Source: Patescibacteria group bacterium (GTDB lineage: Bacteria; Patescibacteriota; Gracilibacteria; UBA1369; PNNO01). Taken from it: 64,000 bases of DNA. Positions 1 to 64,000 of this stretch are shown piece by piece. The notes below the pieces were generated by a model. That model had not been told where the DNA came from, did no database searches, and was given only the letters and a program-made list of their open reading frames with translations. The position numbers and the translations under genes are program-made. The stretch spans positions 6,635 through 70,634 of the forward strand of contig JBHPDK010000002.1 in NCBI GenBank assembly GCA_042577965.1, read 5' to 3'. Numbering within the stretch: position 1 is the first letter of the stretch; each line of letters opens with the position of its first letter.

Positions 1-843
1 TATATTTTGATTGAAGTTGATGATACTGATGCAACTTTTGGTTCTCTTGTTTGGAGCGCTGCTGACGCGAACAATCCTGTGCAGTTAAGCTCTTCAGCAA
101 GCGATGGGGACAGAATTGAAGATATTGAATACGGTGGTGCTGCATTAACTCCGGGAAATACTTATTATGTAAGAATGGCATTCTCAAATTCATCTGGACT
201 TACCCGTGCAGACCGTGGCCTTTGGACTCACCTTGATATGGGCAACCATTATCAGTTTGATATTGCTTCTACTTACATGGAAATAACAAATGCATGTAGC
301 GATCTGATTGAAGTTGTTGATACAAATGCAGGCGGAAGAGCAGTTGGGCAGCCATTAAAAAATTCACAATATGACAGATATGGTGAAGATACCTGTGACT
401 TTACTATCAATTCAACAGATACATCGTGGAAGGTTTATTACAGTATGGCTCCGACAATAACAGATATGGAGGACAGCTCAGACACATTTACTTTTGCTGC
501 AATAGTAAATCCTAGTGATTATCAGATGGATTCCACTGGTGACAATACATATATAGAAGAAGAATATGGATTTCACATCGATGATATTTCAGGAACATCT
601 GCATATATTCAAGCTGATACTGAAACTGGAACACATGATTATGATGACTGGACTCCTGGAACAACAGGCCAGTATGTATTTGATATCGAAACAGATGCAA
701 GTAAAGACAAAATTTTAGATGGCGGCGGCGGCACTATTACCGGCGGCCAGTTCCGCTTATATATACATGGAGGCGTAGATGATTTTACTGTCGGCGCCAC
801 TTACGACCTCGACACATGGATGGTAATAACAGGAACACCTTAA
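1..843 (+). CDS. 3' part of a large surface protein (FN3-like domain plus C-terminal WxL/pilin-like module); gene starts before the window
   Basis: Frame is open from the window edge. It is colinear with the last ~330 aa of the next ORF (LTPGNTYYVR / GLWTHLD / EEYGF motifs) and ends GATYDLDTWMVITGTP. Confidence 0.8.
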   Translation, partial: YILIEVDDTDATFGSLVWSAADANNPVQLSSSASDGDRIEDIEYGGAALTPGNTYYVRMAFSNSSGLTRADRGLWTHLDMGNHYQFDIASTYMEITNACSDLIEVVDTNAGGRAVGQPLKNSQYDRYGEDTCDFTINSTDTSWKVYYSMAPTITDMEDSSDTFTFAAIVNPSDYQMDSTGDNTYIEEEYGFHIDDISGTSAYIQADTETGTHDYDDWTPGTTGQYVFDIETDASKDKILDGGGGTITGGQFRLYIHGGVDDFTVGATYDLDTWMVITGTP

Positions 844-848
844 TATAT

Positions 849-3800
849 ATGAAAAAAACACTCACTTACATATCGATTTTAATTGGAATTTTGCTCGGAA
901 GCATCAGCATCTGGATGGTGCCTGGTGTTTTGGCGCAAGATGCCAGTGATGTGGCTGTTGAGATTGAGGTGGATGACGGTTGTAACTGGACAGGCACACC
1001 GTACCTTCCAACATCATCGCTATCAGTAGCGGATAATGAAATTTGTGTGATTCAGGGTTTAAATAGGGCAGCATTAAATGTAACAATTGACGAAGACGAC
1101 GGTGGTGGTGGCCAGCTGGGTGGTAGATTAATTATTGGTTCTGATGTTGTAGAGACTGTCTTTACTGTTGGCGGAACATTTAATGCAAATGGTATTATTG
1201 AAGTTGGAGCCGCAGGAAATCAGCCTGTTAACTCTACATTAATAACTAATGGTAATCTAAACATTTCTGCAACTGGCAGCAATGGTGATTTTGATATTAT
1301 TGAAAACACAAATGCTACACCTTTAAAAGGTATCAATATCGTTGATATAAATAATAATCCAATGCTTGTTGGTAGTGCTACTACAACCGGTAATTTTACA
1401 AACAACGATAATTCAACAAGTACTATTGCTGGCCTTGATGTGTATGGAGAATTTGAAAACTTACATGCCTCAGGTATTATTACTTTTGATGGTTCTGTTG
1501 GTGGTTCATATATCAGAACAGGTTCAACTTTTGATAATGATGGAACTTTAAATGTTAACGCTGACTTCAATGTACAAGGATTAGTTTCCGCTGATAACAG
1601 TGGAGAAGTAAATGTTACCAATGGACATTGGTGGGTAGGATCTACTGACGCAGGTATCGTAACATTCAACAATTCAGGGGATGTTAATATAAACACAACA
1701 GGAAAATGGTTTGCGTCTCAACACAGTACTGCAGCAACAAATACGGGAACAATAACCGCTCCTCAATTCCTTGTTCAGCATGGTGCAACATTTAATAATA
1801 ATTCCGGTGGCTTAATCGACACAAGTGTTTCAGGCGGAATATTTGTAGTATATGGCGATGCCACATATGGAAACGGAACCTTTAATAATAACTCTGGTGG
1901 TATAGTAACTACAGATTTAGTTTGGATTGTAGATCCTGATTTTGGTACTGGCCCTAACTATACTGACCGCCCAACCCTTAATAATAATGATGGAGCTAAC
2001 TTCACAGCAGGTTCAATTGATTTTAGTTGGGATGATTTAGGAGATTGGCTAGATCCTGGTGTATTTGTTGCTTACGGAAGTATTTTAAATAATGATGGCG
2101 AGTTTATAGTAATTGATGACGGTGCTGACGCTGTTAGCATGTATAGAGGAGCAAAATTAAACAACACAGCTAATGGAACATTCACCTTATCTGGTACTGC
2201 TTCTGAAATTGAAATGAGTAAATCAACCGGAGGAGCCTTTACCAGTGAATGCGGCGCAACCGCAGATATTAAATGTCAAATCACAAATACAAATGTTACT
2301 GATGCTGATGCGTTTAGCGTTAGTGGAGACATCACTTTATGGCAATATGCAGAATTGAACAATAACGGGAATATGACCATTAGCGGTGCGAATAATATTG
2401 ATATTGAAGAAAACAATGTTTCTGTAATTAATGGATCAAATGGTAATTTGGATCTCGAAGGTGCAAATGAAGAATTTAACTTTAATGTAACAGTTGATAA
2501 CGATGGAGACATCGATACAACAACTGCTTCAATAGTAATGTCTAATACTGCATCACTTGATAATGCGAGTACCGCAACACTAACTATAGGTGGAACTACC
2601 ACTGATTTAACTCTAAACAACTCTGCTGAAATTACAAACTACGGAGTAATTAATGTTCCTGATGATGTAACTTTGGTTACCGGCGGAACTCCGGTTACAA
2701 GCATTGTAAATACTGGAAGCAGCGCAAACTTCAATGTTTTAGGTAGTGACGGAAACAGTGTTTTAGAATTACAAGTCGACACAACATTCGACAATGAAGC
2801 AAGCGCAACTGTTGATGTTGACAGTGTAGCAAGCACAGACACAGACAATGGTATGCTAAAAATCTTTGGTAATGGCGTGGGTAATGATGCAATTTATACA
2901 AATGATGGAATAACCAGAGTTCATATATTAAATATAGGGGACACTAATACAAGCACTGATGGCGGAGTATTAGTTAATCAGGGAACTGGTGGTGAATTTG
3001 ATGTAACGTATTACTACACAAGCGTTAAGTCAATTGAGATATATAGAGGAAGCATAACAAATACCAGTACATTCTATGATGGCGGAACAGATAATCCAAG
3101 TTTTGATATTGGCGGCCAGATTCAGGCCATCGGAATTACAGGAGACATTGCCACAGTGACAAACGAAGGAGTGGTTGCGTTCAGGGAACGTCCATATTTT
3201 GAAGATTATTCAATTTTGGATCTTGATGCAGGACGATGGGTGTCATCAGCTAATGCAGGTACGAGCGCTCAGGATCACTACACATTTATTATAGGTGGAA
3301 CCGGCCCTTTCAATTCTGTTCTGGATATTGAAAGCGGAGCAACTTACAGTGGCCAGTTATATTGCGGATGGGGTGCTGATAGTTGTCAGGCATATAACGA
3401 CGGAACAATTAATCGTGTTGATTTGGATGGTGTATCTACAACAAGATATTTAAGTGTATATATGAATAACAGTTCTGTTTTTGATAATTACGGGATAGTT
3501 GATTTTCGTGGGAACATGATTGCAAATAACTCAATTTTTAATAACGAATCTACTGGAACAGTTTCAGCTGATACTTTTGGAAGTCTTTATGCTAATAATG
3601 GTGGCACATTCAATAATAATGCTGATGCAATAACTACTGTTAATCAAATTATAATTCAGAATGCAGGTTCTTATTATTATCAGGATGAGAGATCAGCGAG
3701 TTCTGCTACAAAAACTACTACTACAACCGGATTAATTGATATTGAATCAGGAGGCGCCTTCCAGAATGAAGACCTTGTGCAGGCAGTAGGTTTAAGTGTT

Positions 3801-6800
3801 AATGGTAATGGCAGTTATTTCTATCAAAAAGCCGGTGTTACAGCCTCGAATTCAGTAACTACTTTAACAGCTGCATCTACAATTGATGCAAGTTCAGGAA
3901 CAGCAACCGTGGATATTGATGCTGGTACAACCATTACAACAAATAATGCATTTAGTGTAGATACCGGCGGGGATGTGGATAACAGCGGAATCCTTACTTT
4001 AACCGGAACAGGTACAAATAATCTTCAGGTAGATGGAGGTAATTACGAATCCGGCACAAGTTCAACTCTTAATCTTGCTGGTACTCCGGGTATGCAAATG
4101 AGTTTAAATACTTCAACAGCTGAAATAGCAGGTACAACTCCAGGTAGTCCATCTTTCCAGAATAAAGGTGGCGAATTATGTTTAGGACAATGGAACGTAG
4201 GAGTGGGAGGCCCAGCTTCTAACTGTATTGATTCAACAAACACTATTACTTTAGGCGGATTAACAGTTGATACACTTAACAACACAACTTCTGATGATAC
4301 TGATGTATATATAGGGTCTAACCTTACAGTGCAGGGTGATATTGATGTGGATTCCCTTGATGACGCTGCTGTTAGCGTTGATATCACACAAAATTCAAGT
4401 TCATATTTACAAATAACACAGAATGGAGATTTAAGTATTAATGAAGGTTCAACCGGCCAGGGTATTACATTCACTTCAGGCGGGCATATGGATATTCAGG
4501 GTAGCGGCCTCGGGAATCATGGGCATATTAGAGCAGAAGGTGATGCAACAGTAAGTCTTAATCATATAACTGATGATTATGACATCGGGAGTTTATGGCT
4601 TCTGGCAAGCAATAGTGAAGCTGCATCCGTTACTTTAGCTTCAGGCGCAACTCTAAATCTTAATGATACTCATACAAGTAATCTTGGTGCAGCAGTAATT
4701 ACATTAAATGATAATAATGGTGACGGCTCTGCAACATTCACAACAAACGGAACCACAAATCTTAATTCAGGCAGTACACAAAATTTAATTCTTGGATACA
4801 CAACTTCAACAGACGGAACAGGCGAACTCGAAGTCGGAAGCGGCGGATATATAGAACATGATGAGATTGGCGGCTCATCAGGTAATGTTGATATTAATGC
4901 AACAGGCCGACTTGAAGTAATTGCTGACGCTAACGCAGACAAAGACGCAGACTTTTACGGGACTTTAACAGTTGGCGGTGATTATAATGATGGAACCGGC
5001 AACCGCGGCGCATATATTGGTGGGCAACTGGAAAATGAAACAACTTTAACAATTGAGTCCGCTGGCTTTATGGATGTGGGCGCGAACGGTGATGTAACTG
5101 TAGATGGCTCAACCACTTCAGTAAGCGGAAATATGGAGCTCGATGGCACACTTAATTCAGGCGACCTCACTGTTACTTCAACTGGTGTTATTTCATCAGG
5201 TGATGGCAACCCAACAGTTTCAGGCTCTGGTTGTGGTGTTGGCGGCAATTTTGGATGCGGATCTTCAAGTAATTTTTATATAAATGCAGGTGATGTAAAT
5301 GTGCAGTCAGGCGGTGCAATAAGCTCAGATGCAGTAAGTACTGTTGTTTCTTCTGATACGGGTGGTGGTTCTCATGGTGGTGAAGGTGAAGGAATAACCG
5401 GTACAGGAAAAACATATGGAAAAGTTAAATTAGATGAAACAGGAACTCCAACTTACGGTGATTCAACTAATGCACCATCTTATGGGCAAGCAGGTTACAC
5501 TGGTGCTGCTGCAGATGGTAAAGGTGGTGGTGGTGTAAGAATTTACTCAAACGGTGACTTTACAAATAACGGTACAATCAGTGCTAATGGTGCAGCTGGA
5601 ACTACGTACAGTGGTGCTGGTGGTACAGTTATTATTGTTCATCAACCAACTTTGTCTGGAGCATACTTTATTGGCGATGGGCCAATTACAGCTAATGGTG
5701 GTTCTGGAACTAATGCTGGTGGTGGTGGACGTGTAATTATCAAGTCTCCTTTATTAGATGATCCTGACTTCTCAAGTTATGATGTTGGAGAAGACGGCGG
5801 ATCAGTTAGCGCTGCTCCTGGTGCAGGCGGTGGTGCAGCTGGTACAGTTGTATACCTTGGAGACGGACACAACGATGGTACGGGCTCAACGGTTTATGGC
5901 ACATTGATTGTTGACCAGGCAGGTGAAGCTTCAACTGTTCAAACAGAAATTCCAACAGGAGCCCCTGCAGGCAATATTAAATTTGCCCGAATTGAAGCCA
6001 AAAATGGCGCAGAGGTATATTATGCAGCTGATCCTGTGAACGATCCAACCTCTTGTTACACTCTCGACACAAGTACAATTGATCTTAATGGTGGCGCATG
6101 TAATGAAGAGCCGGATAAACCGGATACTTTATATATAGGTGCTGACCCGACTGGTGCTCAATCAGGTACTGAACCTGGCTACCAGCTAACCGACGGTGTT
6201 GATAATACTGTTTTGTCAGTTGCTGATATAACTCCTCAGTTTAGTGTGATCTACAGACATCCTGAAGCTGCTGATGCAGTCAAAATGCAAATTCAGGTTG
6301 ATGATGCAAGTGCAGCCTTTGGTTCTATAATCTGGGATTACACTAAATCAGGTGTAACCGAAGAAGACCTTAGTACTCTCTCAAACGGCGAGCGCTCAAT
6401 GGATATTGAATATAATGAAGACAGTGGGGCAACTTCTGACTTAAGCCCTGGCAACACATATTACGTTCGTACAAGATTTTATGACGCAACTGATACTCCG
6501 GGATTATGGAGCCACTTAGACTATAACGATCATTATAAATTTCAGATATCAACTTATGCAGCAATCTGGATAGATAACTGTAATAATGGTGCTTATACAG
6601 ATTTATTAATAACGCAGGATGGGACAAGAGGAGGTGCTGATATGGCAAATATTGATGGCCAGAGATTCGGTTATGGAACCTGTGATGTACATGTTTCAAC
6701 TTCAGATACAACATGGGATGTAGACTTTGGAATGAATGCAAGCGAAGGCATAAGTCAGGCATTAGCATTTAATACTGATCCTGGAAATGCTGGATTTAGT

Positions 6801-7190
6801 ATCAATCCTATTAATAATGCAGGCAACGATTGTACAGTTGATGTGGATGGTATAGATACAACTGAAGAATATGGATTTAATATTGAAACATATGCTGATG
6901 GCGCAGGAACAGATAATCAGCTAATACATGATAACGTAGAAGCTGACACTGAATGTCCTACTTATTGTTCAGCTAATGCATATTTCAATGACAGCACATC
7001 TACTCCAGCAGACGCAGATTGTGTATTTGATGTTGAATTAAGCACTGCATTAGATACAATAATTGATGTTGTAGGTAGTGTCTTAAACGAAGGTATCTTT
7101 ACAATTAGAATACTCGAACATGCATACCAGAGTGATGCCGGCACTTACACTCTTGACGCAGAATTTACGTTAACAACAACAACACCTTAA
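849..7190 (+). CDS. Giant secreted adhesin-like protein (~2113 aa): N/G/T-rich beta-helix-like passenger, Gly-rich domain, FN3-like domain, C-terminal WxL/pilin-like module
   Basis: Start at ATG 849 gives a signal peptide ending VLA|QDA. Contains repeated FNNxG/TIT motifs and GGGSHGG/GGGGxVxI motifs. Ends AGTYTLDAEFTLTTTTP, with no C-terminal TM. Confidence 0.8.
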   Translation: MKKTLTYISILIGILLGSISIWMVPGVLAQDASDVAVEIEVDDGCNWTGTPYLPTSSLSVADNEICVIQGLNRAALNVTIDEDDGGGGQLGGRLIIGSDVVETVFTVGGTFNANGIIEVGAAGNQPVNSTLITNGNLNISATGSNGDFDIIENTNATPLKGINIVDINNNPMLVGSATTTGNFTNNDNSTSTIAGLDVYGEFENLHASGIITFDGSVGGSYIRTGSTFDNDGTLNVNADFNVQGLVSADNSGEVNVTNGHWWVGSTDAGIVTFNNSGDVNINTTGKWFASQHSTAATNTGTITAPQFLVQHGATFNNNSGGLIDTSVSGGIFVVYGDATYGNGTFNNNSGGIVTTDLVWIVDPDFGTGPNYTDRPTLNNNDGANFTAGSIDFSWDDLGDWLDPGVFVAYGSILNNDGEFIVIDDGADAVSMYRGAKLNNTANGTFTLSGTASEIEMSKSTGGAFTSECGATADIKCQITNTNVTDADAFSVSGDITLWQYAELNNNGNMTISGANNIDIEENNVSVINGSNGNLDLEGANEEFNFNVTVDNDGDIDTTTASIVMSNTASLDNASTATLTIGGTTTDLTLNNSAEITNYGVINVPDDVTLVTGGTPVTSIVNTGSSANFNVLGSDGNSVLELQVDTTFDNEASATVDVDSVASTDTDNGMLKIFGNGVGNDAIYTNDGITRVHILNIGDTNTSTDGGVLVNQGTGGEFDVTYYYTSVKSIEIYRGSITNTSTFYDGGTDNPSFDIGGQIQAIGITGDIATVTNEGVVAFRERPYFEDYSILDLDAGRWVSSANAGTSAQDHYTFIIGGTGPFNSVLDIESGATYSGQLYCGWGADSCQAYNDGTINRVDLDGVSTTRYLSVYMNNSSVFDNYGIVDFRGNMIANNSIFNNESTGTVSADTFGSLYANNGGTFNNNADAITTVNQIIIQNAGSYYYQDERSASSATKTTTTTGLIDIESGGAFQNEDLVQAVGLSVNGNGSYFYQKAGVTASNSVTTLTAASTIDASSGTATVDIDAGTTITTNNAFSVDTGGDVDNSGILTLTGTGTNNLQVDGGNYESGTSSTLNLAGTPGMQMSLNTSTAEIAGTTPGSPSFQNKGGELCLGQWNVGVGGPASNCIDSTNTITLGGLTVDTLNNTTSDDTDVYIGSNLTVQGDIDVDSLDDAAVSVDITQNSSSYLQITQNGDLSINEGSTGQGITFTSGGHMDIQGSGLGNHGHIRAEGDATVSLNHITDDYDIGSLWLLASNSEAASVTLASGATLNLNDTHTSNLGAAVITLNDNNGDGSATFTTNGTTNLNSGSTQNLILGYTTSTDGTGELEVGSGGYIEHDEIGGSSGNVDINATGRLEVIADANADKDADFYGTLTVGGDYNDGTGNRGAYIGGQLENETTLTIESAGFMDVGANGDVTVDGSTTSVSGNMELDGTLNSGDLTVTSTGVISSGDGNPTVSGSGCGVGGNFGCGSSSNFYINAGDVNVQSGGAISSDAVSTVVSSDTGGGSHGGEGEGITGTGKTYGKVKLDETGTPTYGDSTNAPSYGQAGYTGAAADGKGGGGVRIYSNGDFTNNGTISANGAAGTTYSGAGGTVIIVHQPTLSGAYFIGDGPITANGGSGTNAGGGGRVIIKSPLLDDPDFSSYDVGEDGGSVSAAPGAGGGAAGTVVYLGDGHNDGTGSTVYGTLIVDQAGEASTVQTEIPTGAPAGNIKFARIEAKNGAEVYYAADPVNDPTSCYTLDTSTIDLNGGACNEEPDKPDTLYIGADPTGAQSGTEPGYQLTDGVDNTVLSVADITPQFSVIYRHPEAADAVKMQIQVDDASAAFGSIIWDYTKSGVTEEDLSTLSNGERSMDIEYNEDSGATSDLSPGNTYYVRTRFYDATDTPGLWSHLDYNDHYKFQISTYAAIWIDNCNNGAYTDLLITQDGTRGGADMANIDGQRFGYGTCDVHVSTSDTTWDVDFGMNASEGISQALAFNTDPGNAGFSINPINNAGNDCTVDVDGIDTTEEYGFNIETYADGAGTDNQLIHDNVEADTECPTYCSANAYFNDSTSTPADADCVFDVELSTALDTIIDVVGSVLNEGIFTIRILEHAYQSDAGTYTLDAEFTLTTTTP

Positions 7191-7203
7191 CTTATTAAAT
7201 ATA

Positions 7204-8181
7204 ATGAAAAAACTAAACCTAATAATCTCGATCCTCACTCTAACAATGCTCTTCACAGCATTCGCACCTATGACCAATGCAATTGGCGCTTCACCTCTCA
7301 GAGTTCAACTCGAAGCAGCACCTGGCGAAACTGTTGAAGGAATGGTTCGGGCGCAGAATAGTAAAGATGAAGATCAGGTTGTTGTTTTAATGAAAGGTGA
7401 CTTTTTAGTTGATGAGAAGGAGGATCTGCAGTTTATGTATGAATATGACGAAACAAATAAATGGAGCCTTCAAAATTGGCTTGATTTAAACGAAAACAAC
7501 ATACCGGTTGGCCCTAATGAATCAGTTGAAATTAAATATCAAATCGAGGTTCCGCAGGATGCAGCATCGCAAAGTTATTATGGAGTTGTGTTTGTTCAGA
7601 GTCAGGATCCTGAAATTTTTGAAGGGCTTGGTGGAGTTGGTGTTCAGGCAAATGTAGCTCAGCTTGTTTTGCTTGAGGTAACTGGTGATCTAAAAAGTGA
7701 TGTTGAGGTAAAAGACATGAAGCTTGTTGAAGAAAACGCAGGTCATCGTTTTGAAACAACTGTATTTAACAACGGAAACACTCATGATGCTTCAACTGGA
7801 ACAATAATAGTCACAGATTCAAAATTAAATATACTTGAAGAGCTTGATTTTAATAAAGCAAAACACAATGCCCTGCCTGAAACACAAAAAAATTATATTG
7901 TAATGTGGGAGAAGTTTGCAGAATATGAAGCTGGAATTTATTATGCTTATCTAAATGTTAATGATGAAAATAATGAATACTTAAGCGCAGAACTTAAATT
8001 TGAAATAACAGATCAGGCAGAAATTGAAATTCTTAATCTTAAAATCGGACGAAGCTATACGGAAGCCAAGGCTGCTTATACTGATATTCCTGTAATTCCA
8101 CTTGTTATTATTGGATTCGCTCTAATAGTAGGACTCATCGCAAAAACATGTTGCAGAAAAAAAAGAAAAACAAAAAAATAA
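7204..8181 (+). CDS. DUF916/WxL-interacting (PapD-like Ig) membrane-anchored protein
   Basis: Signal peptide; SP-x-x-x-x-L-x-x-x-PGET start; conserved W and VPQDA..SYYG; second Ig domain with NNGNTH; C-terminal TM and basic tail. Confidence 0.65.
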   Translation: MKKLNLIISILTLTMLFTAFAPMTNAIGASPLRVQLEAAPGETVEGMVRAQNSKDEDQVVVLMKGDFLVDEKEDLQFMYEYDETNKWSLQNWLDLNENNIPVGPNESVEIKYQIEVPQDAASQSYYGVVFVQSQDPEIFEGLGGVGVQANVAQLVLLEVTGDLKSDVEVKDMKLVEENAGHRFETTVFNNGNTHDASTGTIIVTDSKLNILEELDFNKAKHNALPETQKNYIVMWEKFAEYEAGIYYAYLNVNDENNEYLSAELKFEITDQAEIEILNLKIGRSYTEAKAAYTDIPVIPLVIIGFALIVGLIAKTCCRKKRKTKK

Positions 8182-8190
8182 TTTAATATA

Positions 8191-8766
8191 ATGTGTAAAA
8201 AATTGGCTTATTTAACAGGGTTTCTGGCAGTTGTAGCAATAGCAGCTATAACTCTGTTTGCTATGCCAATGTCCGCAGAACACGCAGAAGAATTACACGA
8301 AGCAAAGTATTACGGTGCTGCGGGTGAAGTTCTTAAAGGTCAGGTAACAGTGCTAAATCCAACAAATGAAACAAAAATAATCCTTGCAGAGATTGAAGAA
8401 GAAGGTCACCATAAATGGTTATTTTTACCACAGGACGAGTTTACAATCGGCCCAGGAAGCAAAGTTGTTGTTCAATACGAAGTACGCATTCCTCATGATA
8501 TGGAAGAACCAACATGCCAAAGAATAATTCATATAAAAGAAACAAGCCCATCTAATACACTTAGTTTAAAGCATACTGTCACAATATTCGTACAAGGCGT
8601 ATCAACATTAAGGGGTGCAACAGAGGTAAATATGCTTTATACAACAGTAACAATTATGATGATTGTTGCCTTTGCATTAGGTATTTCAATGGGCGGAATA
8701 TGCTGTTTAAAATTACTCATGCAAAAGATAAATGGTAAAAAAAAGGCTAGAAAAAGGAAGAAATAA
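8191..8766 (+). CDS. Short single-domain paralog of the DUF916-like proteins, membrane anchored
   Basis: GEVLKGQVTVLNPT, KWLFL, IGPGSKVVVQYEVRIP motifs match both neighbours; C-terminal TM and Lys/Arg tail. Confidence 0.6.
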   Translation: MCKKLAYLTGFLAVVAIAAITLFAMPMSAEHAEELHEAKYYGAAGEVLKGQVTVLNPTNETKIILAEIEEEGHHKWLFLPQDEFTIGPGSKVVVQYEVRIPHDMEEPTCQRIIHIKETSPSNTLSLKHTVTIFVQGVSTLRGATEVNMLYTTVTIMMIVAFALGISMGGICCLKLLMQKINGKKKARKRKK

Positions 8767-8813
8767 GTGGTATAATGATTTAACGTGCCTGAAAAAAAAG
8801 TATACTCAAGGCG

Positions 8814-8842
8814 TTGACTTCTAAGGCGAAATGTAGTACAAT
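8814..8842 (+). promoter_or_regulatory. sigma70 promoter of the small pilin-like gene
   Basis: TTGACT-17-TACAAT, followed by a ~130-nt leader. Confidence 0.6.
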
Positions 8843-8980
8843 ATATAATGACAAAAAGAAAAATTAATAAAAAATTCGACACATTTAATCAATAATTTCC
8901 GTTCTGGTCGAGACGGATGAGAAGGGAAAACAAAGAGGGGTGGGGTCAATTATAAACGTTTATAATTAACCAAAACAAAA

Positions 8981-9604
8981 ATGAAAAAAGTTTTAGCAAT
9001 TCTTGCTGTTGTAGCTGTTGTTGCAGTTGCTTCAGTAGCTCACGCTCAAACTAGTGCAGTTCAAGTTTCTGGTTCAATCAGTACAACATTAGGTCTTACA
9101 CCATGTACTGTTGCACTTGGAACAATTACAACTAGTAAATCTACTGCTACCTGTACTACAGATCCAGTTGTTACTGCGAACACTGCAAATGGTTATAATA
9201 TCACTTTAGAATTCACAACTGGTACTCTTTTAAACACAGGTGAATCTAGTGATACCATAGCTAATCTTGTAGATCTTACTGCAGATGATACTTGTCCAAC
9301 TGGTCCTGGTGCAACTGATTGTTGGGCTGTTGGTTCTGTTGTAGTAGGTTCTACTCCAGATCCTAATTTCTCTGCTGCTGCAGATAGTTTCAATGATACC
9401 GAAGGAAACTGGGGGACAGATCCCGAACATCCAATTCCAACTGGTGGTGCAGCTACTATCGTTGACGATGGATCATCAGGTGATCAAACAGCTAGTGGTT
9501 ATGATTTCGACATGACTTTCTCAGTTGTAGCAAATAATGTTGATCAAGAAGCTGGTACTTACTCAAATACTGGTGGAACATTAACTATTGCTGCTAATCC
9601 GTAG
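8981..9604 (+). CDS. Small secreted WxL/CsuA-like protein; putative major fibre subunit
   Basis: Signal peptide AHA|QTS; 4 Cys; TANGY motif; ends AGTYSNTGGTLTIAANP; strongly T/A-ending codons; has its own promoter and terminator. Confidence 0.7.
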   Translation: MKKVLAILAVVAVVAVASVAHAQTSAVQVSGSISTTLGLTPCTVALGTITTSKSTATCTTDPVVTANTANGYNITLEFTTGTLLNTGESSDTIANLVDLTADDTCPTGPGATDCWAVGSVVVGSTPDPNFSAAADSFNDTEGNWGTDPEHPIPTGGAATIVDDGSSGDQTASGYDFDMTFSVVANNVDQEAGTYSNTGGTLTIAANP

Positions 9605-9619
9605 TCAGCTTAATAAAAT

Positions 9620-9652
9620 AAAAAAGCGAGTTTTTTCAAACTCGCTTTTTTT
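9620..9652 (+). terminator. Intrinsic terminator
   Basis: AAAAAAGCGAGTTT-loop-AAACTCGCTTTTTTT. Confidence 0.85.
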
Positions 9653-9704
9653 ATATATACATATATGTTATATTGTCGAACGATTAAATAATTAACCTAA
9701 AAAA

Positions 9705-11048
9705 ATGAAAGTAAAAAAATTAATTACTTTTTTAATTACTGTTCTATTTACAGCTATTTTGGCATTTACTACTATTTCAACTGTTTTTGCAATAATAATA
9801 TCTCCAGCAACATTTGAATATACTGTATCCCCAGGCGAAACAGTAGAAGATTCAATTACTCTCACAAATAATGAAAATAGTCCGAAGTTTTTAAAAGCAT
9901 ATCTGAATGACACATATATTCTTGCAAGAAATCAAACTAAGCAATATACAGATGAAGCTCAGCCACGAGGAATTATCAATTGGACAACTATACTAGAAGA
10001 TCCTACCCAAGTAAATCCAGGAGAAGAATTTACATTTAACTTTATAATCCGTATCCCTAAAGGTGCTGAACCTGGCACTTATTCAGGTGCAATAATGGGT
10101 TCTGCTTTTGAAGATCTTGAAACCGCAGGTTCTGCGGTAGGCTTAGCACCAAGGGCTGCAGGAACGATGAATATTACCGTTGAAGGAGATTTTGAAGAGA
10201 AGTTATCAGGTGAAAATTTCACTATAGATCCTCTAAAAAAGGAACAAGGCTCTATAGTATTTGTTTTTGAAGCGAAAAACGAAGGTAATGTAAAGATTGC
10301 TCCTATTGGAGAAATTAAAATTTATGATAAACAAGGCAACATGGTGCCAGGTGTATATGCTGTAGTAAAAGAATTCGAAAATGAAAAAGTAATAACTGAC
10401 AGATTAGATGTAATTCCATTCAATCCTGGAAATGAGTCTATTTTGCCTTCTGTAACAAGAGGAATTAATACCGGCTGGGAAAATCGGAATGTAGAACCTG
10501 GCGAGTATAAAGCAAAATTAAATTTATACTATGGACAAGATAATACAAAGATTGAACTTGAAACAGATATGTTTGAAATAGAAGAAAATTTTCAATTAGC
10601 TGATTTAGCAGCTGATTCGGCATTCAAAAGCTCTCTACCAATTACATTTTCAGCAAAACTGAAGAACCAAGGATCTGTTGATTTAAGTCCAACAGGTAGC
10701 TTTTCAATTAAAAATATTTTCGGAATGGAGAAAAAAAGGGTAGATCTATCAGCTGATGAATTGAAAATAAAAGGCGGAGAAGAAAAAACAATTAATAATT
10801 TAACATGGGATACGGGTTTTGCATTTGGTATTTATAGTGCAAATCTTGAGCTAAGGGTCGGCGACCAAACCTATATTGCTACAACTACATTCTGGATTTT
10901 AAGCTGGTGGCAGGTACTTATTACAATAATTGTTGTTTTAGTTATTATTTTTGCTTTATATAAAGGGATTCATGGGTATCTTGCAATGAAAAAAAAGCTT
11001 GAAACAAAAGAATCAATAGAAGGAACACCTAAAGAAACAACCGAATAA
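9705..11048 (+). CDS. DUF916/DUF3324-like membrane-anchored protein with three Ig-like domains
   Basis: ISPATFEYTVSPGETV, IPKGAEPGTYSG, and two KNxGxVxxxPxG domains; C-terminal TM. Confidence 0.7.
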   Translation: MKVKKLITFLITVLFTAILAFTTISTVFAIIISPATFEYTVSPGETVEDSITLTNNENSPKFLKAYLNDTYILARNQTKQYTDEAQPRGIINWTTILEDPTQVNPGEEFTFNFIIRIPKGAEPGTYSGAIMGSAFEDLETAGSAVGLAPRAAGTMNITVEGDFEEKLSGENFTIDPLKKEQGSIVFVFEAKNEGNVKIAPIGEIKIYDKQGNMVPGVYAVVKEFENEKVITDRLDVIPFNPGNESILPSVTRGINTGWENRNVEPGEYKAKLNLYYGQDNTKIELETDMFEIEENFQLADLAADSAFKSSLPITFSAKLKNQGSVDLSPTGSFSIKNIFGMEKKRVDLSADELKIKGGEEKTINNLTWDTGFAFGIYSANLELRVGDQTYIATTTFWILSWWQVLITIIVVLVIIFALYKGIHGYLAMKKKLETKESIEGTPKETTE

Positions 11049-11072
11049 GCTCTGTTTTGATTTATACTTTTT

Positions 11073-11106
11073 AAAAAACACTAATATAGAAAATTAGTGT
11101 TTTTTG
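11073..11106 (+). terminator. Intrinsic terminator
   Basis: AAAAAACACTAAT...ATTAGTGTTTTTT. Confidence 0.7.
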
Positions 11107-11115
11107 TATATAAGC

Positions 11116-11144
11116 TTGCCATTCTGAGTGTTTTGGTGTATAAT
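11116..11144 (+). promoter_or_regulatory. sigma70 promoter
   Basis: TTGCCA-17-TATAAT. Confidence 0.65.
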
Positions 11145-11173
11145 ATTATTGAAAATAAAAAACAAATAAAACG

Positions 11174-13219
11174 ATGTTTAAAAAATTCTATTTATTTACT
11201 ATTACATTAATATTTGCTTGTAATTGTACTGTTGCCTTAGCACAAACAGGCGCTGTTAGTGTTTCTGGTCATGTTTTACCAAAAGATATTACAAATCTTA
11301 CTGCGGTCGATGTAGTTCTCGGATCAGGGGAAGTGGCCTTAACATGGACAACAAGCATTACTTCTAGTGTTGATACTCAAAGAGTAGAAATTACTGGTCC
11401 ACAAGATCCTGGAATTAATTTCACAACAAAAAATTTACCATTTAAAATAATTGACGGAGGTGTTGGGCCTAGTGCAGCAGATAATTACGCTAATTATGCT
11501 CCTTTTACTAATATCACTGGATTAGTCCCGGGAGAAGCTTATATTTTTAGGATTGTTTCTATTGTTGCGGCCCTCGAAAGTCCTGGCGCACCCCCTGATG
11601 CCCAAATAATATTTATCCCTGGCTCAGCACTCCCTCCCCCATTCCTCCAGGATGAACCAGATATCACGCCTACCTCAACTACAAATACTTTATATTGGGA
11701 TAACGGTGGTGTAACCGATGCAACTTTGGAATGCAGAATTATTGCAAGTACAACAGACCTTTATTCTGATCCTCTTGGAGAACCAGTTGGTGGTGTAGGT
11801 GGTCTTGGCGACAGTGGATGGGAAGATTGTCCGGATCCTTTGGTCACATATGAATACGAATTCACCGGCCTGACCCCAGGCACAACATATTACTATCACG
11901 TTCAGTCACGCTCAGCTGTTGATGGCTTGAGCCCTTTTTCAAATGTAGAAGATTCTCAGCAAAGGCCTCCGACTCCAATCCCTCCTCCTGCAGATGATGA
12001 AGAACCTGGTGATGGCCCTGGTGGCGGCGGCGGAATAATCCCAGGTACATGCGGAAACGGAATTTTGGATCCTGTTGAGGAATGCGATGATGGCAATACA
12101 GATGATGGTGATGGTTGTTCTGCAAGTTGTCAGGATGAAGAAGCAGCTGTTTCTCCGGTAGCAGTAGTATGTGGTAATGGAATTGTTGAGCCTCCTGAGG
12201 AATGTGATGACGGCAACACAGATAATGACGATGGGTGTTCGTCTGTTTGTGTAGTTGAGCCTGAACATGCGGTGGCTCCTGCTATAGCAGCAGTCTGCGG
12301 TAATGGAACTGTTGAAGCTCCTGAAGAATGTGATGATGGTAATACAGATTCAGGCGATGGCTGTTCTGACACCTGTTTAATTGAAGAAACAGTTTGTGGT
12401 AATGCAATTGTTGAAGCTCCGACTGAGGAATGTGACGATGGTAACACCACAAGCAATGATGGATGTTCAGATACGTGCCAGTTAGAGGAAATTGTCGAGG
12501 TTGTGCTTGAAATAAGGGGTGCTCCGCAGTATCGTGTTACAAATTTCAAAAGAATGGCTGAAGAATCAATGGTAAATGAATCACTTTTAGATCTTACAAA
12601 AACATCACTAATAGCACAAACAGACACTACTTCCCCTGCAGCTCTTACTCCTACTGCAGGCCAAACTGACACAAGAACAACAACAATAACAACTCAAGAG
12701 TTGGCCGTAGGTGTTGATGCTGATCCAGCTGACATTTATAGAATTTATAATACTCCAAATCGTGGATTAAATGCGCAACTTGGCATATACAAGCCAATTA
12801 TCACAAATCTTGATGTTATAAGTATACAATTGGACAATTTTGGTAATGCCAGCATCCCGATTACCATTGTAGCTGGAACTTACGATTTTGCGCTTAATGG
12901 AGAGGCCCACAACGCAACAATCATGAGAGATAAAAAAATTACATCTGAAACCAAGGTTCTCACCCTCGACTTCACATTTAAAGACACAGTTTTCCAAGTA
13001 GCTGGCGACAACGTAGATGATAATCGCGTAAATGCGCTTGATATGAGCAGAATACTCGGTTCATATAAATCCAAGGGAATTAATATTAGCGACTTCAATA
13101 AAGATCTAAATCCAATAGTTAACGCACTCGACATAGCAATCCTCATCTGGAACTACAAAATGGAAGGACAATACCTGATCCCGCGTGAAGTCGTTATCCC
13201 GCGTGAAGTCGCGATTTAA
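11174..13219 (+). CDS. Secreted protein: two FN3 domains, Pro/Gly linker, four Myxococcus-type Cys-rich (DUF4215) repeats, C-terminal dockerin-like domain
   Basis: GLVPGEAY and GLTPGTTYYY; CGNGxxExxEECDDGNxxxxDGCSxxC four times; duplicated GDNVDDNRVNALD / DFNKDxxxxVNALD Ca-loop-helix motif. Confidence 0.8.
   Translation: MFKKFYLFTITLIFACNCTVALAQTGAVSVSGHVLPKDITNLTAVDVVLGSGEVALTWTTSITSSVDTQRVEITGPQDPGINFTTKNLPFKIIDGGVGPSAADNYANYAPFTNITGLVPGEAYIFRIVSIVAALESPGAPPDAQIIFIPGSALPPPFLQDEPDITPTSTTNTLYWDNGGVTDATLECRIIASTTDLYSDPLGEPVGGVGGLGDSGWEDCPDPLVTYEYEFTGLTPGTTYYYHVQSRSAVDGLSPFSNVEDSQQRPPTPIPPPADDEEPGDGPGGGGGIIPGTCGNGILDPVEECDDGNTDDGDGCSASCQDEEAAVSPVAVVCGNGIVEPPEECDDGNTDNDDGCSSVCVVEPEHAVAPAIAAVCGNGTVEAPEECDDGNTDSGDGCSDTCLIEETVCGNAIVEAPTEECDDGNTTSNDGCSDTCQLEEIVEVVLEIRGAPQYRVTNFKRMAEESMVNESLLDLTKTSLIAQTDTTSPAALTPTAGQTDTRTTTITTQELAVGVDADPADIYRIYNTPNRGLNAQLGIYKPIITNLDVISIQLDNFGNASIPITIVAGTYDFALNGEAHNATIMRDKKITSETKVLTLDFTFKDTVFQVAGDNVDDNRVNALDMSRILGSYKSKGINISDFNKDLNPIVNALDIAILIWNYKMEGQYLIPREVVIPREVAI
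13178..13211 (+). repeat. In-frame 16-bp direct repeat with 18-bp period at the gene end
   Basis: ATCCCGCGTGAAGTCG at 13178 and 13196 (IPREVV-IPREVA). Confidence 0.9.
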
Positions 13220-13503
13220 TAATATTTCATATCATAAAGATCCTTCAATAACGGCCCTGGCAAAGGCGCACACCCTCTTCGCCCAATCTCCATCTGTTTC
13301 TTATTAAACCAGTGCCTTATCACAGTGCGAAGTTCCACATCTCCAACAAAAAATCCCACCCCATCCTGCGTAGTAAAAGCCTTTAAAAAGACTTTAACAA
13401 GGGTGGCGAGACCAATCCCTAATTGGTCCTGACATTTTGCTTTAGCCATTTGGTAAATCTCGGCATCCATGCGGAGGTTTAGTTGCTGCTGTTTTTTAGA
13501 CAT
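13216..13503 (-). CDS. Putative ribbon-helix-helix DNA-binding protein
   Basis: QQLNLRMDAEIYQMAKAKC..LGIGLATLVKVFLKAF fits the RelB/DinJ/Arc beta-alpha-alpha pattern. Confidence 0.65.
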   Translation of the reverse strand: MSKKQQQLNLRMDAEIYQMAKAKCQDQLGIGLATLVKVFLKAFTTQDGVGFFVGDVELRTVIRHWFNKKQMEIGRRGCAPLPGPLLKDLYDMKYY

Positions 13504-13521
13504 AATAGAAGGGGTTAAGGA

Positions 13522-13571
13522 TTAACTACACTATCAAAATTACTAGTAATTTACTAGTAAATAGTAGAGTG
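13522..13571. repeat. Left copy of a 50-bp inverted repeat containing tandem TTACTAGTAA palindromes
   Basis: 47/50 identical to the reverse complement of 16843-16892. Confidence 0.95.
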
Positions 13572-13701
13572 TAGTTTTCGTCCACCTCCTGCCAACATGC
13601 TGCTACGCCTCCCGCCGCATATCTCTCCGCAAATTCCCCTAAAAACCCTTTCAAAAACTGCCTTTTTATGATATAATATATAGAGAAAATAAAAAACAAA
13701 A

Positions 13702-16700
13702 ATGCTTAAAAATATAACAGCCCACATTCTTGCTTTCATCATAGCTTTTACGAGCTTTGTTCCGGCTGCCATGGCAGCTTATTTTTATGTAGATGATAAT
13801 CCAAATTTACGAAAAGGATGCCCAGGGCAAATCAATGTTATGCTTAATACAGAAGGCTCAAATGTGCTTGCAGCAGATTCAACAATGAACTTTAGTACAG
13901 CTGAAATGAGTGTGGTAAATATGGCCCTGAATGTGGCGCTTCCAATGCAGACTTATAATCAGATCACAGGCACTTTACTTGAACTTAGTGGGGCAAGGCT
14001 TCCTGCAACCGGTGCATTTAATGGCAATGGTATTTATGGAATTCTGGATATTATTCCGGATATAGCAGCAGCCAGTGTGACTTTGAATTTTTCACCTGAC
14101 CTTAATGTTGATAATGTAATTGCCGAAGAAATCACTTTTGCAAATATAATCAATATACCGGATGGCGCACAAGACGGAACTATTGCAGTAAAAGACAGAT
14201 ACAATAAAGAAGTTGATGGCGTAGGGTTCTGTACACCGGATTTGAATCCTCCTACTGTTAACTTCATTCTTCCTCCAAATGGTTCAGGCGGCAACCCGGC
14301 TAATCAGCCAAATGAAATCTTTTCAATTCAGGATGACCGTGCAGGTGTAGATATTTCAACTTTATCGTACACAATTGAGGGAGTTAGCTATACAAACACT
14401 TCTGCTCAAACAGATTTATCAGAGTCAGGTGGTGTTCATAGAGTTGAAACAACATTTACTTCAGATTGGAGCCCAGGTCAAAAAGTAGACATCAGTGTTT
14501 ACGTATGTGACTTAAATACAGACCCGGCTCCTAATTGCAATACAACAACCGGCCACTTTAATATTTATTCTCCTCCTCCTCCTTCACCGGTTTGCGGTGA
14601 CGGAATAGTTACTTACACAAACGGCGAACAATGTGACGACGGCAATACTGACAACGACGACGGATGCAGTGCTCATTGTTTTATTGAAATAGAGCCTGTG
14701 GTTTGCCCTGATATTCCAACAGATGTACCTTGCCCTACAGCAGGCTTAACAATTGTTAAAGACTTAAGTGCAGCGCTTCCTCCAGGCCAACTCCCTGTTG
14801 TAACAGGTGTTGGTGCAGCAACTGAAGAAGAGATTCTTGCAGGCGAATATCCTGCAGTTGGAACTGCAATCAAAAAAGGCATCCCAGGATGTACACGTGA
14901 AGATATCACAAAAGATGTACTTGCTGAATTTAACGTTGAAGACAGATACAGTGCAAAAGATATAAGATGTTTAGAGGATGTTGAACACTGTATGCTTCCT
15001 TTCTTAATGCACAGCGCTTACCCGGATGCAAATCCTGCTGGCAACAGATATTACCCTGATGTTTACCTAAGTGGCGAGCGAAGCGAGCCACTTCTTGAAG
15101 ACGATTCAGGGCCAATTTCAGGACAATCAAAAGATGCAATCCACTTTAGTACCCGTGAAGGTATGCTTCATGGATTCTATTTAGACTATATGAACTTAAG
15201 CCCTTTCAGACCACAATGGAACATGACAAGAATACAGATTATTAAAACTCTAAACTGGGCTGTCTTTGGCCAGTTATGGGAATATGAAGAAGAATACTAC
15301 GCAGAAATCGGAGGCGAACAAAACTTAGGCCAGGTACGAAGGCTCGCTGCTGACTTAACACAATGGTGGTATCCAAGATACTACAACTTTGCATGCGACA
15401 AAGGCGTATTTAATTGCGACCCTATGATGAACTTTGGTCCTGATGAAATTTGTTCACCTGAATGGAAGCGTGAAATCTTTGCAAGATACAAAGTATATTT
15501 TGAAGGCCAAAAACAAGAAGTCGCAGATATGAATGAAGACTCAGACGCCGACGGCCTTGTTGATTATGATGAATCAAGAGTCTTCTTAACAAATCCTGAA
15601 AACAAAGATACAGACGCAGACGCCCTCGGTGACGGCGATGAAATAGTAAAATACAAATCAAATCCAAAACTTACAGATACAGACTTTGATGGCCTTGATG
15701 ACGGCGACGAAGTAAACAAATACAAAACAAATCCTGTGCTGCCAGACACTGACGGCGATACATATCCTGATGGAATCGAAATTCGCGAAGGAACAGATCC
15801 TTTAGATCCAAACAGTTCCCCTGTAGATGAAGATGGCGATGGCATTCCTGATAAATGGGAATTACAATATGGAATCAATCCTCAAAACGGTGTAGAAGAC
15901 TTTGATGGCGATGGCCTTTCTGATTTTTTCGAACACAGGTATAGCACAGATCCAACAAATCCGGACACGGATGGCGACGGACTTTCTGACGCTGACGAAG
16001 TGCTTCTATACGGAACAGATCCTAATGAATACACAAACCTTTCAGAACTCGGAGTGCGAATTACAAATATAATGGACCAAATGACTCTTACTGATCCACG
16101 TCCTTTACTTCAGGGCTTCGCTCCTTTAGAAGGAATGGAAGTTGAAATTATTTTACGAAACGAATTCGGCAACGAAGTACTACTCGGAAGCGCTATAACA
16201 GATGTTAATAACGCATGGGTATTCACCCCTGAATTTGACATCCTGGACGGCGAATTCTATTTGTTAGCCAAAGGTCTCGATACCAAAAACAAACGAATTT
16301 TAGAATCTCCACTCATCGGAGTAATAATGAATTCAAAGCTTCAGGTAAGCGAGCCACAGCCAGAACGACTCGGCGACACAAACATCACAGAAGAAGTACT
16401 TCTTGAAGGCTTGAGTATTGAAACCCGCGATTCTGCTCCAATTTTAATCGGACGAACAGGCTTTAAAAACAAAGTAATTGCAACATGGCAGTCAGTACTC
16501 GGTACTTCTGCAATCGTAGCTGACCTTGCTGGCGGCGAATTCAGAATCCAGGCTCCAAAAGAGCTCGCACCCGGTCCCCACAAAGTTTCAGTTTACTCAA
16601 TCCGCGACAAAGACAACGCAATGAGTAAAGTTGTTACTGTTAACTTCGAAGTCAAAGAACCATTTGCTGCAATCCTTCGCGGCGTAGCAATGGGCAAAGA

Positions 16701-16824
16701 ACTTATTTTCCCTCTATGGGTATGGACTATGATCTTCCTGGGCGCAGGCCTATTACTTGGCGGCGGCATGTGGATCGAACACCACAGAAAAAAGAAAAAA
16801 GACGGCAAAACTGAGAAGAAATAG
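13702..16824 (+). CDS. Membrane-anchored surface scaffold: cohesin-like domain, Ig-like domain, DUF4215 repeat, SLH-like domain, TSP3-type Ca-binding repeats, Big/Ig domains, TM
   Basis: N-terminal INVMLNT..AAD..MNF..NGNGIYGIL cohesin pattern; YPDV..DAI..EGMLHGF..FRPQWNMTR SLH pattern; about 8 DTDGDGLxDxxE repeats; C-terminal TM and basic tail. Confidence 0.75.
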   Translation: MLKNITAHILAFIIAFTSFVPAAMAAYFYVDDNPNLRKGCPGQINVMLNTEGSNVLAADSTMNFSTAEMSVVNMALNVALPMQTYNQITGTLLELSGARLPATGAFNGNGIYGILDIIPDIAAASVTLNFSPDLNVDNVIAEEITFANIINIPDGAQDGTIAVKDRYNKEVDGVGFCTPDLNPPTVNFILPPNGSGGNPANQPNEIFSIQDDRAGVDISTLSYTIEGVSYTNTSAQTDLSESGGVHRVETTFTSDWSPGQKVDISVYVCDLNTDPAPNCNTTTGHFNIYSPPPPSPVCGDGIVTYTNGEQCDDGNTDNDDGCSAHCFIEIEPVVCPDIPTDVPCPTAGLTIVKDLSAALPPGQLPVVTGVGAATEEEILAGEYPAVGTAIKKGIPGCTREDITKDVLAEFNVEDRYSAKDIRCLEDVEHCMLPFLMHSAYPDANPAGNRYYPDVYLSGERSEPLLEDDSGPISGQSKDAIHFSTREGMLHGFYLDYMNLSPFRPQWNMTRIQIIKTLNWAVFGQLWEYEEEYYAEIGGEQNLGQVRRLAADLTQWWYPRYYNFACDKGVFNCDPMMNFGPDEICSPEWKREIFARYKVYFEGQKQEVADMNEDSDADGLVDYDESRVFLTNPENKDTDADALGDGDEIVKYKSNPKLTDTDFDGLDDGDEVNKYKTNPVLPDTDGDTYPDGIEIREGTDPLDPNSSPVDEDGDGIPDKWELQYGINPQNGVEDFDGDGLSDFFEHRYSTDPTNPDTDGDGLSDADEVLLYGTDPNEYTNLSELGVRITNIMDQMTLTDPRPLLQGFAPLEGMEVEIILRNEFGNEVLLGSAITDVNNAWVFTPEFDILDGEFYLLAKGLDTKNKRILESPLIGVIMNSKLQVSEPQPERLGDTNITEEVLLEGLSIETRDSAPILIGRTGFKNKVIATWQSVLGTSAIVADLAGGEFRIQAPKELAPGPHKVSVYSIRDKDNAMSKVVTVNFEVKEPFAAILRGVAMGKELIFPLWVWTMIFLGAGLLLGGGMWIEHHRKKKKDGKTEKK

Positions 16825-16842
16825 GGAGTCCTTTTGAAAGGA

Positions 16843-16892
16843 CATTCTACTATTTACTAGTAAATTACTAGTAATTTTTATAGTGCAGTTAA
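16843..16892. repeat. Right copy of the 50-bp inverted repeat
   Basis: Reverse complement of 13522-13571 with 3 mismatches. Confidence 0.95.
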
Positions 16893-17000
16893 AGGGGCGC
16901 TTGATGTAAAAGGTGCGCTATCAAAAATGCTGTCTTTTTGCTGTATATTTTTATAGTGCTCTCCTCCGTCCCAGCCTCTTTGTGCTATAATGCCTTCGCT

Positions 17001-17633
17001 ATGCAATCACTCGAAGGAATCATATATATAGTTGTTGGCCTTGTAATCGCAATTTCAATTCATGAAGCTGCTCATGCTTTTGCTGCGTATCGTCTTGGTG
17101 ATCCAACTGCAAAACAAAAGGGTCGCTTAACTTTAAATCCACTTAAGCATCTCGACCTTATGGGTACTGTTATGCTTTTTTTAGCTGGATTTGGCTGGGG
17201 AAAGCCGGTTCCGGTAAATCCATATAATTTTAAAAACCCTGTGCGCGATTCAGCTGTAGTTTCGCTTGCCGGGCCTGCATCGAATTTTGCAACAGCGCTT
17301 TTACTTAGCCTGCCTTTAAAATATTTCGGCGCTGCAATGCCTTTTTGGATTGAAAACATACTCTGGGTAACCTTTGATATTAGCCTTATTCTAGGCATTT
17401 TTAACCTATTACCCTTCCCTCCTCTGGATGGCTCAAAAATCTTCGCAGTTTTTATTCCAAAGCAACATCAGGCTAAATACTTTGAGTTTTTAAAACGAAC
17501 CGAAATTATATTTTTGATATTTATTTTCGCTGATATATTCTTTATAAGACGCTGGCTCGGATACTCAATTCTGTGGCTCGTACTGGGCAGCGTATTTGAC
17601 TTTATTAAGACTTTGATCTTTTTGGGAGGCTAG
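17001..17633 (+). CDS. Site-2 protease, peptidase M50 family
   Basis: HEAAH, GDPTA, LNPLKHLD, AGP, NLLPFPPLDG. ATG 17001 lies just after TGCTATAAT. Confidence 0.92.
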   Translation: MQSLEGIIYIVVGLVIAISIHEAAHAFAAYRLGDPTAKQKGRLTLNPLKHLDLMGTVMLFLAGFGWGKPVPVNPYNFKNPVRDSAVVSLAGPASNFATALLLSLPLKYFGAAMPFWIENILWVTFDISLILGIFNLLPFPPLDGSKIFAVFIPKQHQAKYFEFLKRTEIIFLIFIFADIFFIRRWLGYSILWLVLGSVFDFIKTLIFLGG

Positions 17634-17661
17634 AAGTTGACAATTTTGTCTACCCTTTTTA

Positions 17662-17709
17662 TCACAACATGTTGTGTTTTTTGGCTTACACAAGCACAAT
17701 ATGTTGTGT
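17662..17709. promoter_or_regulatory. Tandem NrdR boxes
   Basis: TCACAACATGTTGTGT (17662) and GCACAATATGTTGTGT (17694) match acaCwAtATaTwGtgt and are 32 bp apart. Confidence 0.7.
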
Positions 17710-17758
17710 TTTTGCATAGTTGGGGGTTGCGCTCAAAAAGGCTATCATTTAAAATAAA

Positions 17759-18022
17759 AATACTCTGAATTGTTCGTTAGAACAGTTACATGCAAACCCA
17801 ACAGCATTTAAGGGGGAGTCAATATTTTTACTGACCGTGGTCTCTATTTGAGACACCCCACCTACAACATTAGGTTTGTGCATGTCATTTGATTCGACGG
17901 CAACTTCGGAGTTTTTTAATGGTTGGCAAATTCGCAACAACCCACTTTTGTGCAACAATGACGCCTCGTCGCACGAACCCACTTCGTGCAACGAACCCAC
18001 TTCGTCGTAACCAACAAGTATT
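17759..18022 (+). ncRNA. Candidate structured ncRNA of unknown family
   Basis: Convergent intergenic region with promoter TTGCGC-17-TAAAAT (17727-17755), nested helices and repeated CCCAC-loop hairpins. Confidence 0.5.
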
Positions 18023-18100
18023 CAAAAAAACGCAAAATCCCGCACTAGTAAGCCTCTAAACTGTGCGCTTTTTGTCTCGCCACCGCACCACCGCACCGCT

Positions 18101-18685
18101 TTACTGCACAATCACGTTTGCAGGAACCTCAAATCTTTCAGGAGGAATGTCCACGTTTGTTTGAATTGAAACTGCCACAGTTTTATTGGTTAGACCTAGC
18201 ATTGTAATTTCCTTTTCAATCACAATTCCGTTCCATATGCAGGCAACTCCTATATTTGGAATGTTGTAAACATCGCATTGCTGACCAGCCACAACCTTTT
18301 TTGTTATAGCTTCCGGATCTGTAGCTGCGTCTTTAATTCCAAGGGCTTTTTTAACAATCGCCAGCTCCTGATCTTCCGCTGACATCGCTTTTAGACTTTC
18401 GTAGAAAGTTGTTGGAAGTTCAACCGCAGTTGCTTTATCCATATCAACTGAATAAATTTTATCACCCAGGTTTATCTCAAGAATGTTTCCGGCTTGTGTA
18501 GTTTTGTATGTTGCCTGTTGGTCTCCTCTCAAATATACAGTCATATCCCCTTCTTCCTGCCCTGTTAATTCATATTGAATAACTGCTGTATTAAAATCAT
18601 AAACAGCAATTTCTGTTGGATAATCCGCTGGAAGGCAGCCAGTAAAAAAAATCAAAGCAATAATTAAAGTAATGAATTTTTTCAT
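18101..18685 (-). CDS. Lipoprotein of unknown function
   Basis: Lipobox FTGC; VAGQQCDVY..ACIWNG..FEVP resembles the DUF4412 type. Confidence 0.7.
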   Translation of the reverse strand: MKKFITLIIALIFFTGCLPADYPTEIAVYDFNTAVIQYELTGQEEGDMTVYLRGDQQATYKTTQAGNILEINLGDKIYSVDMDKATAVELPTTFYESLKAMSAEDQELAIVKKALGIKDAATDPEAITKKVVAGQQCDVYNIPNIGVACIWNGIVIEKEITMLGLTNKTVAVSIQTNVDIPPERFEVPANVIVQ

Positions 18686-18742
18686 AGTTGTAGTATTAAA
18701 TACTTCTTTAGGAATATACCATCATGAGGCAAGATTGGCAAT

Positions 18743-19441
18743 CTACATCAGCACAATGTCGCCCCTTGCAAATAAAATAAGCAGCACTCCAAGTCCAACC
18801 ATTAAGAGGCCTGTGAACAGGCGCATCCATTTTTTATATTTTTCCTTCCAGTTTTTTATATGAAGTGCTGTTGTTCCAAAATATGCAAGCACCACAATAA
18901 CCGCCAAAGGAAGTACAAAAATTAAATTGTAAATAAACAGATACCAAAATGCTGTCCAATCTAATTTTTCTGCAAGAATTGTTGTGATTGCAAGATAGGG
19001 CCCACCCGTACATGGCAGCTCAACAGCTGAAACAATAATTCCTAAAATTATTGCACCTGGAATTGTAACATTTGCCGCGTGTTTTTTAACACGTTCAATT
19101 TGTGAAGATGGGATCGTTAAACTAAAACCCTTCCCGTACCAGAAAAAATCCTTAATTTCCACAAATCCTAAAAATATAACTAAAAATCCAACCATCACAC
19201 CTATCATCTCACCTATTTGGAGTTTGTGGATAACTGTAAGCAGACCAAGTCCAGCCAAAAAATATGTTACAAAAACCGCTCCCACATAAATTGCCCCAGT
19301 AATTAACAACTTCTTTTTGTGTTCTGACAACACCAAAAGTGTTGATATAAGTAGAACCAAAACACCTATAGCGCACGGATTTATCGAGTCTATAAGCGCT
19401 GTAACAAGTACTGTCGTGAGTTTTAAATCAACCATGTTCAA
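18743..19441 (-). CDS. CcdA/DsbD-type transmembrane thiol-redox protein
   Basis: DSINPC and VELPCTGGPY motifs; about 6 TM. Confidence 0.8.
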   Translation of the reverse strand: MNMVDLKLTTVLVTALIDSINPCAIGVLVLLISTLLVLSEHKKKLLITGAIYVGAVFVTYFLAGLGLLTVIHKLQIGEMIGVMVGFLVIFLGFVEIKDFFWYGKGFSLTIPSSQIERVKKHAANVTIPGAIILGIIVSAVELPCTGGPYLAITTILAEKLDWTAFWYLFIYNLIFVLPLAVIVVLAYFGTTALHIKNWKEKYKKWMRLFTGLLMVGLGVLLILFARGDIVLM

Positions 19442-19447
19442 AAGTTG

Positions 19448-19792
19448 TTAACAACCAAATTTTTCTGCAAGTTCTTCCGGGTCGTGTTTGCCCTGCAGCC
19501 ACGAGCCATCAGGAAGCTCCCATGCCGGAACAGTTTGTATGTCTTTTTCAACACAAATTTTTGCCTGCTCTAAATTTGTTCGAGCATCACACTCAACATA
19601 ATCTATATATTGAAAAGACGGACCAAAGCTCTCTTTTTGCTGCGTGCAATGACTACACCATACAGCGCCGTACATTTTTGCGCCTTTTTCAGTTAGGCAT
19701 TTTGCAATTTCAGTTAGCCGTGGATCTTCCGGAGCAGGCCCGCATCCAACTAAAATAGTAGCGCATATTAAAAATGGAATTAATTTTTTCAT
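19448..19792 (-). CDS. Thioredoxin-like lipoprotein (VKOR-partner type)
   Basis: Lipobox LVGC; MYGAVWCSHC, YVEC, VPAW. Confidence 0.85.
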   Translation of the reverse strand: MKKLIPFLICATILVGCGPAPEDPRLTEIAKCLTEKGAKMYGAVWCSHCTQQKESFGPSFQYIDYVECDARTNLEQAKICVEKDIQTVPAWELPDGSWLQGKHDPEELAEKFGC

Positions 19793-19802
19793 AAGATTTG
19801 GG

Positions 19803-20315
19803 TTAGCAAAATTCACACACTTTGGTTTCTTTAAGCCCCTGGTTGATGAGTTTGTGTGCCCACATATGAAGAGCAACAATAATCAAAACAAGTACTTGTT
19901 GGATTATACAATAAGGGCAATATACATAAAGCACAAAAGCTTCTACGTATGTTAAATAGAAAGAAAACAAAAGTCCAAAATATGTAAAATAACGTGTAAT
20001 ATTTAAAACAGTGTTTGGTCGCAGCCCCTTATAAATTTTATTAAAAGGCACGCGCAAAGCAACGCCCAGGGTTCCCACAAGAAGGCCAAAATAAAAAAGC
20101 GCTCCCCATATAGCAACTGGCACGCCAAACAAAACAGCATATTTTGATTGCGCAACTACCATACAGTCAAACACAGAGTTTAAAGAGCACCCTACAGCAC
20201 CCGGGTTATAAAACTCATATGCCAACAGCACCGAAACAGCTATGTTCAAAAATATAAATAAAGATGCATAATATAAAATTTTATTAACTTTTGGCCGAAC
20301 CAGTTTTTCAATCAT
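19803..20315 (-). CDS. Vitamin K epoxide reductase (VKOR) family disulfide-formation protein
   Basis: C..C loop pair, SKYAVLFGVP, CPYC. Confidence 0.9.
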   Translation of the reverse strand: MIEKLVRPKVNKILYYASLFIFLNIAVSVLLAYEFYNPGAVGCSLNSVFDCMVVAQSKYAVLFGVPVAIWGALFYFGLLVGTLGVALRVPFNKIYKGLRPNTVLNITRYFTYFGLLFSFYLTYVEAFVLYVYCPYCIIQQVLVLIIVALHMWAHKLINQGLKETKVCEFC

Positions 20316-20653
20316 GTCTTAAAGATGTTAATCATATGTTCATACTGACGCACAGTATAACAATTTTTAAACAGCCAATAAAGCGCTTTAATGTTTAGAG
20401 TGAACTTTTTTTCAACATCAATGTTTAAAACCCAGGGCGCCGCCGTGTCTAAATAAAAAGGCTAAATATTTAGTATGTGATTTTATAATATTTTCTTTAT
20501 TTAAACAACCCCCTTCTACTTCTAATATATATAAATATATATAATACATACAATCGTAAACGAAAAGAGTTTTAAAGAATGTCAAAAACTTTTGATTGTT
20601 TTATGGGGGGTAATTTGTATAATAGGGGTGATTAAATAATAAACCTCTCCAAT

Positions 20654-21760
20654 ATGAAAGTCTTTTGTGATCAAAAGGATTTGTCTTATGCGTTAAATAC
20701 AGTTAATAAGGCGATCAGTCCAAACAATACACTTCCTGTATTGAATAATATTCTACTTAAAGCTGAAAATAAAAAATTATACCTTTCAGCAACAAACCTC
20801 GAGCTCGCTATTAGTTTATTTATTGATGCGGATGTTAGGAACGAAGGGTCAATCACAGTCCCGGCAAGACTCCTTACAAACCACGTATCACTATTACAAG
20901 ATGGGCAGCTTGAAATGACAATATCAGACGGATTAGCTTTGGCTATTAAGTCAAAAGGGTCAGAAACTAAAATGAAAGGTATTAACGCAGATGAATTTCC
21001 ACTTATTCCTAAAATTGAAAATCCAAAAGTTGTTAAGATTTCAGCAAAAGATCTCAACAAAGCAATTACAAGAACCGTGTTCGCAGCCAGCCAAAACCCG
21101 GCAAAACCCGTTTTATCAGGCGTAAACTTTATTGTTGATAAAGATATTATGAAGGTAGTTGCAACAGACAGCTATAGGTTGGCAGAGCAAAAAATTAACT
21201 TAAAAGACAAAGTTGATTTTAGTGTTCAGTCGATTATTCCAGCGCGAACAGTACAGGAATTAGGAAAGGTTGTTGGAAGAGAAGATGATAAAGATGTAGA
21301 AATGGAATTTTCAGACAGCCAGATTTTGTTCAAGATTGGGAATACAGAAATCACATCAAGATTAATCGAGGGCGCATTCCCTGCTTATGAAAAAATCTTC
21401 CCAAAAACAAGCAAGACTAAAATTGAAGTTGGAATCGAAGAGTTTATTCAGACAGTTAAAAGGGTTTCGCTTTTTGCGAGGGAAAATAACAACAACATTA
21501 AGCTTGCAGCAACAAACGACGGCAAATTAACAATTTCAACAGATGAAACAAAGGTGGGTGAAGAAAAAGCAGAAGTAGATGTTGAAGTAAGCGGCGAAAA
21601 CAACAAGATTGCGCTTAATGCTCAGTATTTAGGGGATGTTCTATCTTATCTGGATATAGACAGGGCGCGGGTTGAGTTAAACGACAAACTTTCACCTGCT
21701 GCAATTAAGCCTTGCAAAGATGATGACTATGTCTATATAATCATGCCACTAAAAGTATAA
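20654..21760 (+). CDS. dnaN: DNA polymerase III beta clamp
   Basis: ATNLE, VATDSYRL, SRLIEGAFP, YIIMPL. Confidence 0.98.
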   Translation: MKVFCDQKDLSYALNTVNKAISPNNTLPVLNNILLKAENKKLYLSATNLELAISLFIDADVRNEGSITVPARLLTNHVSLLQDGQLEMTISDGLALAIKSKGSETKMKGINADEFPLIPKIENPKVVKISAKDLNKAITRTVFAASQNPAKPVLSGVNFIVDKDIMKVVATDSYRLAEQKINLKDKVDFSVQSIIPARTVQELGKVVGREDDKDVEMEFSDSQILFKIGNTEITSRLIEGAFPAYEKIFPKTSKTKIEVGIEEFIQTVKRVSLFARENNNNIKLAATNDGKLTISTDETKVGEEKAEVDVEVSGENNKIALNAQYLGDVLSYLDIDRARVELNDKLSPAAIKPCKDDDYVYIIMPLKV

Positions 21761-21790
21761 ATTCAACCTCTTTTAAAAATATAAACCTAG

Positions 21791-24700
21791 TTGGTTCCGA
21801 AAGAAATTAAAATCAGTGATCTTTTTGATACTGCCCAGAATATTCGCGTTTTGGATCTTTTTCATAAACACAAAAATATCAGCCTAAGTGGGGCTGGGAA
21901 CGCTGCATCAAAGGCATTTGTGGTATTTGAGCTTCTTAAAAAATACAAAGAATATAAGAAGATTTTATGGATTGTTAATGACCCAATGGAACAGGAAAAT
22001 TTAATTAAATCATTACACGTTTGGAGCAACATCCAAACATATAGTTATTTATTAAAAGAGGAAATTTCTCAGGAAAATTTAATTGAAACCCTGAGCACAA
22101 TTGCGCATCTACAGGATGCTGCAAAAAAAATAATAATTGCACCTTATCAGACAATCCTTGAAGACGTTACGTCAAAACAAGAGCTTGATGAATCAAAATT
22201 TATGATCGAGGAGGGCCAAAATATAACAAATATTGAATTAATTGAAGCACTGGTTGAGCTTGGATACGAAGTTGCACCAGGTGATTTTTTAGAAAAAGGA
22301 ATGTACTACCAGAAAGGTGAAATCATAACGGTTTACCCTGTAAATACCGATCACCCAATTAGGTTCGAGCTTGCATTTGATAAAATCGAAGCACTTGATT
22401 TATATGAACAGGAAAACGGTAAAAAAACCGTTAAAAAGCTAAAAAAAGCTGAAATTTATCCTTTAAAAATAAAAACCGACACAGGTGTTTTAACAGAATA
22501 TCTCGACAAACACACGCTGCTGATCGAGGACGAAATCGATGTTATAGATGATTATTTTGAGGCCTGGAACGCTTTAATGGACGAAGCCTACGAAAAAAGC
22601 GCCTCTTTAACTTTTACAACTTTCAACGAAGACGTCTCTCAACACGAGCACCTTCATTATTTATCAGTGTTAAGTTATCGTGGCTCATACGACTTTATAA
22701 GCGACCTTAGGGACAAACAAAGAAACAACTGGAATGTTGTAATTTACACTAAAAAAATAGATGAGCTTAAAGAGATGCTGGGCGAAAGTAATGTTCCTTA
22801 TACGGAAGATTTAAAACAACTGGCAGATCCTCAAAAAAGTCCAAACTTTTTATTTTTAGTTAATTTGGATGTTGAGGCGGTATTCCCAAAATCATTCCAA
22901 AATCCAGAAATAAAACTACTGTTTTTAAGTGATAAAGATATTTTGTCGCTAAAAGAAGAAGCCAAAAAGTCATTTAATCAAAAAGTGTACTTAGACTTCT
23001 TAACCGGCTTAAAGCCTAACGATTTCGTTGTTCATGCAGATCACGGAATCGCAAGATTTTATGGCCTTGAAAAAAAAACCGTAGATGAAATTACGCGTGA
23101 ATATTTAAAACTCGGGTACGCAGAAAACGACAAACTTTTTGTACCGATTGATCAGGCCGACAAAGTCAACAAATATATCGGAGCTGAAGAAAACGCGCCA
23201 AAACTTACACGCCTTGGTTCGGCTGAGTGGGCAACCGTGACTAGTCGTGTTAGAAAAGAAACTGAAATAATCGCAAAAGAACTTTTGGTTTTATATGCAA
23301 AACGAAAAACTGCAAAAGGATTCAAATTTAAGTTGGACAATGATCTTCAGGCAAAATTTGAAGCAACCTTCCCATACGAAGAAACACCTGGTCAGTTTAA
23401 ATCTATTAATGATGTTAAAGAAGATATGGAAAGAGAAATTCCAATGGACCGTCTTGTTTGCGGGGATGTTGGATTTGGAAAAACCGAGGTAGCTATGCGC
23501 GCGGCATTTAAGGCTGTACAAAGCGGGAAGCAGGTTGCGCTGGTTTCGCCAATTACAATTTTAACAGACCAACATTACCGTTCGTTCACTAAAAGAATGA
23601 ATCAGTTTGATGTGCGAATCGAAATGCTTTCGCGCTTTAGAACTCCAAAACAACAGCGCGAAATTTTAGGACGCCTTGAAAAAGGAGAAGTAGATATTGT
23701 TATTGGAACACACAGATTATTACAACCGGATATTAAATTTAAAGACCTTGGACTCATTATCGTGGATGAAGAGCAAAGATTTGGGGTTAAGCAAAAAGAG
23801 AAATTAAAAGAAATAAAAAGCGAAGTGGATGTTGTGACTTTAACAGCAACACCAATTCCACGAACCCTAAATATCTGCTTAAACAAACTACGCGATATAA
23901 CCACTATTACAACACCTCCCCCGGGCCGTTTACCTGTAATTACAGAGGTGCGACGTTTTAGTAATGGTCTTATCCGGGATGCAATTCTGCGCGAAGTAAA
24001 ACGCAACGGCCAAATTTACTTTTTACACAACCGTGTTCAGACAATTGATGGTATGGCAGATAAATTACGTAAACTTGTACCAGAGGCAACGTTTGGGGTC
24101 GCACACGGCAAGCTCGGAACAGGAGACCTTGAAGAAACAATCGTTGCATTTAAAGAGCACAAATTTGACGTGCTCGTAAGCTCAACAATTATTGAAAATG
24201 GAATCGATCTGGCAAACGCTAATACTTTAATTGTTAATAATGCAGAAAAATTCGGGCTGGCACAGCTTTACCAGTTACGTGGACGTGTTGGCCGTGGAAA
24301 AACACAGGCTTACGCATACTTTTTGTATCACGGGCAAAGGCTTAAATTAGACGCGAAAAAGCGTTTACGTGCAATTGTTGAAGCCAGCGACCTGGGTAGC
24401 GGATTCCAGATTGCCATGAAAGACCTTGAGATTCGCGGAGCCGGCGATATTTTAGGAGCCAATCAACACGGAGTGATAAATGTTGTGGGTGTTTCGCATT
24501 TTATCCGCATGTTAAATAAGGCAGTTGAAGACCTTAAAGCAGGTCGCCTTGAAGCTGGCAAAGAAGGCGAAGAAGCATTTGAAGTTGCAATTGAGCTTCC
24601 GGTTTCAGCGTTTATTCCTGACGATTACATTGTTAATGCAAAAGATAAAATTAATGCGTATCAAAAGATTTCAGGTGCGGATGGTCTGGAATATTTAAAT

Positions 24701-25033
24701 GATTTAAATAAAGAGATGGTACAGGAGTATGGGAAAATGCCGCGCGAAGTTCAGAATTTATTCAGAGTCCTTGTGTTAAAAATCGAATCTAAAAAAGCAG
24801 GCTTAACAAATGTAAAAGCTGAAAATGTGCACATGGATCGTGGCAAGCAAATTGTTTTATCAATGTCTAAAAAGGTAAGACCAGAGAACATAATGAACCT
24901 CCTGGAATATAATCCAAAGTGGATAATAAGCGGAACAAAGCTAAAAATTAATATTGAGGACCTGGGGCTCCACTGGTTTGATGCATTAAAAGACAACGTT
25001 AAAAAACTGCAAAAAGCTTTAAAAACAAAATAA
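21791..25033 (+). CDS. mfd: Transcription-repair coupling factor
   Basis: CarD-like domain, CGDVGFGKT, DEEQRFG, QLRGRVGR, TRCF C-terminus. Confidence 0.98.
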   Translation: MVPKEIKISDLFDTAQNIRVLDLFHKHKNISLSGAGNAASKAFVVFELLKKYKEYKKILWIVNDPMEQENLIKSLHVWSNIQTYSYLLKEEISQENLIETLSTIAHLQDAAKKIIIAPYQTILEDVTSKQELDESKFMIEEGQNITNIELIEALVELGYEVAPGDFLEKGMYYQKGEIITVYPVNTDHPIRFELAFDKIEALDLYEQENGKKTVKKLKKAEIYPLKIKTDTGVLTEYLDKHTLLIEDEIDVIDDYFEAWNALMDEAYEKSASLTFTTFNEDVSQHEHLHYLSVLSYRGSYDFISDLRDKQRNNWNVVIYTKKIDELKEMLGESNVPYTEDLKQLADPQKSPNFLFLVNLDVEAVFPKSFQNPEIKLLFLSDKDILSLKEEAKKSFNQKVYLDFLTGLKPNDFVVHADHGIARFYGLEKKTVDEITREYLKLGYAENDKLFVPIDQADKVNKYIGAEENAPKLTRLGSAEWATVTSRVRKETEIIAKELLVLYAKRKTAKGFKFKLDNDLQAKFEATFPYEETPGQFKSINDVKEDMEREIPMDRLVCGDVGFGKTEVAMRAAFKAVQSGKQVALVSPITILTDQHYRSFTKRMNQFDVRIEMLSRFRTPKQQREILGRLEKGEVDIVIGTHRLLQPDIKFKDLGLIIVDEEQRFGVKQKEKLKEIKSEVDVVTLTATPIPRTLNICLNKLRDITTITTPPPGRLPVITEVRRFSNGLIRDAILREVKRNGQIYFLHNRVQTIDGMADKLRKLVPEATFGVAHGKLGTGDLEETIVAFKEHKFDVLVSSTIIENGIDLANANTLIVNNAEKFGLAQLYQLRGRVGRGKTQAYAYFLYHGQRLKLDAKKRLRAIVEASDLGSGFQIAMKDLEIRGAGDILGANQHGVINVVGVSHFIRMLNKAVEDLKAGRLEAGKEGEEAFEVAIELPVSAFIPDDYIVNAKDKINAYQKISGADGLEYLNDLNKEMVQEYGKMPREVQNLFRVLVLKIESKKAGLTNVKAENVHMDRGKQIVLSMSKKVRPENIMNLLEYNPKWIISGTKLKINIEDLGLHWFDALKDNVKKLQKALKTK

Positions 25034-25222
25034 ACAATTAAAAAACTTGACTTCTTGGTCAGAACCATTATAATCACAGCACAATTGATACTGGCTATAT
25101 GCTTTATTGACCCTGCTTTCGAGTAGTGGCTTAGCGCGCAGCCATTGATTGACAAGTAGGGGGTAGTTACCCACACATTTATTCCCACTCACCCGCGGCG
25201 TTTAAAGGAGGACAAATCTAGT

Positions 25223-25465
25223 ATGGTAGATTCGACGGGGAAAGGCACAGTGATTTTACTGATCATTTGTGGGCAGCAGTCGTACCGTTTCCACGCTCCC
25301 CTGGAGCACGTGGAAAACATCAAGCTGACATTTGCAAAAGGATGCACTGTTCAGGGACCGTACGATCAGGACCTCGTGAAGATCGAGAACGTCCCACCCG
25401 CGCCCAGGCGCAAGAAGCGGTCAGCTGGGCCTATGAGGAAGGCCGCCTTAAAGATCAGGAAGTAG
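25223..25465 (+). CDS. GC-rich hypothetical 80-aa protein enclosed by paired UTRs
   Basis: AAAGGAGG SD; promoter TTGACT-16-TATAAT at 25047-25074. Confidence 0.55.
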   Translation: MVDSTGKGTVILLIICGQQSYRFHAPLEHVENIKLTFAKGCTVQGPYDQDLVKIENVPPAPRRKKRSAGPMRKAALKIRK

Positions 25466-25595
25466 ACTAGTTAAATGCTGTGTGGGAACCATGACGGAGG
25501 CCGTATGTGCCAATTCCGTTTCAATACTACCCCCTCACAGCTAATCTGGATTAATTTTGAAAAACCTTTAAAATATACAATGTTCTTTGATTTAT

Positions 25596-26013
25596 GGGGA
25601 TGTACTGGCATTCGACAGAGGTATTTTTAATTTGCTGGTTGCAATCAGGGGATCGCGCTGTCTCCCCTTATATCCGTCCAGCGCATTTATAATTGCTGAC
25701 GAAGCTTATAATAAAGCTGCTTTCGCAAAACTCTTCAAAGCTCCGGCTTTAAGAGTTCCTGCAATGGCAGTTGCCTAAGTGCCTAAGTGTACTTACGTCC
25801 TTATAATTGATGTCTAATATTTTATAAGGGCGCAAATTATTAGACTGTATCTCTTTTTATGATTTGGATTGAGATCGAGGAATCTACAAATCATCCGCCT
25901 TCTCGGCTTTTTGTTCGTTCTTTATCGTTGAGGCGTAACTAAAACGAACTAAGATTGTAGACACTAACATTTTAGGCCTTTGCACCCGGGTTCGACTCCC
26001 GGCATCTCCACCA
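25596..26013 (+). ncRNA. ssrA: tmRNA; tag reading frame 25695-25778, (A)ADEAYNKAAFAKLFKAPALRVPAMAVA
   Basis: 5' GGGGATG..TTCGAC; 3' CCGGGTTCGACTCCCGGCATCTCCACCA; ATAATT precedes the resume codon. Confidence 0.95.
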
Positions 26014-26023
26014 AATGGCTTGT

Positions 26024-26815
26024 TTAAGGGCATTTTGGCTGTTTGCTTAACCATAATTTTGCAGTAGGGAATCCTTTTGTTGAATCCTTAGGTACAGTTT
26101 CTGCTGACAATAAACCATATGAGCCATACATTGCACCAGCAGCCCACCTTCTTGAACCAGTTTGGGCGCACAATATATCCCGTTCTTTCCAAATACATTC
26201 AGCCCCTATCATTGGATTACCAAAAGATATTACCCTTCTATATCTTGTATCAAGACAGGCATCAATTTGACCTTCAAACAAAATTCTTAGCCTTTCTGGG
26301 CTAACTTCTGCTTTACCACCCTCAATTCTACTTTTTTTTCTCTCATAACCTTCTAATGCATCAGCTATTGTAATAGCTAATTGTTGCAAGTCTTTAAAAG
26401 ATTGTTGTTCAAGAACTTGTTTTCTTTGTTCATCTGTAAGGTTTGCAAATTTAATTTTTCTATTATCTTTAATTGCATAAATAGCAATCCCATCATTTTG
26501 ATTTGCCAATTCAATACTAGTTCCATCTGGTAGCTTTTTTAAAACTTCGCTTCCTCTGCGCATTGGAAATTCTTTATCCATTGGTTGAGGATTTGAAAGC
26601 GGTATAGGTGTATCAGCTTTATCTACGTCTACCCTATTAGGTTTTGTTGGTAAGCGTTTTGTAGATGCTTTTGGTTCTTCCGTATTAGGCTTTTTGCCTT
26701 CGCAAGCTGCAGCAGTTAAAGCTAAAATAGCAGCAGCTAAAGTGGCAACAGCTTTTGAATTATGTATTTGTTCAGTACGACTTGTTGGTACTTGTGCTTT
26801 TAAGACTTCGTTCAT
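26024..26815 (-). CDS. Hypothetical protein, possible lipoprotein
   Basis: 263-aa ORF; hydrophobic stretch ending AAAC. Confidence 0.7.
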   Translation of the reverse strand: MNEVLKAQVPTSRTEQIHNSKAVATLAAAILALTAAACEGKKPNTEEPKASTKRLPTKPNRVDVDKADTPIPLSNPQPMDKEFPMRRGSEVLKKLPDGTSIELANQNDGIAIYAIKDNRKIKFANLTDEQRKQVLEQQSFKDLQQLAITIADALEGYERKKSRIEGGKAEVSPERLRILFEGQIDACLDTRYRRVISFGNPMIGAECIWKERDILCAQTGSRRWAAGAMYGSYGLLSAETVPKDSTKGFPTAKLWLSKQPKCP

Positions 26816-26960
26816 AATAACTTTATTAAGCTGTGTTTAAATTACTGGTTAATTGTGCTCTGTGTCAAATATATATAAACGCACCTAATTCCAATTCCCC
26901 ACATGTGTTATATATAAATATAATATTTACTTTTAAATAAGCCTTTAAACAGCGCATGCC

Positions 26961-27040
26961 TTAAGCTTTCTCACTAAAGGCAGCCACTCAACAACCGCTT
27001 CATTAAACGAGTTCCAAAAATTTTGGCCTGTGTCCACCAA
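26961..27040. repeat. 80-bp direct repeat, copy 1; attP-arm-like, ends TCCACCAA
   Basis: 77/80 identical to 27548-27627. Confidence 0.95.
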
Positions 27041-27079
27041 ATTACCCCTTTTCGTTTTAAAACGAGATTTAGATATGGG

Positions 27080-27118
27080 AAAAGGAGGGATAGATCTTTT
27101 TAGTTATCTATCCGCTCC
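27080..27118 (-). terminator. Intrinsic terminator
   Basis: Minus strand GGAGCGGATAGAT...ATCTATCCCTCC-TTTT. Confidence 0.7.
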
Positions 27119-27192
27119 AATTTCCTCGTCTTTAGCTATACTCACCAACACTTTCTGCAGCTAGTTGCTGCCAGTTCAGTCAGTTGTACAGG

Positions 27193-27324
27193 TTATCGCC
27201 CACCTCCTCGAGCCAATTGTCGTTGGATCCGCATGTCGGCTCTTATGACGCAGATCGCCACAATTATGGCGGCCACCGTGAGGGCAACAATTATTGTCGA
27301 GAAAATAACCTCAAGGATCCACAT
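27193..27324 (-). CDS. 43-aa single-TM peptide, absent from the ORF track
   Basis: MWILEVIFSTIIVALTVAAIIVAICVIRADMRIQRQLARGGGR; SD AAAGGAG; promoter TTGACA-17-TATAGT at 27506-27478. Confidence 0.7.
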   Translation of the reverse strand: MWILEVIFSTIIVALTVAAIIVAICVIRADMRIQRQLARGGGR

Positions 27325-27547
27325 TTCGTTCTCCTTTGATTAAACGTTTTGGTGTCTTATTAGCAGACGAGGAACAAATGCCCCTCGCAGCTCTCTCAGA
27401 CATATCTGAAAAGCCTTGAATGAGGCGTTTGTGTTCATCAACTAACAGTCGTTAAATTTTCAAGGGGCGGAAGTGCAACTATACGGCAACCAAGCGCCTT
27501 TGTCAACTCTTGCGCCATCTTTTACTGCTAAGGTTAAATACTATTCG

Positions 27548-27627
27548 TTAAGTTTTCTCACTAAAGGCAGCCACTCAACAACCGCTTCATTAAACGAGTT
27601 CCAAAAATTTTGGCCTTGGTCCACCAA
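27548..27627. repeat. 80-bp direct repeat, copy 2
   Basis: Matches 26961-27040. Confidence 0.95.
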
Positions 27628-27685
27628 CATTGACAAAACATGAAGACCGTGTTACCATTTTAATGGTAAATGTTAAAAATTAAAA

Positions 27686-28342
27686 ATGGATTTAAGCAAA
27701 GAACAATCATCTTCAAAAACTATAAAAATCAACAATTTAAGAGACCTTTGCACAACAGATGGATTAGCTGTGCCTAGAGAAACTATGCCTCAAGAGCTTC
27801 AAGAATTAGCTAATGAAAAAGTGCAGAGTGTTCTTGTTGTTGAAGACCAACAAGGAGGAAGCATTGAATACAACCCTAGATTTTTATCAATAACATCTCG
27901 GGATCTTGAAGCTGAAGAAGTTACTGGAATTCGAGGCTCTTTAATCCGTGCAGTGCAAAAAGTTGAAAATGAAGTTGATTCGCAGACTATGTTATTAGAC
28001 GAAATATTGCCAGAAGACAATGACCTTTTAGCTTATTTGGTAGATAAATTATCAACACCAGAAAAGGAAATCCAAATCGGCACAGAAACTGATGCTATTT
28101 GTAATTATATAAGGTTTTACAGTACTTCGGATGACCGCTTTATTGTTACAGCAGAATCATCTAGCCCTGAATATGTTGATTATTTACACATTGTAGAAGT
28201 GGATATAAAAAATGGTACACCAAAAATTAATCCAACCACACAAGGAGAAGATGCGAGGCCATTAACGCAAGCAGATCCACTTATGAAGAACATCTTAGTG
28301 CTTGCTGAAATGCTAATTAAAAGAAAGCAAACCGAAGCTTAA
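27686..28342 (+). CDS. Hypothetical protein
   Basis: 218-aa ORF; promoter TTGACA-17-TACCAT at 27630-27658. Confidence 0.75.
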   Translation: MDLSKEQSSSKTIKINNLRDLCTTDGLAVPRETMPQELQELANEKVQSVLVVEDQQGGSIEYNPRFLSITSRDLEAEEVTGIRGSLIRAVQKVENEVDSQTMLLDEILPEDNDLLAYLVDKLSTPEKEIQIGTETDAICNYIRFYSTSDDRFIVTAESSSPEYVDYLHIVEVDIKNGTPKINPTTQGEDARPLTQADPLMKNILVLAEMLIKRKQTEA

Positions 28343-28369
28343 TATAAAATGCTAGAATTAGTTGAATTT

Positions 28370-28401
28370 GAGTTCCAAAAATTTTAGTCTGTGTTCATCA
28401 A
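28370..28401. repeat. Partial, decayed copy 3 of the direct repeat
   Basis: GAGTTCCAAAAATTTTAGTCTGTGTTCATCAA; 28/32 identical to the end of copy 1. Confidence 0.85.
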
Positions 28402-28466
28402 GAAGCACTTGACAATAGCCAGGAAAGATTATAAAGTAATCCCCTTTTTGTTATAATTTAAATATA

Positions 28467-28892
28467 ATGTCAGAAAAACCTCCCCAACAACCTGAAAAAC
28501 CTAAAATCTTTAATGTTCACGAGTTTGTCCAAAAACTCAGCTTATTAGAAGTTCAACTTTTTGAAGTGATTCAAAAGCTTGAACAAGCTATGAGAGACAA
28601 AGATGAGAATAATATTGCTATATTTATGGCCAAAAAAACCCGGCTTACTAATGATATGTTTGCGCATCTTGCACATGCTTTAAAAATATCAAACGGCAAC
28701 GTACGCAGGTTGGCTCAATTCAATCCCAATAATACACGATATTATATGAAGCTATCTCTTCCCTGTGAACCAAGGTTTTTGTGGATGGGAGTTGAAGAAT
28801 GGCTTGCAGATAAAGAAGATGATGAAGTGCCAATTGCTAAAGGAAAGAGCATAGAAGAGGCTATTAATGCTTTATTAAATCCCCCTCAATAG
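28467..28892 (+). CDS. Hypothetical protein
   Basis: 141-aa ORF; promoter TTGACA-17-TAAAGT at 28409-28437. Confidence 0.7.
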   Translation: MSEKPPQQPEKPKIFNVHEFVQKLSLLEVQLFEVIQKLEQAMRDKDENNIAIFMAKKTRLTNDMFAHLAHALKISNGNVRRLAQFNPNNTRYYMKLSLPCEPRFLWMGVEEWLADKEDDEVPIAKGKSIEEAINALLNPPQ

Positions 28893-28895
28893 ATT

Positions 28896-29300
28896 TCAAT
28901 TCAGGTATTTGTATTCTTCACTTAGAATACTTAATTTAATGTCCAACCGCTCTCCGCCTATTCCTGGTTCTTTGGAGTGTAATTGTAAAAGTTCAAGCCA
29001 ATTTCTTTCCAATTGCCCTTCTCTTGCTACGACTTCTAATAATTCTGAATTACCTGAGGATATTAAGCTATTTATAGCAGTCTGCGTCTCAAGTTTTATA
29101 GCAATCCTTCTAAAACTGGAACTTTTTAAAAGCTGTGTATATTTTTTTAAAAGCTCTATTCTTTCCTCATAAGGAGTAGATTTTGAGCTGGCTGTATTTA
29201 AATCCTCTTCCACCTTATCAAGAGCAGCATCAAATATATTTAGCAGATATTTTTTTGCTTCAGGCAAGCTGTTTCCTTTTTGTGAGGATTCTAAGCGCAT
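28896..29300 (-). CDS. Hypothetical helical protein
   Basis: ORF from MRLESSQ. Confidence 0.6.
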   Translation of the reverse strand: MRLESSQKGNSLPEAKKYLLNIFDAALDKVEEDLNTASSKSTPYEERIELLKKYTQLLKSSSFRRIAIKLETQTAINSLISSGNSELLEVVAREGQLERNWLELLQLHSKEPGIGGERLDIKLSILSEEYKYLN

Positions 29301-29438
29301 AAGAAATATAATTAAATAAAGGTTCAATTAAAACACAAAGTATTATATTAGTCAAGCTTTTAACGAAATGCCCACCCAGGCGTTGTGCGAGTCGCCTTTT
29401 TGTGCTATAATATCATTGAAAAACAATAAAAATAAAAA

Positions 29439-30194
29439 ATGAAAAAACCCTCTATAAAGCTAACAATTAGTGTATTTACTCTTACTGTAGTTGCTACTGC
29501 ATCTTTTGTCCTTGGCATGTCAACTAATCCCGGCCCTGCAGAAGCAAGATTAATTTCTGAATATGAAGATACAATTGAAACAATTTTTGATGTAGTTGAA
29601 TTTAAACCTAATTTTGAAACAGAATCTTTTTTTGAGGTTTTTCGATTTAAAGATAAGATAAAAGGAGACAGTTTTTTTAATATTCTTTCTTTTGCAAGCG
29701 GAGGTTCATTTGACAGTTATTTTGACAGAGCTTGCTCTCAGCAAATCATACCTGACAGTTTTTATGATGTTTTTATTAAACACGAAAGATCAAATACAGA
29801 ATCTTTTGTAGCCACTTATTGTGATCCGGAAGAAGGTTCAACATTTACCGCTAATATGTTTTTTAGAGAATTTAGATTTAGAAATTATTTAAAAGGTGAA
29901 GAAATTTTCAATGTATTCAAATTCAATTTTGACTTTGATGCTGCAGATTTTTTTGATGTTTTTACCCTGAAAAGAAGTTATCAAACGGAGGATTTTTTTA
30001 AAATTTTCCAAATGAATAGAAATTTTAAGCCGGAACAGATATTCGATGCTTTTAAACTCAATCAGGAATATAGCAATGAAAGCTTTTTTGATGTGTTTTC
30101 ACTAAATAATGATTATTCAATTGAAAGCTTTTTTGATCTTTTTATGACAAAACGGGACCTCGACAGATTATTAGAAGTGCCGAGAAGACGTTAA
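29439..30194 (+). CDS. Secreted Phe-rich 15-aa tandem-repeat protein
   Basis: Signal peptide; about 13 repeats of xFFxxFxxxxxxxxE. Confidence 0.8.
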   Translation: MKKPSIKLTISVFTLTVVATASFVLGMSTNPGPAEARLISEYEDTIETIFDVVEFKPNFETESFFEVFRFKDKIKGDSFFNILSFASGGSFDSYFDRACSQQIIPDSFYDVFIKHERSNTESFVATYCDPEEGSTFTANMFFREFRFRNYLKGEEIFNVFKFNFDFDAADFFDVFTLKRSYQTEDFFKIFQMNRNFKPEQIFDAFKLNQEYSNESFFDVFSLNNDYSIESFFDLFMTKRDLDRLLEVPRRR

Positions 30195-30225
30195 GAAAGA
30201 GCGCGATTTTTTGATTAATCAAATT

Positions 30226-30609
30226 TTACAGAAACCAGCCAAAATAGCTGAGAATTCCTCCAAAAATTACAGATCCAACACCAATTACAATCAGGAATCC
30301 TGAATTATTAAACCATGGCTTAAAAAAGTTTATGAATTTTGGAAATACAAGCATCAAAGCTCCTTTTACAAATCCAATCCAACCAATAAGCGTGATAATA
30401 ACCACCCAACTAGATTCCCAAATATTGTGATTCATAATAATTAAAAGACCTACAATTGTTGCAAAAATTCCCCACGTAAAAGCAAAAACAGTATCTTTCA
30501 TCATTTCACTAAACAATTTTTTGTAAAAATTTGTGTTAAATAAAATCCCAAGCCCCATTGCGATATAAACCGCTCCAAAAAGCTTGGCAATGAACATAGA
30601 AAGTTCCAT
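30226..30609 (-). CDS. Small 4-TM membrane protein, paralog 1
   Basis: HNIWESSWVVIITLIGW..KG..FP. Confidence 0.85.
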   Translation of the reverse strand: MELSMFIAKLFGAVYIAMGLGILFNTNFYKKLFSEMMKDTVFAFTWGIFATIVGLLIIMNHNIWESSWVVIITLIGWIGFVKGALMLVFPKFINFFKPWFNNSGFLIVIGVGSVIFGGILSYFGWFL

Positions 30610-30718
30610 AAAAAAATGGTTAAGAATATTACAAACATTATATACTTAATTTGCTTAATTCACAAAAGCAGGCAACAAAAAAACCGCCCCAATAATAATC
30701 GAGACGGTTTTTAAAAAT

Positions 30719-31105
30719 TTACACAAAGTACCCAAAGTAGCATAAAACTACTCCAAGCACCAAATAAAGCAGCCCTCCAAATACCAGAAGCCCTTTACCT
30801 TTCATAAGACCTGCTGTCCATTTTCCAAGTTCAGTTGGTAACAAAAGCAAAAGAACACCTTTAACAACCATGCCCCATCCTAAAATCGTAATAATTACTT
30901 CCCAGCTTTGTACCCACACATTGTGAGCCAAAACAAAAACAACACCAAGAACCAGAGTTATCATTCCAGCCAAAAGCATTAATCCTTCATCTTTAACTAA
31001 AGCTTTATAAGCTTTTTGGTAATAGCTTAGGCGAATCAATAACGCCAGGCCGATTACCACCATTACAACTCCCAAAAGCTGTGCCAGGTAGAGCGAAAGT
31101 TCCAT
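30719..31105 (-). CDS. Small 4-TM membrane protein, paralog 2
   Basis: HNVWVQSWEVIITILGW..KG..LP; tandem duplicate of the neighbour. Confidence 0.85.
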   Translation of the reverse strand: MELSLYLAQLLGVVMVVIGLALLIRLSYYQKAYKALVKDEGLMLLAGMITLVLGVVFVLAHNVWVQSWEVIITILGWGMVVKGVLLLLLPTELGKWTAGLMKGKGLLVFGGLLYLVLGVVLCYFGYFV

Positions 31106-31266
31106 AACTTTTTAGGTTAAATTATAAACTATCTTATACCATACCATAATTTACTTGATATTACTATCGAGCTTCATATATACTGATTCTCCTTTGCTTT
31201 TCAGCTTAAAGAAGAGTAAAATATCAGGGCTGGCAAATGTCTGCGAAAGCTAATTAAATTAAAGAA

Positions 31267-32802
31267 ATGTCATTTATAGATATATTAATTATTGCGGGAG
31301 CACTGGTTCTTGGCGCCATAATCAGCCAGGCGGTTTTTCGTAGATTAAAATTTGTAGATTTTGATAAAGCGCAGAAAAAAAGCGAAGAAATGCTTGAACA
31401 AAGCAAAGAGGAAGCAAAAACAATTAAAGAAGAAGCAGCCGAGAAAGCTGAAAATGTTAAAAAGAATACAGACGATACGATTAATCAAATGAAAACTCTC
31501 ATCCATACTATTGAGCAAAATGTGAAATTTAAAGAAGAAGCGCTTGATAGAAAAGAAAGGAAAAACGACCATTTAAGAGGAATGGCTGTGGATTTTGAAA
31601 AGCAAATTAATGAAAGCGAGCAAAAGTACGAGGAACTCGAGGAGTTGATTAAGCAAAAACTTGCAACTCAATCAGGTGAAAAAATCGAGAATTTAAAAGC
31701 AGCTTTAATCAAAAGATTTGAAAAAGAAACTAGCCAGGAAGCAGCTGAGGCAATTTCGAAAAAAGTTGATAATGCAAGGGAGAATGCGGAAAAAACTGCT
31801 AAAGAGATTCTTAAAAGTTCAATACAAAAATTTACAGATGAGACTTCAGTTGAAAAAAAAGAAGCGAAAATTATTGTCCCGCGCGATGAAGCAAAGGCTG
31901 CTATTGTTGGCCGAAATGCAGAAAACGTAAAACTTATTGAAGAACTTTTAGAGATCGACGTTGTATTTAATGATGAACCAAACACAATTGTTGTTTCAAC
32001 TTTCGATCTTTTAAGAAAAAACGTAGCTCGTATTGCTGTTGAAAACCTGGTTAAAAAGCGCAGAATTAAAGAGCAGGATATTAAACAGGCAATTAAAGAT
32101 GCGAAAAAAGTTATTGAAAAAGATCTGGCAAAAGTTGGAGAAAAAGCAGTTAAAAAAATGAATTTTAAAAGAAAATTTCCAGCGGAACTTATTAAAATTA
32201 TTGGACGACTTAAATACAGAACCAGCTATGGTCAAAATATCCTTCTTCATTCATTCGAGGTTGCATCAATGGCTGAATTACTAGCTGGTGAGCTGGGGCT
32301 TGATCCTGAAATGGTAAAAGTTGCAGCATTCTTCCATGATATTGGTAAAGCGATTGATCAGCATGTAGAAGGCTCATCTCACGATGTGCTTACCCGTGAA
32401 ATTATGACAAAATACGGTTGTTTTTCACAGGAAGAAATACATGCAGCATGGACTCATCATGAAGCAGAAACACCCGAGACCCCAGAGGCCAGACTTGTTA
32501 TGGCAGCAGATGCTATTTCAGCAGGTAGGCCTGGTGCACGCCAGGAATCTTTAGAGAAATATCTTGAAAGGTTAAGAGCTTTAGAAAAAATTGCTACATC
32601 ATACGAAGGTGTACAAAAAACATTTGCTATCTCGGCAGGTCGGGAATTAAGGGTAATATTGTCTCCTGACGATATTAAAGATGAAGAAATGGATAAAGTA
32701 GCTAAAAAAATCGCAAGAGAAATAGAAGAAAATTTAAGTTATCCAGGAAAAATTAAAGTAAATCTGATTAGACGAACCCGTTCTGTTGATTATGCAAAAT
32801 AA
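31267..32802 (+). CDS. rny: Ribonuclease Y
   Basis: N-terminal TM, coiled coil, KH-like domain, RTSYGQN, HDIGK, ADAISAGRPGAR. Confidence 0.95.
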   Translation: MSFIDILIIAGALVLGAIISQAVFRRLKFVDFDKAQKKSEEMLEQSKEEAKTIKEEAAEKAENVKKNTDDTINQMKTLIHTIEQNVKFKEEALDRKERKNDHLRGMAVDFEKQINESEQKYEELEELIKQKLATQSGEKIENLKAALIKRFEKETSQEAAEAISKKVDNARENAEKTAKEILKSSIQKFTDETSVEKKEAKIIVPRDEAKAAIVGRNAENVKLIEELLEIDVVFNDEPNTIVVSTFDLLRKNVARIAVENLVKKRRIKEQDIKQAIKDAKKVIEKDLAKVGEKAVKKMNFKRKFPAELIKIIGRLKYRTSYGQNILLHSFEVASMAELLAGELGLDPEMVKVAAFFHDIGKAIDQHVEGSSHDVLTREIMTKYGCFSQEEIHAAWTHHEAETPETPEARLVMAADAISAGRPGARQESLEKYLERLRALEKIATSYEGVQKTFAISAGRELRVILSPDDIKDEEMDKVAKKIAREIEENLSYPGKIKVNLIRRTRSVDYAK

Positions 32803-32814
32803 CCACTTGTAAAT

Positions 32815-33090
32815 ATGTTCTTCCGAAAAAAGAAAAAGAAGGAAAAAAAGAAGAAAAAAGGAATGGTTGATAAGGTTGTTATGGGCGCAATTATCGGAGG
32901 AGCAATTGGTTCGGTTGTTGGCATGAGTGTGGCTCCTAACAAAGGAGAAGAAACACGCAAGTATTTAAAGGAAAAAGGAAAGGAATTTATAGATGAGCAT
33001 GAAGAGGAAATCGAGACTCTTAAAAAAGAGGCAAAAGCCAAAGGAGGAAGGCTTTGGAAATCTGCTAAAAAGATTATCAAAAAACGCTAA
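32815..33090 (+). CDS. YtxH-like protein
   Basis: GAIIGGAIG..APNKGEETRK. Confidence 0.8.
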   Translation: MFFRKKKKKEKKKKKGMVDKVVMGAIIGGAIGSVVGMSVAPNKGEETRKYLKEKGKEFIDEHEEEIETLKKEAKAKGGRLWKSAKKIIKKR

Positions 33091-33102
33091 GGCAAAAAAG
33101 GC

Positions 33103-35244
33103 ATGGCTAAGAAAAAAAAGAAGAAGCAGCTCAAGCAGAAAAAGAAAACTTCTGCTTTGAAAAAGGCCAAAAAAGGACAAAAGAAAAAAGGCCGGGCTTC
33201 TACTAAATCCACAAAATCTAAAAAGAAACAGGCTTCAAAAAAGTCTGCTAAAACTTCGCAGCCCAAAAAAACTACCAAGCCATCCAAAAAAACTGCTAAA
33301 CCCAAAAAAAGCACCAAAGCAAAAAAACCCACTGCTCCAAAAAAGGATTCCAAAACGCAGCACAGTAAAGTTTCAAAATTTTTGTATAAAGCAAGAAATC
33401 CGCTTATGGCAGCAGTTTCAGCAATGGCAATTTTAGTACTTTTTCAGTTAGCATCTTTGGTTTTAACTTTTGAATTTTTAAATAGGGCAGCTCCGGGTAC
33501 AATGATTGCAGGGGTCGACATTAGTTCACTTAAAGTGGATGAAGTGCAGGAAAAGTTATTTGAAAAAGGTCAACCATTTTTAGAAACACCGATCAAAGTA
33601 ATTTTAAGTGAAGGTGAAGCAGAATTTATGCCAGCTGATCTGGGTATAGCAATTGATCCAAGGGCAACTATAAATAAAATAAATTTTGTGCAATTTGATA
33701 ACTCGAATCTTGCTACACTGCTTTCTTCAGCCTGGAATGGCGAGGAGATTGCTTTACATAATACAGTTAATATTGAACATACACTCAGCACAATCGAAAA
33801 CGGTTTTAATTTCCACGATCAAAAATCCAAAAATGCATACCTTGCTTTTGAAGGGGGAGCTCTTGTAGTAATTCCCGAAGAAAAAGGCCTCGCAATCAAC
33901 ACCAGAAAGCTTTTTAATGATATAAAGGAAAATGCGTCAAATTTAACATCTAATACAATTGATGTTGAAACTTACGAACATTCACCGCTTGTTACTTCTG
34001 CAAACCTGGATACTCAACTTAATGAAATAACAGCAAAATTAAAGCAGCAAATCACTCTAAATTATGAGAATTTTAATTTTAATCTTAAACTGATTGATCA
34101 CATTGACTGGGTAGGATTTGAATATAAAGATGTTTTAAAATTTGGTGATGTTGCAAGTATTGATTTGCAAATGAATACAGACAGTACTTTTGCACTAAAA
34201 GATGCTATCCACATGGATAAAGAGCTTAGAATAGCGGTTTCAAAACCACTTTTTGAAACTTATCTTGATGAAAAATTAAGCCCGCTTATTGAATCCGAAT
34301 CCGAAGGTGTGAAAATTTACAGAGACGAAAATGAAAAAATTATTTTTGATGGAAAGGGCTCAGACGGACAATTGATTAACCGGAATTATTTATTGGCAGG
34401 TTTGAATCTTGCAGCTAATCAGGGCATTGATGAAGTGCCAATACCTATACATTTACAACCTGCTGATGTTGAAATCTCAGATGATTTGAAAGAACTTGGT
34501 ATTACTTCGCTAATTTCTACAGGCAAAAGTGCTTTTGCAGGTTCAACATATAGCAGAATTCACAATATCAACACTGGAATTAGTAAATTTCAGGGCCATT
34601 TAATTGCACCTGGCGAAACATTTTCATTTACAGGTGTTCTTGGGCCGGTTGATGGTAGCACAGGTTATAAACAAGAACTTGTAATAAAACCGGAAGGCAC
34701 AATTCCTGAATATGGTGGAGGATTATGCCAGGTTTCTTCAACAATGTTTAGAGCTGCTTTATTTGCAGGATTGCCTATTGTTGAAAGAGCACCACACTCA
34801 TACGCAGTGTCATATTATTCACAGGTTTATGGATGGGGTCTTGATGCAACAATTTACCCTGGTGTACATGATGTTAAATTTACAAATGACACACCAGCTC
34901 ATATTTTGATTCAGGGTTACACAGAAGGTATAAACGCATATTTTAAATTTTATGGTACTGGCGATGGCCGCTCAGTTGAATTAGAAGGGCCTTATTTAGG
35001 GGGATATCATTACCCGGGCCCAACAGTTTATGTGGAATCTGCTAATTTAGCACCTGGCCAGCAGAAATGGATGGAAAGCAGCCACACAGGCTTTAATGCA
35101 ACCTGGTACAGACATTTAACAGACAAAGCCGGCGATACTCTAAAAGAACCAATTTATTCCCAATACAGAGCAATACCTGCCCGCGTATTAGTTGGCCCAG
35201 GTGGCGGCGATGAAAGCGAAGGTTCAGAAGCAGCAAGCGGTTAA
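33103..35244 (+). CDS. VanW-family protein with Lys-rich N-terminal tail
   Basis: PGETFSF, GGGLCQVSSTMF, ERAPHS, GLDAT. Confidence 0.9.
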   Translation: MAKKKKKKQLKQKKKTSALKKAKKGQKKKGRASTKSTKSKKKQASKKSAKTSQPKKTTKPSKKTAKPKKSTKAKKPTAPKKDSKTQHSKVSKFLYKARNPLMAAVSAMAILVLFQLASLVLTFEFLNRAAPGTMIAGVDISSLKVDEVQEKLFEKGQPFLETPIKVILSEGEAEFMPADLGIAIDPRATINKINFVQFDNSNLATLLSSAWNGEEIALHNTVNIEHTLSTIENGFNFHDQKSKNAYLAFEGGALVVIPEEKGLAINTRKLFNDIKENASNLTSNTIDVETYEHSPLVTSANLDTQLNEITAKLKQQITLNYENFNFNLKLIDHIDWVGFEYKDVLKFGDVASIDLQMNTDSTFALKDAIHMDKELRIAVSKPLFETYLDEKLSPLIESESEGVKIYRDENEKIIFDGKGSDGQLINRNYLLAGLNLAANQGIDEVPIPIHLQPADVEISDDLKELGITSLISTGKSAFAGSTYSRIHNINTGISKFQGHLIAPGETFSFTGVLGPVDGSTGYKQELVIKPEGTIPEYGGGLCQVSSTMFRAALFAGLPIVERAPHSYAVSYYSQVYGWGLDATIYPGVHDVKFTNDTPAHILIQGYTEGINAYFKFYGTGDGRSVELEGPYLGGYHYPGPTVYVESANLAPGQQKWMESSHTGFNATWYRHLTDKAGDTLKEPIYSQYRAIPARVLVGPGGGDESEGSEAASG

Positions 35245-35987
35245 GCCCCTTCAACTTCAATTAACATTTCTTTTGCAAGTTGATTATGTGGATCAGCTTT
35301 TAAAGTTTGTCTAAGGTAATACTTTGCCTGCGACATTTTCCCCAGCTCTATTTCGAAATTTGCAAAAGTTAATAGAAAGTCTGTATTAGAAGGTTCAAGA
35401 TCAACAGCCATTTTATACATTTCTTCAGCTTTTAATGGTTGAGATAAAGCACGGTAAACTTCTGCAGTGCTTAAGTATCTTGCTGGCCTTGAAGAGTCTA
35501 AATTTATTGATTTCAAATATGAGTCCAAAGCTTCATCAAATTTTTTCTGCTCATAAAGTGCGCACCCTAAATTGCTATAAAACACAGGATCATCATCAGT
35601 TGTCTTAATTAATTTACGATATATATTTTCAGCTTTATCAAATGCTTCTCTTTTTAAGTAAATCAATCCAAGCTTCAAATTAGCTTCTCTGTGCTCTGCG
35701 TCAAGTTCAATAATCTCTTCTAAATGCTTTTTAGCAGAGTCAAGATCACCATTGTCAAAAAGAGCCATAGCCTTTGTATAAAGAATTTTAATCTCAGTTC
35801 CTTTGTCTTCAGGCGCTACTTCTTTTTTAGAAGGATTTTTTGAATGAAAAGCTTTAAGTAGGCCTTTAGAAGATTTGCTTTTTTCTACAAGCAAACGTTC
35901 AAGATATATACCTTTTGTAGAGATCAAATATCTTCTAACAAAAATTATTAATAATGCCGCAACTGATAAAATCAGGATTGTTGTCAT
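35241..35987 (-). CDS. Membrane-anchored TPR protein
   Basis: N-terminal TM and multiple TPR motifs. Confidence 0.85.
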   Translation of the reverse strand: MTTILILSVAALLIIFVRRYLISTKGIYLERLLVEKSKSSKGLLKAFHSKNPSKKEVAPEDKGTEIKILYTKAMALFDNGDLDSAKKHLEEIIELDAEHREANLKLGLIYLKREAFDKAENIYRKLIKTTDDDPVFYSNLGCALYEQKKFDEALDSYLKSINLDSSRPARYLSTAEVYRALSQPLKAEEMYKMAVDLEPSNTDFLLTFANFEIELGKMSQAKYYLRQTLKADPHNQLAKEMLIEVEGA

Positions 35988-35989
35988 AC

Positions 35990-36844
35990 TTATTTTCCTT
36001 CGTTAAGTGGTGCTTCGACCTCTTCTCTTCCTTCGGTCACCACCTTTTTGATCTCGGTTGCGCCTACTATTTCAGTACTTTGGTCAGGGAAGAGGATTTT
36101 AGCCTGTTGATTTAGAATGTCAAGCCCAATTACCTTGCCTTCGCCCTTTTTTACCTTAACAATGCTCCCGGATTTTGGAAGACCCTTTTTTAATCTCTTA
36201 TATTCTTCAACTTCGTATCTTAGGCAGCACATTAGTTTTCCGCAGCAGCCAGACAATTTTGAACTCCCTTTACTTTCCAGACTTTGCGATCTAACCATGT
36301 CCATAGTGATACTTTCTAAATCTTTGAGCCAATTAGCGCAGCAAAGACCTTTTCCGCATTTCCCGCGCCCAGTAACAATTCTGGCTTTATCCCTTGGCCC
36401 TATTTGCTGTAAATGAATTTGTTTTTGAAATGTTTTAGCGAGATCTTTAACCAGTTCTCTAAAATCAACACGGTCATCAGCAGTAAAAATAAAATTAATT
36501 CTGTTTCCGTCTAAAGAATACTCAACAAACTCAAGCTGCATTTCTAATTTATGTTCATCAATTTTGTCTTTGCATTTGATTATTGCCTCCTGAGCCTTTT
36601 CTCTCAGCATTTCCATTTTTTGAACATCATTTGGAGTTGCTTTTCTTAAGACTGAATAATTTTTTAAAATCCTTTCATGGTTATCAGGAACTTCACGATT
36701 TGAAAAATGGACACGTCCAATATTTTCCCGGTTTTCATCATCATGAAAAACAACAAAATCCCCTGCTTCAAGTTCAGCATTTTCTCCTCCTGGAATAAGG
36801 ATTTCTTTACGGGTGAATTGATCGAATGCAGCTACAACTTTCAT
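35990..36844 (-). CDS. ricT: PSP1/YaaT (RicT) family protein
   Basis: RVDFRELVKDL, QIGPRD, CGKGLCC, KLSGCCGKLMCCLRYE. Confidence 0.92.
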   Translation of the reverse strand: MKVVAAFDQFTRKEILIPGGENAELEAGDFVVFHDDENRENIGRVHFSNREVPDNHERILKNYSVLRKATPNDVQKMEMLREKAQEAIIKCKDKIDEHKLEMQLEFVEYSLDGNRINFIFTADDRVDFRELVKDLAKTFQKQIHLQQIGPRDKARIVTGRGKCGKGLCCANWLKDLESITMDMVRSQSLESKGSSKLSGCCGKLMCCLRYEVEEYKRLKKGLPKSGSIVKVKKGEGKVIGLDILNQQAKILFPDQSTEIVGATEIKKVVTEGREEVEAPLNEGK

Positions 36845-37768
36845 TTAAAATGCTTTAAGTGCTAAATTTTCCAGTGCAAGCCTGGCATTAATATTACGCT
36901 TTAATAAATTGCGCGTTTCCTGAATTTCTGCGAGCAGAGTGAGTAAATGTTTCTTTTTTTCTTCAGTAATCGTGTCTACTGCCAGCCCCTGATGAAGCCT
37001 GCTTCGTACCAAATGCGTAAACACATCAAGAAATTCATAAGGGTCTTTATCAGAGCTCAGCATCTCTTCAACTACCTGAAATTTTTTATAAACAGGCTTG
37101 TCTTCCAGAAACTCACAGAGCACATTATACATGTTTAAATAGCTCGAGAGAAGCTCAGAATTTTCAAGAAATTTAATTGCTTTTCCGCTTTTTCCAAGCG
37201 AAAGTGAAGCAACCTGTTTTATGATATCCGGATCTTTATCCGGATAAAGATCAGTAAGTTTTTCTTCAAGAAATTTTTGAGAATAAGCAGTAAATTTGAT
37301 TAATCGAACCCGTGAAATAATTGTTGGCAAAATTTCTCTTATATTTGCAGTCGTCATTATAATCAAAGTATTTGGAGGCGGCTCCTCTAAAGTTTTAAGC
37401 AGACAATTTGCAGCTTCAGGCGTAAGACGCTCAGCCCCTTTAATTAAAAGGATTTTGTACTCTGCCTGCTTTGTCATTTGAAGTCTCTGAATGATGTCAC
37501 GAATTTGTTCAATTTTAATAGATTCACCTTTTTCTTTAAGAACAATTGTATCAGTATGATTTCCGCTCTGAATTTGCTTACATGTCGGACACTCATTACA
37601 AAGATTATTTGTGCACTGTAAAATATTCACAAAACGACGTGCAATTGAAAATTTTCCTATATGAGAAGGCCCAGTGAAAAGATACGCGTGCGTAAGATTC
37701 CCGGATTTAATATCCTGCTCAATAAGCTCAAGCTGCTTTTTATGACCTATAATTTTCCAGTTATACAA
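36845..37768 (-). CDS. holB: DNA polymerase III delta-prime subunit
   Basis: HAYLFTGP, CxxCxxC, AANCLLKTLEEPP, TIISR. Confidence 0.93.
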   Translation of the reverse strand: MYNWKIIGHKKQLELIEQDIKSGNLTHAYLFTGPSHIGKFSIARRFVNILQCTNNLCNECPTCKQIQSGNHTDTIVLKEKGESIKIEQIRDIIQRLQMTKQAEYKILLIKGAERLTPEAANCLLKTLEEPPPNTLIIMTTANIREILPTIISRVRLIKFTAYSQKFLEEKLTDLYPDKDPDIIKQVASLSLGKSGKAIKFLENSELLSSYLNMYNVLCEFLEDKPVYKKFQVVEEMLSSDKDPYEFLDVFTHLVRSRLHQGLAVDTITEEKKKHLLTLLAEIQETRNLLKRNINARLALENLALKAF

Positions 37769-37777
37769 TTTGGTGCG

Positions 37778-39040
37778 TTAAGGGGCTATATTTTGCCATT
37801 TTTCCTCTTGCCTTACAAGCAATTCTTTTGCTTTTTCAGGGTGTTTCATAATCTCCTTAATAAAGATTTCTAAACGCACTTTGTTTTGTGAACCTTTCAC
37901 CAAAATAATATCCCTGCCTCCCATCATGTTTTTGTAGTGTATGGCAGCCTCTTTGGCACTTTTAAAACTAAATATATTTGATGAATTCATACCTTGTTTG
38001 TTGGCAGCAGCGTTTGCATATCGAACATCTTCTCCAACTGTAATTAAAATATCTACATATTGAGGTACAATTGAACCAATTTCTTGATGCAGCTTAATAG
38101 AATTTTCACCAAGCTCATTCATATTTCCAAAAATAAACACCCTGCGGCCATTACGCTTGTTTCCAAAATAATCCAAAACCTTTAAAGACTCTTTAACAGC
38201 ATCTGGTGAAGCATTATATGAACTGTCTAAAATTAAAGTATCTTGCAAGCCTTCAATCAAACTCAGGCGACCTGGCGGAAGTCTGTAATTCATTAAGGCT
38301 TCTTGAATATTAGCAATTGGTACATCAGTTAAAAATCCTAAAACAATGGCAGGAAAAAGTGTTGAAACATGATATTCGCCGAATACCGGTACAAAAAACT
38401 GATAATCCTTTCCTTTATATTCAACATCAAAATCAATACCTTTTTCATTTTGTATAAAACTGAATGCCTTAAAATCAGCAAAATCCGCAAAGCCATAAGT
38501 TATATCTCCTTTGATTTTCGCAATAAGCGGATCATCAATATTAATAAGTTTTGTTTTCGCATTACTAAAAATTTTGCTTTTTTCACTAAAAATTTCATCC
38601 ACAGACTTAAACTGGCCGTCGGCAAGGTGGGCTGGTTTTATGGCTGTAATAACAGCAAAATCAGGGGGCGCCAGTTTGGTTAAAAAGTCCATATCCCCTG
38701 CTTTATCAACACCCATTTCCAAAACCAGATAATCATATTTATCTTTTACAAAAAAGGTACGCCAAAAACCTCCAAATAAGATTTTTACCCAGTCGATTGG
38801 CGAATTAAAACCCGAATTTTGTTGCAAAATTGTCAAAGGAAGCCCGAATTCACTGTTAAAACTTTTTTTATTTTTCAAAACACGATACCTCTTCGACAAA
38901 ACTTCATAAATAGCATCTTTGCAACTGGTCTTACCAACCGAACCAGTCACTCCAATCACTTTTGCCTTCATTCGCCTAAGTTTAATCCTTGCAAGAATCT
39001 CAAGCTTTTTAAGAACGATTTTTCTTAAAATTGATTTCAT
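37778..39040 (-). CDS. murF: UDP-MurNAc-tripeptide:D-Ala-D-Ala ligase
   Basis: GVTGSVGKT, DSSYNASP, GNMNELG, LVKGS. Confidence 0.92.
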   Translation of the reverse strand: MKSILRKIVLKKLEILARIKLRRMKAKVIGVTGSVGKTSCKDAIYEVLSKRYRVLKNKKSFNSEFGLPLTILQQNSGFNSPIDWVKILFGGFWRTFFVKDKYDYLVLEMGVDKAGDMDFLTKLAPPDFAVITAIKPAHLADGQFKSVDEIFSEKSKIFSNAKTKLINIDDPLIAKIKGDITYGFADFADFKAFSFIQNEKGIDFDVEYKGKDYQFFVPVFGEYHVSTLFPAIVLGFLTDVPIANIQEALMNYRLPPGRLSLIEGLQDTLILDSSYNASPDAVKESLKVLDYFGNKRNGRRVFIFGNMNELGENSIKLHQEIGSIVPQYVDILITVGEDVRYANAAANKQGMNSSNIFSFKSAKEAAIHYKNMMGGRDIILVKGSQNKVRLEIFIKEIMKHPEKAKELLVRQEEKWQNIAP

Positions 39041-39074
39041 ATATAATTACCCTAGAAATTAGCACCGACATTAT

Positions 39075-39356
39075 ATGCGAAAACAGGCACATTTAACAAT
39101 ATTAGGCATTGTTCAAGGTGTTTTTTACAGAGATTTCACTCAGGAGAATGCACTGGAACTTGGATTAACAGGCTGGGTTCGAAATGTCTCAGACGGAACA
39201 GTTGAGACATGCGTCCAGGGCACCGAAGAAGAGATTAAAGAACTAATCCAAAGGTGCTATGAAGGTCCTCCTTCAGCACAGGTTGAGGATATAAAGGTGG
39301 AATGGGAAAATCTTGATGAGAAATTTGATACGTTCGAGGTTCGTTTTTCTAATTAA
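39075..39356 (+). CDS. acyP: Acylphosphatase
   Basis: GIVQGVFYR, GWVRN, GPPSA. Confidence 0.95.
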   Translation: MRKQAHLTILGIVQGVFYRDFTQENALELGLTGWVRNVSDGTVETCVQGTEEEIKELIQRCYEGPPSAQVEDIKVEWENLDEKFDTFEVRFSN

Positions 39357-40048
39357 GTTTTAGTTGTCGTAAGGTTTTCAAGATGTCGACGTTTACGCCC
39401 AATTGCTTCCCTCAAAGAACTACTTATAGGTATTCCATCTTGAGGATTTTCCAAACAATCCAACATTTCTAAATTAGCTTGAGGTACAGCGACAGATCTC
39501 ACAGTCCGATTAGGACTTTTAATAGCTAACCATATAATTTCTTCAGTAACTTTAGGATGAGTAAGTATGGCTTTTGTAATATATTGTCTATTACCTCCCC
39601 AGGGATTTTCAATTCCTGAGATCATCTCCATTGCACTACGCAAAACATTAACTGTAACACCAGCATTATATTTTAGAAGAAATAAAACTTCAGTCCGGTC
39701 ACAAACTTCTAAAGCTTTCAAAAATAAATCTTCTTCTAAATAAGGGATTTTATTTTGAATTGGTTTCCTTAATTTCCCTCTTCTAGGAGGCGGATGATGT
39801 TTATCAATAATTTGTTTAGTGCGTTGTACAACTTGTTGAATTTTTTCAAACTCAGCATCATTGGGCCCTTCATAAAGAAGTTTTTCTCTTGTGTCTTCTG
39901 CAGCGATTATCAATTTTAATAATTTTATCTTGCCTTTAAATTGAGATACAAGCCCATTTAGCTCTTGCAGGCTTTCTTCTGGAGTGCTTTGGCAAGCAAC
40001 AGTTAGATAAACAATTGTTTCAGGTGTTTTTGGTGAGTCTGATTCCAT
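39353..40048 (-). CDS. Hypothetical protein
   Basis: ORF from MESDSPKTPE; no recognised motif. Confidence 0.7.
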   Translation of the reverse strand: MESDSPKTPETIVYLTVACQSTPEESLQELNGLVSQFKGKIKLLKLIIAAEDTREKLLYEGPNDAEFEKIQQVVQRTKQIIDKHHPPPRRGKLRKPIQNKIPYLEEDLFLKALEVCDRTEVLFLLKYNAGVTVNVLRSAMEMISGIENPWGGNRQYITKAILTHPKVTEEIIWLAIKSPNRTVRSVAVPQANLEMLDCLENPQDGIPISSSLREAIGRKRRHLENLTTTKT

Positions 40049-40239
40049 ATAATTTGTAAAAGGATGCAATTATAACAAAAAATTGAATAACGTCAAGTAG
40101 CAAGTTGTTATTTATTGAGGTGCGCTATTAAAACCTCCTTATACAAATTTATAGCTTTTTTATATAAATTTGTATAGCGCATATAAAAAATCTCCACCCA
40201 CCCTCAAAGACAAGTGAAGATTTTAACCATTTATCATGT

Positions 40240-40602
40240 TCATTTTGCTACTGCAGCCCCTTTAGCCATTTCAACAACCGCTTTAAAAGCATCCGGGTTG
40301 TTTACTGCTAATTCAGCAAGCATTTTTCGGTCGAGTCGCACACCTGCATGCAGGCAGCCATTCATGAATCTGCTGTAGCTAATGCCGTGAGCACGGCATG
40401 CAGCATTAATTCGGGTGATCCATACGCTTCTAAAAGTTCTTTTTTTAAGCCTGCGATCGCGGTACGCGTTCACCCCTGCTTTCATAACTGCATTTTTTGC
40501 GTGTTTGAAAGTTTTGCTTCGGAGTCCTCGGTAACCTTTGGCAGCTTTTATAACTTTTTTGTGCCTACGGTGGGCAGCTACGCCTCTTTTTACTCTTGGC
40601 AT
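40240..40602 (-). CDS. rplT: 50S ribosomal protein L20
   Basis: [15 protein letters not shown]. Confidence 0.99.
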
Positions 40603-40613
40603 GTTATGTTAAA

Positions 40614-40802
40614 TTAAAAAATAATTTTAGAAAGAAGTTTTTGCTGAGGTGCTTCAGCAACTTTTCCTTTATTGTTAAGTTTTTTCTGACGCTTTGATTT
40701 ATTTACAAGCAAATGATTCTTGCATGATTTTTGTACAACGAATTTTCCTGTACCAGTTTTTTTAACTCTTTTTTTTGCGCCGCTATGGGTTTTTTGCTTC
40801 AT
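40614..40802 (-). CDS. rpmI: 50S ribosomal protein L35
   Basis: MKQKTHSGAKKR. Confidence 0.97.
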   Translation of the reverse strand: MKQKTHSGAKKRVKKTGTGKFVVQKSCKNHLLVNKSKRQKKLNNKGKVAEAPQQKLLSKIIF

Positions 40803-40813
40803 GATTTTTAAGA

Positions 40814-41323
40814 TTATTTAAGTGGAGTTAATATCATAATTAGATTATTCCCCTGTCTTTTTGGCCCTTCTTCGACCTGCGCTATTTCTTCTAAGGTTTC
40901 TGCGAATTTTTTGAGTTTTTCCATTGCCAGATCAACATGTGCCAGCTCTCTTCCCCTAAAAATTAACGATACTTTTACTATATTTCTTGCTTTTAAAAAC
41001 TTTTCTGCCTGTTTTCTTTTCACTTCCATATCATGATCATCTGTTCTAAATCCTACTCTTACACCTTTTACTTCACTTTGCTTTTGCATTTTTTTATGCT
41101 TCTGGTCGATTTTCTTCTGCTTATATCTGTACTTACCAAAATCCATTAATTTACACACAGGAGGATTAGCATTCGGTGATACTTCCACCAAATCAATATC
41201 TTTCCCTTTGGCCATTCCAAGCGCTTTTTCAGTAGCCATAATTCCTAATTGGCCTCCTTCATCATCAATAAGCCTTACTGTTGGGACATTGATTTTTTCG
41301 TTAATCTTTAATTTCTTGTTTAT
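40814..41323 (-). CDS. infC: Translation initiation factor IF-3, non-canonical ATA start
   Basis: Frame extends 28 codons upstream of the track ATG (INEKI..VRLIDDEG.QLGI) to ATA at 41323; in-frame TAA lies 4 codons further upstream. Confidence 0.95.
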   Translation of the reverse strand: MNKKLKINEKINVPTVRLIDDEGGQLGIMATEKALGMAKGKDIDLVEVSPNANPPVCKLMDFGKYRYKQKKIDQKHKKMQKQSEVKGVRVGFRTDDHDMEVKRKQAEKFLKARNIVKVSLIFRGRELAHVDLAMEKLKKFAETLEEIAQVEEGPKRQGNNLIMILTPLK

Positions 41324-41389
41324 GGTTTTTGGTTAAAAGAAGCGCTTAAGGATTGTATGGGAAAAAGGGGCTAGAAGTCAAGAAAAATT

Positions 41390-43369
41390 CTATTTTTTAC
41401 CATGTCGATTTTTACTTCTTTTTATTTTTCTTCTTTTAGTAGGTGATGCAGCTTTCTTTATTCTTCTCCTACATTTATTTTTCTGAACTGGCTCCTTTTT
41501 TCTACTGAATGTTTTTGGAACAACTGATGCTGAAGCGCGCCTTCGTATTGTTCCTAATATTTTTTCTGGATCCGGCTCCTGTTCCTGCTCTTGCTCTTGC
41601 TCCTGCTCCTGCTCCTGCTCCTCTTCCTGCCCTAATCGCTCCAGTTTTTCTTTTACTACTGCAAGTTCTTTTTCTGTCATCTTTCTTATAAGAAGAACAG
41701 CTGTAGTTGGATCTTTTTTATCATTCACGAATGTTTCAACTATTTTAAGACCATGTTTTTCGCATAATTCCTTCATTTGTTTTATTGTTGGAAAATATGA
41801 AGGTAAAAGTAGTATTTCGTCTCCAGGTCCTTTTTCATAATAATGTGGTGAAGTAACTGAAAGAGACGTGTCTTTTAGATCTACTCTTATTTTCACTTTT
41901 CTTTTAAAGACAAGCCTGTGTACAACACCATAATAGCCTGGATTATCAGGATCTTCTTCAAAAGTTGTCATAATATTAAAACAATCGTTCCGATCTAACT
42001 CTTCATCACTATCTGGATCAAGAAAGGTTGTTAATTCAGGATCAGTAAATAAATGACTTACAAAATGCTGAGAGGCTTCAGAGTTGTAACCAGGTAAAAT
42101 TCTTTTTGTTTCTGCACGTCTTGCCGCAGATCTTTCTTCAGGTTTGTCCAGCTTACCAACATGAAAACTAAGAAGCGCATAAGTTGCTTTAATATTTTTT
42201 TCATTTTCTTCATCCCCATCACCAACAACCTCAGGTTCATCAAGAAAGTTCTTTGCAAATAAATCACGAAGCGTTATTTCAGGATGCTGGTTACATACAA
42301 CATTCCCGATTTGAGTAACCAGAGTAGTAAAATCGTCCTGGGTATGAAATTCACTTCCGTCTGTCTGTTGGAAAATTCCAGCACGAGGCTCAACCTCTAA
42401 TGGAAGCGGAACAGTTTGATCCAATTCATTTAATAATTGAGCATGCTCTTTTTTATGCATACTAAATTTTCTTGCTAGAATAAATCTACCTAAACTAACA
42501 ATTACATCTAAAGCATCTTCTAAATCAGCATCATGTCTTTCTAACTCACCACTCAAATATTCATAAAACAATTTTTCAATTTTACTTGCAGCTTCAGTAG
42601 GATGCTTAGTATTTCTTAAACCGTTTTCTGTTAAAAATTTAACTAAATCAATCCATGGACTTTGTTTTGTTATTTCTTGTCTGATTTGACGACCTCTAAT
42701 ATATTCTGCAATTGCATCATAAATACCAGCAACTGTTTTAAAAAGCATTTCAGGACTTACATCTACAAGTACAAGATCAACAAAACAACTGCGTATCATT
42801 TTAAAAATAACTTCAGCAATTTTACGCCCGGTCCCAGGGCCAAGATCCACTACTTTCAGATAATCTGAACCTGGATGCATTATTAATTCAAGAAGACGTT
42901 TTAGATTTTTTGCATCTTTCAAAATATCCAGATCTTGCTGTAACGATGCATATGCAAGATCCTTATCAACTTTTTCCCATGGATCACTATCACGATAGTG
43001 AGCATAAGTAGGCACTTTTCCTGTTTCAAGACTTTCAATAATATCTCTTTTTTGTGCTTCTTGTCTTAAAGCTTTTTCTTGTTCCCGAATTTCCACTTTA
43101 CAACGGGCAGAATCACTCATATCAGTTACTAAAGCAGGTTGTTCAGTAGGAGTAGGTGTTGTAGCCATTCTACTCAATGCTTCTTTTTGCGCTTCTTCTT
43201 CACTAAAACCTGTTGCCATTAAGTCCCGAACCCAATCTTTGAATATAGTTGCAAGCTGACCTGTCATACCTTTTGGCATTGTTATTTTTTGTGCGCCAGA
43301 TTCCTGCTGCTCTTCAGTAGCTTCTACATCATGTCCAGGCCCTCTTTTTTTCTCTTTCCCATTGGCCAT
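41390..43369 (-). CDS. Large SAM-dependent methyltransferase-like protein (EgtD-like motifs) with EQ repeat and basic tail
   Basis: VVDLGPGTGRK, LVDVSPEML, IGNVVCN, GYNS. Confidence 0.6.
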   Translation of the reverse strand: MANGKEKKRGPGHDVEATEEQQESGAQKITMPKGMTGQLATIFKDWVRDLMATGFSEEEAQKEALSRMATTPTPTEQPALVTDMSDSARCKVEIREQEKALRQEAQKRDIIESLETGKVPTYAHYRDSDPWEKVDKDLAYASLQQDLDILKDAKNLKRLLELIMHPGSDYLKVVDLGPGTGRKIAEVIFKMIRSCFVDLVLVDVSPEMLFKTVAGIYDAIAEYIRGRQIRQEITKQSPWIDLVKFLTENGLRNTKHPTEAASKIEKLFYEYLSGELERHDADLEDALDVIVSLGRFILARKFSMHKKEHAQLLNELDQTVPLPLEVEPRAGIFQQTDGSEFHTQDDFTTLVTQIGNVVCNQHPEITLRDLFAKNFLDEPEVVGDGDEENEKNIKATYALLSFHVGKLDKPEERSAARRAETKRILPGYNSEASQHFVSHLFTDPELTTFLDPDSDEELDRNDCFNIMTTFEEDPDNPGYYGVVHRLVFKRKVKIRVDLKDTSLSVTSPHYYEKGPGDEILLLPSYFPTIKQMKELCEKHGLKIVETFVNDKKDPTTAVLLIRKMTEKELAVVKEKLERLGQEEEQEQEQEQEQEQEQEPDPEKILGTIRRRASASVVPKTFSRKKEPVQKNKCRRRIKKAASPTKRRKIKRSKNRHGKK

Positions 43370-43542
43370 AATAAAAAAAATTTATAAGGCAGTTATTTTA
43401 AAACAAAAGGAGTAGTCTTGTCAAGCCTAATTTTAAGCTTTTTTTTATGCAATTCAAGCAACTTAACTGGCTTTTTACTTAAGTTTGTTTCGAATTAATA
43501 TTTATGTTAGAGTTATATCCCAAATATTTTAACTAATCAAGC

Positions 43543-44613
43543 GTGAAGTTTCGGCTTAAACAAGGTAAAAAAACAAGGCCAACAAAGATAGGAAATTTGA
43601 CTATTGGAGGTGAAAATCCAATTGCGATTCAGTCAATGACAACTACAAAAACCGAGGATTGGAAGTCCACAGTTGAACAAATTCATGCTTTAGAAGCTGA
43701 GAAATGCGACATAATTAGAGTAGCAATACCAAATATGGAAGCAGCAAAAGCAATTCCACAGATAAAAAAGCATACAACAATGCCACTTGTTGCTGATATT
43801 CACTTTGATCACAACCTTGCAATCGAGTCTTTTAAGCAGGGCGCAGACAAAATTCGCATAAATCCAGGAAATATTGGTTCAAAAGATGCAGTAGCTGAGG
43901 TTATTAAAGCTGCAAAAACTTTAAATAAAGCTATTCGTATTGGAATAAATTCAGGAAATATGGAAGATGAACTTTTAGAAAAATACGGGCACCCAACTGC
44001 CCCAGCATTTGTTGAATCTGCCTTAAACAGCATTGAATTTTGCGAAAAACTTGGCTTTAAAAATATAGTAGTTTCATTAAAATCTGTTGAAGTGCCTGAT
44101 TCTATCGAAGCATACAGACTTTTTGCACAAAAATCCGATTACCCACTTCATGTTGGAATGACTGAGGCTGGCACAATGATTCCAGGCATAAGCAAAAATG
44201 CAATTGGTATAGGAACTTTATTACAGGAAGGAATCGGTGACACAATCAGAGTTTCAATGACAGAGAGTCCGGTTGATCAGGTTAAAACAGCAAAAGAAAT
44301 CCTAAAATGCCTTCATTTATACGACAAAGAACCAACAATTATTTCTTGCCCTACATGCGGCAGAACAGAAATTGATGTTAAAAAATTATCACAGGAAGTT
44401 ACTCGCAGAACCGCCCATATTCAAAAACCATTAAAAATTACAGTTCTCGGTTGCGCTGTTAATGGGCCTGGTGAAGCCAAAGAAGCAGATTATGGAATAG
44501 CAGGCGGCCGAAAAAAAGGAGTAATTTATCGGAAAGGCGAAATTTACAAAGTTGTTCAAGAAGCACAATTACTCGACGAATTTATTAAGTTAATTGAATC
44601 TGAAAATGCCTAA
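43543..44613 (+). CDS. ispG: HMBPP synthase
   Basis: IQSMT, ADIHFD, RINPGNIG, CPTCGR, GCAVNGPGEA. Confidence 0.97.
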   Translation: MKFRLKQGKKTRPTKIGNLTIGGENPIAIQSMTTTKTEDWKSTVEQIHALEAEKCDIIRVAIPNMEAAKAIPQIKKHTTMPLVADIHFDHNLAIESFKQGADKIRINPGNIGSKDAVAEVIKAAKTLNKAIRIGINSGNMEDELLEKYGHPTAPAFVESALNSIEFCEKLGFKNIVVSLKSVEVPDSIEAYRLFAQKSDYPLHVGMTEAGTMIPGISKNAIGIGTLLQEGIGDTIRVSMTESPVDQVKTAKEILKCLHLYDKEPTIISCPTCGRTEIDVKKLSQEVTRRTAHIQKPLKITVLGCAVNGPGEAKEADYGIAGGRKKGVIYRKGEIYKVVQEAQLLDEFIKLIESENA

Positions 44614-45598
44614 AAACATTATTATTATTGGCTCAACAGGCTCAATCGGCACTCAGGCGCTTAATGTTATTCGCTCAAATTTATCAGATTTTAATGTAGT
44701 TGGATTATCTGCGTATAAAAATCAGGAACTTTTAGATAAACAAATTGCAGAATTTAATCCAAAATATGGCGGTACATTATGCGAAAAAAAACTCAAGAAA
44801 ATGGTTTTGCAAAATGATGTGGATATTATTTTATTTGGATGCCGCGGTACAGATTTGATTGATGTTCTTCGGGAAACAATCAAAGCCAACAAGCATATAG
44901 CAATTGCAAATAAAGAAATGATTGTAGAATTTGGTGAGGAAATTATGCAGCTTGTGCATGGTTCAGATTGTAAATTTATTCCTGTTGATTCTGAGCACAA
45001 TGCGATTTTTCAGATTTTGGATAATCGAAACGTTCGGGATGTTGAAAAAATTACACTCACATGCTCTGGTGGACCGTTTTTTAATCGTCCTGATCTAAAA
45101 AACATAACAATTGATGAAGCTTTGAGTCATCCAAAATGGAAAATGGGTAAAAAAATCACAATCGACAGTGCAACTTTGATGAATAAGGCTATTGAAATAA
45201 TTGAAGCTAAGTATTTATTTGATTTGGATCCTTCACAAATAGAAGTTTTGGTGCATCCGGAGTGTATTGTTCATGGAATTGTGCATTTTAAAGATGGCTC
45301 ATCAATTGCACATATGGGCTTCCCTGACATGCAAATCCCAATTTCATATGCACTTTATTATCCTGAATCTCACAAAAATAATTTACCGCGTTTTGATTTA
45401 AAAGGTGAGTCTTTATCGTTTTTTGAGCCTGATCATGACAAATTTCCTTCAATAAAATTTGCTTATTCAGCATTAAAAAACCGAAATGCAGCAGGATTAA
45501 GAAGAGCAAATGACGAAGCAGTTGAAAAATTTTTAAATGAAGAAATTGAATTTGAAGATATATTTAAATTTATAAAAAACAAGGCGGACGTCCGATAG
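44606..45598 (+). CDS. dxr: 1-deoxy-D-xylulose-5-phosphate reductoisomerase
   Basis: GSTGSIG, ANKE, PVDSEH, HPKWKMG, DSATLMNK. Confidence 0.97.
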   Translation: MPKNIIIIGSTGSIGTQALNVIRSNLSDFNVVGLSAYKNQELLDKQIAEFNPKYGGTLCEKKLKKMVLQNDVDIILFGCRGTDLIDVLRETIKANKHIAIANKEMIVEFGEEIMQLVHGSDCKFIPVDSEHNAIFQILDNRNVRDVEKITLTCSGGPFFNRPDLKNITIDEALSHPKWKMGKKITIDSATLMNKAIEIIEAKYLFDLDPSQIEVLVHPECIVHGIVHFKDGSSIAHMGFPDMQIPISYALYYPESHKNNLPRFDLKGESLSFFEPDHDKFPSIKFAYSALKNRNAAGLRRANDEAVEKFLNEEIEFEDIFKFIKNKADVR

Positions 45599-45612
45599 GA
45601 GCGCCCGCCTTT
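45581..45612. terminator. Hairpin between convergent genes
   Basis: AAGGCGGACG...CGCCCGCCTT. Confidence 0.6.
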
Positions 45613-45634
45613 ATAGCATCCGTGCCCCGGGTTG

Positions 45635-46108
45635 CTACAGGTTACCTACTGGTTCCACTTTCAGGAACTTGTGGCGGAAGTGACGAATCAGAGACTCGTA
45701 CTTATCGCTCACTTCAACGAAACGTTGGTGCTTCGTTTTGAACTTCTGCTCCTTTCTGTTCAGTTTGCGGAAGTAGCCTTCTTCGAGCATGCCTCTAGCT
45801 AGTTCACGCGCGAACGCGCGCCTGACATTGAAGCATTTCCGCCCGGCACGCCTTACCAGTTCCTTGGTATGGCCGTAGCCTTTGCGGAAGGTTTCGAAGC
45901 GCTGCCCCTGCTCCTTTCGTGGCAGCTTCTTCAGGGCTGAAAGCCCTTTGTTGTACTGCTTGAGTTTAGCAGTGAGGGTGTCCGTCTTCTCGCAGCACTC
46001 ATCTGCGAGCCTCATAGCACCTTTGTCCAGTTCCGGGTCCTTTTTGGGCTTGAAACAGCCCATCCAGGATGCCGAAAGCACCAGGCAAAGAATCGTGATG
46101 TACTTCAT
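45635..46108 (-). CDS. GC-rich basic helical lipoprotein
   Basis: MKYITILCLVLSASWMGC; AGGGGG SD. Confidence 0.7.
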   Translation of the reverse strand: MKYITILCLVLSASWMGCFKPKKDPELDKGAMRLADECCEKTDTLTAKLKQYNKGLSALKKLPRKEQGQRFETFRKGYGHTKELVRRAGRKCFNVRRAFARELARGMLEEGYFRKLNRKEQKFKTKHQRFVEVSDKYESLIRHFRHKFLKVEPVGNL

Positions 46109-46343
46109 TCCGTTCCCCCTTGTATTCAGTTGTTGGGCACAGACACAGAGAATTTTTTGCCTACCATCAATTATCCAAAGGATACCAATGGTAAGACACA
46201 AATTTCTCTGTGTATGCAAATAATTATTTGTCAAAAAGCATATAGGAACTTTAGTTTAATATAAATAGCTAAAATGTCAACCATGGTAGTTGAATTTTCC
46301 TCTATTTTATGCTAAAATATGAAGATCTAACCGTGCCCAAAAT

Positions 46344-47375
46344 ATGAGCTCAGGACAACCAAAAAAACCATCTCCGGAAGTTCCGGGTAAAAGTACACTC
46401 GAATTAAAAATCGAGAGAACTGCGCTGGAGCGTGATAGAGTCACAAATAGACTACTTTCAAGTTTGATTCCGGCAAATAAAAGTGTACGAAAATTTATTG
46501 AAGATGCATGTAAATTTGCAAAAATAACCCCCCCAAAACAAGGTGACCCACTTGCGCCTTATGTTTATAAACTCCAAAAAAAGGTATGTAAATTTAAGCT
46601 GACCGATACCGCAAATGGCTGTGATGGAAAACTTGGGCCAATAACTTTTACAGAGCTTCTAAAAGAGCTTCCTCAACTTGCAAAAGGTTATTCAAAACAA
46701 GCAAGAATAGGAAAACATAAAGCTCAGAGGCAAGGCTTGGCAACCTTGATGGGCGCTCCTCGACAAACGGTTGATGCTAAACGCGGTGATTTTAAAAAAA
46801 CAAAGCAGGTAGGTGATTCATTAACATATCAGCTTGTACATTATTCAAAAGATAGAGCAAAATTCAGAGCACAAAATAAAAGATTTTTTAAAGGAGGAAG
46901 GTCAGTAATCACAATGCGAAAAAAATTAGAAAGAAATCCAAAATTAATTGATAATACTGCCACATTCACACTTTGGGCAGGAGCCAATGATATTTATTAC
47001 AGAAGCCCGGAACGAATTCATAGAGAAACTGAAAGAATCATTGAAATAATCTTGTCTCGAAATCCAAATGCTAAAATTGCGCTTTTAACATTGCACGGCG
47101 ACACTTTCAGAGGCTTTAGAAAAAAGCAGGCTACAGTTAAAAGAAAAATCTCAAGACTCAACACTTTAATTCGAAAAACAGGCCAAAAACATGCTAATAA
47201 CGTAAAAGTTATTGAAATGAGAAGAGAAATATATTCAGCAGAAGGGAAAGGTAAAAGAGTTTTAGCTCCAGACAAATTACATTTAACAGTAAAAGGGGCT
47301 CGCGCAATTGATACCTTGCTTAAGGATGAGATCCAAAATGGAACTCATGGCCCATTAACAAGTTACATGGCATAG
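46344..47375 (+). CDS. SGNH/GDSL hydrolase with a peptidoglycan-binding-like motif
   Basis: VGDSLT, GG, GAND, DKLH blocks; DGKLGPIT motif. Confidence 0.75.
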   Translation: MSSGQPKKPSPEVPGKSTLELKIERTALERDRVTNRLLSSLIPANKSVRKFIEDACKFAKITPPKQGDPLAPYVYKLQKKVCKFKLTDTANGCDGKLGPITFTELLKELPQLAKGYSKQARIGKHKAQRQGLATLMGAPRQTVDAKRGDFKKTKQVGDSLTYQLVHYSKDRAKFRAQNKRFFKGGRSVITMRKKLERNPKLIDNTATFTLWAGANDIYYRSPERIHRETERIIEIILSRNPNAKIALLTLHGDTFRGFRKKQATVKRKISRLNTLIRKTGQKHANNVKVIEMRREIYSAEGKGKRVLAPDKLHLTVKGARAIDTLLKDEIQNGTHGPLTSYMA

Positions 47376-47381
47376 GCTATA

Positions 47382-48356
47382 ATGCCACGGAAGCAAATAC
47401 CTAAATGCATTATGGTAAAAACTGTTATCGGGATTATTTCGTATAATGATCTTCATTATCTTAAAAAAACTCTGCCAATTTTAAATGAGCTTCCTGACTC
47501 TAAAATTGTTATTTTAGACAACGCCCATAACCATGAGGTTCAAAAGTTTGTGAATCAAAAATATCCTGAGATTGATTTTATAAGGCACCGCGATGGTAAT
47601 CTTGGATTTGGTAGAGGTCATAATTATATTGTTCTTAAGTCCCCTGCTTCGGATTATTTTTTCTGCCTTAATAACGATATTTTATTAGAACCATCAACAT
47701 ATAAAAAATGTGTGAAGTTTTTAGATGGCCACAAAGACTCATGTATAATTTCTGCTAAACTTTATCATTGGGATTTTGCACATGACCAAAAAACAAAAAT
47801 CATCGATACACTTGGAATTATAGGAACCCGTGCTCATCATTTTTGGGATCGCGGACAGGGTAAGGAGGATAAGGGCCAATATGATAATTCGATTAATAAT
47901 ATTTTTGGGATTTCAGGAGCAGCTTTTTTTATCAGACGATCATGCATTCCAAAGCTTCAAGGTTCGACTAATCAGATTTTTGATGAAAACTTTTTTATGT
48001 ATAAAGAGGATATTGACCTTGCATATCGCATGCGATGGCAGGGCATGAAGATCGATTTTTTGCCTGATGTACTTGGATATCACGATCGCACAGTTGGAAA
48101 GAAAAAAAAGAAGTCAAAGTTTGAAGCAAAGATGAGTTATAAAAATCACCTTTTACTTTTACGAAATAATTTCAGTTCAAAATATCCTTTTAATTATAAA
48201 TATCTTACTTTTATTCACGAGGGGCTTAAGTTTTTTTATTATCTTTTACGCAATCCAAAAATACTTGCAGAATTCCCAAAAGCCTTTAAGATAAAAATCC
48301 GGAAATCAGAAAGAACAATCCCGCCGCGTAAAATGAAGAAATTCTTTCTTAAATAA
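47382..48356 (+). CDS. Glycosyltransferase family 2 (start may be 47412)
   Basis: LDNA, NLGFGRGHN, LNND, FFMYKEDIDL. Confidence 0.92.
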   Translation: MPRKQIPKCIMVKTVIGIISYNDLHYLKKTLPILNELPDSKIVILDNAHNHEVQKFVNQKYPEIDFIRHRDGNLGFGRGHNYIVLKSPASDYFFCLNNDILLEPSTYKKCVKFLDGHKDSCIISAKLYHWDFAHDQKTKIIDTLGIIGTRAHHFWDRGQGKEDKGQYDNSINNIFGISGAAFFIRRSCIPKLQGSTNQIFDENFFMYKEDIDLAYRMRWQGMKIDFLPDVLGYHDRTVGKKKKKSKFEAKMSYKNHLLLLRNNFSSKYPFNYKYLTFIHEGLKFFYYLLRNPKILAEFPKAFKIKIRKSERTIPPRKMKKFFLK

Positions 48357-48365
48357 CCTGCCAAG

Positions 48366-49166
48366 ATGAACGACCTAGCAATAGTAATCCTTCACTACAA
48401 TACCCCTGATGATGTTTCTAAAAATCTGGAGGCTTTTCAGCAGGCGGATATTCCTGAAAAAACACAGTTTATTGTTGTGAATAATGGCGGACACAATGCA
48501 AATGATAAAATTCTAAAAAGCACTTACGAAAATTTAAATGTTAGATTTTTTGATATACCAAACAAAGGATTTCCGCAGGGTAATAACTTTGGTATTGCGC
48601 ATACAGATGCCAAAATAATCGCTATGGTTAATCCGGATATAGAAATTAAAAAAGACACATTTTCAATTATACTAAAATACTTCGAAGATCATCCTAAAGT
48701 TGGAATTATTTCTCCACGGCTTATTTATCCAAACAACAAAACTCAGGATAACTACAGAACTTTCCCTCACTGGTACGATTTAATTATTAAAAGAATTCCA
48801 CCTTTTCGAAAAATGTTTTTAGGTAGAATGCGAAAATATTTAATGTGGGAGAAGGATCCATCAAAAAACGAAGCAGTTGACTGGACAACCGGTGCATTCC
48901 AGGTAGTAAGCCGCGAGTGCTGGGATGCATGCGGCCCAAACAATGAAGAATATTTTTTGTTTATGTCAGATCTGGAGATTTGCTGGCAGGCATGGGAAAA
49001 AGATTTTCAGGTTCACTTTATTGGGCAGGCACAGGCCCGTCACAACGAAACCAGGCTTTCAGAAGGCGGAATCGCAGATATCTTCAAGAAGAAAACAATG
49101 CGTATACACATAAAAGACGCATTTGCTTATTTTAAAAAATATTGGGGCAAAAAGTTTCCTCGCTAA
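48366..49166 (+). CDS. Glycosyltransferase family 2
   Basis: NKGFPQGNN, VNPD, DWTTGA. Confidence 0.9.
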   Translation: MNDLAIVILHYNTPDDVSKNLEAFQQADIPEKTQFIVVNNGGHNANDKILKSTYENLNVRFFDIPNKGFPQGNNFGIAHTDAKIIAMVNPDIEIKKDTFSIILKYFEDHPKVGIISPRLIYPNNKTQDNYRTFPHWYDLIIKRIPPFRKMFLGRMRKYLMWEKDPSKNEAVDWTTGAFQVVSRECWDACGPNNEEYFLFMSDLEICWQAWEKDFQVHFIGQAQARHNETRLSEGGIADIFKKKTMRIHIKDAFAYFKKYWGKKFPR

Positions 49167-49168
49167 GT

Positions 49169-50329
49169 CTACTCCTTCTCCTTTTTAAATTTATAAAACG
49201 GAATGTACTGAACAAAGTACGTTGAAATTATTATTGAAAGGAACATTATAACTTCAATGGCCATTGCAAAATCCATGGATATATGGCCGAGCGTGGCCCC
49301 AAGTAAAATCGCGATGATTGAGAATTCACTAAGCTGACCAAGTCGCGTGCTTATTTCCAAACTTTCGTTTGGTACAGCTTTAAACACTTTAAATAACAGT
49401 CTGAATATTAGAGGTTTAGCGGCAATTGTGAATATTAATGCTATTGCTATTAGGGTTGCAAATGGCTGCAGGTTTTGAAATTCAATATTTGCTCCAAGTA
49501 CAAAAAAGAACAGTATCATAAAAAAGTCACGAATTGTTTCTGATCTTTGAACAATAACTTTAAGCTTGTAATCAGGCAAAAATGTTAAAGAAATACCTGC
49601 AATAAATGCTCCGATCTCGCGTGAAAAACTTAATGCTTCTGCAATTTCTGCAAATAAAAAACACCAGGCAAGCCCAAGTAAAAACATTATATCCGGCTTG
49701 TGGAAAATTCTACGTGCAATTCTTTTAAGAATATATTTTTGAAGAACAAACGCCAGCCCAAACACCGCAATACCCTGGATAATGAATTTAATCGCCTGAA
49801 ACACTCCAAAATAACCAAGCTCTCTCGAGCTTGAAATAAACAGCAAAATAAAAATCGCAATAATATCCTGGGTAATCAAAGCTGCAATACAATACTGCCG
49901 CACATAAGGATTAGAATCTTTTTGATCGTTCAACAGCTTCATTACAACCACAGTCGAACTAAACATCAGTACAACCGCCAAATATACTGTTTCAGTAACT
50001 CCAATTTGTGTCATCCACCCAATTAAAAGTCCAAAAATAAATATGATGGCGGATGCGGCCAAAGTGATTAAAGAGCCTTTTCCAAAGATGCCTGAGAAAA
50101 TTTTTGCTTTCAGTTCGAGCCCAATCAAATATAAAAGCAAAATAATTCCAACCTGCCCAATCGCCTCGAAAAACAAATTATTATCAATTAATCCAAAGCC
50201 CTGCGGCCCTATAATCAAGCCGGAAAATATAAATGCAATGAGGATCGGCTGCTTAGAAAGCTCAAGAATAATACTAAGCACAGCAGTCACAATTACAACA
50301 ATACTTAATTGAAAAATGAGCTCGTTCAT
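49169..50329 (-). CDS. Cation:proton antiporter (CPA2/KefB-like TM domain)
   Basis: SSTVVV, ITQD, IGAFIAG, QLSEFS; about 12 TM. Confidence 0.9.
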   Translation of the reverse strand: MNELIFQLSIVVIVTAVLSIILELSKQPILIAFIFSGLIIGPQGFGLIDNNLFFEAIGQVGIILLLYLIGLELKAKIFSGIFGKGSLITLAASAIIFIFGLLIGWMTQIGVTETVYLAVVLMFSSTVVVMKLLNDQKDSNPYVRQYCIAALITQDIIAIFILLFISSSRELGYFGVFQAIKFIIQGIAVFGLAFVLQKYILKRIARRIFHKPDIMFLLGLAWCFLFAEIAEALSFSREIGAFIAGISLTFLPDYKLKVIVQRSETIRDFFMILFFFVLGANIEFQNLQPFATLIAIALIFTIAAKPLIFRLLFKVFKAVPNESLEISTRLGQLSEFSIIAILLGATLGHISMDFAMAIEVIMFLSIIISTYFVQYIPFYKFKKEKE

Positions 50330-50471
50330 TTGGGGCTGCTTTAGTTAGAGTGAATCCATCTCGATTATTTTCTCATATTTTGAAGGAAATTTCGAGTTTT
50401 TGTATTTGGGAGTTGACACACTACAGCAATCGTGCCAAAATTCCTGCCAATGTCTTTGTTAAACATTTGCC

Positions 50472-50900
50472 ATGAAAGACAAGAAAAATCCTTCAGACGA
50501 ATATTTAAGAGATTTGGTTAGAGGCCTTGATAGAAAACAATATGCTCTAAGAGAGGCAGCATCGTATGGAGAAATGATGATCAATACAGGATATCTTGAA
50601 GTTGAGATAAGTGAATTACGTGACCGAATTGAATCCAGATGCCTTATTTTATTATTAGGAGCCCTACAAAGTGATAATCTTATGGAGATTCAGGATTTTT
50701 TTCTGATAGTACAGGATGCTTCAAAACGTCATCGTTCATTTGATAGCGTATTAGCACTAGATGCAGTGCCTTTTGCTGAGCAGGTGTTTGCAGGGCTTTT
50801 TAAATACCTGGTAAGGAATGTTATTGCAGAGGTCGATGACGATGCCAAGCAGCAATTATTTGATAAATTAAAAGTTTTTGATGAGGATTCCAAAGAATAA
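50472..50900 (+). CDS. Hypothetical protein
   Basis: 142-aa helical ORF with an upstream TTGACA. Confidence 0.7.
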   Translation: MKDKKNPSDEYLRDLVRGLDRKQYALREAASYGEMMINTGYLEVEISELRDRIESRCLILLLGALQSDNLMEIQDFFLIVQDASKRHRSFDSVLALDAVPFAEQVFAGLFKYLVRNVIAEVDDDAKQQLFDKLKVFDEDSKE

Positions 50901-50965
50901 TGATGGGGGTTTGACATATTACCATTTGTGGCGTAAGGTTGCGCCTGTTATTAACCTAACTTGTT

Positions 50966-51328
50966 ATGGTTGATGAAGAATTATCAAAACTACTTACTCA
51001 ATATGATAAGTTGGCAGCCAGGTTCCCGCCAGAAGAATTAGAATCAGGAATTCTACCAAGCGAACTTTCAAGGATTAATACGAATATTTCGCAAAGAGTA
51101 GGTGAATTGTTAGCTGAAGGGCTTCAAGAAGAGAGCCTTTCTGCTTTTATCAGAGTTCGAGATGATTTGGTAGAATCTTTTGATGTTGTTGATAAAGGGA
51201 GAGAAAGATTCAATAAGTGTGTAGCCACTATAATGATTGCCTTTTTAGGAGCACTGTACGTAAAGGATGAAGATTTATTAAGACGTCAATTGGTTGTTTC
51301 TCTTAGAGAACTCTTTGAAGACTCTTAG
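50966..51328 (+). CDS. Hypothetical protein
   Basis: 120-aa helical ORF with an upstream TTGACA. Confidence 0.7.
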   Translation: MVDEELSKLLTQYDKLAARFPPEELESGILPSELSRINTNISQRVGELLAEGLQEESLSAFIRVRDDLVESFDVVDKGRERFNKCVATIMIAFLGALYVKDEDLLRRQLVVSLRELFEDS

Positions 51329-51385
51329 AATTCGCAAAAATTTAATTAAAGTATTATTATATCCTGCGTGATTAATAATGTTATT

Positions 51386-52765
51386 ATGAAATATGATCCA
51401 ACACACCTTGATCAATTCAAATCCAGGCTCGCTCTTCTTCCTGAGAATCTAACAGAAATTGGAATTCGCGATATTTTTGTTGGCCCGGGATTGCGTCGCG
51501 AAGTTTCAAAATTTATTCCACATGGCTCAAAAGTTGTTTTAGTTATGGGCAATACTCCGATGTTTGTTAATGATGAGAATATTAAAGAAACGATCGAGGA
51601 GAAGTTGAGGGGCGATTTTGAGGATGTTGTAAAAATTGAATTAAAGCATGAGGATTGCTCTGGCGGAATGATTCATGCTGATTTTGAAAATGTTGAAAAA
51701 GTAAAAAAGCAGCTTTTTGCGGATGCAGTTGTTGTTTCAATCGGCTCTGGAACAATCACTGATATAACAAAACATGCCTGTTATTTATTCGAGAAAGAAA
51801 ATGAGTGCAAACCATTAAGATTTATTGTTGTTCAAACCGCTAATACTGTAACAGCTTTCACTTCAAATATTGCGGTTTTGTTAAAAGACGGAGTTAAACG
51901 AACTTATTCTTCGCGCTATCCAGATTATGTTATTAGTGATCTTGAGATTTTACGCGATGCCCCTTATGAGCTTACACAGGCGGGTTTTGGGGATTTGATA
52001 GCGAGGTATGTTTCATATCCTGACTGGTATTTGGGATGGAAAGTCGGCAATTTAGGAATTTATAATGAGGTGCCAAAAGATCTTTTAGATGAAAGTTTGG
52101 AATGGTTGCTTGAGAATGCTGAAAAAGTTGCAGAGCGCGAGCCAGAAGCTATAAAAATTTTAACAAAGGCACTTCTGAATGCAGGCCTTTCAATGTCCAT
52201 TATTGGAATGAGTACACCGATTAGTGGATATGAGCATGTAATTTCACATGTTCTTGATATGAAAGCAGGAGTTGATAGGCGCGAGTCAGATTTGCATGGA
52301 ATTCAAGTAGGGATTGCGAGCGTTTTATCAGCATATGTTTATGAAGAATTGTTGGGGATGGATAAATTTAGTTTGAAATTTCCGGAATGGCCAGAGTGTG
52401 AAAATCGAATTCGTAAAAATTTTAGAGCCAAAGGATTCGATGACAGCTCGATTTCAGAAATGATTTCTGATTATAAAATTAAATATGATAAGTGGATTTC
52501 AAATCAAGATGAAATTTTAAAATGGGCTGCTAAGTGGTCAGATGAAAAATTAAAAATAAATCGCCTACTCAAAACTGGTGATGAATTAAAATCAGCTATA
52601 CAAAAAATCGGAATTAAAACCAAACTTAATGAAAATTGGGAGTATGCATTTTTAAATGCACACTTTATTAGACGTAGATTTACTGTGGCTGATTTGCTTT
52701 ATTTTATGGGAAAATTAGATGATGGCCTATACGTCAAAGTAGCCGGGCGAGTAGGCGTTGAATAG
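51386..52765 (+). CDS. sn-glycerol-1-phosphate dehydrogenase-like protein (AraM/EgsA family)
   Basis: IGSGTITDITK, AGFGD, SGYEHVISH, HGIQVG. Confidence 0.8.
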   Translation: MKYDPTHLDQFKSRLALLPENLTEIGIRDIFVGPGLRREVSKFIPHGSKVVLVMGNTPMFVNDENIKETIEEKLRGDFEDVVKIELKHEDCSGGMIHADFENVEKVKKQLFADAVVVSIGSGTITDITKHACYLFEKENECKPLRFIVVQTANTVTAFTSNIAVLLKDGVKRTYSSRYPDYVISDLEILRDAPYELTQAGFGDLIARYVSYPDWYLGWKVGNLGIYNEVPKDLLDESLEWLLENAEKVAEREPEAIKILTKALLNAGLSMSIIGMSTPISGYEHVISHVLDMKAGVDRRESDLHGIQVGIASVLSAYVYEELLGMDKFSLKFPEWPECENRIRKNFRAKGFDDSSISEMISDYKIKYDKWISNQDEILKWAAKWSDEKLKINRLLKTGDELKSAIQKIGIKTKLNENWEYAFLNAHFIRRRFTVADLLYFMGKLDDGLYVKVAGRVGVE

Positions 52766-52893
52766 CCAGTGTATACCCAATGTATACCCGTTGGGTAAAC
52801 AGTGAGTACGCAATGTATATCCAGCCGGATAATTTGAGATAAATTTCGAATTTTGATAAAATATCGAACTGTAAAATTAACCAAAATTTAATC

Positions 52894-53814
52894 ATGGAAG
52901 AATACGACATTATAATTATCGGGGCAGGAGTTGCAGGACTCAGTGCGCAGCTATATGCTGCACGCGGCGGAGCCAAAGCAGTGGTTTTTGAAAAAGAAGC
53001 TCCAGGTGGCCAACTGCTTTTAACAGAAAGTATTGAAAACTATCCAGGTGTTGAAGAAGTAAATGGGGCAGAACTTGCACAAAAGCTTATGGCACATGCT
53101 CAGAAGTTTGGAGGCGAAATTAAATACGAAGGAGTAACTGAGCTGGAACCTCATGATGACTATGTTGTTGTTAAAACAAAAAGCACTGAATATAAAGCTA
53201 AATATGTGATCGTTGGTTTAGGTTCTGATCCCAGAAAGCTTGGAGTGCCAGGTGAAGATGAATTCAGAGGCAAAGGAGTTTCGTACTGCGCAACCTGCGA
53301 TGGAGCATTTTATAAAGACCAGGAATGTATTATTGTTGGTGGCGGCGATTCAGCCTTAGACGAAGGCATCGCACTTGCAAAGCACGCAAGTAAAGTAACA
53401 ATCATCCATCGCCGTGACGAGTTTAAAGCAGAACAATATTTAATTGATCTTGCAGAAAAAAACGAAAAAATAGAATTCTTATTTAATAATGAAGTTAAAG
53501 AAATAAGAGGAGACAAAGATGGAAAAGTTGACCGTGTACTTTTACATGATAAAAAAGAAGACAAAGAGCACGAATTTTTATGCAAAGGCGTATTTGTATT
53601 TATCGGCTACACTCCGCGGTCAGAACTTCTTGAAGGCAAAGTTGATTTAGAAAAAGGCTATGCAAAAGTTGATAATACAATGCAAACTTCACACCCGCGT
53701 ATCTTTGCAGCAGGAGATATTCGCAATAAAGCAGTAAAGCAGGTAGTTGCCTCAGGTGGCGATGGTGCAACCGCAGCAATCTATGCTATGCACCATTTAC
53801 GAAAAGAGAGCTAA
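52894..53814 (+). CDS. trxB: Thioredoxin reductase
   Basis: GAGVAG, IENYPG, CATCDG, GGGDSA, HRR. Confidence 0.97.
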   Translation: MEEYDIIIIGAGVAGLSAQLYAARGGAKAVVFEKEAPGGQLLLTESIENYPGVEEVNGAELAQKLMAHAQKFGGEIKYEGVTELEPHDDYVVVKTKSTEYKAKYVIVGLGSDPRKLGVPGEDEFRGKGVSYCATCDGAFYKDQECIIVGGGDSALDEGIALAKHASKVTIIHRRDEFKAEQYLIDLAEKNEKIEFLFNNEVKEIRGDKDGKVDRVLLHDKKEDKEHEFLCKGVFVFIGYTPRSELLEGKVDLEKGYAKVDNTMQTSHPRIFAAGDIRNKAVKQVVASGGDGATAAIYAMHHLRKES

Positions 53815-56800
53815 ACATATTCGCTCCACGACATAATCTCAAGATCTTCTAGCTTGTAGCGTGCCATTGCTTCAATAAGCATTTTAGAAATTTGCAGGTT
53901 TGTGATTAAAGGGATGTTCATGTCGATGGCTGTTCTTCTTATTCTGTAGCCGTCTGTTATTTCCTGGCGAGTGTAGTTTTTTGGAATATCAATTACAAAG
54001 TCGAGTTTTTTCTCTTCAAGATAGTCGAGAATATTTGGAGATTTGCCTGTTGAAACTTTATAAAGTTTAGAATTTTTTATTCCATTTTCATTTAAAAAGT
54101 CAGATGTTCCTTCGGTTGCGAATAAATTAAAGCCCATTTGATGCAGGATTTTTGCAGAAGCTAAAAAGTCTGCCTTGTCTTCAATTCGACCAATAGTAAG
54201 TAATATATTTTTCTTTGGGATTATGAATCCAACTGAAATCATTGCTTTTAAAAGTGCAGCATGAAGGTTTTTTCCAAAGCAAGCTACTTCGCCTGTAGAC
54301 GCCATTTCAACCCCAAGTACAGGGTCAGCACCTTTGAGCCTTGAAAAGCTGAACTGAGGAGCTTTAACACCCACATGGTCTAAATCTAAAGTTTTGTAGT
54401 CGGTTCGATTTAAAGCTTTTGAATTTCGCATATTCAACATCGCTTTAGTTGCAATTTCAATAAAATTATAACCAGTTACTTTTGATGAGAAAGGGAATGA
54501 CCTGCTAGCCCTTAAATTACATTCAATAACTTTAACTTCATTTGCACGTGCCAGAAACTGAATATTAAACGGTCCTGTAATCTGAAGTTCTTTTGCAATT
54601 TTTTTAGTAAGATTTTTGATTTTTCTAATCGTCTCAATGTAGAGTTTTTGAGGAGGAAGCACAATTGTTGCATCCCCTGAATGCACCCCTGCATGTTCAA
54701 TGTGCTCTGCAATTGCATAAATGACTAGTCGTCCTTTGTATGCAACTGCATCTATCTCAATTTCTTTTGCTCCTTTTTCAAATTTGCTAATTACAACAGG
54801 GGCATCGGGTGAAACGCGGGTTGCAGTTTCTAAAAAATTAATAAGCGATTCCTTATTATGTGCAACCCGCATTGCAGCACCGCTTAAGACATAAGATGGT
54901 CTAACCAACACCGGGTAATTCACTCTCTTTGCAAATCTGATTGCATCAGACATGCGATTTAGCTCTTTCCACTGAGGCTGATCAACATTGATTTTATCAA
55001 GCATTTCTGAAAACTTGTGGCGGTTTTCTGCTCTATCAATGTTTTTCGGATCAGTGCCGAGCACCTTTACTCCGGCTTCTTTTAATTTTGTAGCAATATT
55101 ATTTGGAATTTGCCCTCCAGCAGAAAGAATCACGCCGTCAGGCTTTTCTTTTTCATAAATATCAAGAACACGTTCAACTGAAAGTTCATCAAAATATAAT
55201 TTATCTGAAATATCATAATCAGTTGAAACTGTCTCTGGATTATAATTAATCATAATTGTCTCGTAGCCTTCCTTGCCAACAGTTTGTAGCGCAGTTACAC
55301 AGCACCAGTCAAACTCAACTGAAGATCCAATCGAATACGAACCTGAACCTAAAACAATTATTTTTTTTCGTTTGCTCGGCTTAACATCATCTTTATCCCC
55401 ATGATAAGTCAAATACAGATAATTGGTTTTAGCTGGCCATTCTGCAGCCATTGTATCAATCTGTTTGATCACAGGTTCAATACCAAGTTGCTTTCTTAAT
55501 TTTCGAATTTCTATTTCTTTATTTTTACTGAGCATTGCAATTTGCGCATCCGAATAACCCTGTTTTTTTGCCTTAGTCAAAATTTCTTTTTCTAAAACTC
55601 TTTTTCTTTTTAATTCACTTTCAGTTTTAACTATATTTGCAAGTTTTTCTAAAAACCAGGGATCAATTCCTGAAAGTTTATTAATTTTTTTAACTGTCCA
55701 TCCTTTACGAAGTGCCTCTGCAATTGCAAGAATTCTTTTAGGAGTTGGCACAGAAATTTCTTTTGATAGATTTGTAGTTTTAAGATCAATATGTTTATTT
55801 GCAGTGAGTCCATATAATCCAATTTGAAGCATGCGGAGTCCTTTTTGCATAACTTCTTCAAAGTTTCTTCCAAGTGCCATGATTTCACCAACTGATTTCA
55901 TCTCAGACGTGATCTCCTGTGAAACCCTTTGAAATTTTTGAAGATCCCATCTAGGAATTTTTAAAGCTAGATAATCAAGAGCTGGCTCAAAACACGCAAC
56001 AGTGGTTTTTGTAACAGCATTTTTAAGCTCAGGAAGTGTATATCCAAGGCCGAGTTTTGCCGCTACATGAGCCAAAGGATAACCTGTTGCCTTGCTTGCC
56101 AAAGCAGATGAACGCGAAAGCCGCGCATTAACTTCAATCACACGATAATCTTCAGATTCCGGATCAAGTGCAAACTGGATATTGCACTCCCCTACAATTT
56201 CTAAATGACGAATTGTTTTTGTAGAAAGATCTCGAAGTTTATGATATTCACTGTTTGTTAAAGTTTGAGAAGGTGCAACAACAATCGACTCACCTGTGTG
56301 AATTCCAAGTGGATCAAAATTTTCCATATTACAGACAGTAATGCAGTTGTCAGCTTTGTCGCGCACAACTTCATACTCTACTTCCTTCCATCCTTTAAGA
56401 TTTTCTTCAACCAAAATCTGCGGTGAATATGCAAATGCAGTTTTAAGCAGTGCCTTTAGTTCACGTTTGTTATATGCAAAACCTGAGCCTTTGCCTCCAA
56501 GTGCAAAAGCTGCCCGGATTATTAAAGGGAAGCCAATTTTTTCAGCTGCTTTAAAAGCTTGAGATTCAGTTGTGCAAGCTACACTTTTTGGCATTTTAAC
56601 GCCAATTTTTGTAAGTTCTTTATTAAAGAGTTCTCGGTCTTCAGTATTTTGTATTGTCTGAACAGGAGTTCCAAGCACGCGAACGCCGTATTTTTTCAAA
56701 ATCCCCTTCTCATATAAATCCACACCGCAGTTAAGTGCGGTCTGGCCTCCAAAAGCCAGCATTATTCCATCGGGCTTCTCCCTGGCTATAACTTTTTCAA

Positions 56801-57026
56801 CAAAAAAAGCATTAACAGGTAAAAAATAAATTTTATCTGCAAGTTCTTTGCTGGTTTGGTTAGTCGCAATATTTGGATTCACCAAAACAGTTTTTACGCG
56901 CTCTTCGCGAAGTGCCTTTATTGCCTGTGAACCTGAATAATCGAACTCTCCTGCTTCCCCTATTTTTAGGGCTCCTGATCCGAGTACTAATACTTTCTTT
57001 AGATTATGCGGTTTTTTAGGCGTCAT
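53811..57026 (-). CDS. carB: Carbamoyl-phosphate synthase large subunit
   Basis: GEAGEFDYSG, two ATP-grasp domains, MGS domain. Confidence 0.98.
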   Translation of the reverse strand: MTPKKPHNLKKVLVLGSGALKIGEAGEFDYSGSQAIKALREERVKTVLVNPNIATNQTSKELADKIYFLPVNAFFVEKVIAREKPDGIMLAFGGQTALNCGVDLYEKGILKKYGVRVLGTPVQTIQNTEDRELFNKELTKIGVKMPKSVACTTESQAFKAAEKIGFPLIIRAAFALGGKGSGFAYNKRELKALLKTAFAYSPQILVEENLKGWKEVEYEVVRDKADNCITVCNMENFDPLGIHTGESIVVAPSQTLTNSEYHKLRDLSTKTIRHLEIVGECNIQFALDPESEDYRVIEVNARLSRSSALASKATGYPLAHVAAKLGLGYTLPELKNAVTKTTVACFEPALDYLALKIPRWDLQKFQRVSQEITSEMKSVGEIMALGRNFEEVMQKGLRMLQIGLYGLTANKHIDLKTTNLSKEISVPTPKRILAIAEALRKGWTVKKINKLSGIDPWFLEKLANIVKTESELKRKRVLEKEILTKAKKQGYSDAQIAMLSKNKEIEIRKLRKQLGIEPVIKQIDTMAAEWPAKTNYLYLTYHGDKDDVKPSKRKKIIVLGSGSYSIGSSVEFDWCCVTALQTVGKEGYETIMINYNPETVSTDYDISDKLYFDELSVERVLDIYEKEKPDGVILSAGGQIPNNIATKLKEAGVKVLGTDPKNIDRAENRHKFSEMLDKINVDQPQWKELNRMSDAIRFAKRVNYPVLVRPSYVLSGAAMRVAHNKESLINFLETATRVSPDAPVVISKFEKGAKEIEIDAVAYKGRLVIYAIAEHIEHAGVHSGDATIVLPPQKLYIETIRKIKNLTKKIAKELQITGPFNIQFLARANEVKVIECNLRASRSFPFSSKVTGYNFIEIATKAMLNMRNSKALNRTDYKTLDLDHVGVKAPQFSFSRLKGADPVLGVEMASTGEVACFGKNLHAALLKAMISVGFIIPKKNILLTIGRIEDKADFLASAKILHQMGFNLFATEGTSDFLNENGIKNSKLYKVSTGKSPNILDYLEEKKLDFVIDIPKNYTRQEITDGYRIRRTAIDMNIPLITNLQISKMLIEAMARYKLEDLEIMSWSEYV

Positions 57027-57199
57027 TTAATTAAAATGTATTTATTTGTTAGGATGTCTTTCTGAATATCTTCCTGTGTTCCATAATCACTTCCCTCTCG
57101 GTCTTGTACTCTAATCAAACTTGATCCAACTTTCAATACTTTTACAAGTTCTCCTGTTGCCTTATTTCGCCATTTCTGCCCTACTTTGACTTCAAGCAT
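57023..57199 (-). CDS. 58-aa small beta-rich protein, absent from the ORF track
   Basis: MLEVKVGQKWRNKATGELVKVLKV...; its stop overlaps the carB start (ATGA). Confidence 0.7.
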   Translation of the reverse strand: MLEVKVGQKWRNKATGELVKVLKVGSSLIRVQDREGSDYGTQEDIQKDILTNKYILIK

Positions 57200-57203
57200 A
57201 TAT

Positions 57204-58691
57204 TTAAAAGATTATGACTATTAGTGCAGGTATTATAACAAATCCTGCGATATATTTTAATATGTTTCGTCTTCTCATTTTAATCACATGCATCGAAAGA
57301 TGCCTGGTTACTTTATATATAAGCGTTGAACCGTAATTGCCAAATATGAATAAAATTCCGAGCGAAGCCATCATTGTTAATACAATTCCTCCTGCGACTG
57401 CATAGCCCTGCGCATTTGCAAATGAAGCAAGAAGCACATCAATAAATGTTCCAACTGAAGTTCCTATCATATATGGAATCGCCTGCCTTAATGTAACGAT
57501 ACGCGTAACTGCCAGCGGTACAAGCAGGGTTGTTAATAAAGATGCACTTGGTACTATTATTGTTAGTCCAAGACCAATTCCAAATGCTCTCCAATGCGAA
57601 CTAAAAGCTTTTTCCATAATAGCACGGGTGTGCCTTTTACCTCCTAAGAATACAAACATACTCTTACCAACTCTTCCTAAACTGAAAATTAAAAGCCCTA
57701 CACCAACAAGGAATGAAATAACGAGTGGCCAGGTTTCAAATCTTACTAAATTTAGAATAGGACTTGTTATTACTGAAAGCAAATCAGGCACTTTGCTAAA
57801 TGCTGGCAAAGTTTCTGCCCAGCTTGCGATAGCATCTCCACTTGAAGTAAAGACTTTTGTTGGAATCTGGATAATCAAAACTAACAAAACAAGAAAAATT
57901 GAATATATAACATTGGCTAACCCAAGCTCAAAACCATGTCTTAAATGCCAGTGGTGCTTTGTACGAATTACAAGGGAAGCAAGCACAGGAGTCAAAGTGT
58001 TTCCGAGTGCAATTCCCAATAAAATATAAAAACCTATTTCAAAACTTATAACTTCTGAACCAACTAAAGAGTTACTTAAAATTGCTATAACTGAACCGGA
58101 TTGTGCAATAACAGAAGTAAACCATCCAGCTCCAAATGCACTTGCAGTTGAATCAACAGTTGAGGTGATTGTTCCAATGGCACCGCTGCTCAAAGTAACA
58201 GTCACTTCTTTAATAATAATGACAGATAAAATAAACAAATAAATCACTAAAGCAAATTGCAAAGCATTTATAATCTTGCGCCGCCTTGAAAAAACACGGG
58301 CTTTAATCGAAATCAAATCTTTATGTGCATGTTCAATTTCAGCTTCTGTTATTTTTTCTGCATTTCTTGCAGCCCGCAGGGCTTCTCTATTAATGCGATG
58401 GCCTTTTTTTTCTTTATCTTCCTGGGCTTCTTTTTGCTTTCTATCAAAAATACGCCATATTTTTTTAGCGCGCCTTTCAATCATTTTTAAAGCTTCCCCT
58501 TTTTTCTTGTCCATTTTCTTTAACTCTTTTGTGAGTTTTTTATCTTCATGTTCTAATTTGTGATTTTTTTCTCGGGTGATTTTATTTTTTTCTCTTTTTA
58601 AATGATTTTTAGCGTGTTCTTTAACATCACGCAGTTCGCGTTTCTTTTTTTCCAATTCTTTTTTTAGATCCGGTTCTTTTTGATCATTCAT
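57204..58691 (-). CDS. Na/Pi cotransporter-like membrane protein with a charged N-terminal coiled coil
   Basis: AQSGS / ILLGIALGNT and VPSAS / YMIGTSVGT repeat pair. Confidence 0.7.
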   Translation of the reverse strand: MNDQKEPDLKKELEKKKRELRDVKEHAKNHLKREKNKITREKNHKLEHEDKKLTKELKKMDKKKGEALKMIERRAKKIWRIFDRKQKEAQEDKEKKGHRINREALRAARNAEKITEAEIEHAHKDLISIKARVFSRRRKIINALQFALVIYLFILSVIIIKEVTVTLSSGAIGTITSTVDSTASAFGAGWFTSVIAQSGSVIAILSNSLVGSEVISFEIGFYILLGIALGNTLTPVLASLVIRTKHHWHLRHGFELGLANVIYSIFLVLLVLIIQIPTKVFTSSGDAIASWAETLPAFSKVPDLLSVITSPILNLVRFETWPLVISFLVGVGLLIFSLGRVGKSMFVFLGGKRHTRAIMEKAFSSHWRAFGIGLGLTIIVPSASLLTTLLVPLAVTRIVTLRQAIPYMIGTSVGTFIDVLLASFANAQGYAVAGGIVLTMMASLGILFIFGNYGSTLIYKVTRHLSMHVIKMRRRNILKYIAGFVIIPALIVIIF

Positions 58692-58694
58692 AAT

Positions 58695-59087
58695 TTAAGC
58701 AGCGCTAGGATCATTCTGAATCATTCCAAAAGTGTTGCCCTCAGTATCCTGCACAACAGCATTCCAACCAATACCGGTTATTGGCATTTTAGGCATTAAA
58801 ACAGTGCCTCCAAGCTCTTCAAGCTTAGCCAAATACTTATCAATATCTTCAACAGAAACATAATTAATAATTCCCTGGCCAGGATTGCTGCGCTTCATCA
58901 TTCCACCATTGATTCCTTGACCCTGTGGCATGTTATTTGCATCAACAGGCAGAGTCCCTACCATCAAATAATCCGGAAAATCCGGGCTTACAGGTTGAAT
59001 TGTCCAGCCAAAAAGCTCTTTGTAAAAGTTTTGAGCTCTTGCAAGGTCATCAGCGGGTATTTCAAAATGAATAGGAGAGTGAGTCAT
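58695..59087 (-). CDS. VOC/glyoxalase family protein
   Basis: HFEIPADD, FYKELFGW, DTEGN. Confidence 0.92.
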   Translation of the reverse strand: MTHSPIHFEIPADDLARAQNFYKELFGWTIQPVSPDFPDYLMVGTLPVDANNMPQGQGINGGMMKRSNPGQGIINYVSVEDIDKYLAKLEELGGTVLMPKMPITGIGWNAVVQDTEGNTFGMIQNDPSAA

Positions 59088-59111
59088 AATAATATTTATT
59101 AGTTAATTTAC

Positions 59112-59204
59112 TGGCGGAGAGGGGGGGATTCGAACCCCCGCGGCCACATAAGTAACCCTACAGGATTAGCAATCCCGCCTCTTCAGCCACTTGAGTACCT
59201 CTCC
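59112..59204 (-). tRNA. tRNA-Ser(GCT)
   Basis: GGAGAGG acceptor stem, CGGGA-TTGCTAA-TCCTG anticodon arm, long variable arm, TTCGAAT, encoded CCA. Confidence 0.97.
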
Positions 59205-59264
59205 GCGGTAGGTAAAGCAGATTGCATAAAGAAGTCTACTTATAGAAGGGGAAAATGTAAAGAT

Positions 59265-59633
59265 TTAGTCTATTTGCATTGCTTTAATTTCCTTTATTAA
59301 TGACTCACATAAACTTGTAAATTTAGTTTCATGTCCGTTAAAAGATATTTGAGCAGTATGTAAAATAGTGGGCAAGCTAATTAAGATCGTTGGTAAATTT
59401 ATAGTATTAGACTTGCCTCCGATAATCATTTCAAGGCCTTCTATCGCTTCAGACAAGGCTAATCCTTTTTGCAAACCTTGCCATTTACCTAAAGTTATTA
59501 ATAAAATGCTTCTTAAATCAGGTAATAATTCTTCAAGCTTTTGTTTTATTTGGGGGTCAAGGGTTTGATTGGTTTTTAGATTTTCAGAAGGAGATTCTTG
59601 CGGACATGATGGGTCGGTCGGTCTTTCAGTCAT
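59265..59633 (-). CDS. Hypothetical protein
   Basis: 122-aa ORF. Confidence 0.6.
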   Translation of the reverse strand: MTERPTDPSCPQESPSENLKTNQTLDPQIKQKLEELLPDLRSILLITLGKWQGLQKGLALSEAIEGLEMIIGGKSNTINLPTILISLPTILHTAQISFNGHETKFTSLCESLIKEIKAMQID

Positions 59634-59687
59634 ATCAATGAGTTAATTAATAGGGTTAAGAATTTAGATTTTTATATATTAAAATAT

Positions 59688-60869
59688 TTAAAAGTTCTTC
59701 ATATATTCCTCAATCGCATTGCACGCTTTCTCCAACGTTGCCTCATCTGGTAGCAGCACAATTCTAAAATGGCCAGGCACACCGAAACCGCTTCCATGTA
59801 CAGTCACAACTCCAGTTTGACTAATCAAACCTTCTACCCACTTTTTATCATCAACATCCCGTTCGATTTTAGGGAAGGCATAAAAAGCACCCTTTGGAGC
59901 AACGCAACTAATTCCATCAATCTCATTCAACATCGAAATACAAATATCCCGACGACGCTCAAGTTTAGCAATTGCCTCAGGAATATGATCCTGCGGCCCC
60001 TCTAAAGCTGGCTTTATTGCAAACTGCATTGGATGATTTGAGCACAAACGGGCACGTGTGAACTTATTAATCGCTTCAACATAATCGCAGCAAATCTCAG
60101 CCGGACCACTAATAATTGCCCATCCAATCCTCCACCCCGGAGCCATATAGTTTTTTGAAATTCCATTAAAAGTTACAAAACATACATCATCAGCTAATGA
60201 AGCAATTGAAATATGCTCACCTCCATCAAAAATCAATTTGTCATAAATCTCATCACTATAAATTACTAAATTGTGCTTTCGTGCGAGTTCAATAATTTCA
60301 AGTAAAGTTTCGCGATTGCAAACAGAGCCAGTTGGATTATTTGGATTAATCAAAACAATACCTTTTGTGCGATCATTAATCTTCGATTCCATATCAGCAA
60401 CATTTGGCTGCCAATCATTTTCCTCATCAAGTTCGTATCCGATTTCCTCACCTTCGAGCTTATTTAAAATGGCTTCATATAAAGGATATCCCGGTGAAGG
60501 TGTTAAAATGTTATCACCTGGATTAATTATTGAAGTAAGGCAAATTTCAATAGCTTCGCTACCGCCATTTGTAATCACAATATCCTGAATATTTTTGATT
60601 CCCTGGCTCTCAGCACGGCGCCTAATTGCATCTAGGGCCTCATCAATGCCAGAAGAATCAGAATAACCATTATAGCCACCAAGCATGGCCTTATTAACAG
60701 CCTCAATCATGTGCTTTGGCGTTTTAAAATCAAACTTTAAAGGATCTCCAATATTAAGCCACATCATTTGCTTACCAGTTGCCTGAGTTTTTTTAGCTAA
60801 AACAACAATATCGCGAACAGCATAAGTTACGTTTTCTGTTCTTCGTGAAGGAATTATTTTAGAAGGCAT
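59688..60869 (-). CDS. PLP-dependent aminotransferase class I/II (AlaA-like)
   Basis: LNIGDP, INPNNPTG, SDEIYD, SKNY..PGWRIGW. Confidence 0.93.
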   Translation of the reverse strand: MPSKIIPSRRTENVTYAVRDIVVLAKKTQATGKQMMWLNIGDPLKFDFKTPKHMIEAVNKAMLGGYNGYSDSSGIDEALDAIRRRAESQGIKNIQDIVITNGGSEAIEICLTSIINPGDNILTPSPGYPLYEAILNKLEGEEIGYELDEENDWQPNVADMESKINDRTKGIVLINPNNPTGSVCNRETLLEIIELARKHNLVIYSDEIYDKLIFDGGEHISIASLADDVCFVTFNGISKNYMAPGWRIGWAIISGPAEICCDYVEAINKFTRARLCSNHPMQFAIKPALEGPQDHIPEAIAKLERRRDICISMLNEIDGISCVAPKGAFYAFPKIERDVDDKKWVEGLISQTGVVTVHGSGFGVPGHFRIVLLPDEATLEKACNAIEEYMKNF

Positions 60870-60919
60870 GCTTTAAATGTTATTTCACCAATGAATATAT
60901 CAAAAATCTAAATAACAAA

Positions 60920-61156
60920 CTATTTCTTTTTTCTAGTTCTCTCAAGTCGGTTTAAAATTGCTGCAACCTGTTCTTTAATATTTTCTATTTCGCGGCTAAA
61001 GGTTCGTAAAGCTTTGCCACGCCAAATACTTACACAATCATTCACTTCAATCTGCCTCCTTTTATCTTCCAAAGGTGGAATTTTTCTTCTGTGCCTCCAT
61101 AAGCGTGTGTATAGGCCACTCCTGCTTAACTGTTCTAAACTTTTTCTTTCTGGCAT
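60920..61156 (-). CDS. Hypothetical protein
   Basis: 78-aa basic ORF filling the intergenic space. Confidence 0.5.
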   Translation of the reverse strand: MPERKSLEQLSRSGLYTRLWRHRRKIPPLEDKRRQIEVNDCVSIWRGKALRTFSREIENIKEQVAAILNRLERTRKKK

Positions 61157-61242
61157 TTTGGCAAAATTTGTTATCAGATGAAGATTTTATTGAAATTTAT
61201 TAAAAAATCAAGTAAAAAGAAGTCTAATCCTAAGTTTTAAAT

Positions 61243-62031
61243 ATGGAAAATTCTAATAAAGAACAATTCGATGCCCAGCTTGTATTGGTAGCTGATGATG
61301 ATATAGAAAAAAGTGAGATAAGATTATATCACCATCAAATTAACGTAATTCCAGCACATCAGGTTTTGAATTATGCTTTAAAGATAAAAAAAGGCAAAGA
61401 TATGGGTGAATCAGAAGCTGTGCTTAAAATGGTGTTTGGAGATCTTGATAAGAAACTTAATGAACTAAAAGAAGAATTTGGCGAGGAGGTTGTAAATATA
61501 ATTCTTAATGGGCGTTTAAGAATGTCGATACTCTTAAATTCTGAAGAAGGGATTATAGCTGCTGGTGATCATAGAAGAAAATATATGGATTATGTGAAAT
61601 CTAAAGAAGGCAAAGTTGAATCATATCTTAAATTTGCTGCAGGAGGAGGAGCTGAAATGTTTCTGGATTCAGATGAAAGAATAATAGCGCCGTGGTCAGG
61701 ACTTTTATGTACGCCTATTCAGGGTGGTACCCCTGATTTTGTTGAAGAACGATATGACAGATTAAAACTATTAATTGCTTGCAGTGCTGATAAAGATCAA
61801 AGAGAAAAGCTTGATGAAAAAATTCATGAAATTGAAGATGAAAATCCTGATAATCCTCAATTTAATTTTAATTCAGCTGAATTAGTAGATTTTGGCATAG
61901 CACACACTCAAGTTGCTGACCTTAATGAGATGCGGGAATTATTTCTTCAAAGAACAGGCATAACCTTGCTGCCAGCAGGATTATCAGATGAGTTTGAAAT
62001 TAAAATCAAAAATTTTTTTAAAGATGAATAA
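61243..62031 (+). CDS. Hypothetical protein
   Basis: 262-aa ORF. Confidence 0.75.
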   Translation: MENSNKEQFDAQLVLVADDDIEKSEIRLYHHQINVIPAHQVLNYALKIKKGKDMGESEAVLKMVFGDLDKKLNELKEEFGEEVVNIILNGRLRMSILLNSEEGIIAAGDHRRKYMDYVKSKEGKVESYLKFAAGGGAEMFLDSDERIIAPWSGLLCTPIQGGTPDFVEERYDRLKLLIACSADKDQREKLDEKIHEIEDENPDNPQFNFNSAELVDFGIAHTQVADLNEMRELFLQRTGITLLPAGLSDEFEIKIKNFFKDE

Positions 62032-62035
62032 GCTT

Positions 62036-62716
62036 TTATAATTCTTTATATGTAAATTGTTTTATCACTTCAGGCACATTCCTCTCTACTCCCCTCGCAG
62101 TCACCAGTTTTGAAACAGTATGTGCATCCAAATCCTCACCTTTATAAGGTTCAAGCGGAGCATCACCTTCAAGCCATTTTTGCTCATTTTGACTCCCCAA
62201 AATAACTGGCATTCGCTTTTTTTTATTATGTATTTTTGCCAAAAGTTCATTTGCCTCGCAAGTAATTATTGTGAAAGTTTTTTTAATTTCACCTGTCTCA
62301 GGATTTGTCCATGGCTCCCAAAGGCCAGCCAGAGCAAACGGCTCCTGATCTTTTTTATAAATATAATATGGATATTTTTTCCCTTTTACTTCCTGCCATT
62401 CAAAAAACCCATCCACCAATACCAAACAATATCCTGATTTTGCAGCATGTTTAAAAGAAGGCTTTTCATGGATTGTTTCAGCCCTTGCATTGCATGTTTT
62501 GTTTTGAATTTCTTCATCTTTTGCCCAGGGAGGTATAAGTCCCCAACTCGCCATTTGAATCAAACCAGGATCTTTATTCAAAATTACTGGATGATTCGGA
62601 TGGGTAAAAGCATTTGTATAAAAAATAGGTTTAATGTTTTCAGGCTCAGCAAATTTAGCATTAAACCGTTTTTCAGTTTTCTTTTGATCAGATTTTAACG
62701 AAACCGTAAAGCACAT
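62036..62716 (-). CDS. SOS response-associated peptidase (SRAP/YedK/HMCES)
   Basis: N-terminal MC, WGLIPPW, NARAET, GFFEW, IH..RMPVIL. Confidence 0.95.
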   Translation of the reverse strand: MCFTVSLKSDQKKTEKRFNAKFAEPENIKPIFYTNAFTHPNHPVILNKDPGLIQMASWGLIPPWAKDEEIQNKTCNARAETIHEKPSFKHAAKSGYCLVLVDGFFEWQEVKGKKYPYYIYKKDQEPFALAGLWEPWTNPETGEIKKTFTIITCEANELLAKIHNKKKRMPVILGSQNEQKWLEGDAPLEPYKGEDLDAHTVSKLVTARGVERNVPEVIKQFTYKEL

Positions 62717-62780
62717 AAGCTTGATGATAATGTTATTTTATTATAGTATACTTACCTGTAAAAATTAACCTAAATTAATC

Positions 62781-63329
62781 ATGAAAAAAACTGCATTATT
62801 AGTACTAAGTATCTTTATTTTAAGCGCCTGCGGAGGAGTAGGTGAACTAAAAGTAGGAAAGGTTATCGATGCCAGTGCAAGAGCAACCAGAAATACTTAT
62901 GAGCATCCAATTGATCCTCCGGAAGGATATCCATATGCTGCTTATGTAAGACTGGATGGTGAAGAAGTTGTTTTGTACGCAAAAGACGCAGTAAAGTGTA
63001 AACTTGGCCAAAGTGTTAAGTTTAATGGACGTGTAAGGCAGGCAAAAGCAGTTCCAGAAGGTGAGACAGAAGAAGTGGTAGAAATGCACATAGTATTAAA
63101 AGAATTTGAATGTACAGGAACAGCTCCTGAACCAAAATATGGAGCTATGACTATTCAGGTTGAAAATATTTTCAAAGATAAAATTGTTTATGGCTCAGGT
63201 TTAGAGAATCCTGCCCCATACAAAGAAGACTGCGAGCTTAGAGCAGGCAGATTTAATGAATGCGGCTCTCCTTGCGAGCCTGATGCTGGATTCTGTATTG
63301 AAGTATGCGCTTATACCTGCGATTTTTAA
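62781..63329 (+). CDS. Lipoprotein with a Cys-rich C-terminus
   Basis: Lipobox LSAC; C..RAGRFNECGSPC..CIEVCAYTC. Confidence 0.8.
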   Translation: MKKTALLVLSIFILSACGGVGELKVGKVIDASARATRNTYEHPIDPPEGYPYAAYVRLDGEEVVLYAKDAVKCKLGQSVKFNGRVRQAKAVPEGETEEVVEMHIVLKEFECTGTAPEPKYGAMTIQVENIFKDKIVYGSGLENPAPYKEDCELRAGRFNECGSPCEPDAGFCIEVCAYTCDF

Positions 63330-63336
63330 ATGCTGG

Positions 63337-63831
63337 CTAAATGCTGGCGAAAAATTTAATGTACTCTTTACGTTTTGGGTCATCTGGCGGAAGCGTTTCA
63401 AATTCAGTTTTAAGTTTTTCCAGCTTTCTAATATCCCGCCTTGCATATTCTGGATTATTCTGCCTTTCGTACTCATTTAACATAGTTTCAATTCCATATA
63501 AACAAAGGTCATTAAAATGATCCTCTGGAATTTCTTCATGTAATTTTTCAGCTTCTTTTTTTGTTAAAGTAAGAGCAAATCCCTGTTCTCCGGTTTCATT
63601 ATCTTCATTTATACCAATTTTAATTGAAGGAGATTTTTTTTCCTGACATAGTGTTCTAAAAACACAAATAACCACTTTATCAAAATTTTGAATTAAATAA
63701 TCGAGTTTTTTTCTTCTGGCATCTTCTGCGCCTAAAGATTCTATTATTTTAATAAGTTTTTCGTGAAGCCAACCTAGTGCTTCTTGCGGAGGAAGCCTTT
63801 CCTGAGCTGGCTCGGGTGCTTCTGGTCCCAT
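63337..63831 (-). CDS. Hypothetical protein
   Basis: 164-aa ORF with an upstream TTGACA. Confidence 0.7.
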   Translation of the reverse strand: MGPEAPEPAQERLPPQEALGWLHEKLIKIIESLGAEDARRKKLDYLIQNFDKVVICVFRTLCQEKKSPSIKIGINEDNETGEQGFALTLTKKEAEKLHEEIPEDHFNDLCLYGIETMLNEYERQNNPEYARRDIRKLEKLKTEFETLPPDDPKRKEYIKFFASI

Positions 63832-64000
63832 AAAATTTAATTAAAGGAATGTATTTTATAAAGTTTTTGCAAATATGTCAAGTACTATGTGGAATTTTGA
63901 AAATAAAATAGGCTATCGGATTGACGTGTTTTTGAGATTTTGGTTTTGAGCCGGGCAACCTTGTTCGTGAAAATTTGGATTGACAGCATTTTGCGATTTC

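Follow-up and report, generated by a model that had tools for sequence, protein, structure and literature searches.

Single-gene cassettes stacked at the 3' end of a Patescibacteria tmRNA gene, probable hitchhikers of a helper element

Immediately downstream of the tmRNA gene (ssrA) in the window, by which we mean the whole 64-kb stretch of Patescibacteria DNA analyzed here, three units of 1026, 587, and 774 bp are stacked one behind the other, each made up of a single gene and, at its distal end, an arm of ~72 nt plus an 8-bp core (decayed in the third unit). The core, TCCACCAA, lies at positions 26007 to 26014 and comprises the final 8 bases where the tmRNA gene ends. As in cis-mobilizable elements, the units are att-flanked at the 3' end of their target gene and carry no integration or transfer genes of their own. 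One of them is also present, without a single mismatch, in a second Patescibacteria genome. [quoted passage not shown] To our knowledge, little is known about the mobile elements of Patescibacteria, and a literature search returned no paper on tmRNA-linked cassettes in this group.

Anatomy of the array

The first-pass annotation of this DNA had read repeats at 26961, 27548, and (partially) 28370 behind the tmRNA gene as separators of single-gene units, and this arrangement was recovered by both a repeat search and nhmmer. The features involved are the following (window coordinates); L001 and L002 are the corresponding loci of two other Patescibacteria genomes.

25596-26013, plus strand: tmRNA gene (ssrA), identified by ARAGORN and Rfam (RF00023, 114 bits versus a gathering score of 47)
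26015-27040, no strand: cassette 1 (1026 bp), with the tmRNA core on its left and arm 1 plus core on its right; absent from L001 and L002
26024-26815, minus strand: cassette 1 cargo, a 263-aa orphan (from the ORF list), hydrophobic at its N terminus up to a Cys
26961-27040, plus strand: arm 1 (~72 nt) and core TCCACCAA (27033-27040); repeat search and nhmmer (E 8e-27)
27041-27627, no strand: cassette T (587 bp), a predicted self-contained transcription unit plus arm 2 and core; matches the L001 unit
27193-27324, minus strand: cassette T cargo, a hydrophobic 43-aa peptide whose tail is basic; its ATG has AAGGAG 6 nt upstream
27478-27506, minus strand: promoter-like site upstream of the 43-aa gene, TTGACA-17-TATAGT (11/12; consensus match only)
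27548-27627, plus strand: arm 2 and core TCCACCAA (27620-27627); repeat search and nhmmer; 80/80 identical to the L001 arm
27628-28401, no strand: cassette 3 (774 bp), cargo plus decayed arm 3; absent from L001 and L002
27630-27658, plus strand: promoter-like site of cassette 3, TTGACA-17-TACCAT, starting 3 bp after copy 2 (consensus match only)
27686-28342, plus strand: cassette 3 cargo, a 218-aa acidic orphan (from the ORF list)
28370-28401, plus strand: arm 3, decayed, last 32 nt recognizable, core TTCATCAA; 88% identical to copy 1, nhmmer E 4e-4
28409-28437, plus strand: promoter-like site past the array, TTGACA-17-TAAAGT, starting 8 bp after copy 3 (consensus match only)
28467-28892, plus strand: 141-aa gene in the flank past the array, with a relative in L001 (34% identity, E 2e-18)

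As delimited by the repeat search, copies 1 (26956-27040) and 2 (27543-27627) measure 85 nt each, are 94% identical, and are spaced 587 nt apart. Both end in TCCACCAA, just like the tmRNA gene, as had been annotated, and copy 3 ends in TTCATCAA. The most distal copy was also correctly described as the most decayed, since it retains 88% identity over its last 32 nt only. Within the 64-kb window, neither half of the repeat occurs anywhere else at up to three mismatches, and none of 100 shuffles contained two matches. We also asked whether the GC-rich spacer preceding the tmRNA gene holds another tmRNA fragment; this idea was rejected, as no Rfam match was obtained.

Searches against Pfam, NCBIfam, and PHROGs gave no family score above noise for any of the cargo genes. 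Judged by eye, the 263-aa protein of cassette 1 may carry a lipoprotein-like signal; its sole match among 5.8 billion clusters was itself, and neither this protein nor the 218-aa protein had a usable atlas match. The 43-aa peptide of cassette T consists of ~26 hydrophobic residues followed by the basic tail and has no homologue among proteins of 23 to 76 aa. The predicted fold of its mRNA (z of -3.15, with pairing of the 5' and 3' ends) was equalled by 0 of 100 shuffles, and the combination of a small hydrophobic peptide and a seemingly structured mRNA resembles, in form, a type I toxin. Cassette T furthermore has a GC content of 43.8% (versus 37.3% for the window) and contains a terminator-like site at 27413-27426.

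The cargo genes are found on both strands, and three units each come with their own promoter-like site (consensus matches only). The TTGACA sites annotated within 10 bp of copies 2 and 3 do exist, at 3 and 8 bp, respectively, but such sites are no more frequent here than in shuffled sequence: between 25000 and 30300 we found 16 promoter-like sites versus 16.7 expected, i.e., no enrichment. Cassettes T and 3, at least, appear to carry their own promoter. The left ends of the window cassettes are mutually unrelated.

The same arm, and one entire cassette, in other Patescibacteria

Scanning 185,579 species genomes for the arm pattern yielded 74 pattern matches, 3 of which were confirmed. Two of these, L001 and L002, belong to other Patescibacteria, with the arm (once in L001, twice in L002) lying just downstream of the tmRNA gene in the same mfd-tmRNA synteny, so that the comparison of ssrA-downstream regions called for in the first-pass annotation favors its view of the repeats as remnants of attachment sites between single-gene units acquired independently. 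The third, L003 from Planctomycetota, was judged to be a chance match, since it falls within an ORF of 151 aa and the 20 kb examined contain no tmRNA gene. An arm profile was then run with nhmmer over 117,309 nt (the window plus the L001, L002, and L003 stretches). It returned six arms from the three Patescibacteria stretches, five of them full and one partial, each at 0.6 to 2.4 kb downstream of a tmRNA gene and in tmRNA orientation; further decayed arms were not seen, with nothing else at an E value of <1 in the 117,309 nt except for the L003 match (E 4.5e-4). Dispersal of the repeat away from ssrA, a possibility already raised in the annotation, is thus not what these stretches show. Phage and plasmid collections contained no match to the arm. 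A 26-nt match (E 5e-3) between cassette T and three Lactococcus phage records was dismissed as chance, and plasmids gave none.

The recurrence of the arm also disposes of the notion that the repeat was merely duplicated locally in tandem, or arose by chance, and is unlinked to tmRNA. While copies 1 and 2 are indeed nearly the same and lie a short distance apart, the DNA between them is unrelated from unit to unit, the arm recurs beside tmRNA in two other genomes, and zero chance matches are expected; together with the shared cassette T, this refutes the idea, to which we attach practically no probability.

The order dnaN-mfd-tmRNA, then a variable stretch, then paired genes for 127/128-aa membrane proteins and the gene for RNase Y, is conserved in the window, L001, and L002. 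Because the variable interval lies between conserved genes and the last L002 arm is separated by only 60 nt from the first of these, we consider the interval to be an insertion hotspot. The 141-aa protein encoded past the array has a relative in L001 and therefore looks like the product of a lineage gene rather than cassette cargo. Over the final 33 nt up to and including the core, the tmRNA genes of all three loci do not differ, and the 8-bp core at the tmRNA end is the insertion point of the cassettes, of which the window has three, L001 one, and L002 two. Only T is common cargo.

Positions 27033-27627 of the window correspond to positions 10619-10025 of L001 with 100.000% identity over 595 nt, against a background of 72.5% for dnaN-mfd (over 4409 nt), 69% for the tmRNA gene, and 78% for the Mfd protein. 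In L001, the tmRNA gene runs directly into the left end of T at TCCACCAA, and the arm of T, again followed by TCCACCAA, gives way to other DNA. The window copy of T has arm 1 on one side and arm 2 on the other. Since T is 100% identical while the flanking housekeeping DNA is 72% identical, we conclude that T is a recently transferred mobile cassette, inserted within the 8-bp core; this demonstrates its horizontal transfer. Although a single-cell genome is among the sources, the exact junctions in two different contexts argue against an assembly artifact.

The arms of the window and L001 match those of L002 at 65 to 70 of 80 positions, above the housekeeping DNA at ~71 to 72%. When left ends were compared across cassettes, similarity was seen only in the L002 pair, which agree at 32 of 33 nt, and in three weaker cases; conservation is therefore not strictly one-sided there, a pattern that suits both free-standing cassettes with a two-sided attP and hitchhikers. 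At the left end of cassette 1, the first 14 nt after the core agree, with one mismatch, with the flank past the array of L001 (3 of 200 shuffles scored as well in local alignment), and cassette 1 may be captured chromosomal DNA instead of an incoming element.

The arm and its putative recombinase

Outside the 8-mer, the repeat has no detectable similarity to the tmRNA body, and the part of the gene that is repeated amounts to 7 nt. We rejected the idea that the repeat is a displaced tmRNA 3' fragment, as the local alignment was equalled by 153 and 175 of 500 shuffles, and a search with Rfam found no tmRNA or tRNA match at an E value of ≤10 in 26820-28470. Likewise, an attC-like fold or RNA element was rejected on the basis of six single-strand DNA folds (three arms, both strands), with z scores of -0.26 to +1.69; the arm consensus folds at -3.3 kcal/mol, with 0 of 13 compensatory pairs. 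Inverted core-binding sites were not visible, by eye, around the core.

The annotation had also compared the minus strand of the arm to a displaced integrase C terminus. The minus-strand frame is open in all arms, and in four of four distinct arms a stop follows 2 to 5 codons past the conserved part, but plus-strand frame 0 is open as well, and the 16 variable arm positions are split 6:6:4 over codon positions 1:2:3, without third-position excess. Among proteins of 92 to 2000 aa, a word search for the arm peptide produced five candidates, none at an E value of ≤10. A profile of the peptide, searched against 1.84 billion representative proteins, had three matches: a 49-aa ORF, a 34-aa ORF (with the same residue pattern but lower identity), and one unrelated repeat protein. 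Neither search found the serine recombinase C termini with which a comparison had been suggested. The two short ORFs are evidently other copies of the arm, and the fact that they are open says nothing, since any ORF in a database is open by construction. The integrase interpretation of the peptide is therefore not supported.

Much the same evidence speaks to the reading of the array as fixed wreckage, i.e., immobile leftovers of full-size islands or prophages after deletion in place, with the arms as their surviving distal ends and the arm perhaps an old integrase 3' coding end overlying attP. Such leftovers are known, since tRNA and tmRNA genes in Prochlorococcus (10.1101/2020.12.28.424599) and Dehalococcoides (PMC3146451) are described as accumulating degenerate elements along with scattered att repeats; the decay of arm 3, the minus-strand frame being open in all four distinct arms, and the 34-aa ORF with its shared residue pattern would fit. 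Against it stand the 6:6:4 split, the open plus-strand frame, and the lack of any long protein containing the peptide in the searches above, and decay occurring independently cannot account for a 587-bp unit that is 100% identical, with both exact ends shared, in hosts whose housekeeping DNA is at 72% identity. We regard this reading as very improbable.

A search for recombinase families (Pfam) yielded none in 58 ORFs of the window and none in 15 ORFs of L001 and L002, and the same ORFs were free of Resolvase, Recombinase, and zinc-ribbon recombinase domains. The neighbors of the tmRNA gene are mfd and orphan genes, with no intI-type gene beside the site in the window, L001, or L002, and no helper element or recombinase bearing this arm was seen in the three genomes (~117 kb). 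What the first-pass annotation had proposed in general terms, serial insertion with a recombinase acting in trans, agrees with these findings, with the restriction of the arm to tmRNA genes in other Patescibacteria, and with the sharing of T.

As to the type of recombinase, the annotation had pointed to a large serine integrase. In these enzymes' sites, the zinc-ribbon motif is located ~5 bp further out in attP than in attB. The spacings on which the idea was built were read correctly (GGGTTC-13 nt-TCCACCA in tmRNA, GAGTTC-18 nt-TCCACCA in the repeats), and GAGTTC is retained in all six arms, including decayed arm 3. If a serine integrase moves the cassettes, the arms would be the left half of attP, with GRGTTC 5 bp further out. 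However, the offset is a single, post hoc, one-sided match of one hexamer (GRGTTC, 13 versus 18 nt, 5/6 positions). GGTTC is a near-universal T-loop motif and belongs to the T-arm here, so that a nearby 5/6 match counts for little. There is, moreover, no dyad partner of the kind that a symmetric serine-integrase site would have, the mirror motif (GAAC or GAACYC, inverted) being found in the first 50 nt on the right side of the core at 0 of 9 junctions, where the right flanks are mutually unrelated except in the L002 pair; nor did any of the 58 window and 15 locus ORFs match a serine recombinase domain. A precedent does exist in DsiB (CcrB family), the proposed integrase of the Dehalococcoides tandem ssrA islands (PMC3146451), but the base rate is low, only tyrosine-family integrases being known to target tRNA and tmRNA genes according to the Islander paper (PMC4383910). 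We consider a serine integrase quite unlikely. By base rate, a tyrosine recombinase would be favored, with serine enzymes having one ssrA precedent.

The hitchhiker reading would then run as follows. Three small cassettes without a recombinase would have been inserted, one by one, within the last 8 bp of the tmRNA end, TCCACCAA. The arm, ~72 nt long, would be noncoding, recognized in double-stranded form, and placed at the tmRNA-distal end of the cassette with the core after it; in att terms, arm plus core would be the P-O half of attP and the tmRNA end would be B-O. The recombinase would most likely come from a full-size integrative element or temperate phage using the same tmRNA site. This helper would integrate beside a resident cassette, excise together with it via the cassette's distal arm, carry it into a new cell, and later depart alone, with the cassette remaining joined exactly at the core, a process of accretion plus cis-mobilization. 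Because a hitchhiker requires only a distal arm and core, conservation is expected on one side of the core only, and because newcomers enter beside tmRNA and push older units outward, the outermost arm should be the most decayed.

An alternative without a helper would be a gene-capture platform, in which a resident recombinase uses the tmRNA end as an attI-like dock for free circular cassettes with attC-like arms. Single-gene arrays with a conserved distal element and a fixed proximal site, the movement of the 587-bp unit alone between hosts, and the L002 pair (which share 32/33 nt on the left and also the arm at the right end, as would circles bearing an entire site) would all fit such a platform. 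On the other hand, no recombinase gene adjoins the site in any of the three genomes, the arms lack an attC-like hairpin (by the z scores and compensatory pairs given above), the cassettes seem to bring their own promoters, and the left ends in the window are unrelated. In our view, a platform of this type is unlikely. We consider a wider reading doubtful, namely, that these loci represent an integron-independent and so far undescribed gene-cassette system of the Patescibacteria (CPR), in which the tmRNA 3' end would serve as a universal docking site and a recombinase in trans would shuffle a standing pool of arm-tagged, sub-kilobase, self-expressed single-gene cassettes between genera. If such a tmRNA-docked system is real, tiny reduced genomes would gain a dedicated route for sampling accessory genes. 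In any case, the arm is a concrete metagenome probe for the helper and its recombinase, for the range of cargo, and for the reach of gene flow, and the arm-core and tmRNA end are candidates for a compact pair of sites on which a site-specific recombinase would act.

Comparison with known systems

Integron cassettes are mostly promoterless single ORFs read from a common promoter, and one strand of attC, which is imperfectly palindromic, folds into a hairpin. Like integrons, the loci described here have an ordered single-gene array, a conserved distal recombination element, and a fixed proximal site, with the newest unit presumably nearest to that site. Unlike integrons, they have no adjacent intI-type gene and no attC-like hairpins, the dock is the end of an essential RNA gene, and the cassettes occur in both orientations, apparently with their own promoters. 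The term "integron-like," used in the first-pass annotation, is thus apt as an analogy only.

Islander islands with tyrosine integrases (PMC4383910) and tycheposons (10.1101/2020.12.28.424599) share with the present loci the tmRNA site, restoration of the gene end, serial outward push, and accumulation of remnants. They are recognized by a displaced tDNA fragment, of a length that similarity searches can detect, and an on-board integrase, with crossovers in the anticodon loop, the T-loop, or the T/acceptor junction (PMC4383910; 10.1101/2020.12.28.424599), whereas here the repeated part of the gene is only 7 nt and lies 3' of all those crossover positions, and there is no integrase. Judging from the filters described in PMC4383910, island finders need both an integrase and a displaced tDNA fragment and would therefore miss units like these, so similar miniature hitchhikers may be overlooked elsewhere.

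CIMEs of the ICESt1 family are att-flanked and have lost their integration and transfer genes; they form tandem arrays at their target gene's 3' end, and a related element integrating alongside can move them (accretion), as set out in PMC5704250. They are described there as products of ICE or IME decay, ranging in size from kilobases to tens of kilobases. The units found here, in contrast, are minimal and uniform, apparently with their own promoters. The presence of cassette T, unchanged, in divergent hosts suggests a standing class of hitchhikers, not occasional wreckage.

The closest parallel may be found in the tandem ssrA islands of Dehalococcoides (McMurdie et al. 2011, PMC3146451), of which the present array would be a miniature form. 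Fifteen of these islands lack an integration module and were read as cis-mobilizable, while 16 carry a serine recombinase module. Those islands are multigene; their repeat is 20 bp, with the crossover placed in the T-loop, each repeat is directly preceded by a conserved 15-bp motif that stems from the element and cannot be aligned to ssrA, and the DsiB gene extends with its 3' end into the att repeat. Tandem arrangement at ssrA, an element-derived conserved motif beside the repeat, and integrase-less members are common to both systems. Here, in contrast, the repeat is 8 bp at the extreme 3' end, the arm is ~72 nt, the phylum is a different one, and the units hold one gene in 0.6 to 1.0 kb, with no recombinase in view. 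That elements integrate serially at tmRNA genes was already known, as were cis-mobilizable remnants without a recombinase; what distinguishes the present loci is a uniform design with units down to 587 bp, an element-derived arm in place of a recognizable tmRNA fragment, and the unchanged movement of one unit between hosts with 72%-identical housekeeping DNA.

Repeats behind the tmRNA gene and the transfer of cassette T

A repeat search recovered the repeats that the first-pass annotation had placed behind the tmRNA gene, with copies 1 and 2 showing 94% identity at a start-to-start spacing of 587 and a third copy being partial. The relevant features are listed below, together with two further RNA genes of the window.

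Features of the window
17759-17916, 6S RNA gene (Rfam, 58.3 bits versus a gathering score of 46.4)
21791-25033, mfd, upstream of the tmRNA gene, with TRCF, CarD-RID and UvrB-interaction domains
25596-26013, plus strand, standard one-piece tmRNA gene (ARAGORN and Rfam)
26956-27040, repeat copy 1, 85 nt (repeat search)
27041-27627, cassette T, 587 bp, within the block of identity with L001
27543-27627, repeat copy 2, 85 nt (repeat search)
28370-28401, repeat copy 3, recognizable in its last 32 nt only, 88% (repeat search)
59112-59204, minus strand, tRNA-Ser(GCT) gene (ARAGORN and Rfam)
Cassette 1 cargo, minus strand, 263 aa (ORF listing)
Cassette T cargo, minus strand, 43 aa, AAGGAG 6 nt before the ATG
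Cassette 3 cargo, plus strand, 218 aa (ORF listing)

As had also been proposed from the sequence, TCCACCAA closes copies 1 and 2 and exactly matches the end of the tmRNA gene (26007 to 26014); these 8 bases, 7 of which lie inside the gene, form the core. To the left of the core, the repeat showed no similarity to the tmRNA gene (153 and 175 of 500 shuffles aligned equally well), no tmRNA or tRNA model matched it at an E value of ≤10, and its halves did not occur again in the 64-kb window, where none was expected by chance. The cassettes share one design, namely, variable cargo (one ORF in each interval between the repeats), a conserved arm of approximately 72 nt, and the 8-bp core. By eye, a ATTTTGGCC(T)TG-like motif was seen just upstream of the tmRNA T-arm (25964 to 25984), some 25 nt into cassette 1 (26039 to 26054), and in the arms adjoining the core (27020 to 27036).

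The second of these cassettes, cassette T, was found in another genome as well. Window positions 27033 to 27627 are 100.000% identical over 595 nt (blastn) to positions 10619 to 10025 of L001, a locus from another member of the Patescibacteria, while identity between the two is 72.5% in the adjacent dnaN-mfd DNA (4.4 kb) and 69% in the tmRNA genes. The block starts at the tmRNA gene's own TCCACCAA in L001 and at that of arm 1 in the window, and it ends, in both genomes, with the TCCACCAA closing the cassette's own arm. Since a perfect block with shared ends stands in so divergent a background, cassette T must have entered at least one of the genomes recently, and since it ends at TCCACCAA on both sides, the join falls within 8 shared bases. 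From this genome comparison, we infer that cassette T is mobile. Its GC content is 43.8%, versus 37.3% for the window. The tmRNA genes of the window, L001, and L002 (a further patescibacterial locus) have the same 33 nt up to and including the core, which would let one site-specific system serve all three hosts.

None of the three cargo proteins (263, 43, and 218 aa) matched a family in Pfam, NCBIfam, or PHROGs. The 263-aa protein has, by eye, a lipoprotein-like N terminus and was itself the sole match among 5.8 billion clusters; the 218-aa protein is acidic, and no usable relative of it was found. Cassette T is a compact predicted transcription unit, consisting of a minus-strand promoter-like site (TTGACA-17-TATAGT), a leader of approximately 146 nt, a strong ribosome-binding site, the gene for a 43-aa peptide with approximately 26 hydrophobic residues and a basic tail, and hairpins thereafter. 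The mRNA (27150 to 27472, minus strand) folds better than 100 of 100 shuffles (z = -3.15), and in the predicted fold its 5' end pairs with the region just beyond the stop codon; the plus strand of 27041 to 27200 is also structured (z = -3.56). In form, though no family match was found, the cassette resembles type I toxin genes, and the predicted pairing of the mRNA 5' end is reminiscent of the fold-back control of type I toxin mRNAs.

Distribution and nature of the arm

For a search across 185,579 species (one genome per species), the conserved minus-strand reading of the repeat was back-translated; 3 of 74 pattern matches were confirmed, with two exact peptide patterns being used, so that diverged arms were missed. 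L001, from a single-cell genome, and L002, from a metagenome-assembled one, carry the repeat downstream of the tmRNA gene in the same orientation. The third match (L003, Planctomycetota) was located within a 151-aa ORF of a GC-rich stretch, of which the 20 kb examined contained no tmRNA gene, and was taken to be a chance match. The window, L001, and L002 have a common gene order (dnaN, mfd, and tmRNA, then a variable interval, paired genes for membrane proteins of 127/128 aa, RNase Y, a small ORF, and a VanW-domain gene), and the Mfd proteins of L001 and L002 are 78% and 73% identical to that of the window, which places the three in one lineage but in separate species or genera. A core-motif search revealed two arms in L002, with cores ending at locus positions 6959 and 5876; 60 nt separate the second from the nearest of the conserved genes downstream.

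An unfiltered DNA profile of the arm, run against 117,309 nt from the three Patescibacteria and L003, detected six arms, five of them full and one, copy 3, partial; the sole other match below an E value of 1 was the L003 site, itself retrieved for that match. Hence, every patescibacterial arm seen in the three genomes sits 0.6 to 2.4 kb downstream of tmRNA, and no copy dispersed away from ssrA, which would have spoken against the original reading, was present in these stretches. The profile did not match at the tRNA-Ser(GCT) gene.

Several observations concern the surroundings. The mfd-tmRNA spacer (25034 to 25595) is variable among the three genomes and without a blastn match; that of L002 holds a GNAT acetyltransferase gene. 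In the window, the stretch from 25180 to 25480 has a GC content of 52.5% (versus 37.3% overall), has no Rfam match, and contains an 80-aa ORF (25223 to 25465) of no Pfam, NCBIfam, or PHROGs family, preceded by a strong AAAGGAGG site; foreign DNA may have been inserted here too, on the mfd side of the tmRNA gene. The interval from 28896 to 30225 is lineage specific throughout, with no arm recognizable by the DNA profile. It includes a gene (29439 to 30194) for a secreted-looking 251-aa protein with many short (D/E)xFF(D/E)VF repeats, for which neither a family nor an L001 or L002 relative at an E value of <1e-5 was found. Farther away are a 2,124-aa ORF (816 to 7190) that, like the next four ORFs, has no Pfam family at an E value of ≤1e-5, and genes for large DUF4215/bacterial TSP3-repeat proteins (11174 to 13219 and 13702 to 16824).

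The minus strand of the repeat had been read as a displaced integrase C terminus. The minus-strand frame is indeed open in all four distinct arms, with a stop 2 to 5 codons beyond the conserved part, but the arm is not demonstrably coding: plus-strand frame 0 is open too, codon positions 1, 2, and 3 account for 6, 6, and 4 of the 16 variable sites, and no long ORF leads into an arm. Nor was the integrase origin borne out, with no protein of 92 to 2,000 aa sharing words with the arm peptide. A profile of that peptide had three matches among 1.84 billion representative proteins, namely, a 49-aa ORF running on into sequence like the copy 1 flank of the window, a 34-aa ORF whose arm is more diverged, and an unrelated repeat protein. 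The first two point to the presence of the arm in two or more additional genomes or samples; that they are open carries no weight, as the library consists of ORFs only. An attC-like hairpin was rejected as well, since three arms, each folded as single-stranded DNA for both strands, did not exceed shuffles in stability; the consensus fold has zero compensatory pairs. Not demonstrably coding, without a long-protein homologue, and without a hairpin, the arm is therefore read as a putative double-stranded protein-recognition site.

Cassette ends, recombinase, and proposed mechanism

Arms are 77/80 identical within the window, 74/80 within L002, and 65 to 70/80 between window/L001 and L002, a conservation that exceeds that of the housekeeping DNA. 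On the right-hand side of the core, cassette left ends and chromosomal flanks have no common sequence, with three exceptions. The L002 cassettes share their first 33 nt (32/33), such that a 41-nt stretch starting with the core occurs, with one mismatch, both after the tmRNA gene (L002 locus positions 7875 to 7915) and after arm a (6919 to 6959). The left end of cassette 1 (26015 to 26028) and the L001 flank following the array (10024 to 10011) are alike, with one mismatch, over the first 14 nt (3 of 200 shuffles as good by local alignment); this match may reflect either a conserved native tmRNA trailer or a shared cassette left end; in the former case, cassette 1 could begin with captured native flank DNA. 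Finally, there is similarity between the cassette T left end and a portion of the flank that follows copy 3 (0 of 200 shuffles as good).

One-sided conservation around the core is what accretion and cis-mobilization, a concept described in PMC5704250 and applied to ssrA islands in PMC3146451, predict. We propose that a helper, i.e., a full-size element supplying the recombinase, with a full attP (arm, core, and own left end), would insert at the tmRNA core so that it adjoins a resident cassette. Excision between the tmRNA-side junction of the helper and the distal arm-core of the cassette would yield one circle with both; after transfer and integration, the helper could leave alone via its own arm, and the cassette would be left fused to the tmRNA gene precisely at the core, as in L001. 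At every step, the cassette would contribute its distal arm and core only. Repeated visits would stack cassettes, with the newest adjoining tmRNA, an order that fits the decay of the outermost arm, which the first-pass annotation had correctly singled out. An integron-like platform, where a resident recombinase would act on the two-sided site of cassettes in free circular form, appears improbable to us; the shared left ends of the L002 pair would fit it, whereas the window cassettes are unlike that pair.

Neither the 58 window ORFs scanned nor the 15 from the L001 and L002 loci matched a recombinase family, which leaves a trans-acting enzyme and agrees with the suggestion that the recombinase was lost or acts in trans. 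The same annotation favored a large serine integrase, a case standing on one hexamer: GGGTTC lies 13 nt from TCCACCA in tmRNA, and GAGTTC lies 18 nt from it in the repeats. This spacing is correct, but GGTTC is part of the T-arm of tmRNA, and none of nine junctions has the mirror half-site expected of a serine-integrase site. As to the base rate, the Islander paper states that no integrases other than those of the tyrosine family are known to target tRNA and tmRNA genes (PMC4383910). A published counterexample is that of the Dehalococcoides ssrA islands, whose proposed integrase is a CcrB-family serine recombinase with a gene overlapping the att repeat (PMC3146451). The tyrosine integrase of phage mv4 is reported to act at a tRNA gene 3' end, its exchange region being 7 bp long and its core sites unusually tolerant (preprint 10.1101/2023.11.06.565760). 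By base rate only, we rank a tyrosine recombinase ahead of a serine one.

Comparison with known systems

Earlier reports cover serial tmRNA integration, displaced repeats, and tandem arrays, as well as cis-mobilizable members that lack a recombinase (PMC3146451, PMC4383910, PMC5704250, and preprint 10.1101/2020.12.28.424599). A full-text literature search, in which few subscription journals were covered, found no account of such cassettes in Patescibacteria. Unlike the described tRNA/tmRNA islands, which also come from other phyla, the units of the type found in the window are sub-kilobase, carry a single gene, and are uniform in design, and none of the three arrays was found to contain a recombinase gene. 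The repeated marker here consists of an element-derived 72-nt arm plus 8 gene-end bases, 7 of them within the gene, and the core sits further 3' than the three described sublocations. Also unlike those islands, one cassette is identical letter for letter across divergent hosts.
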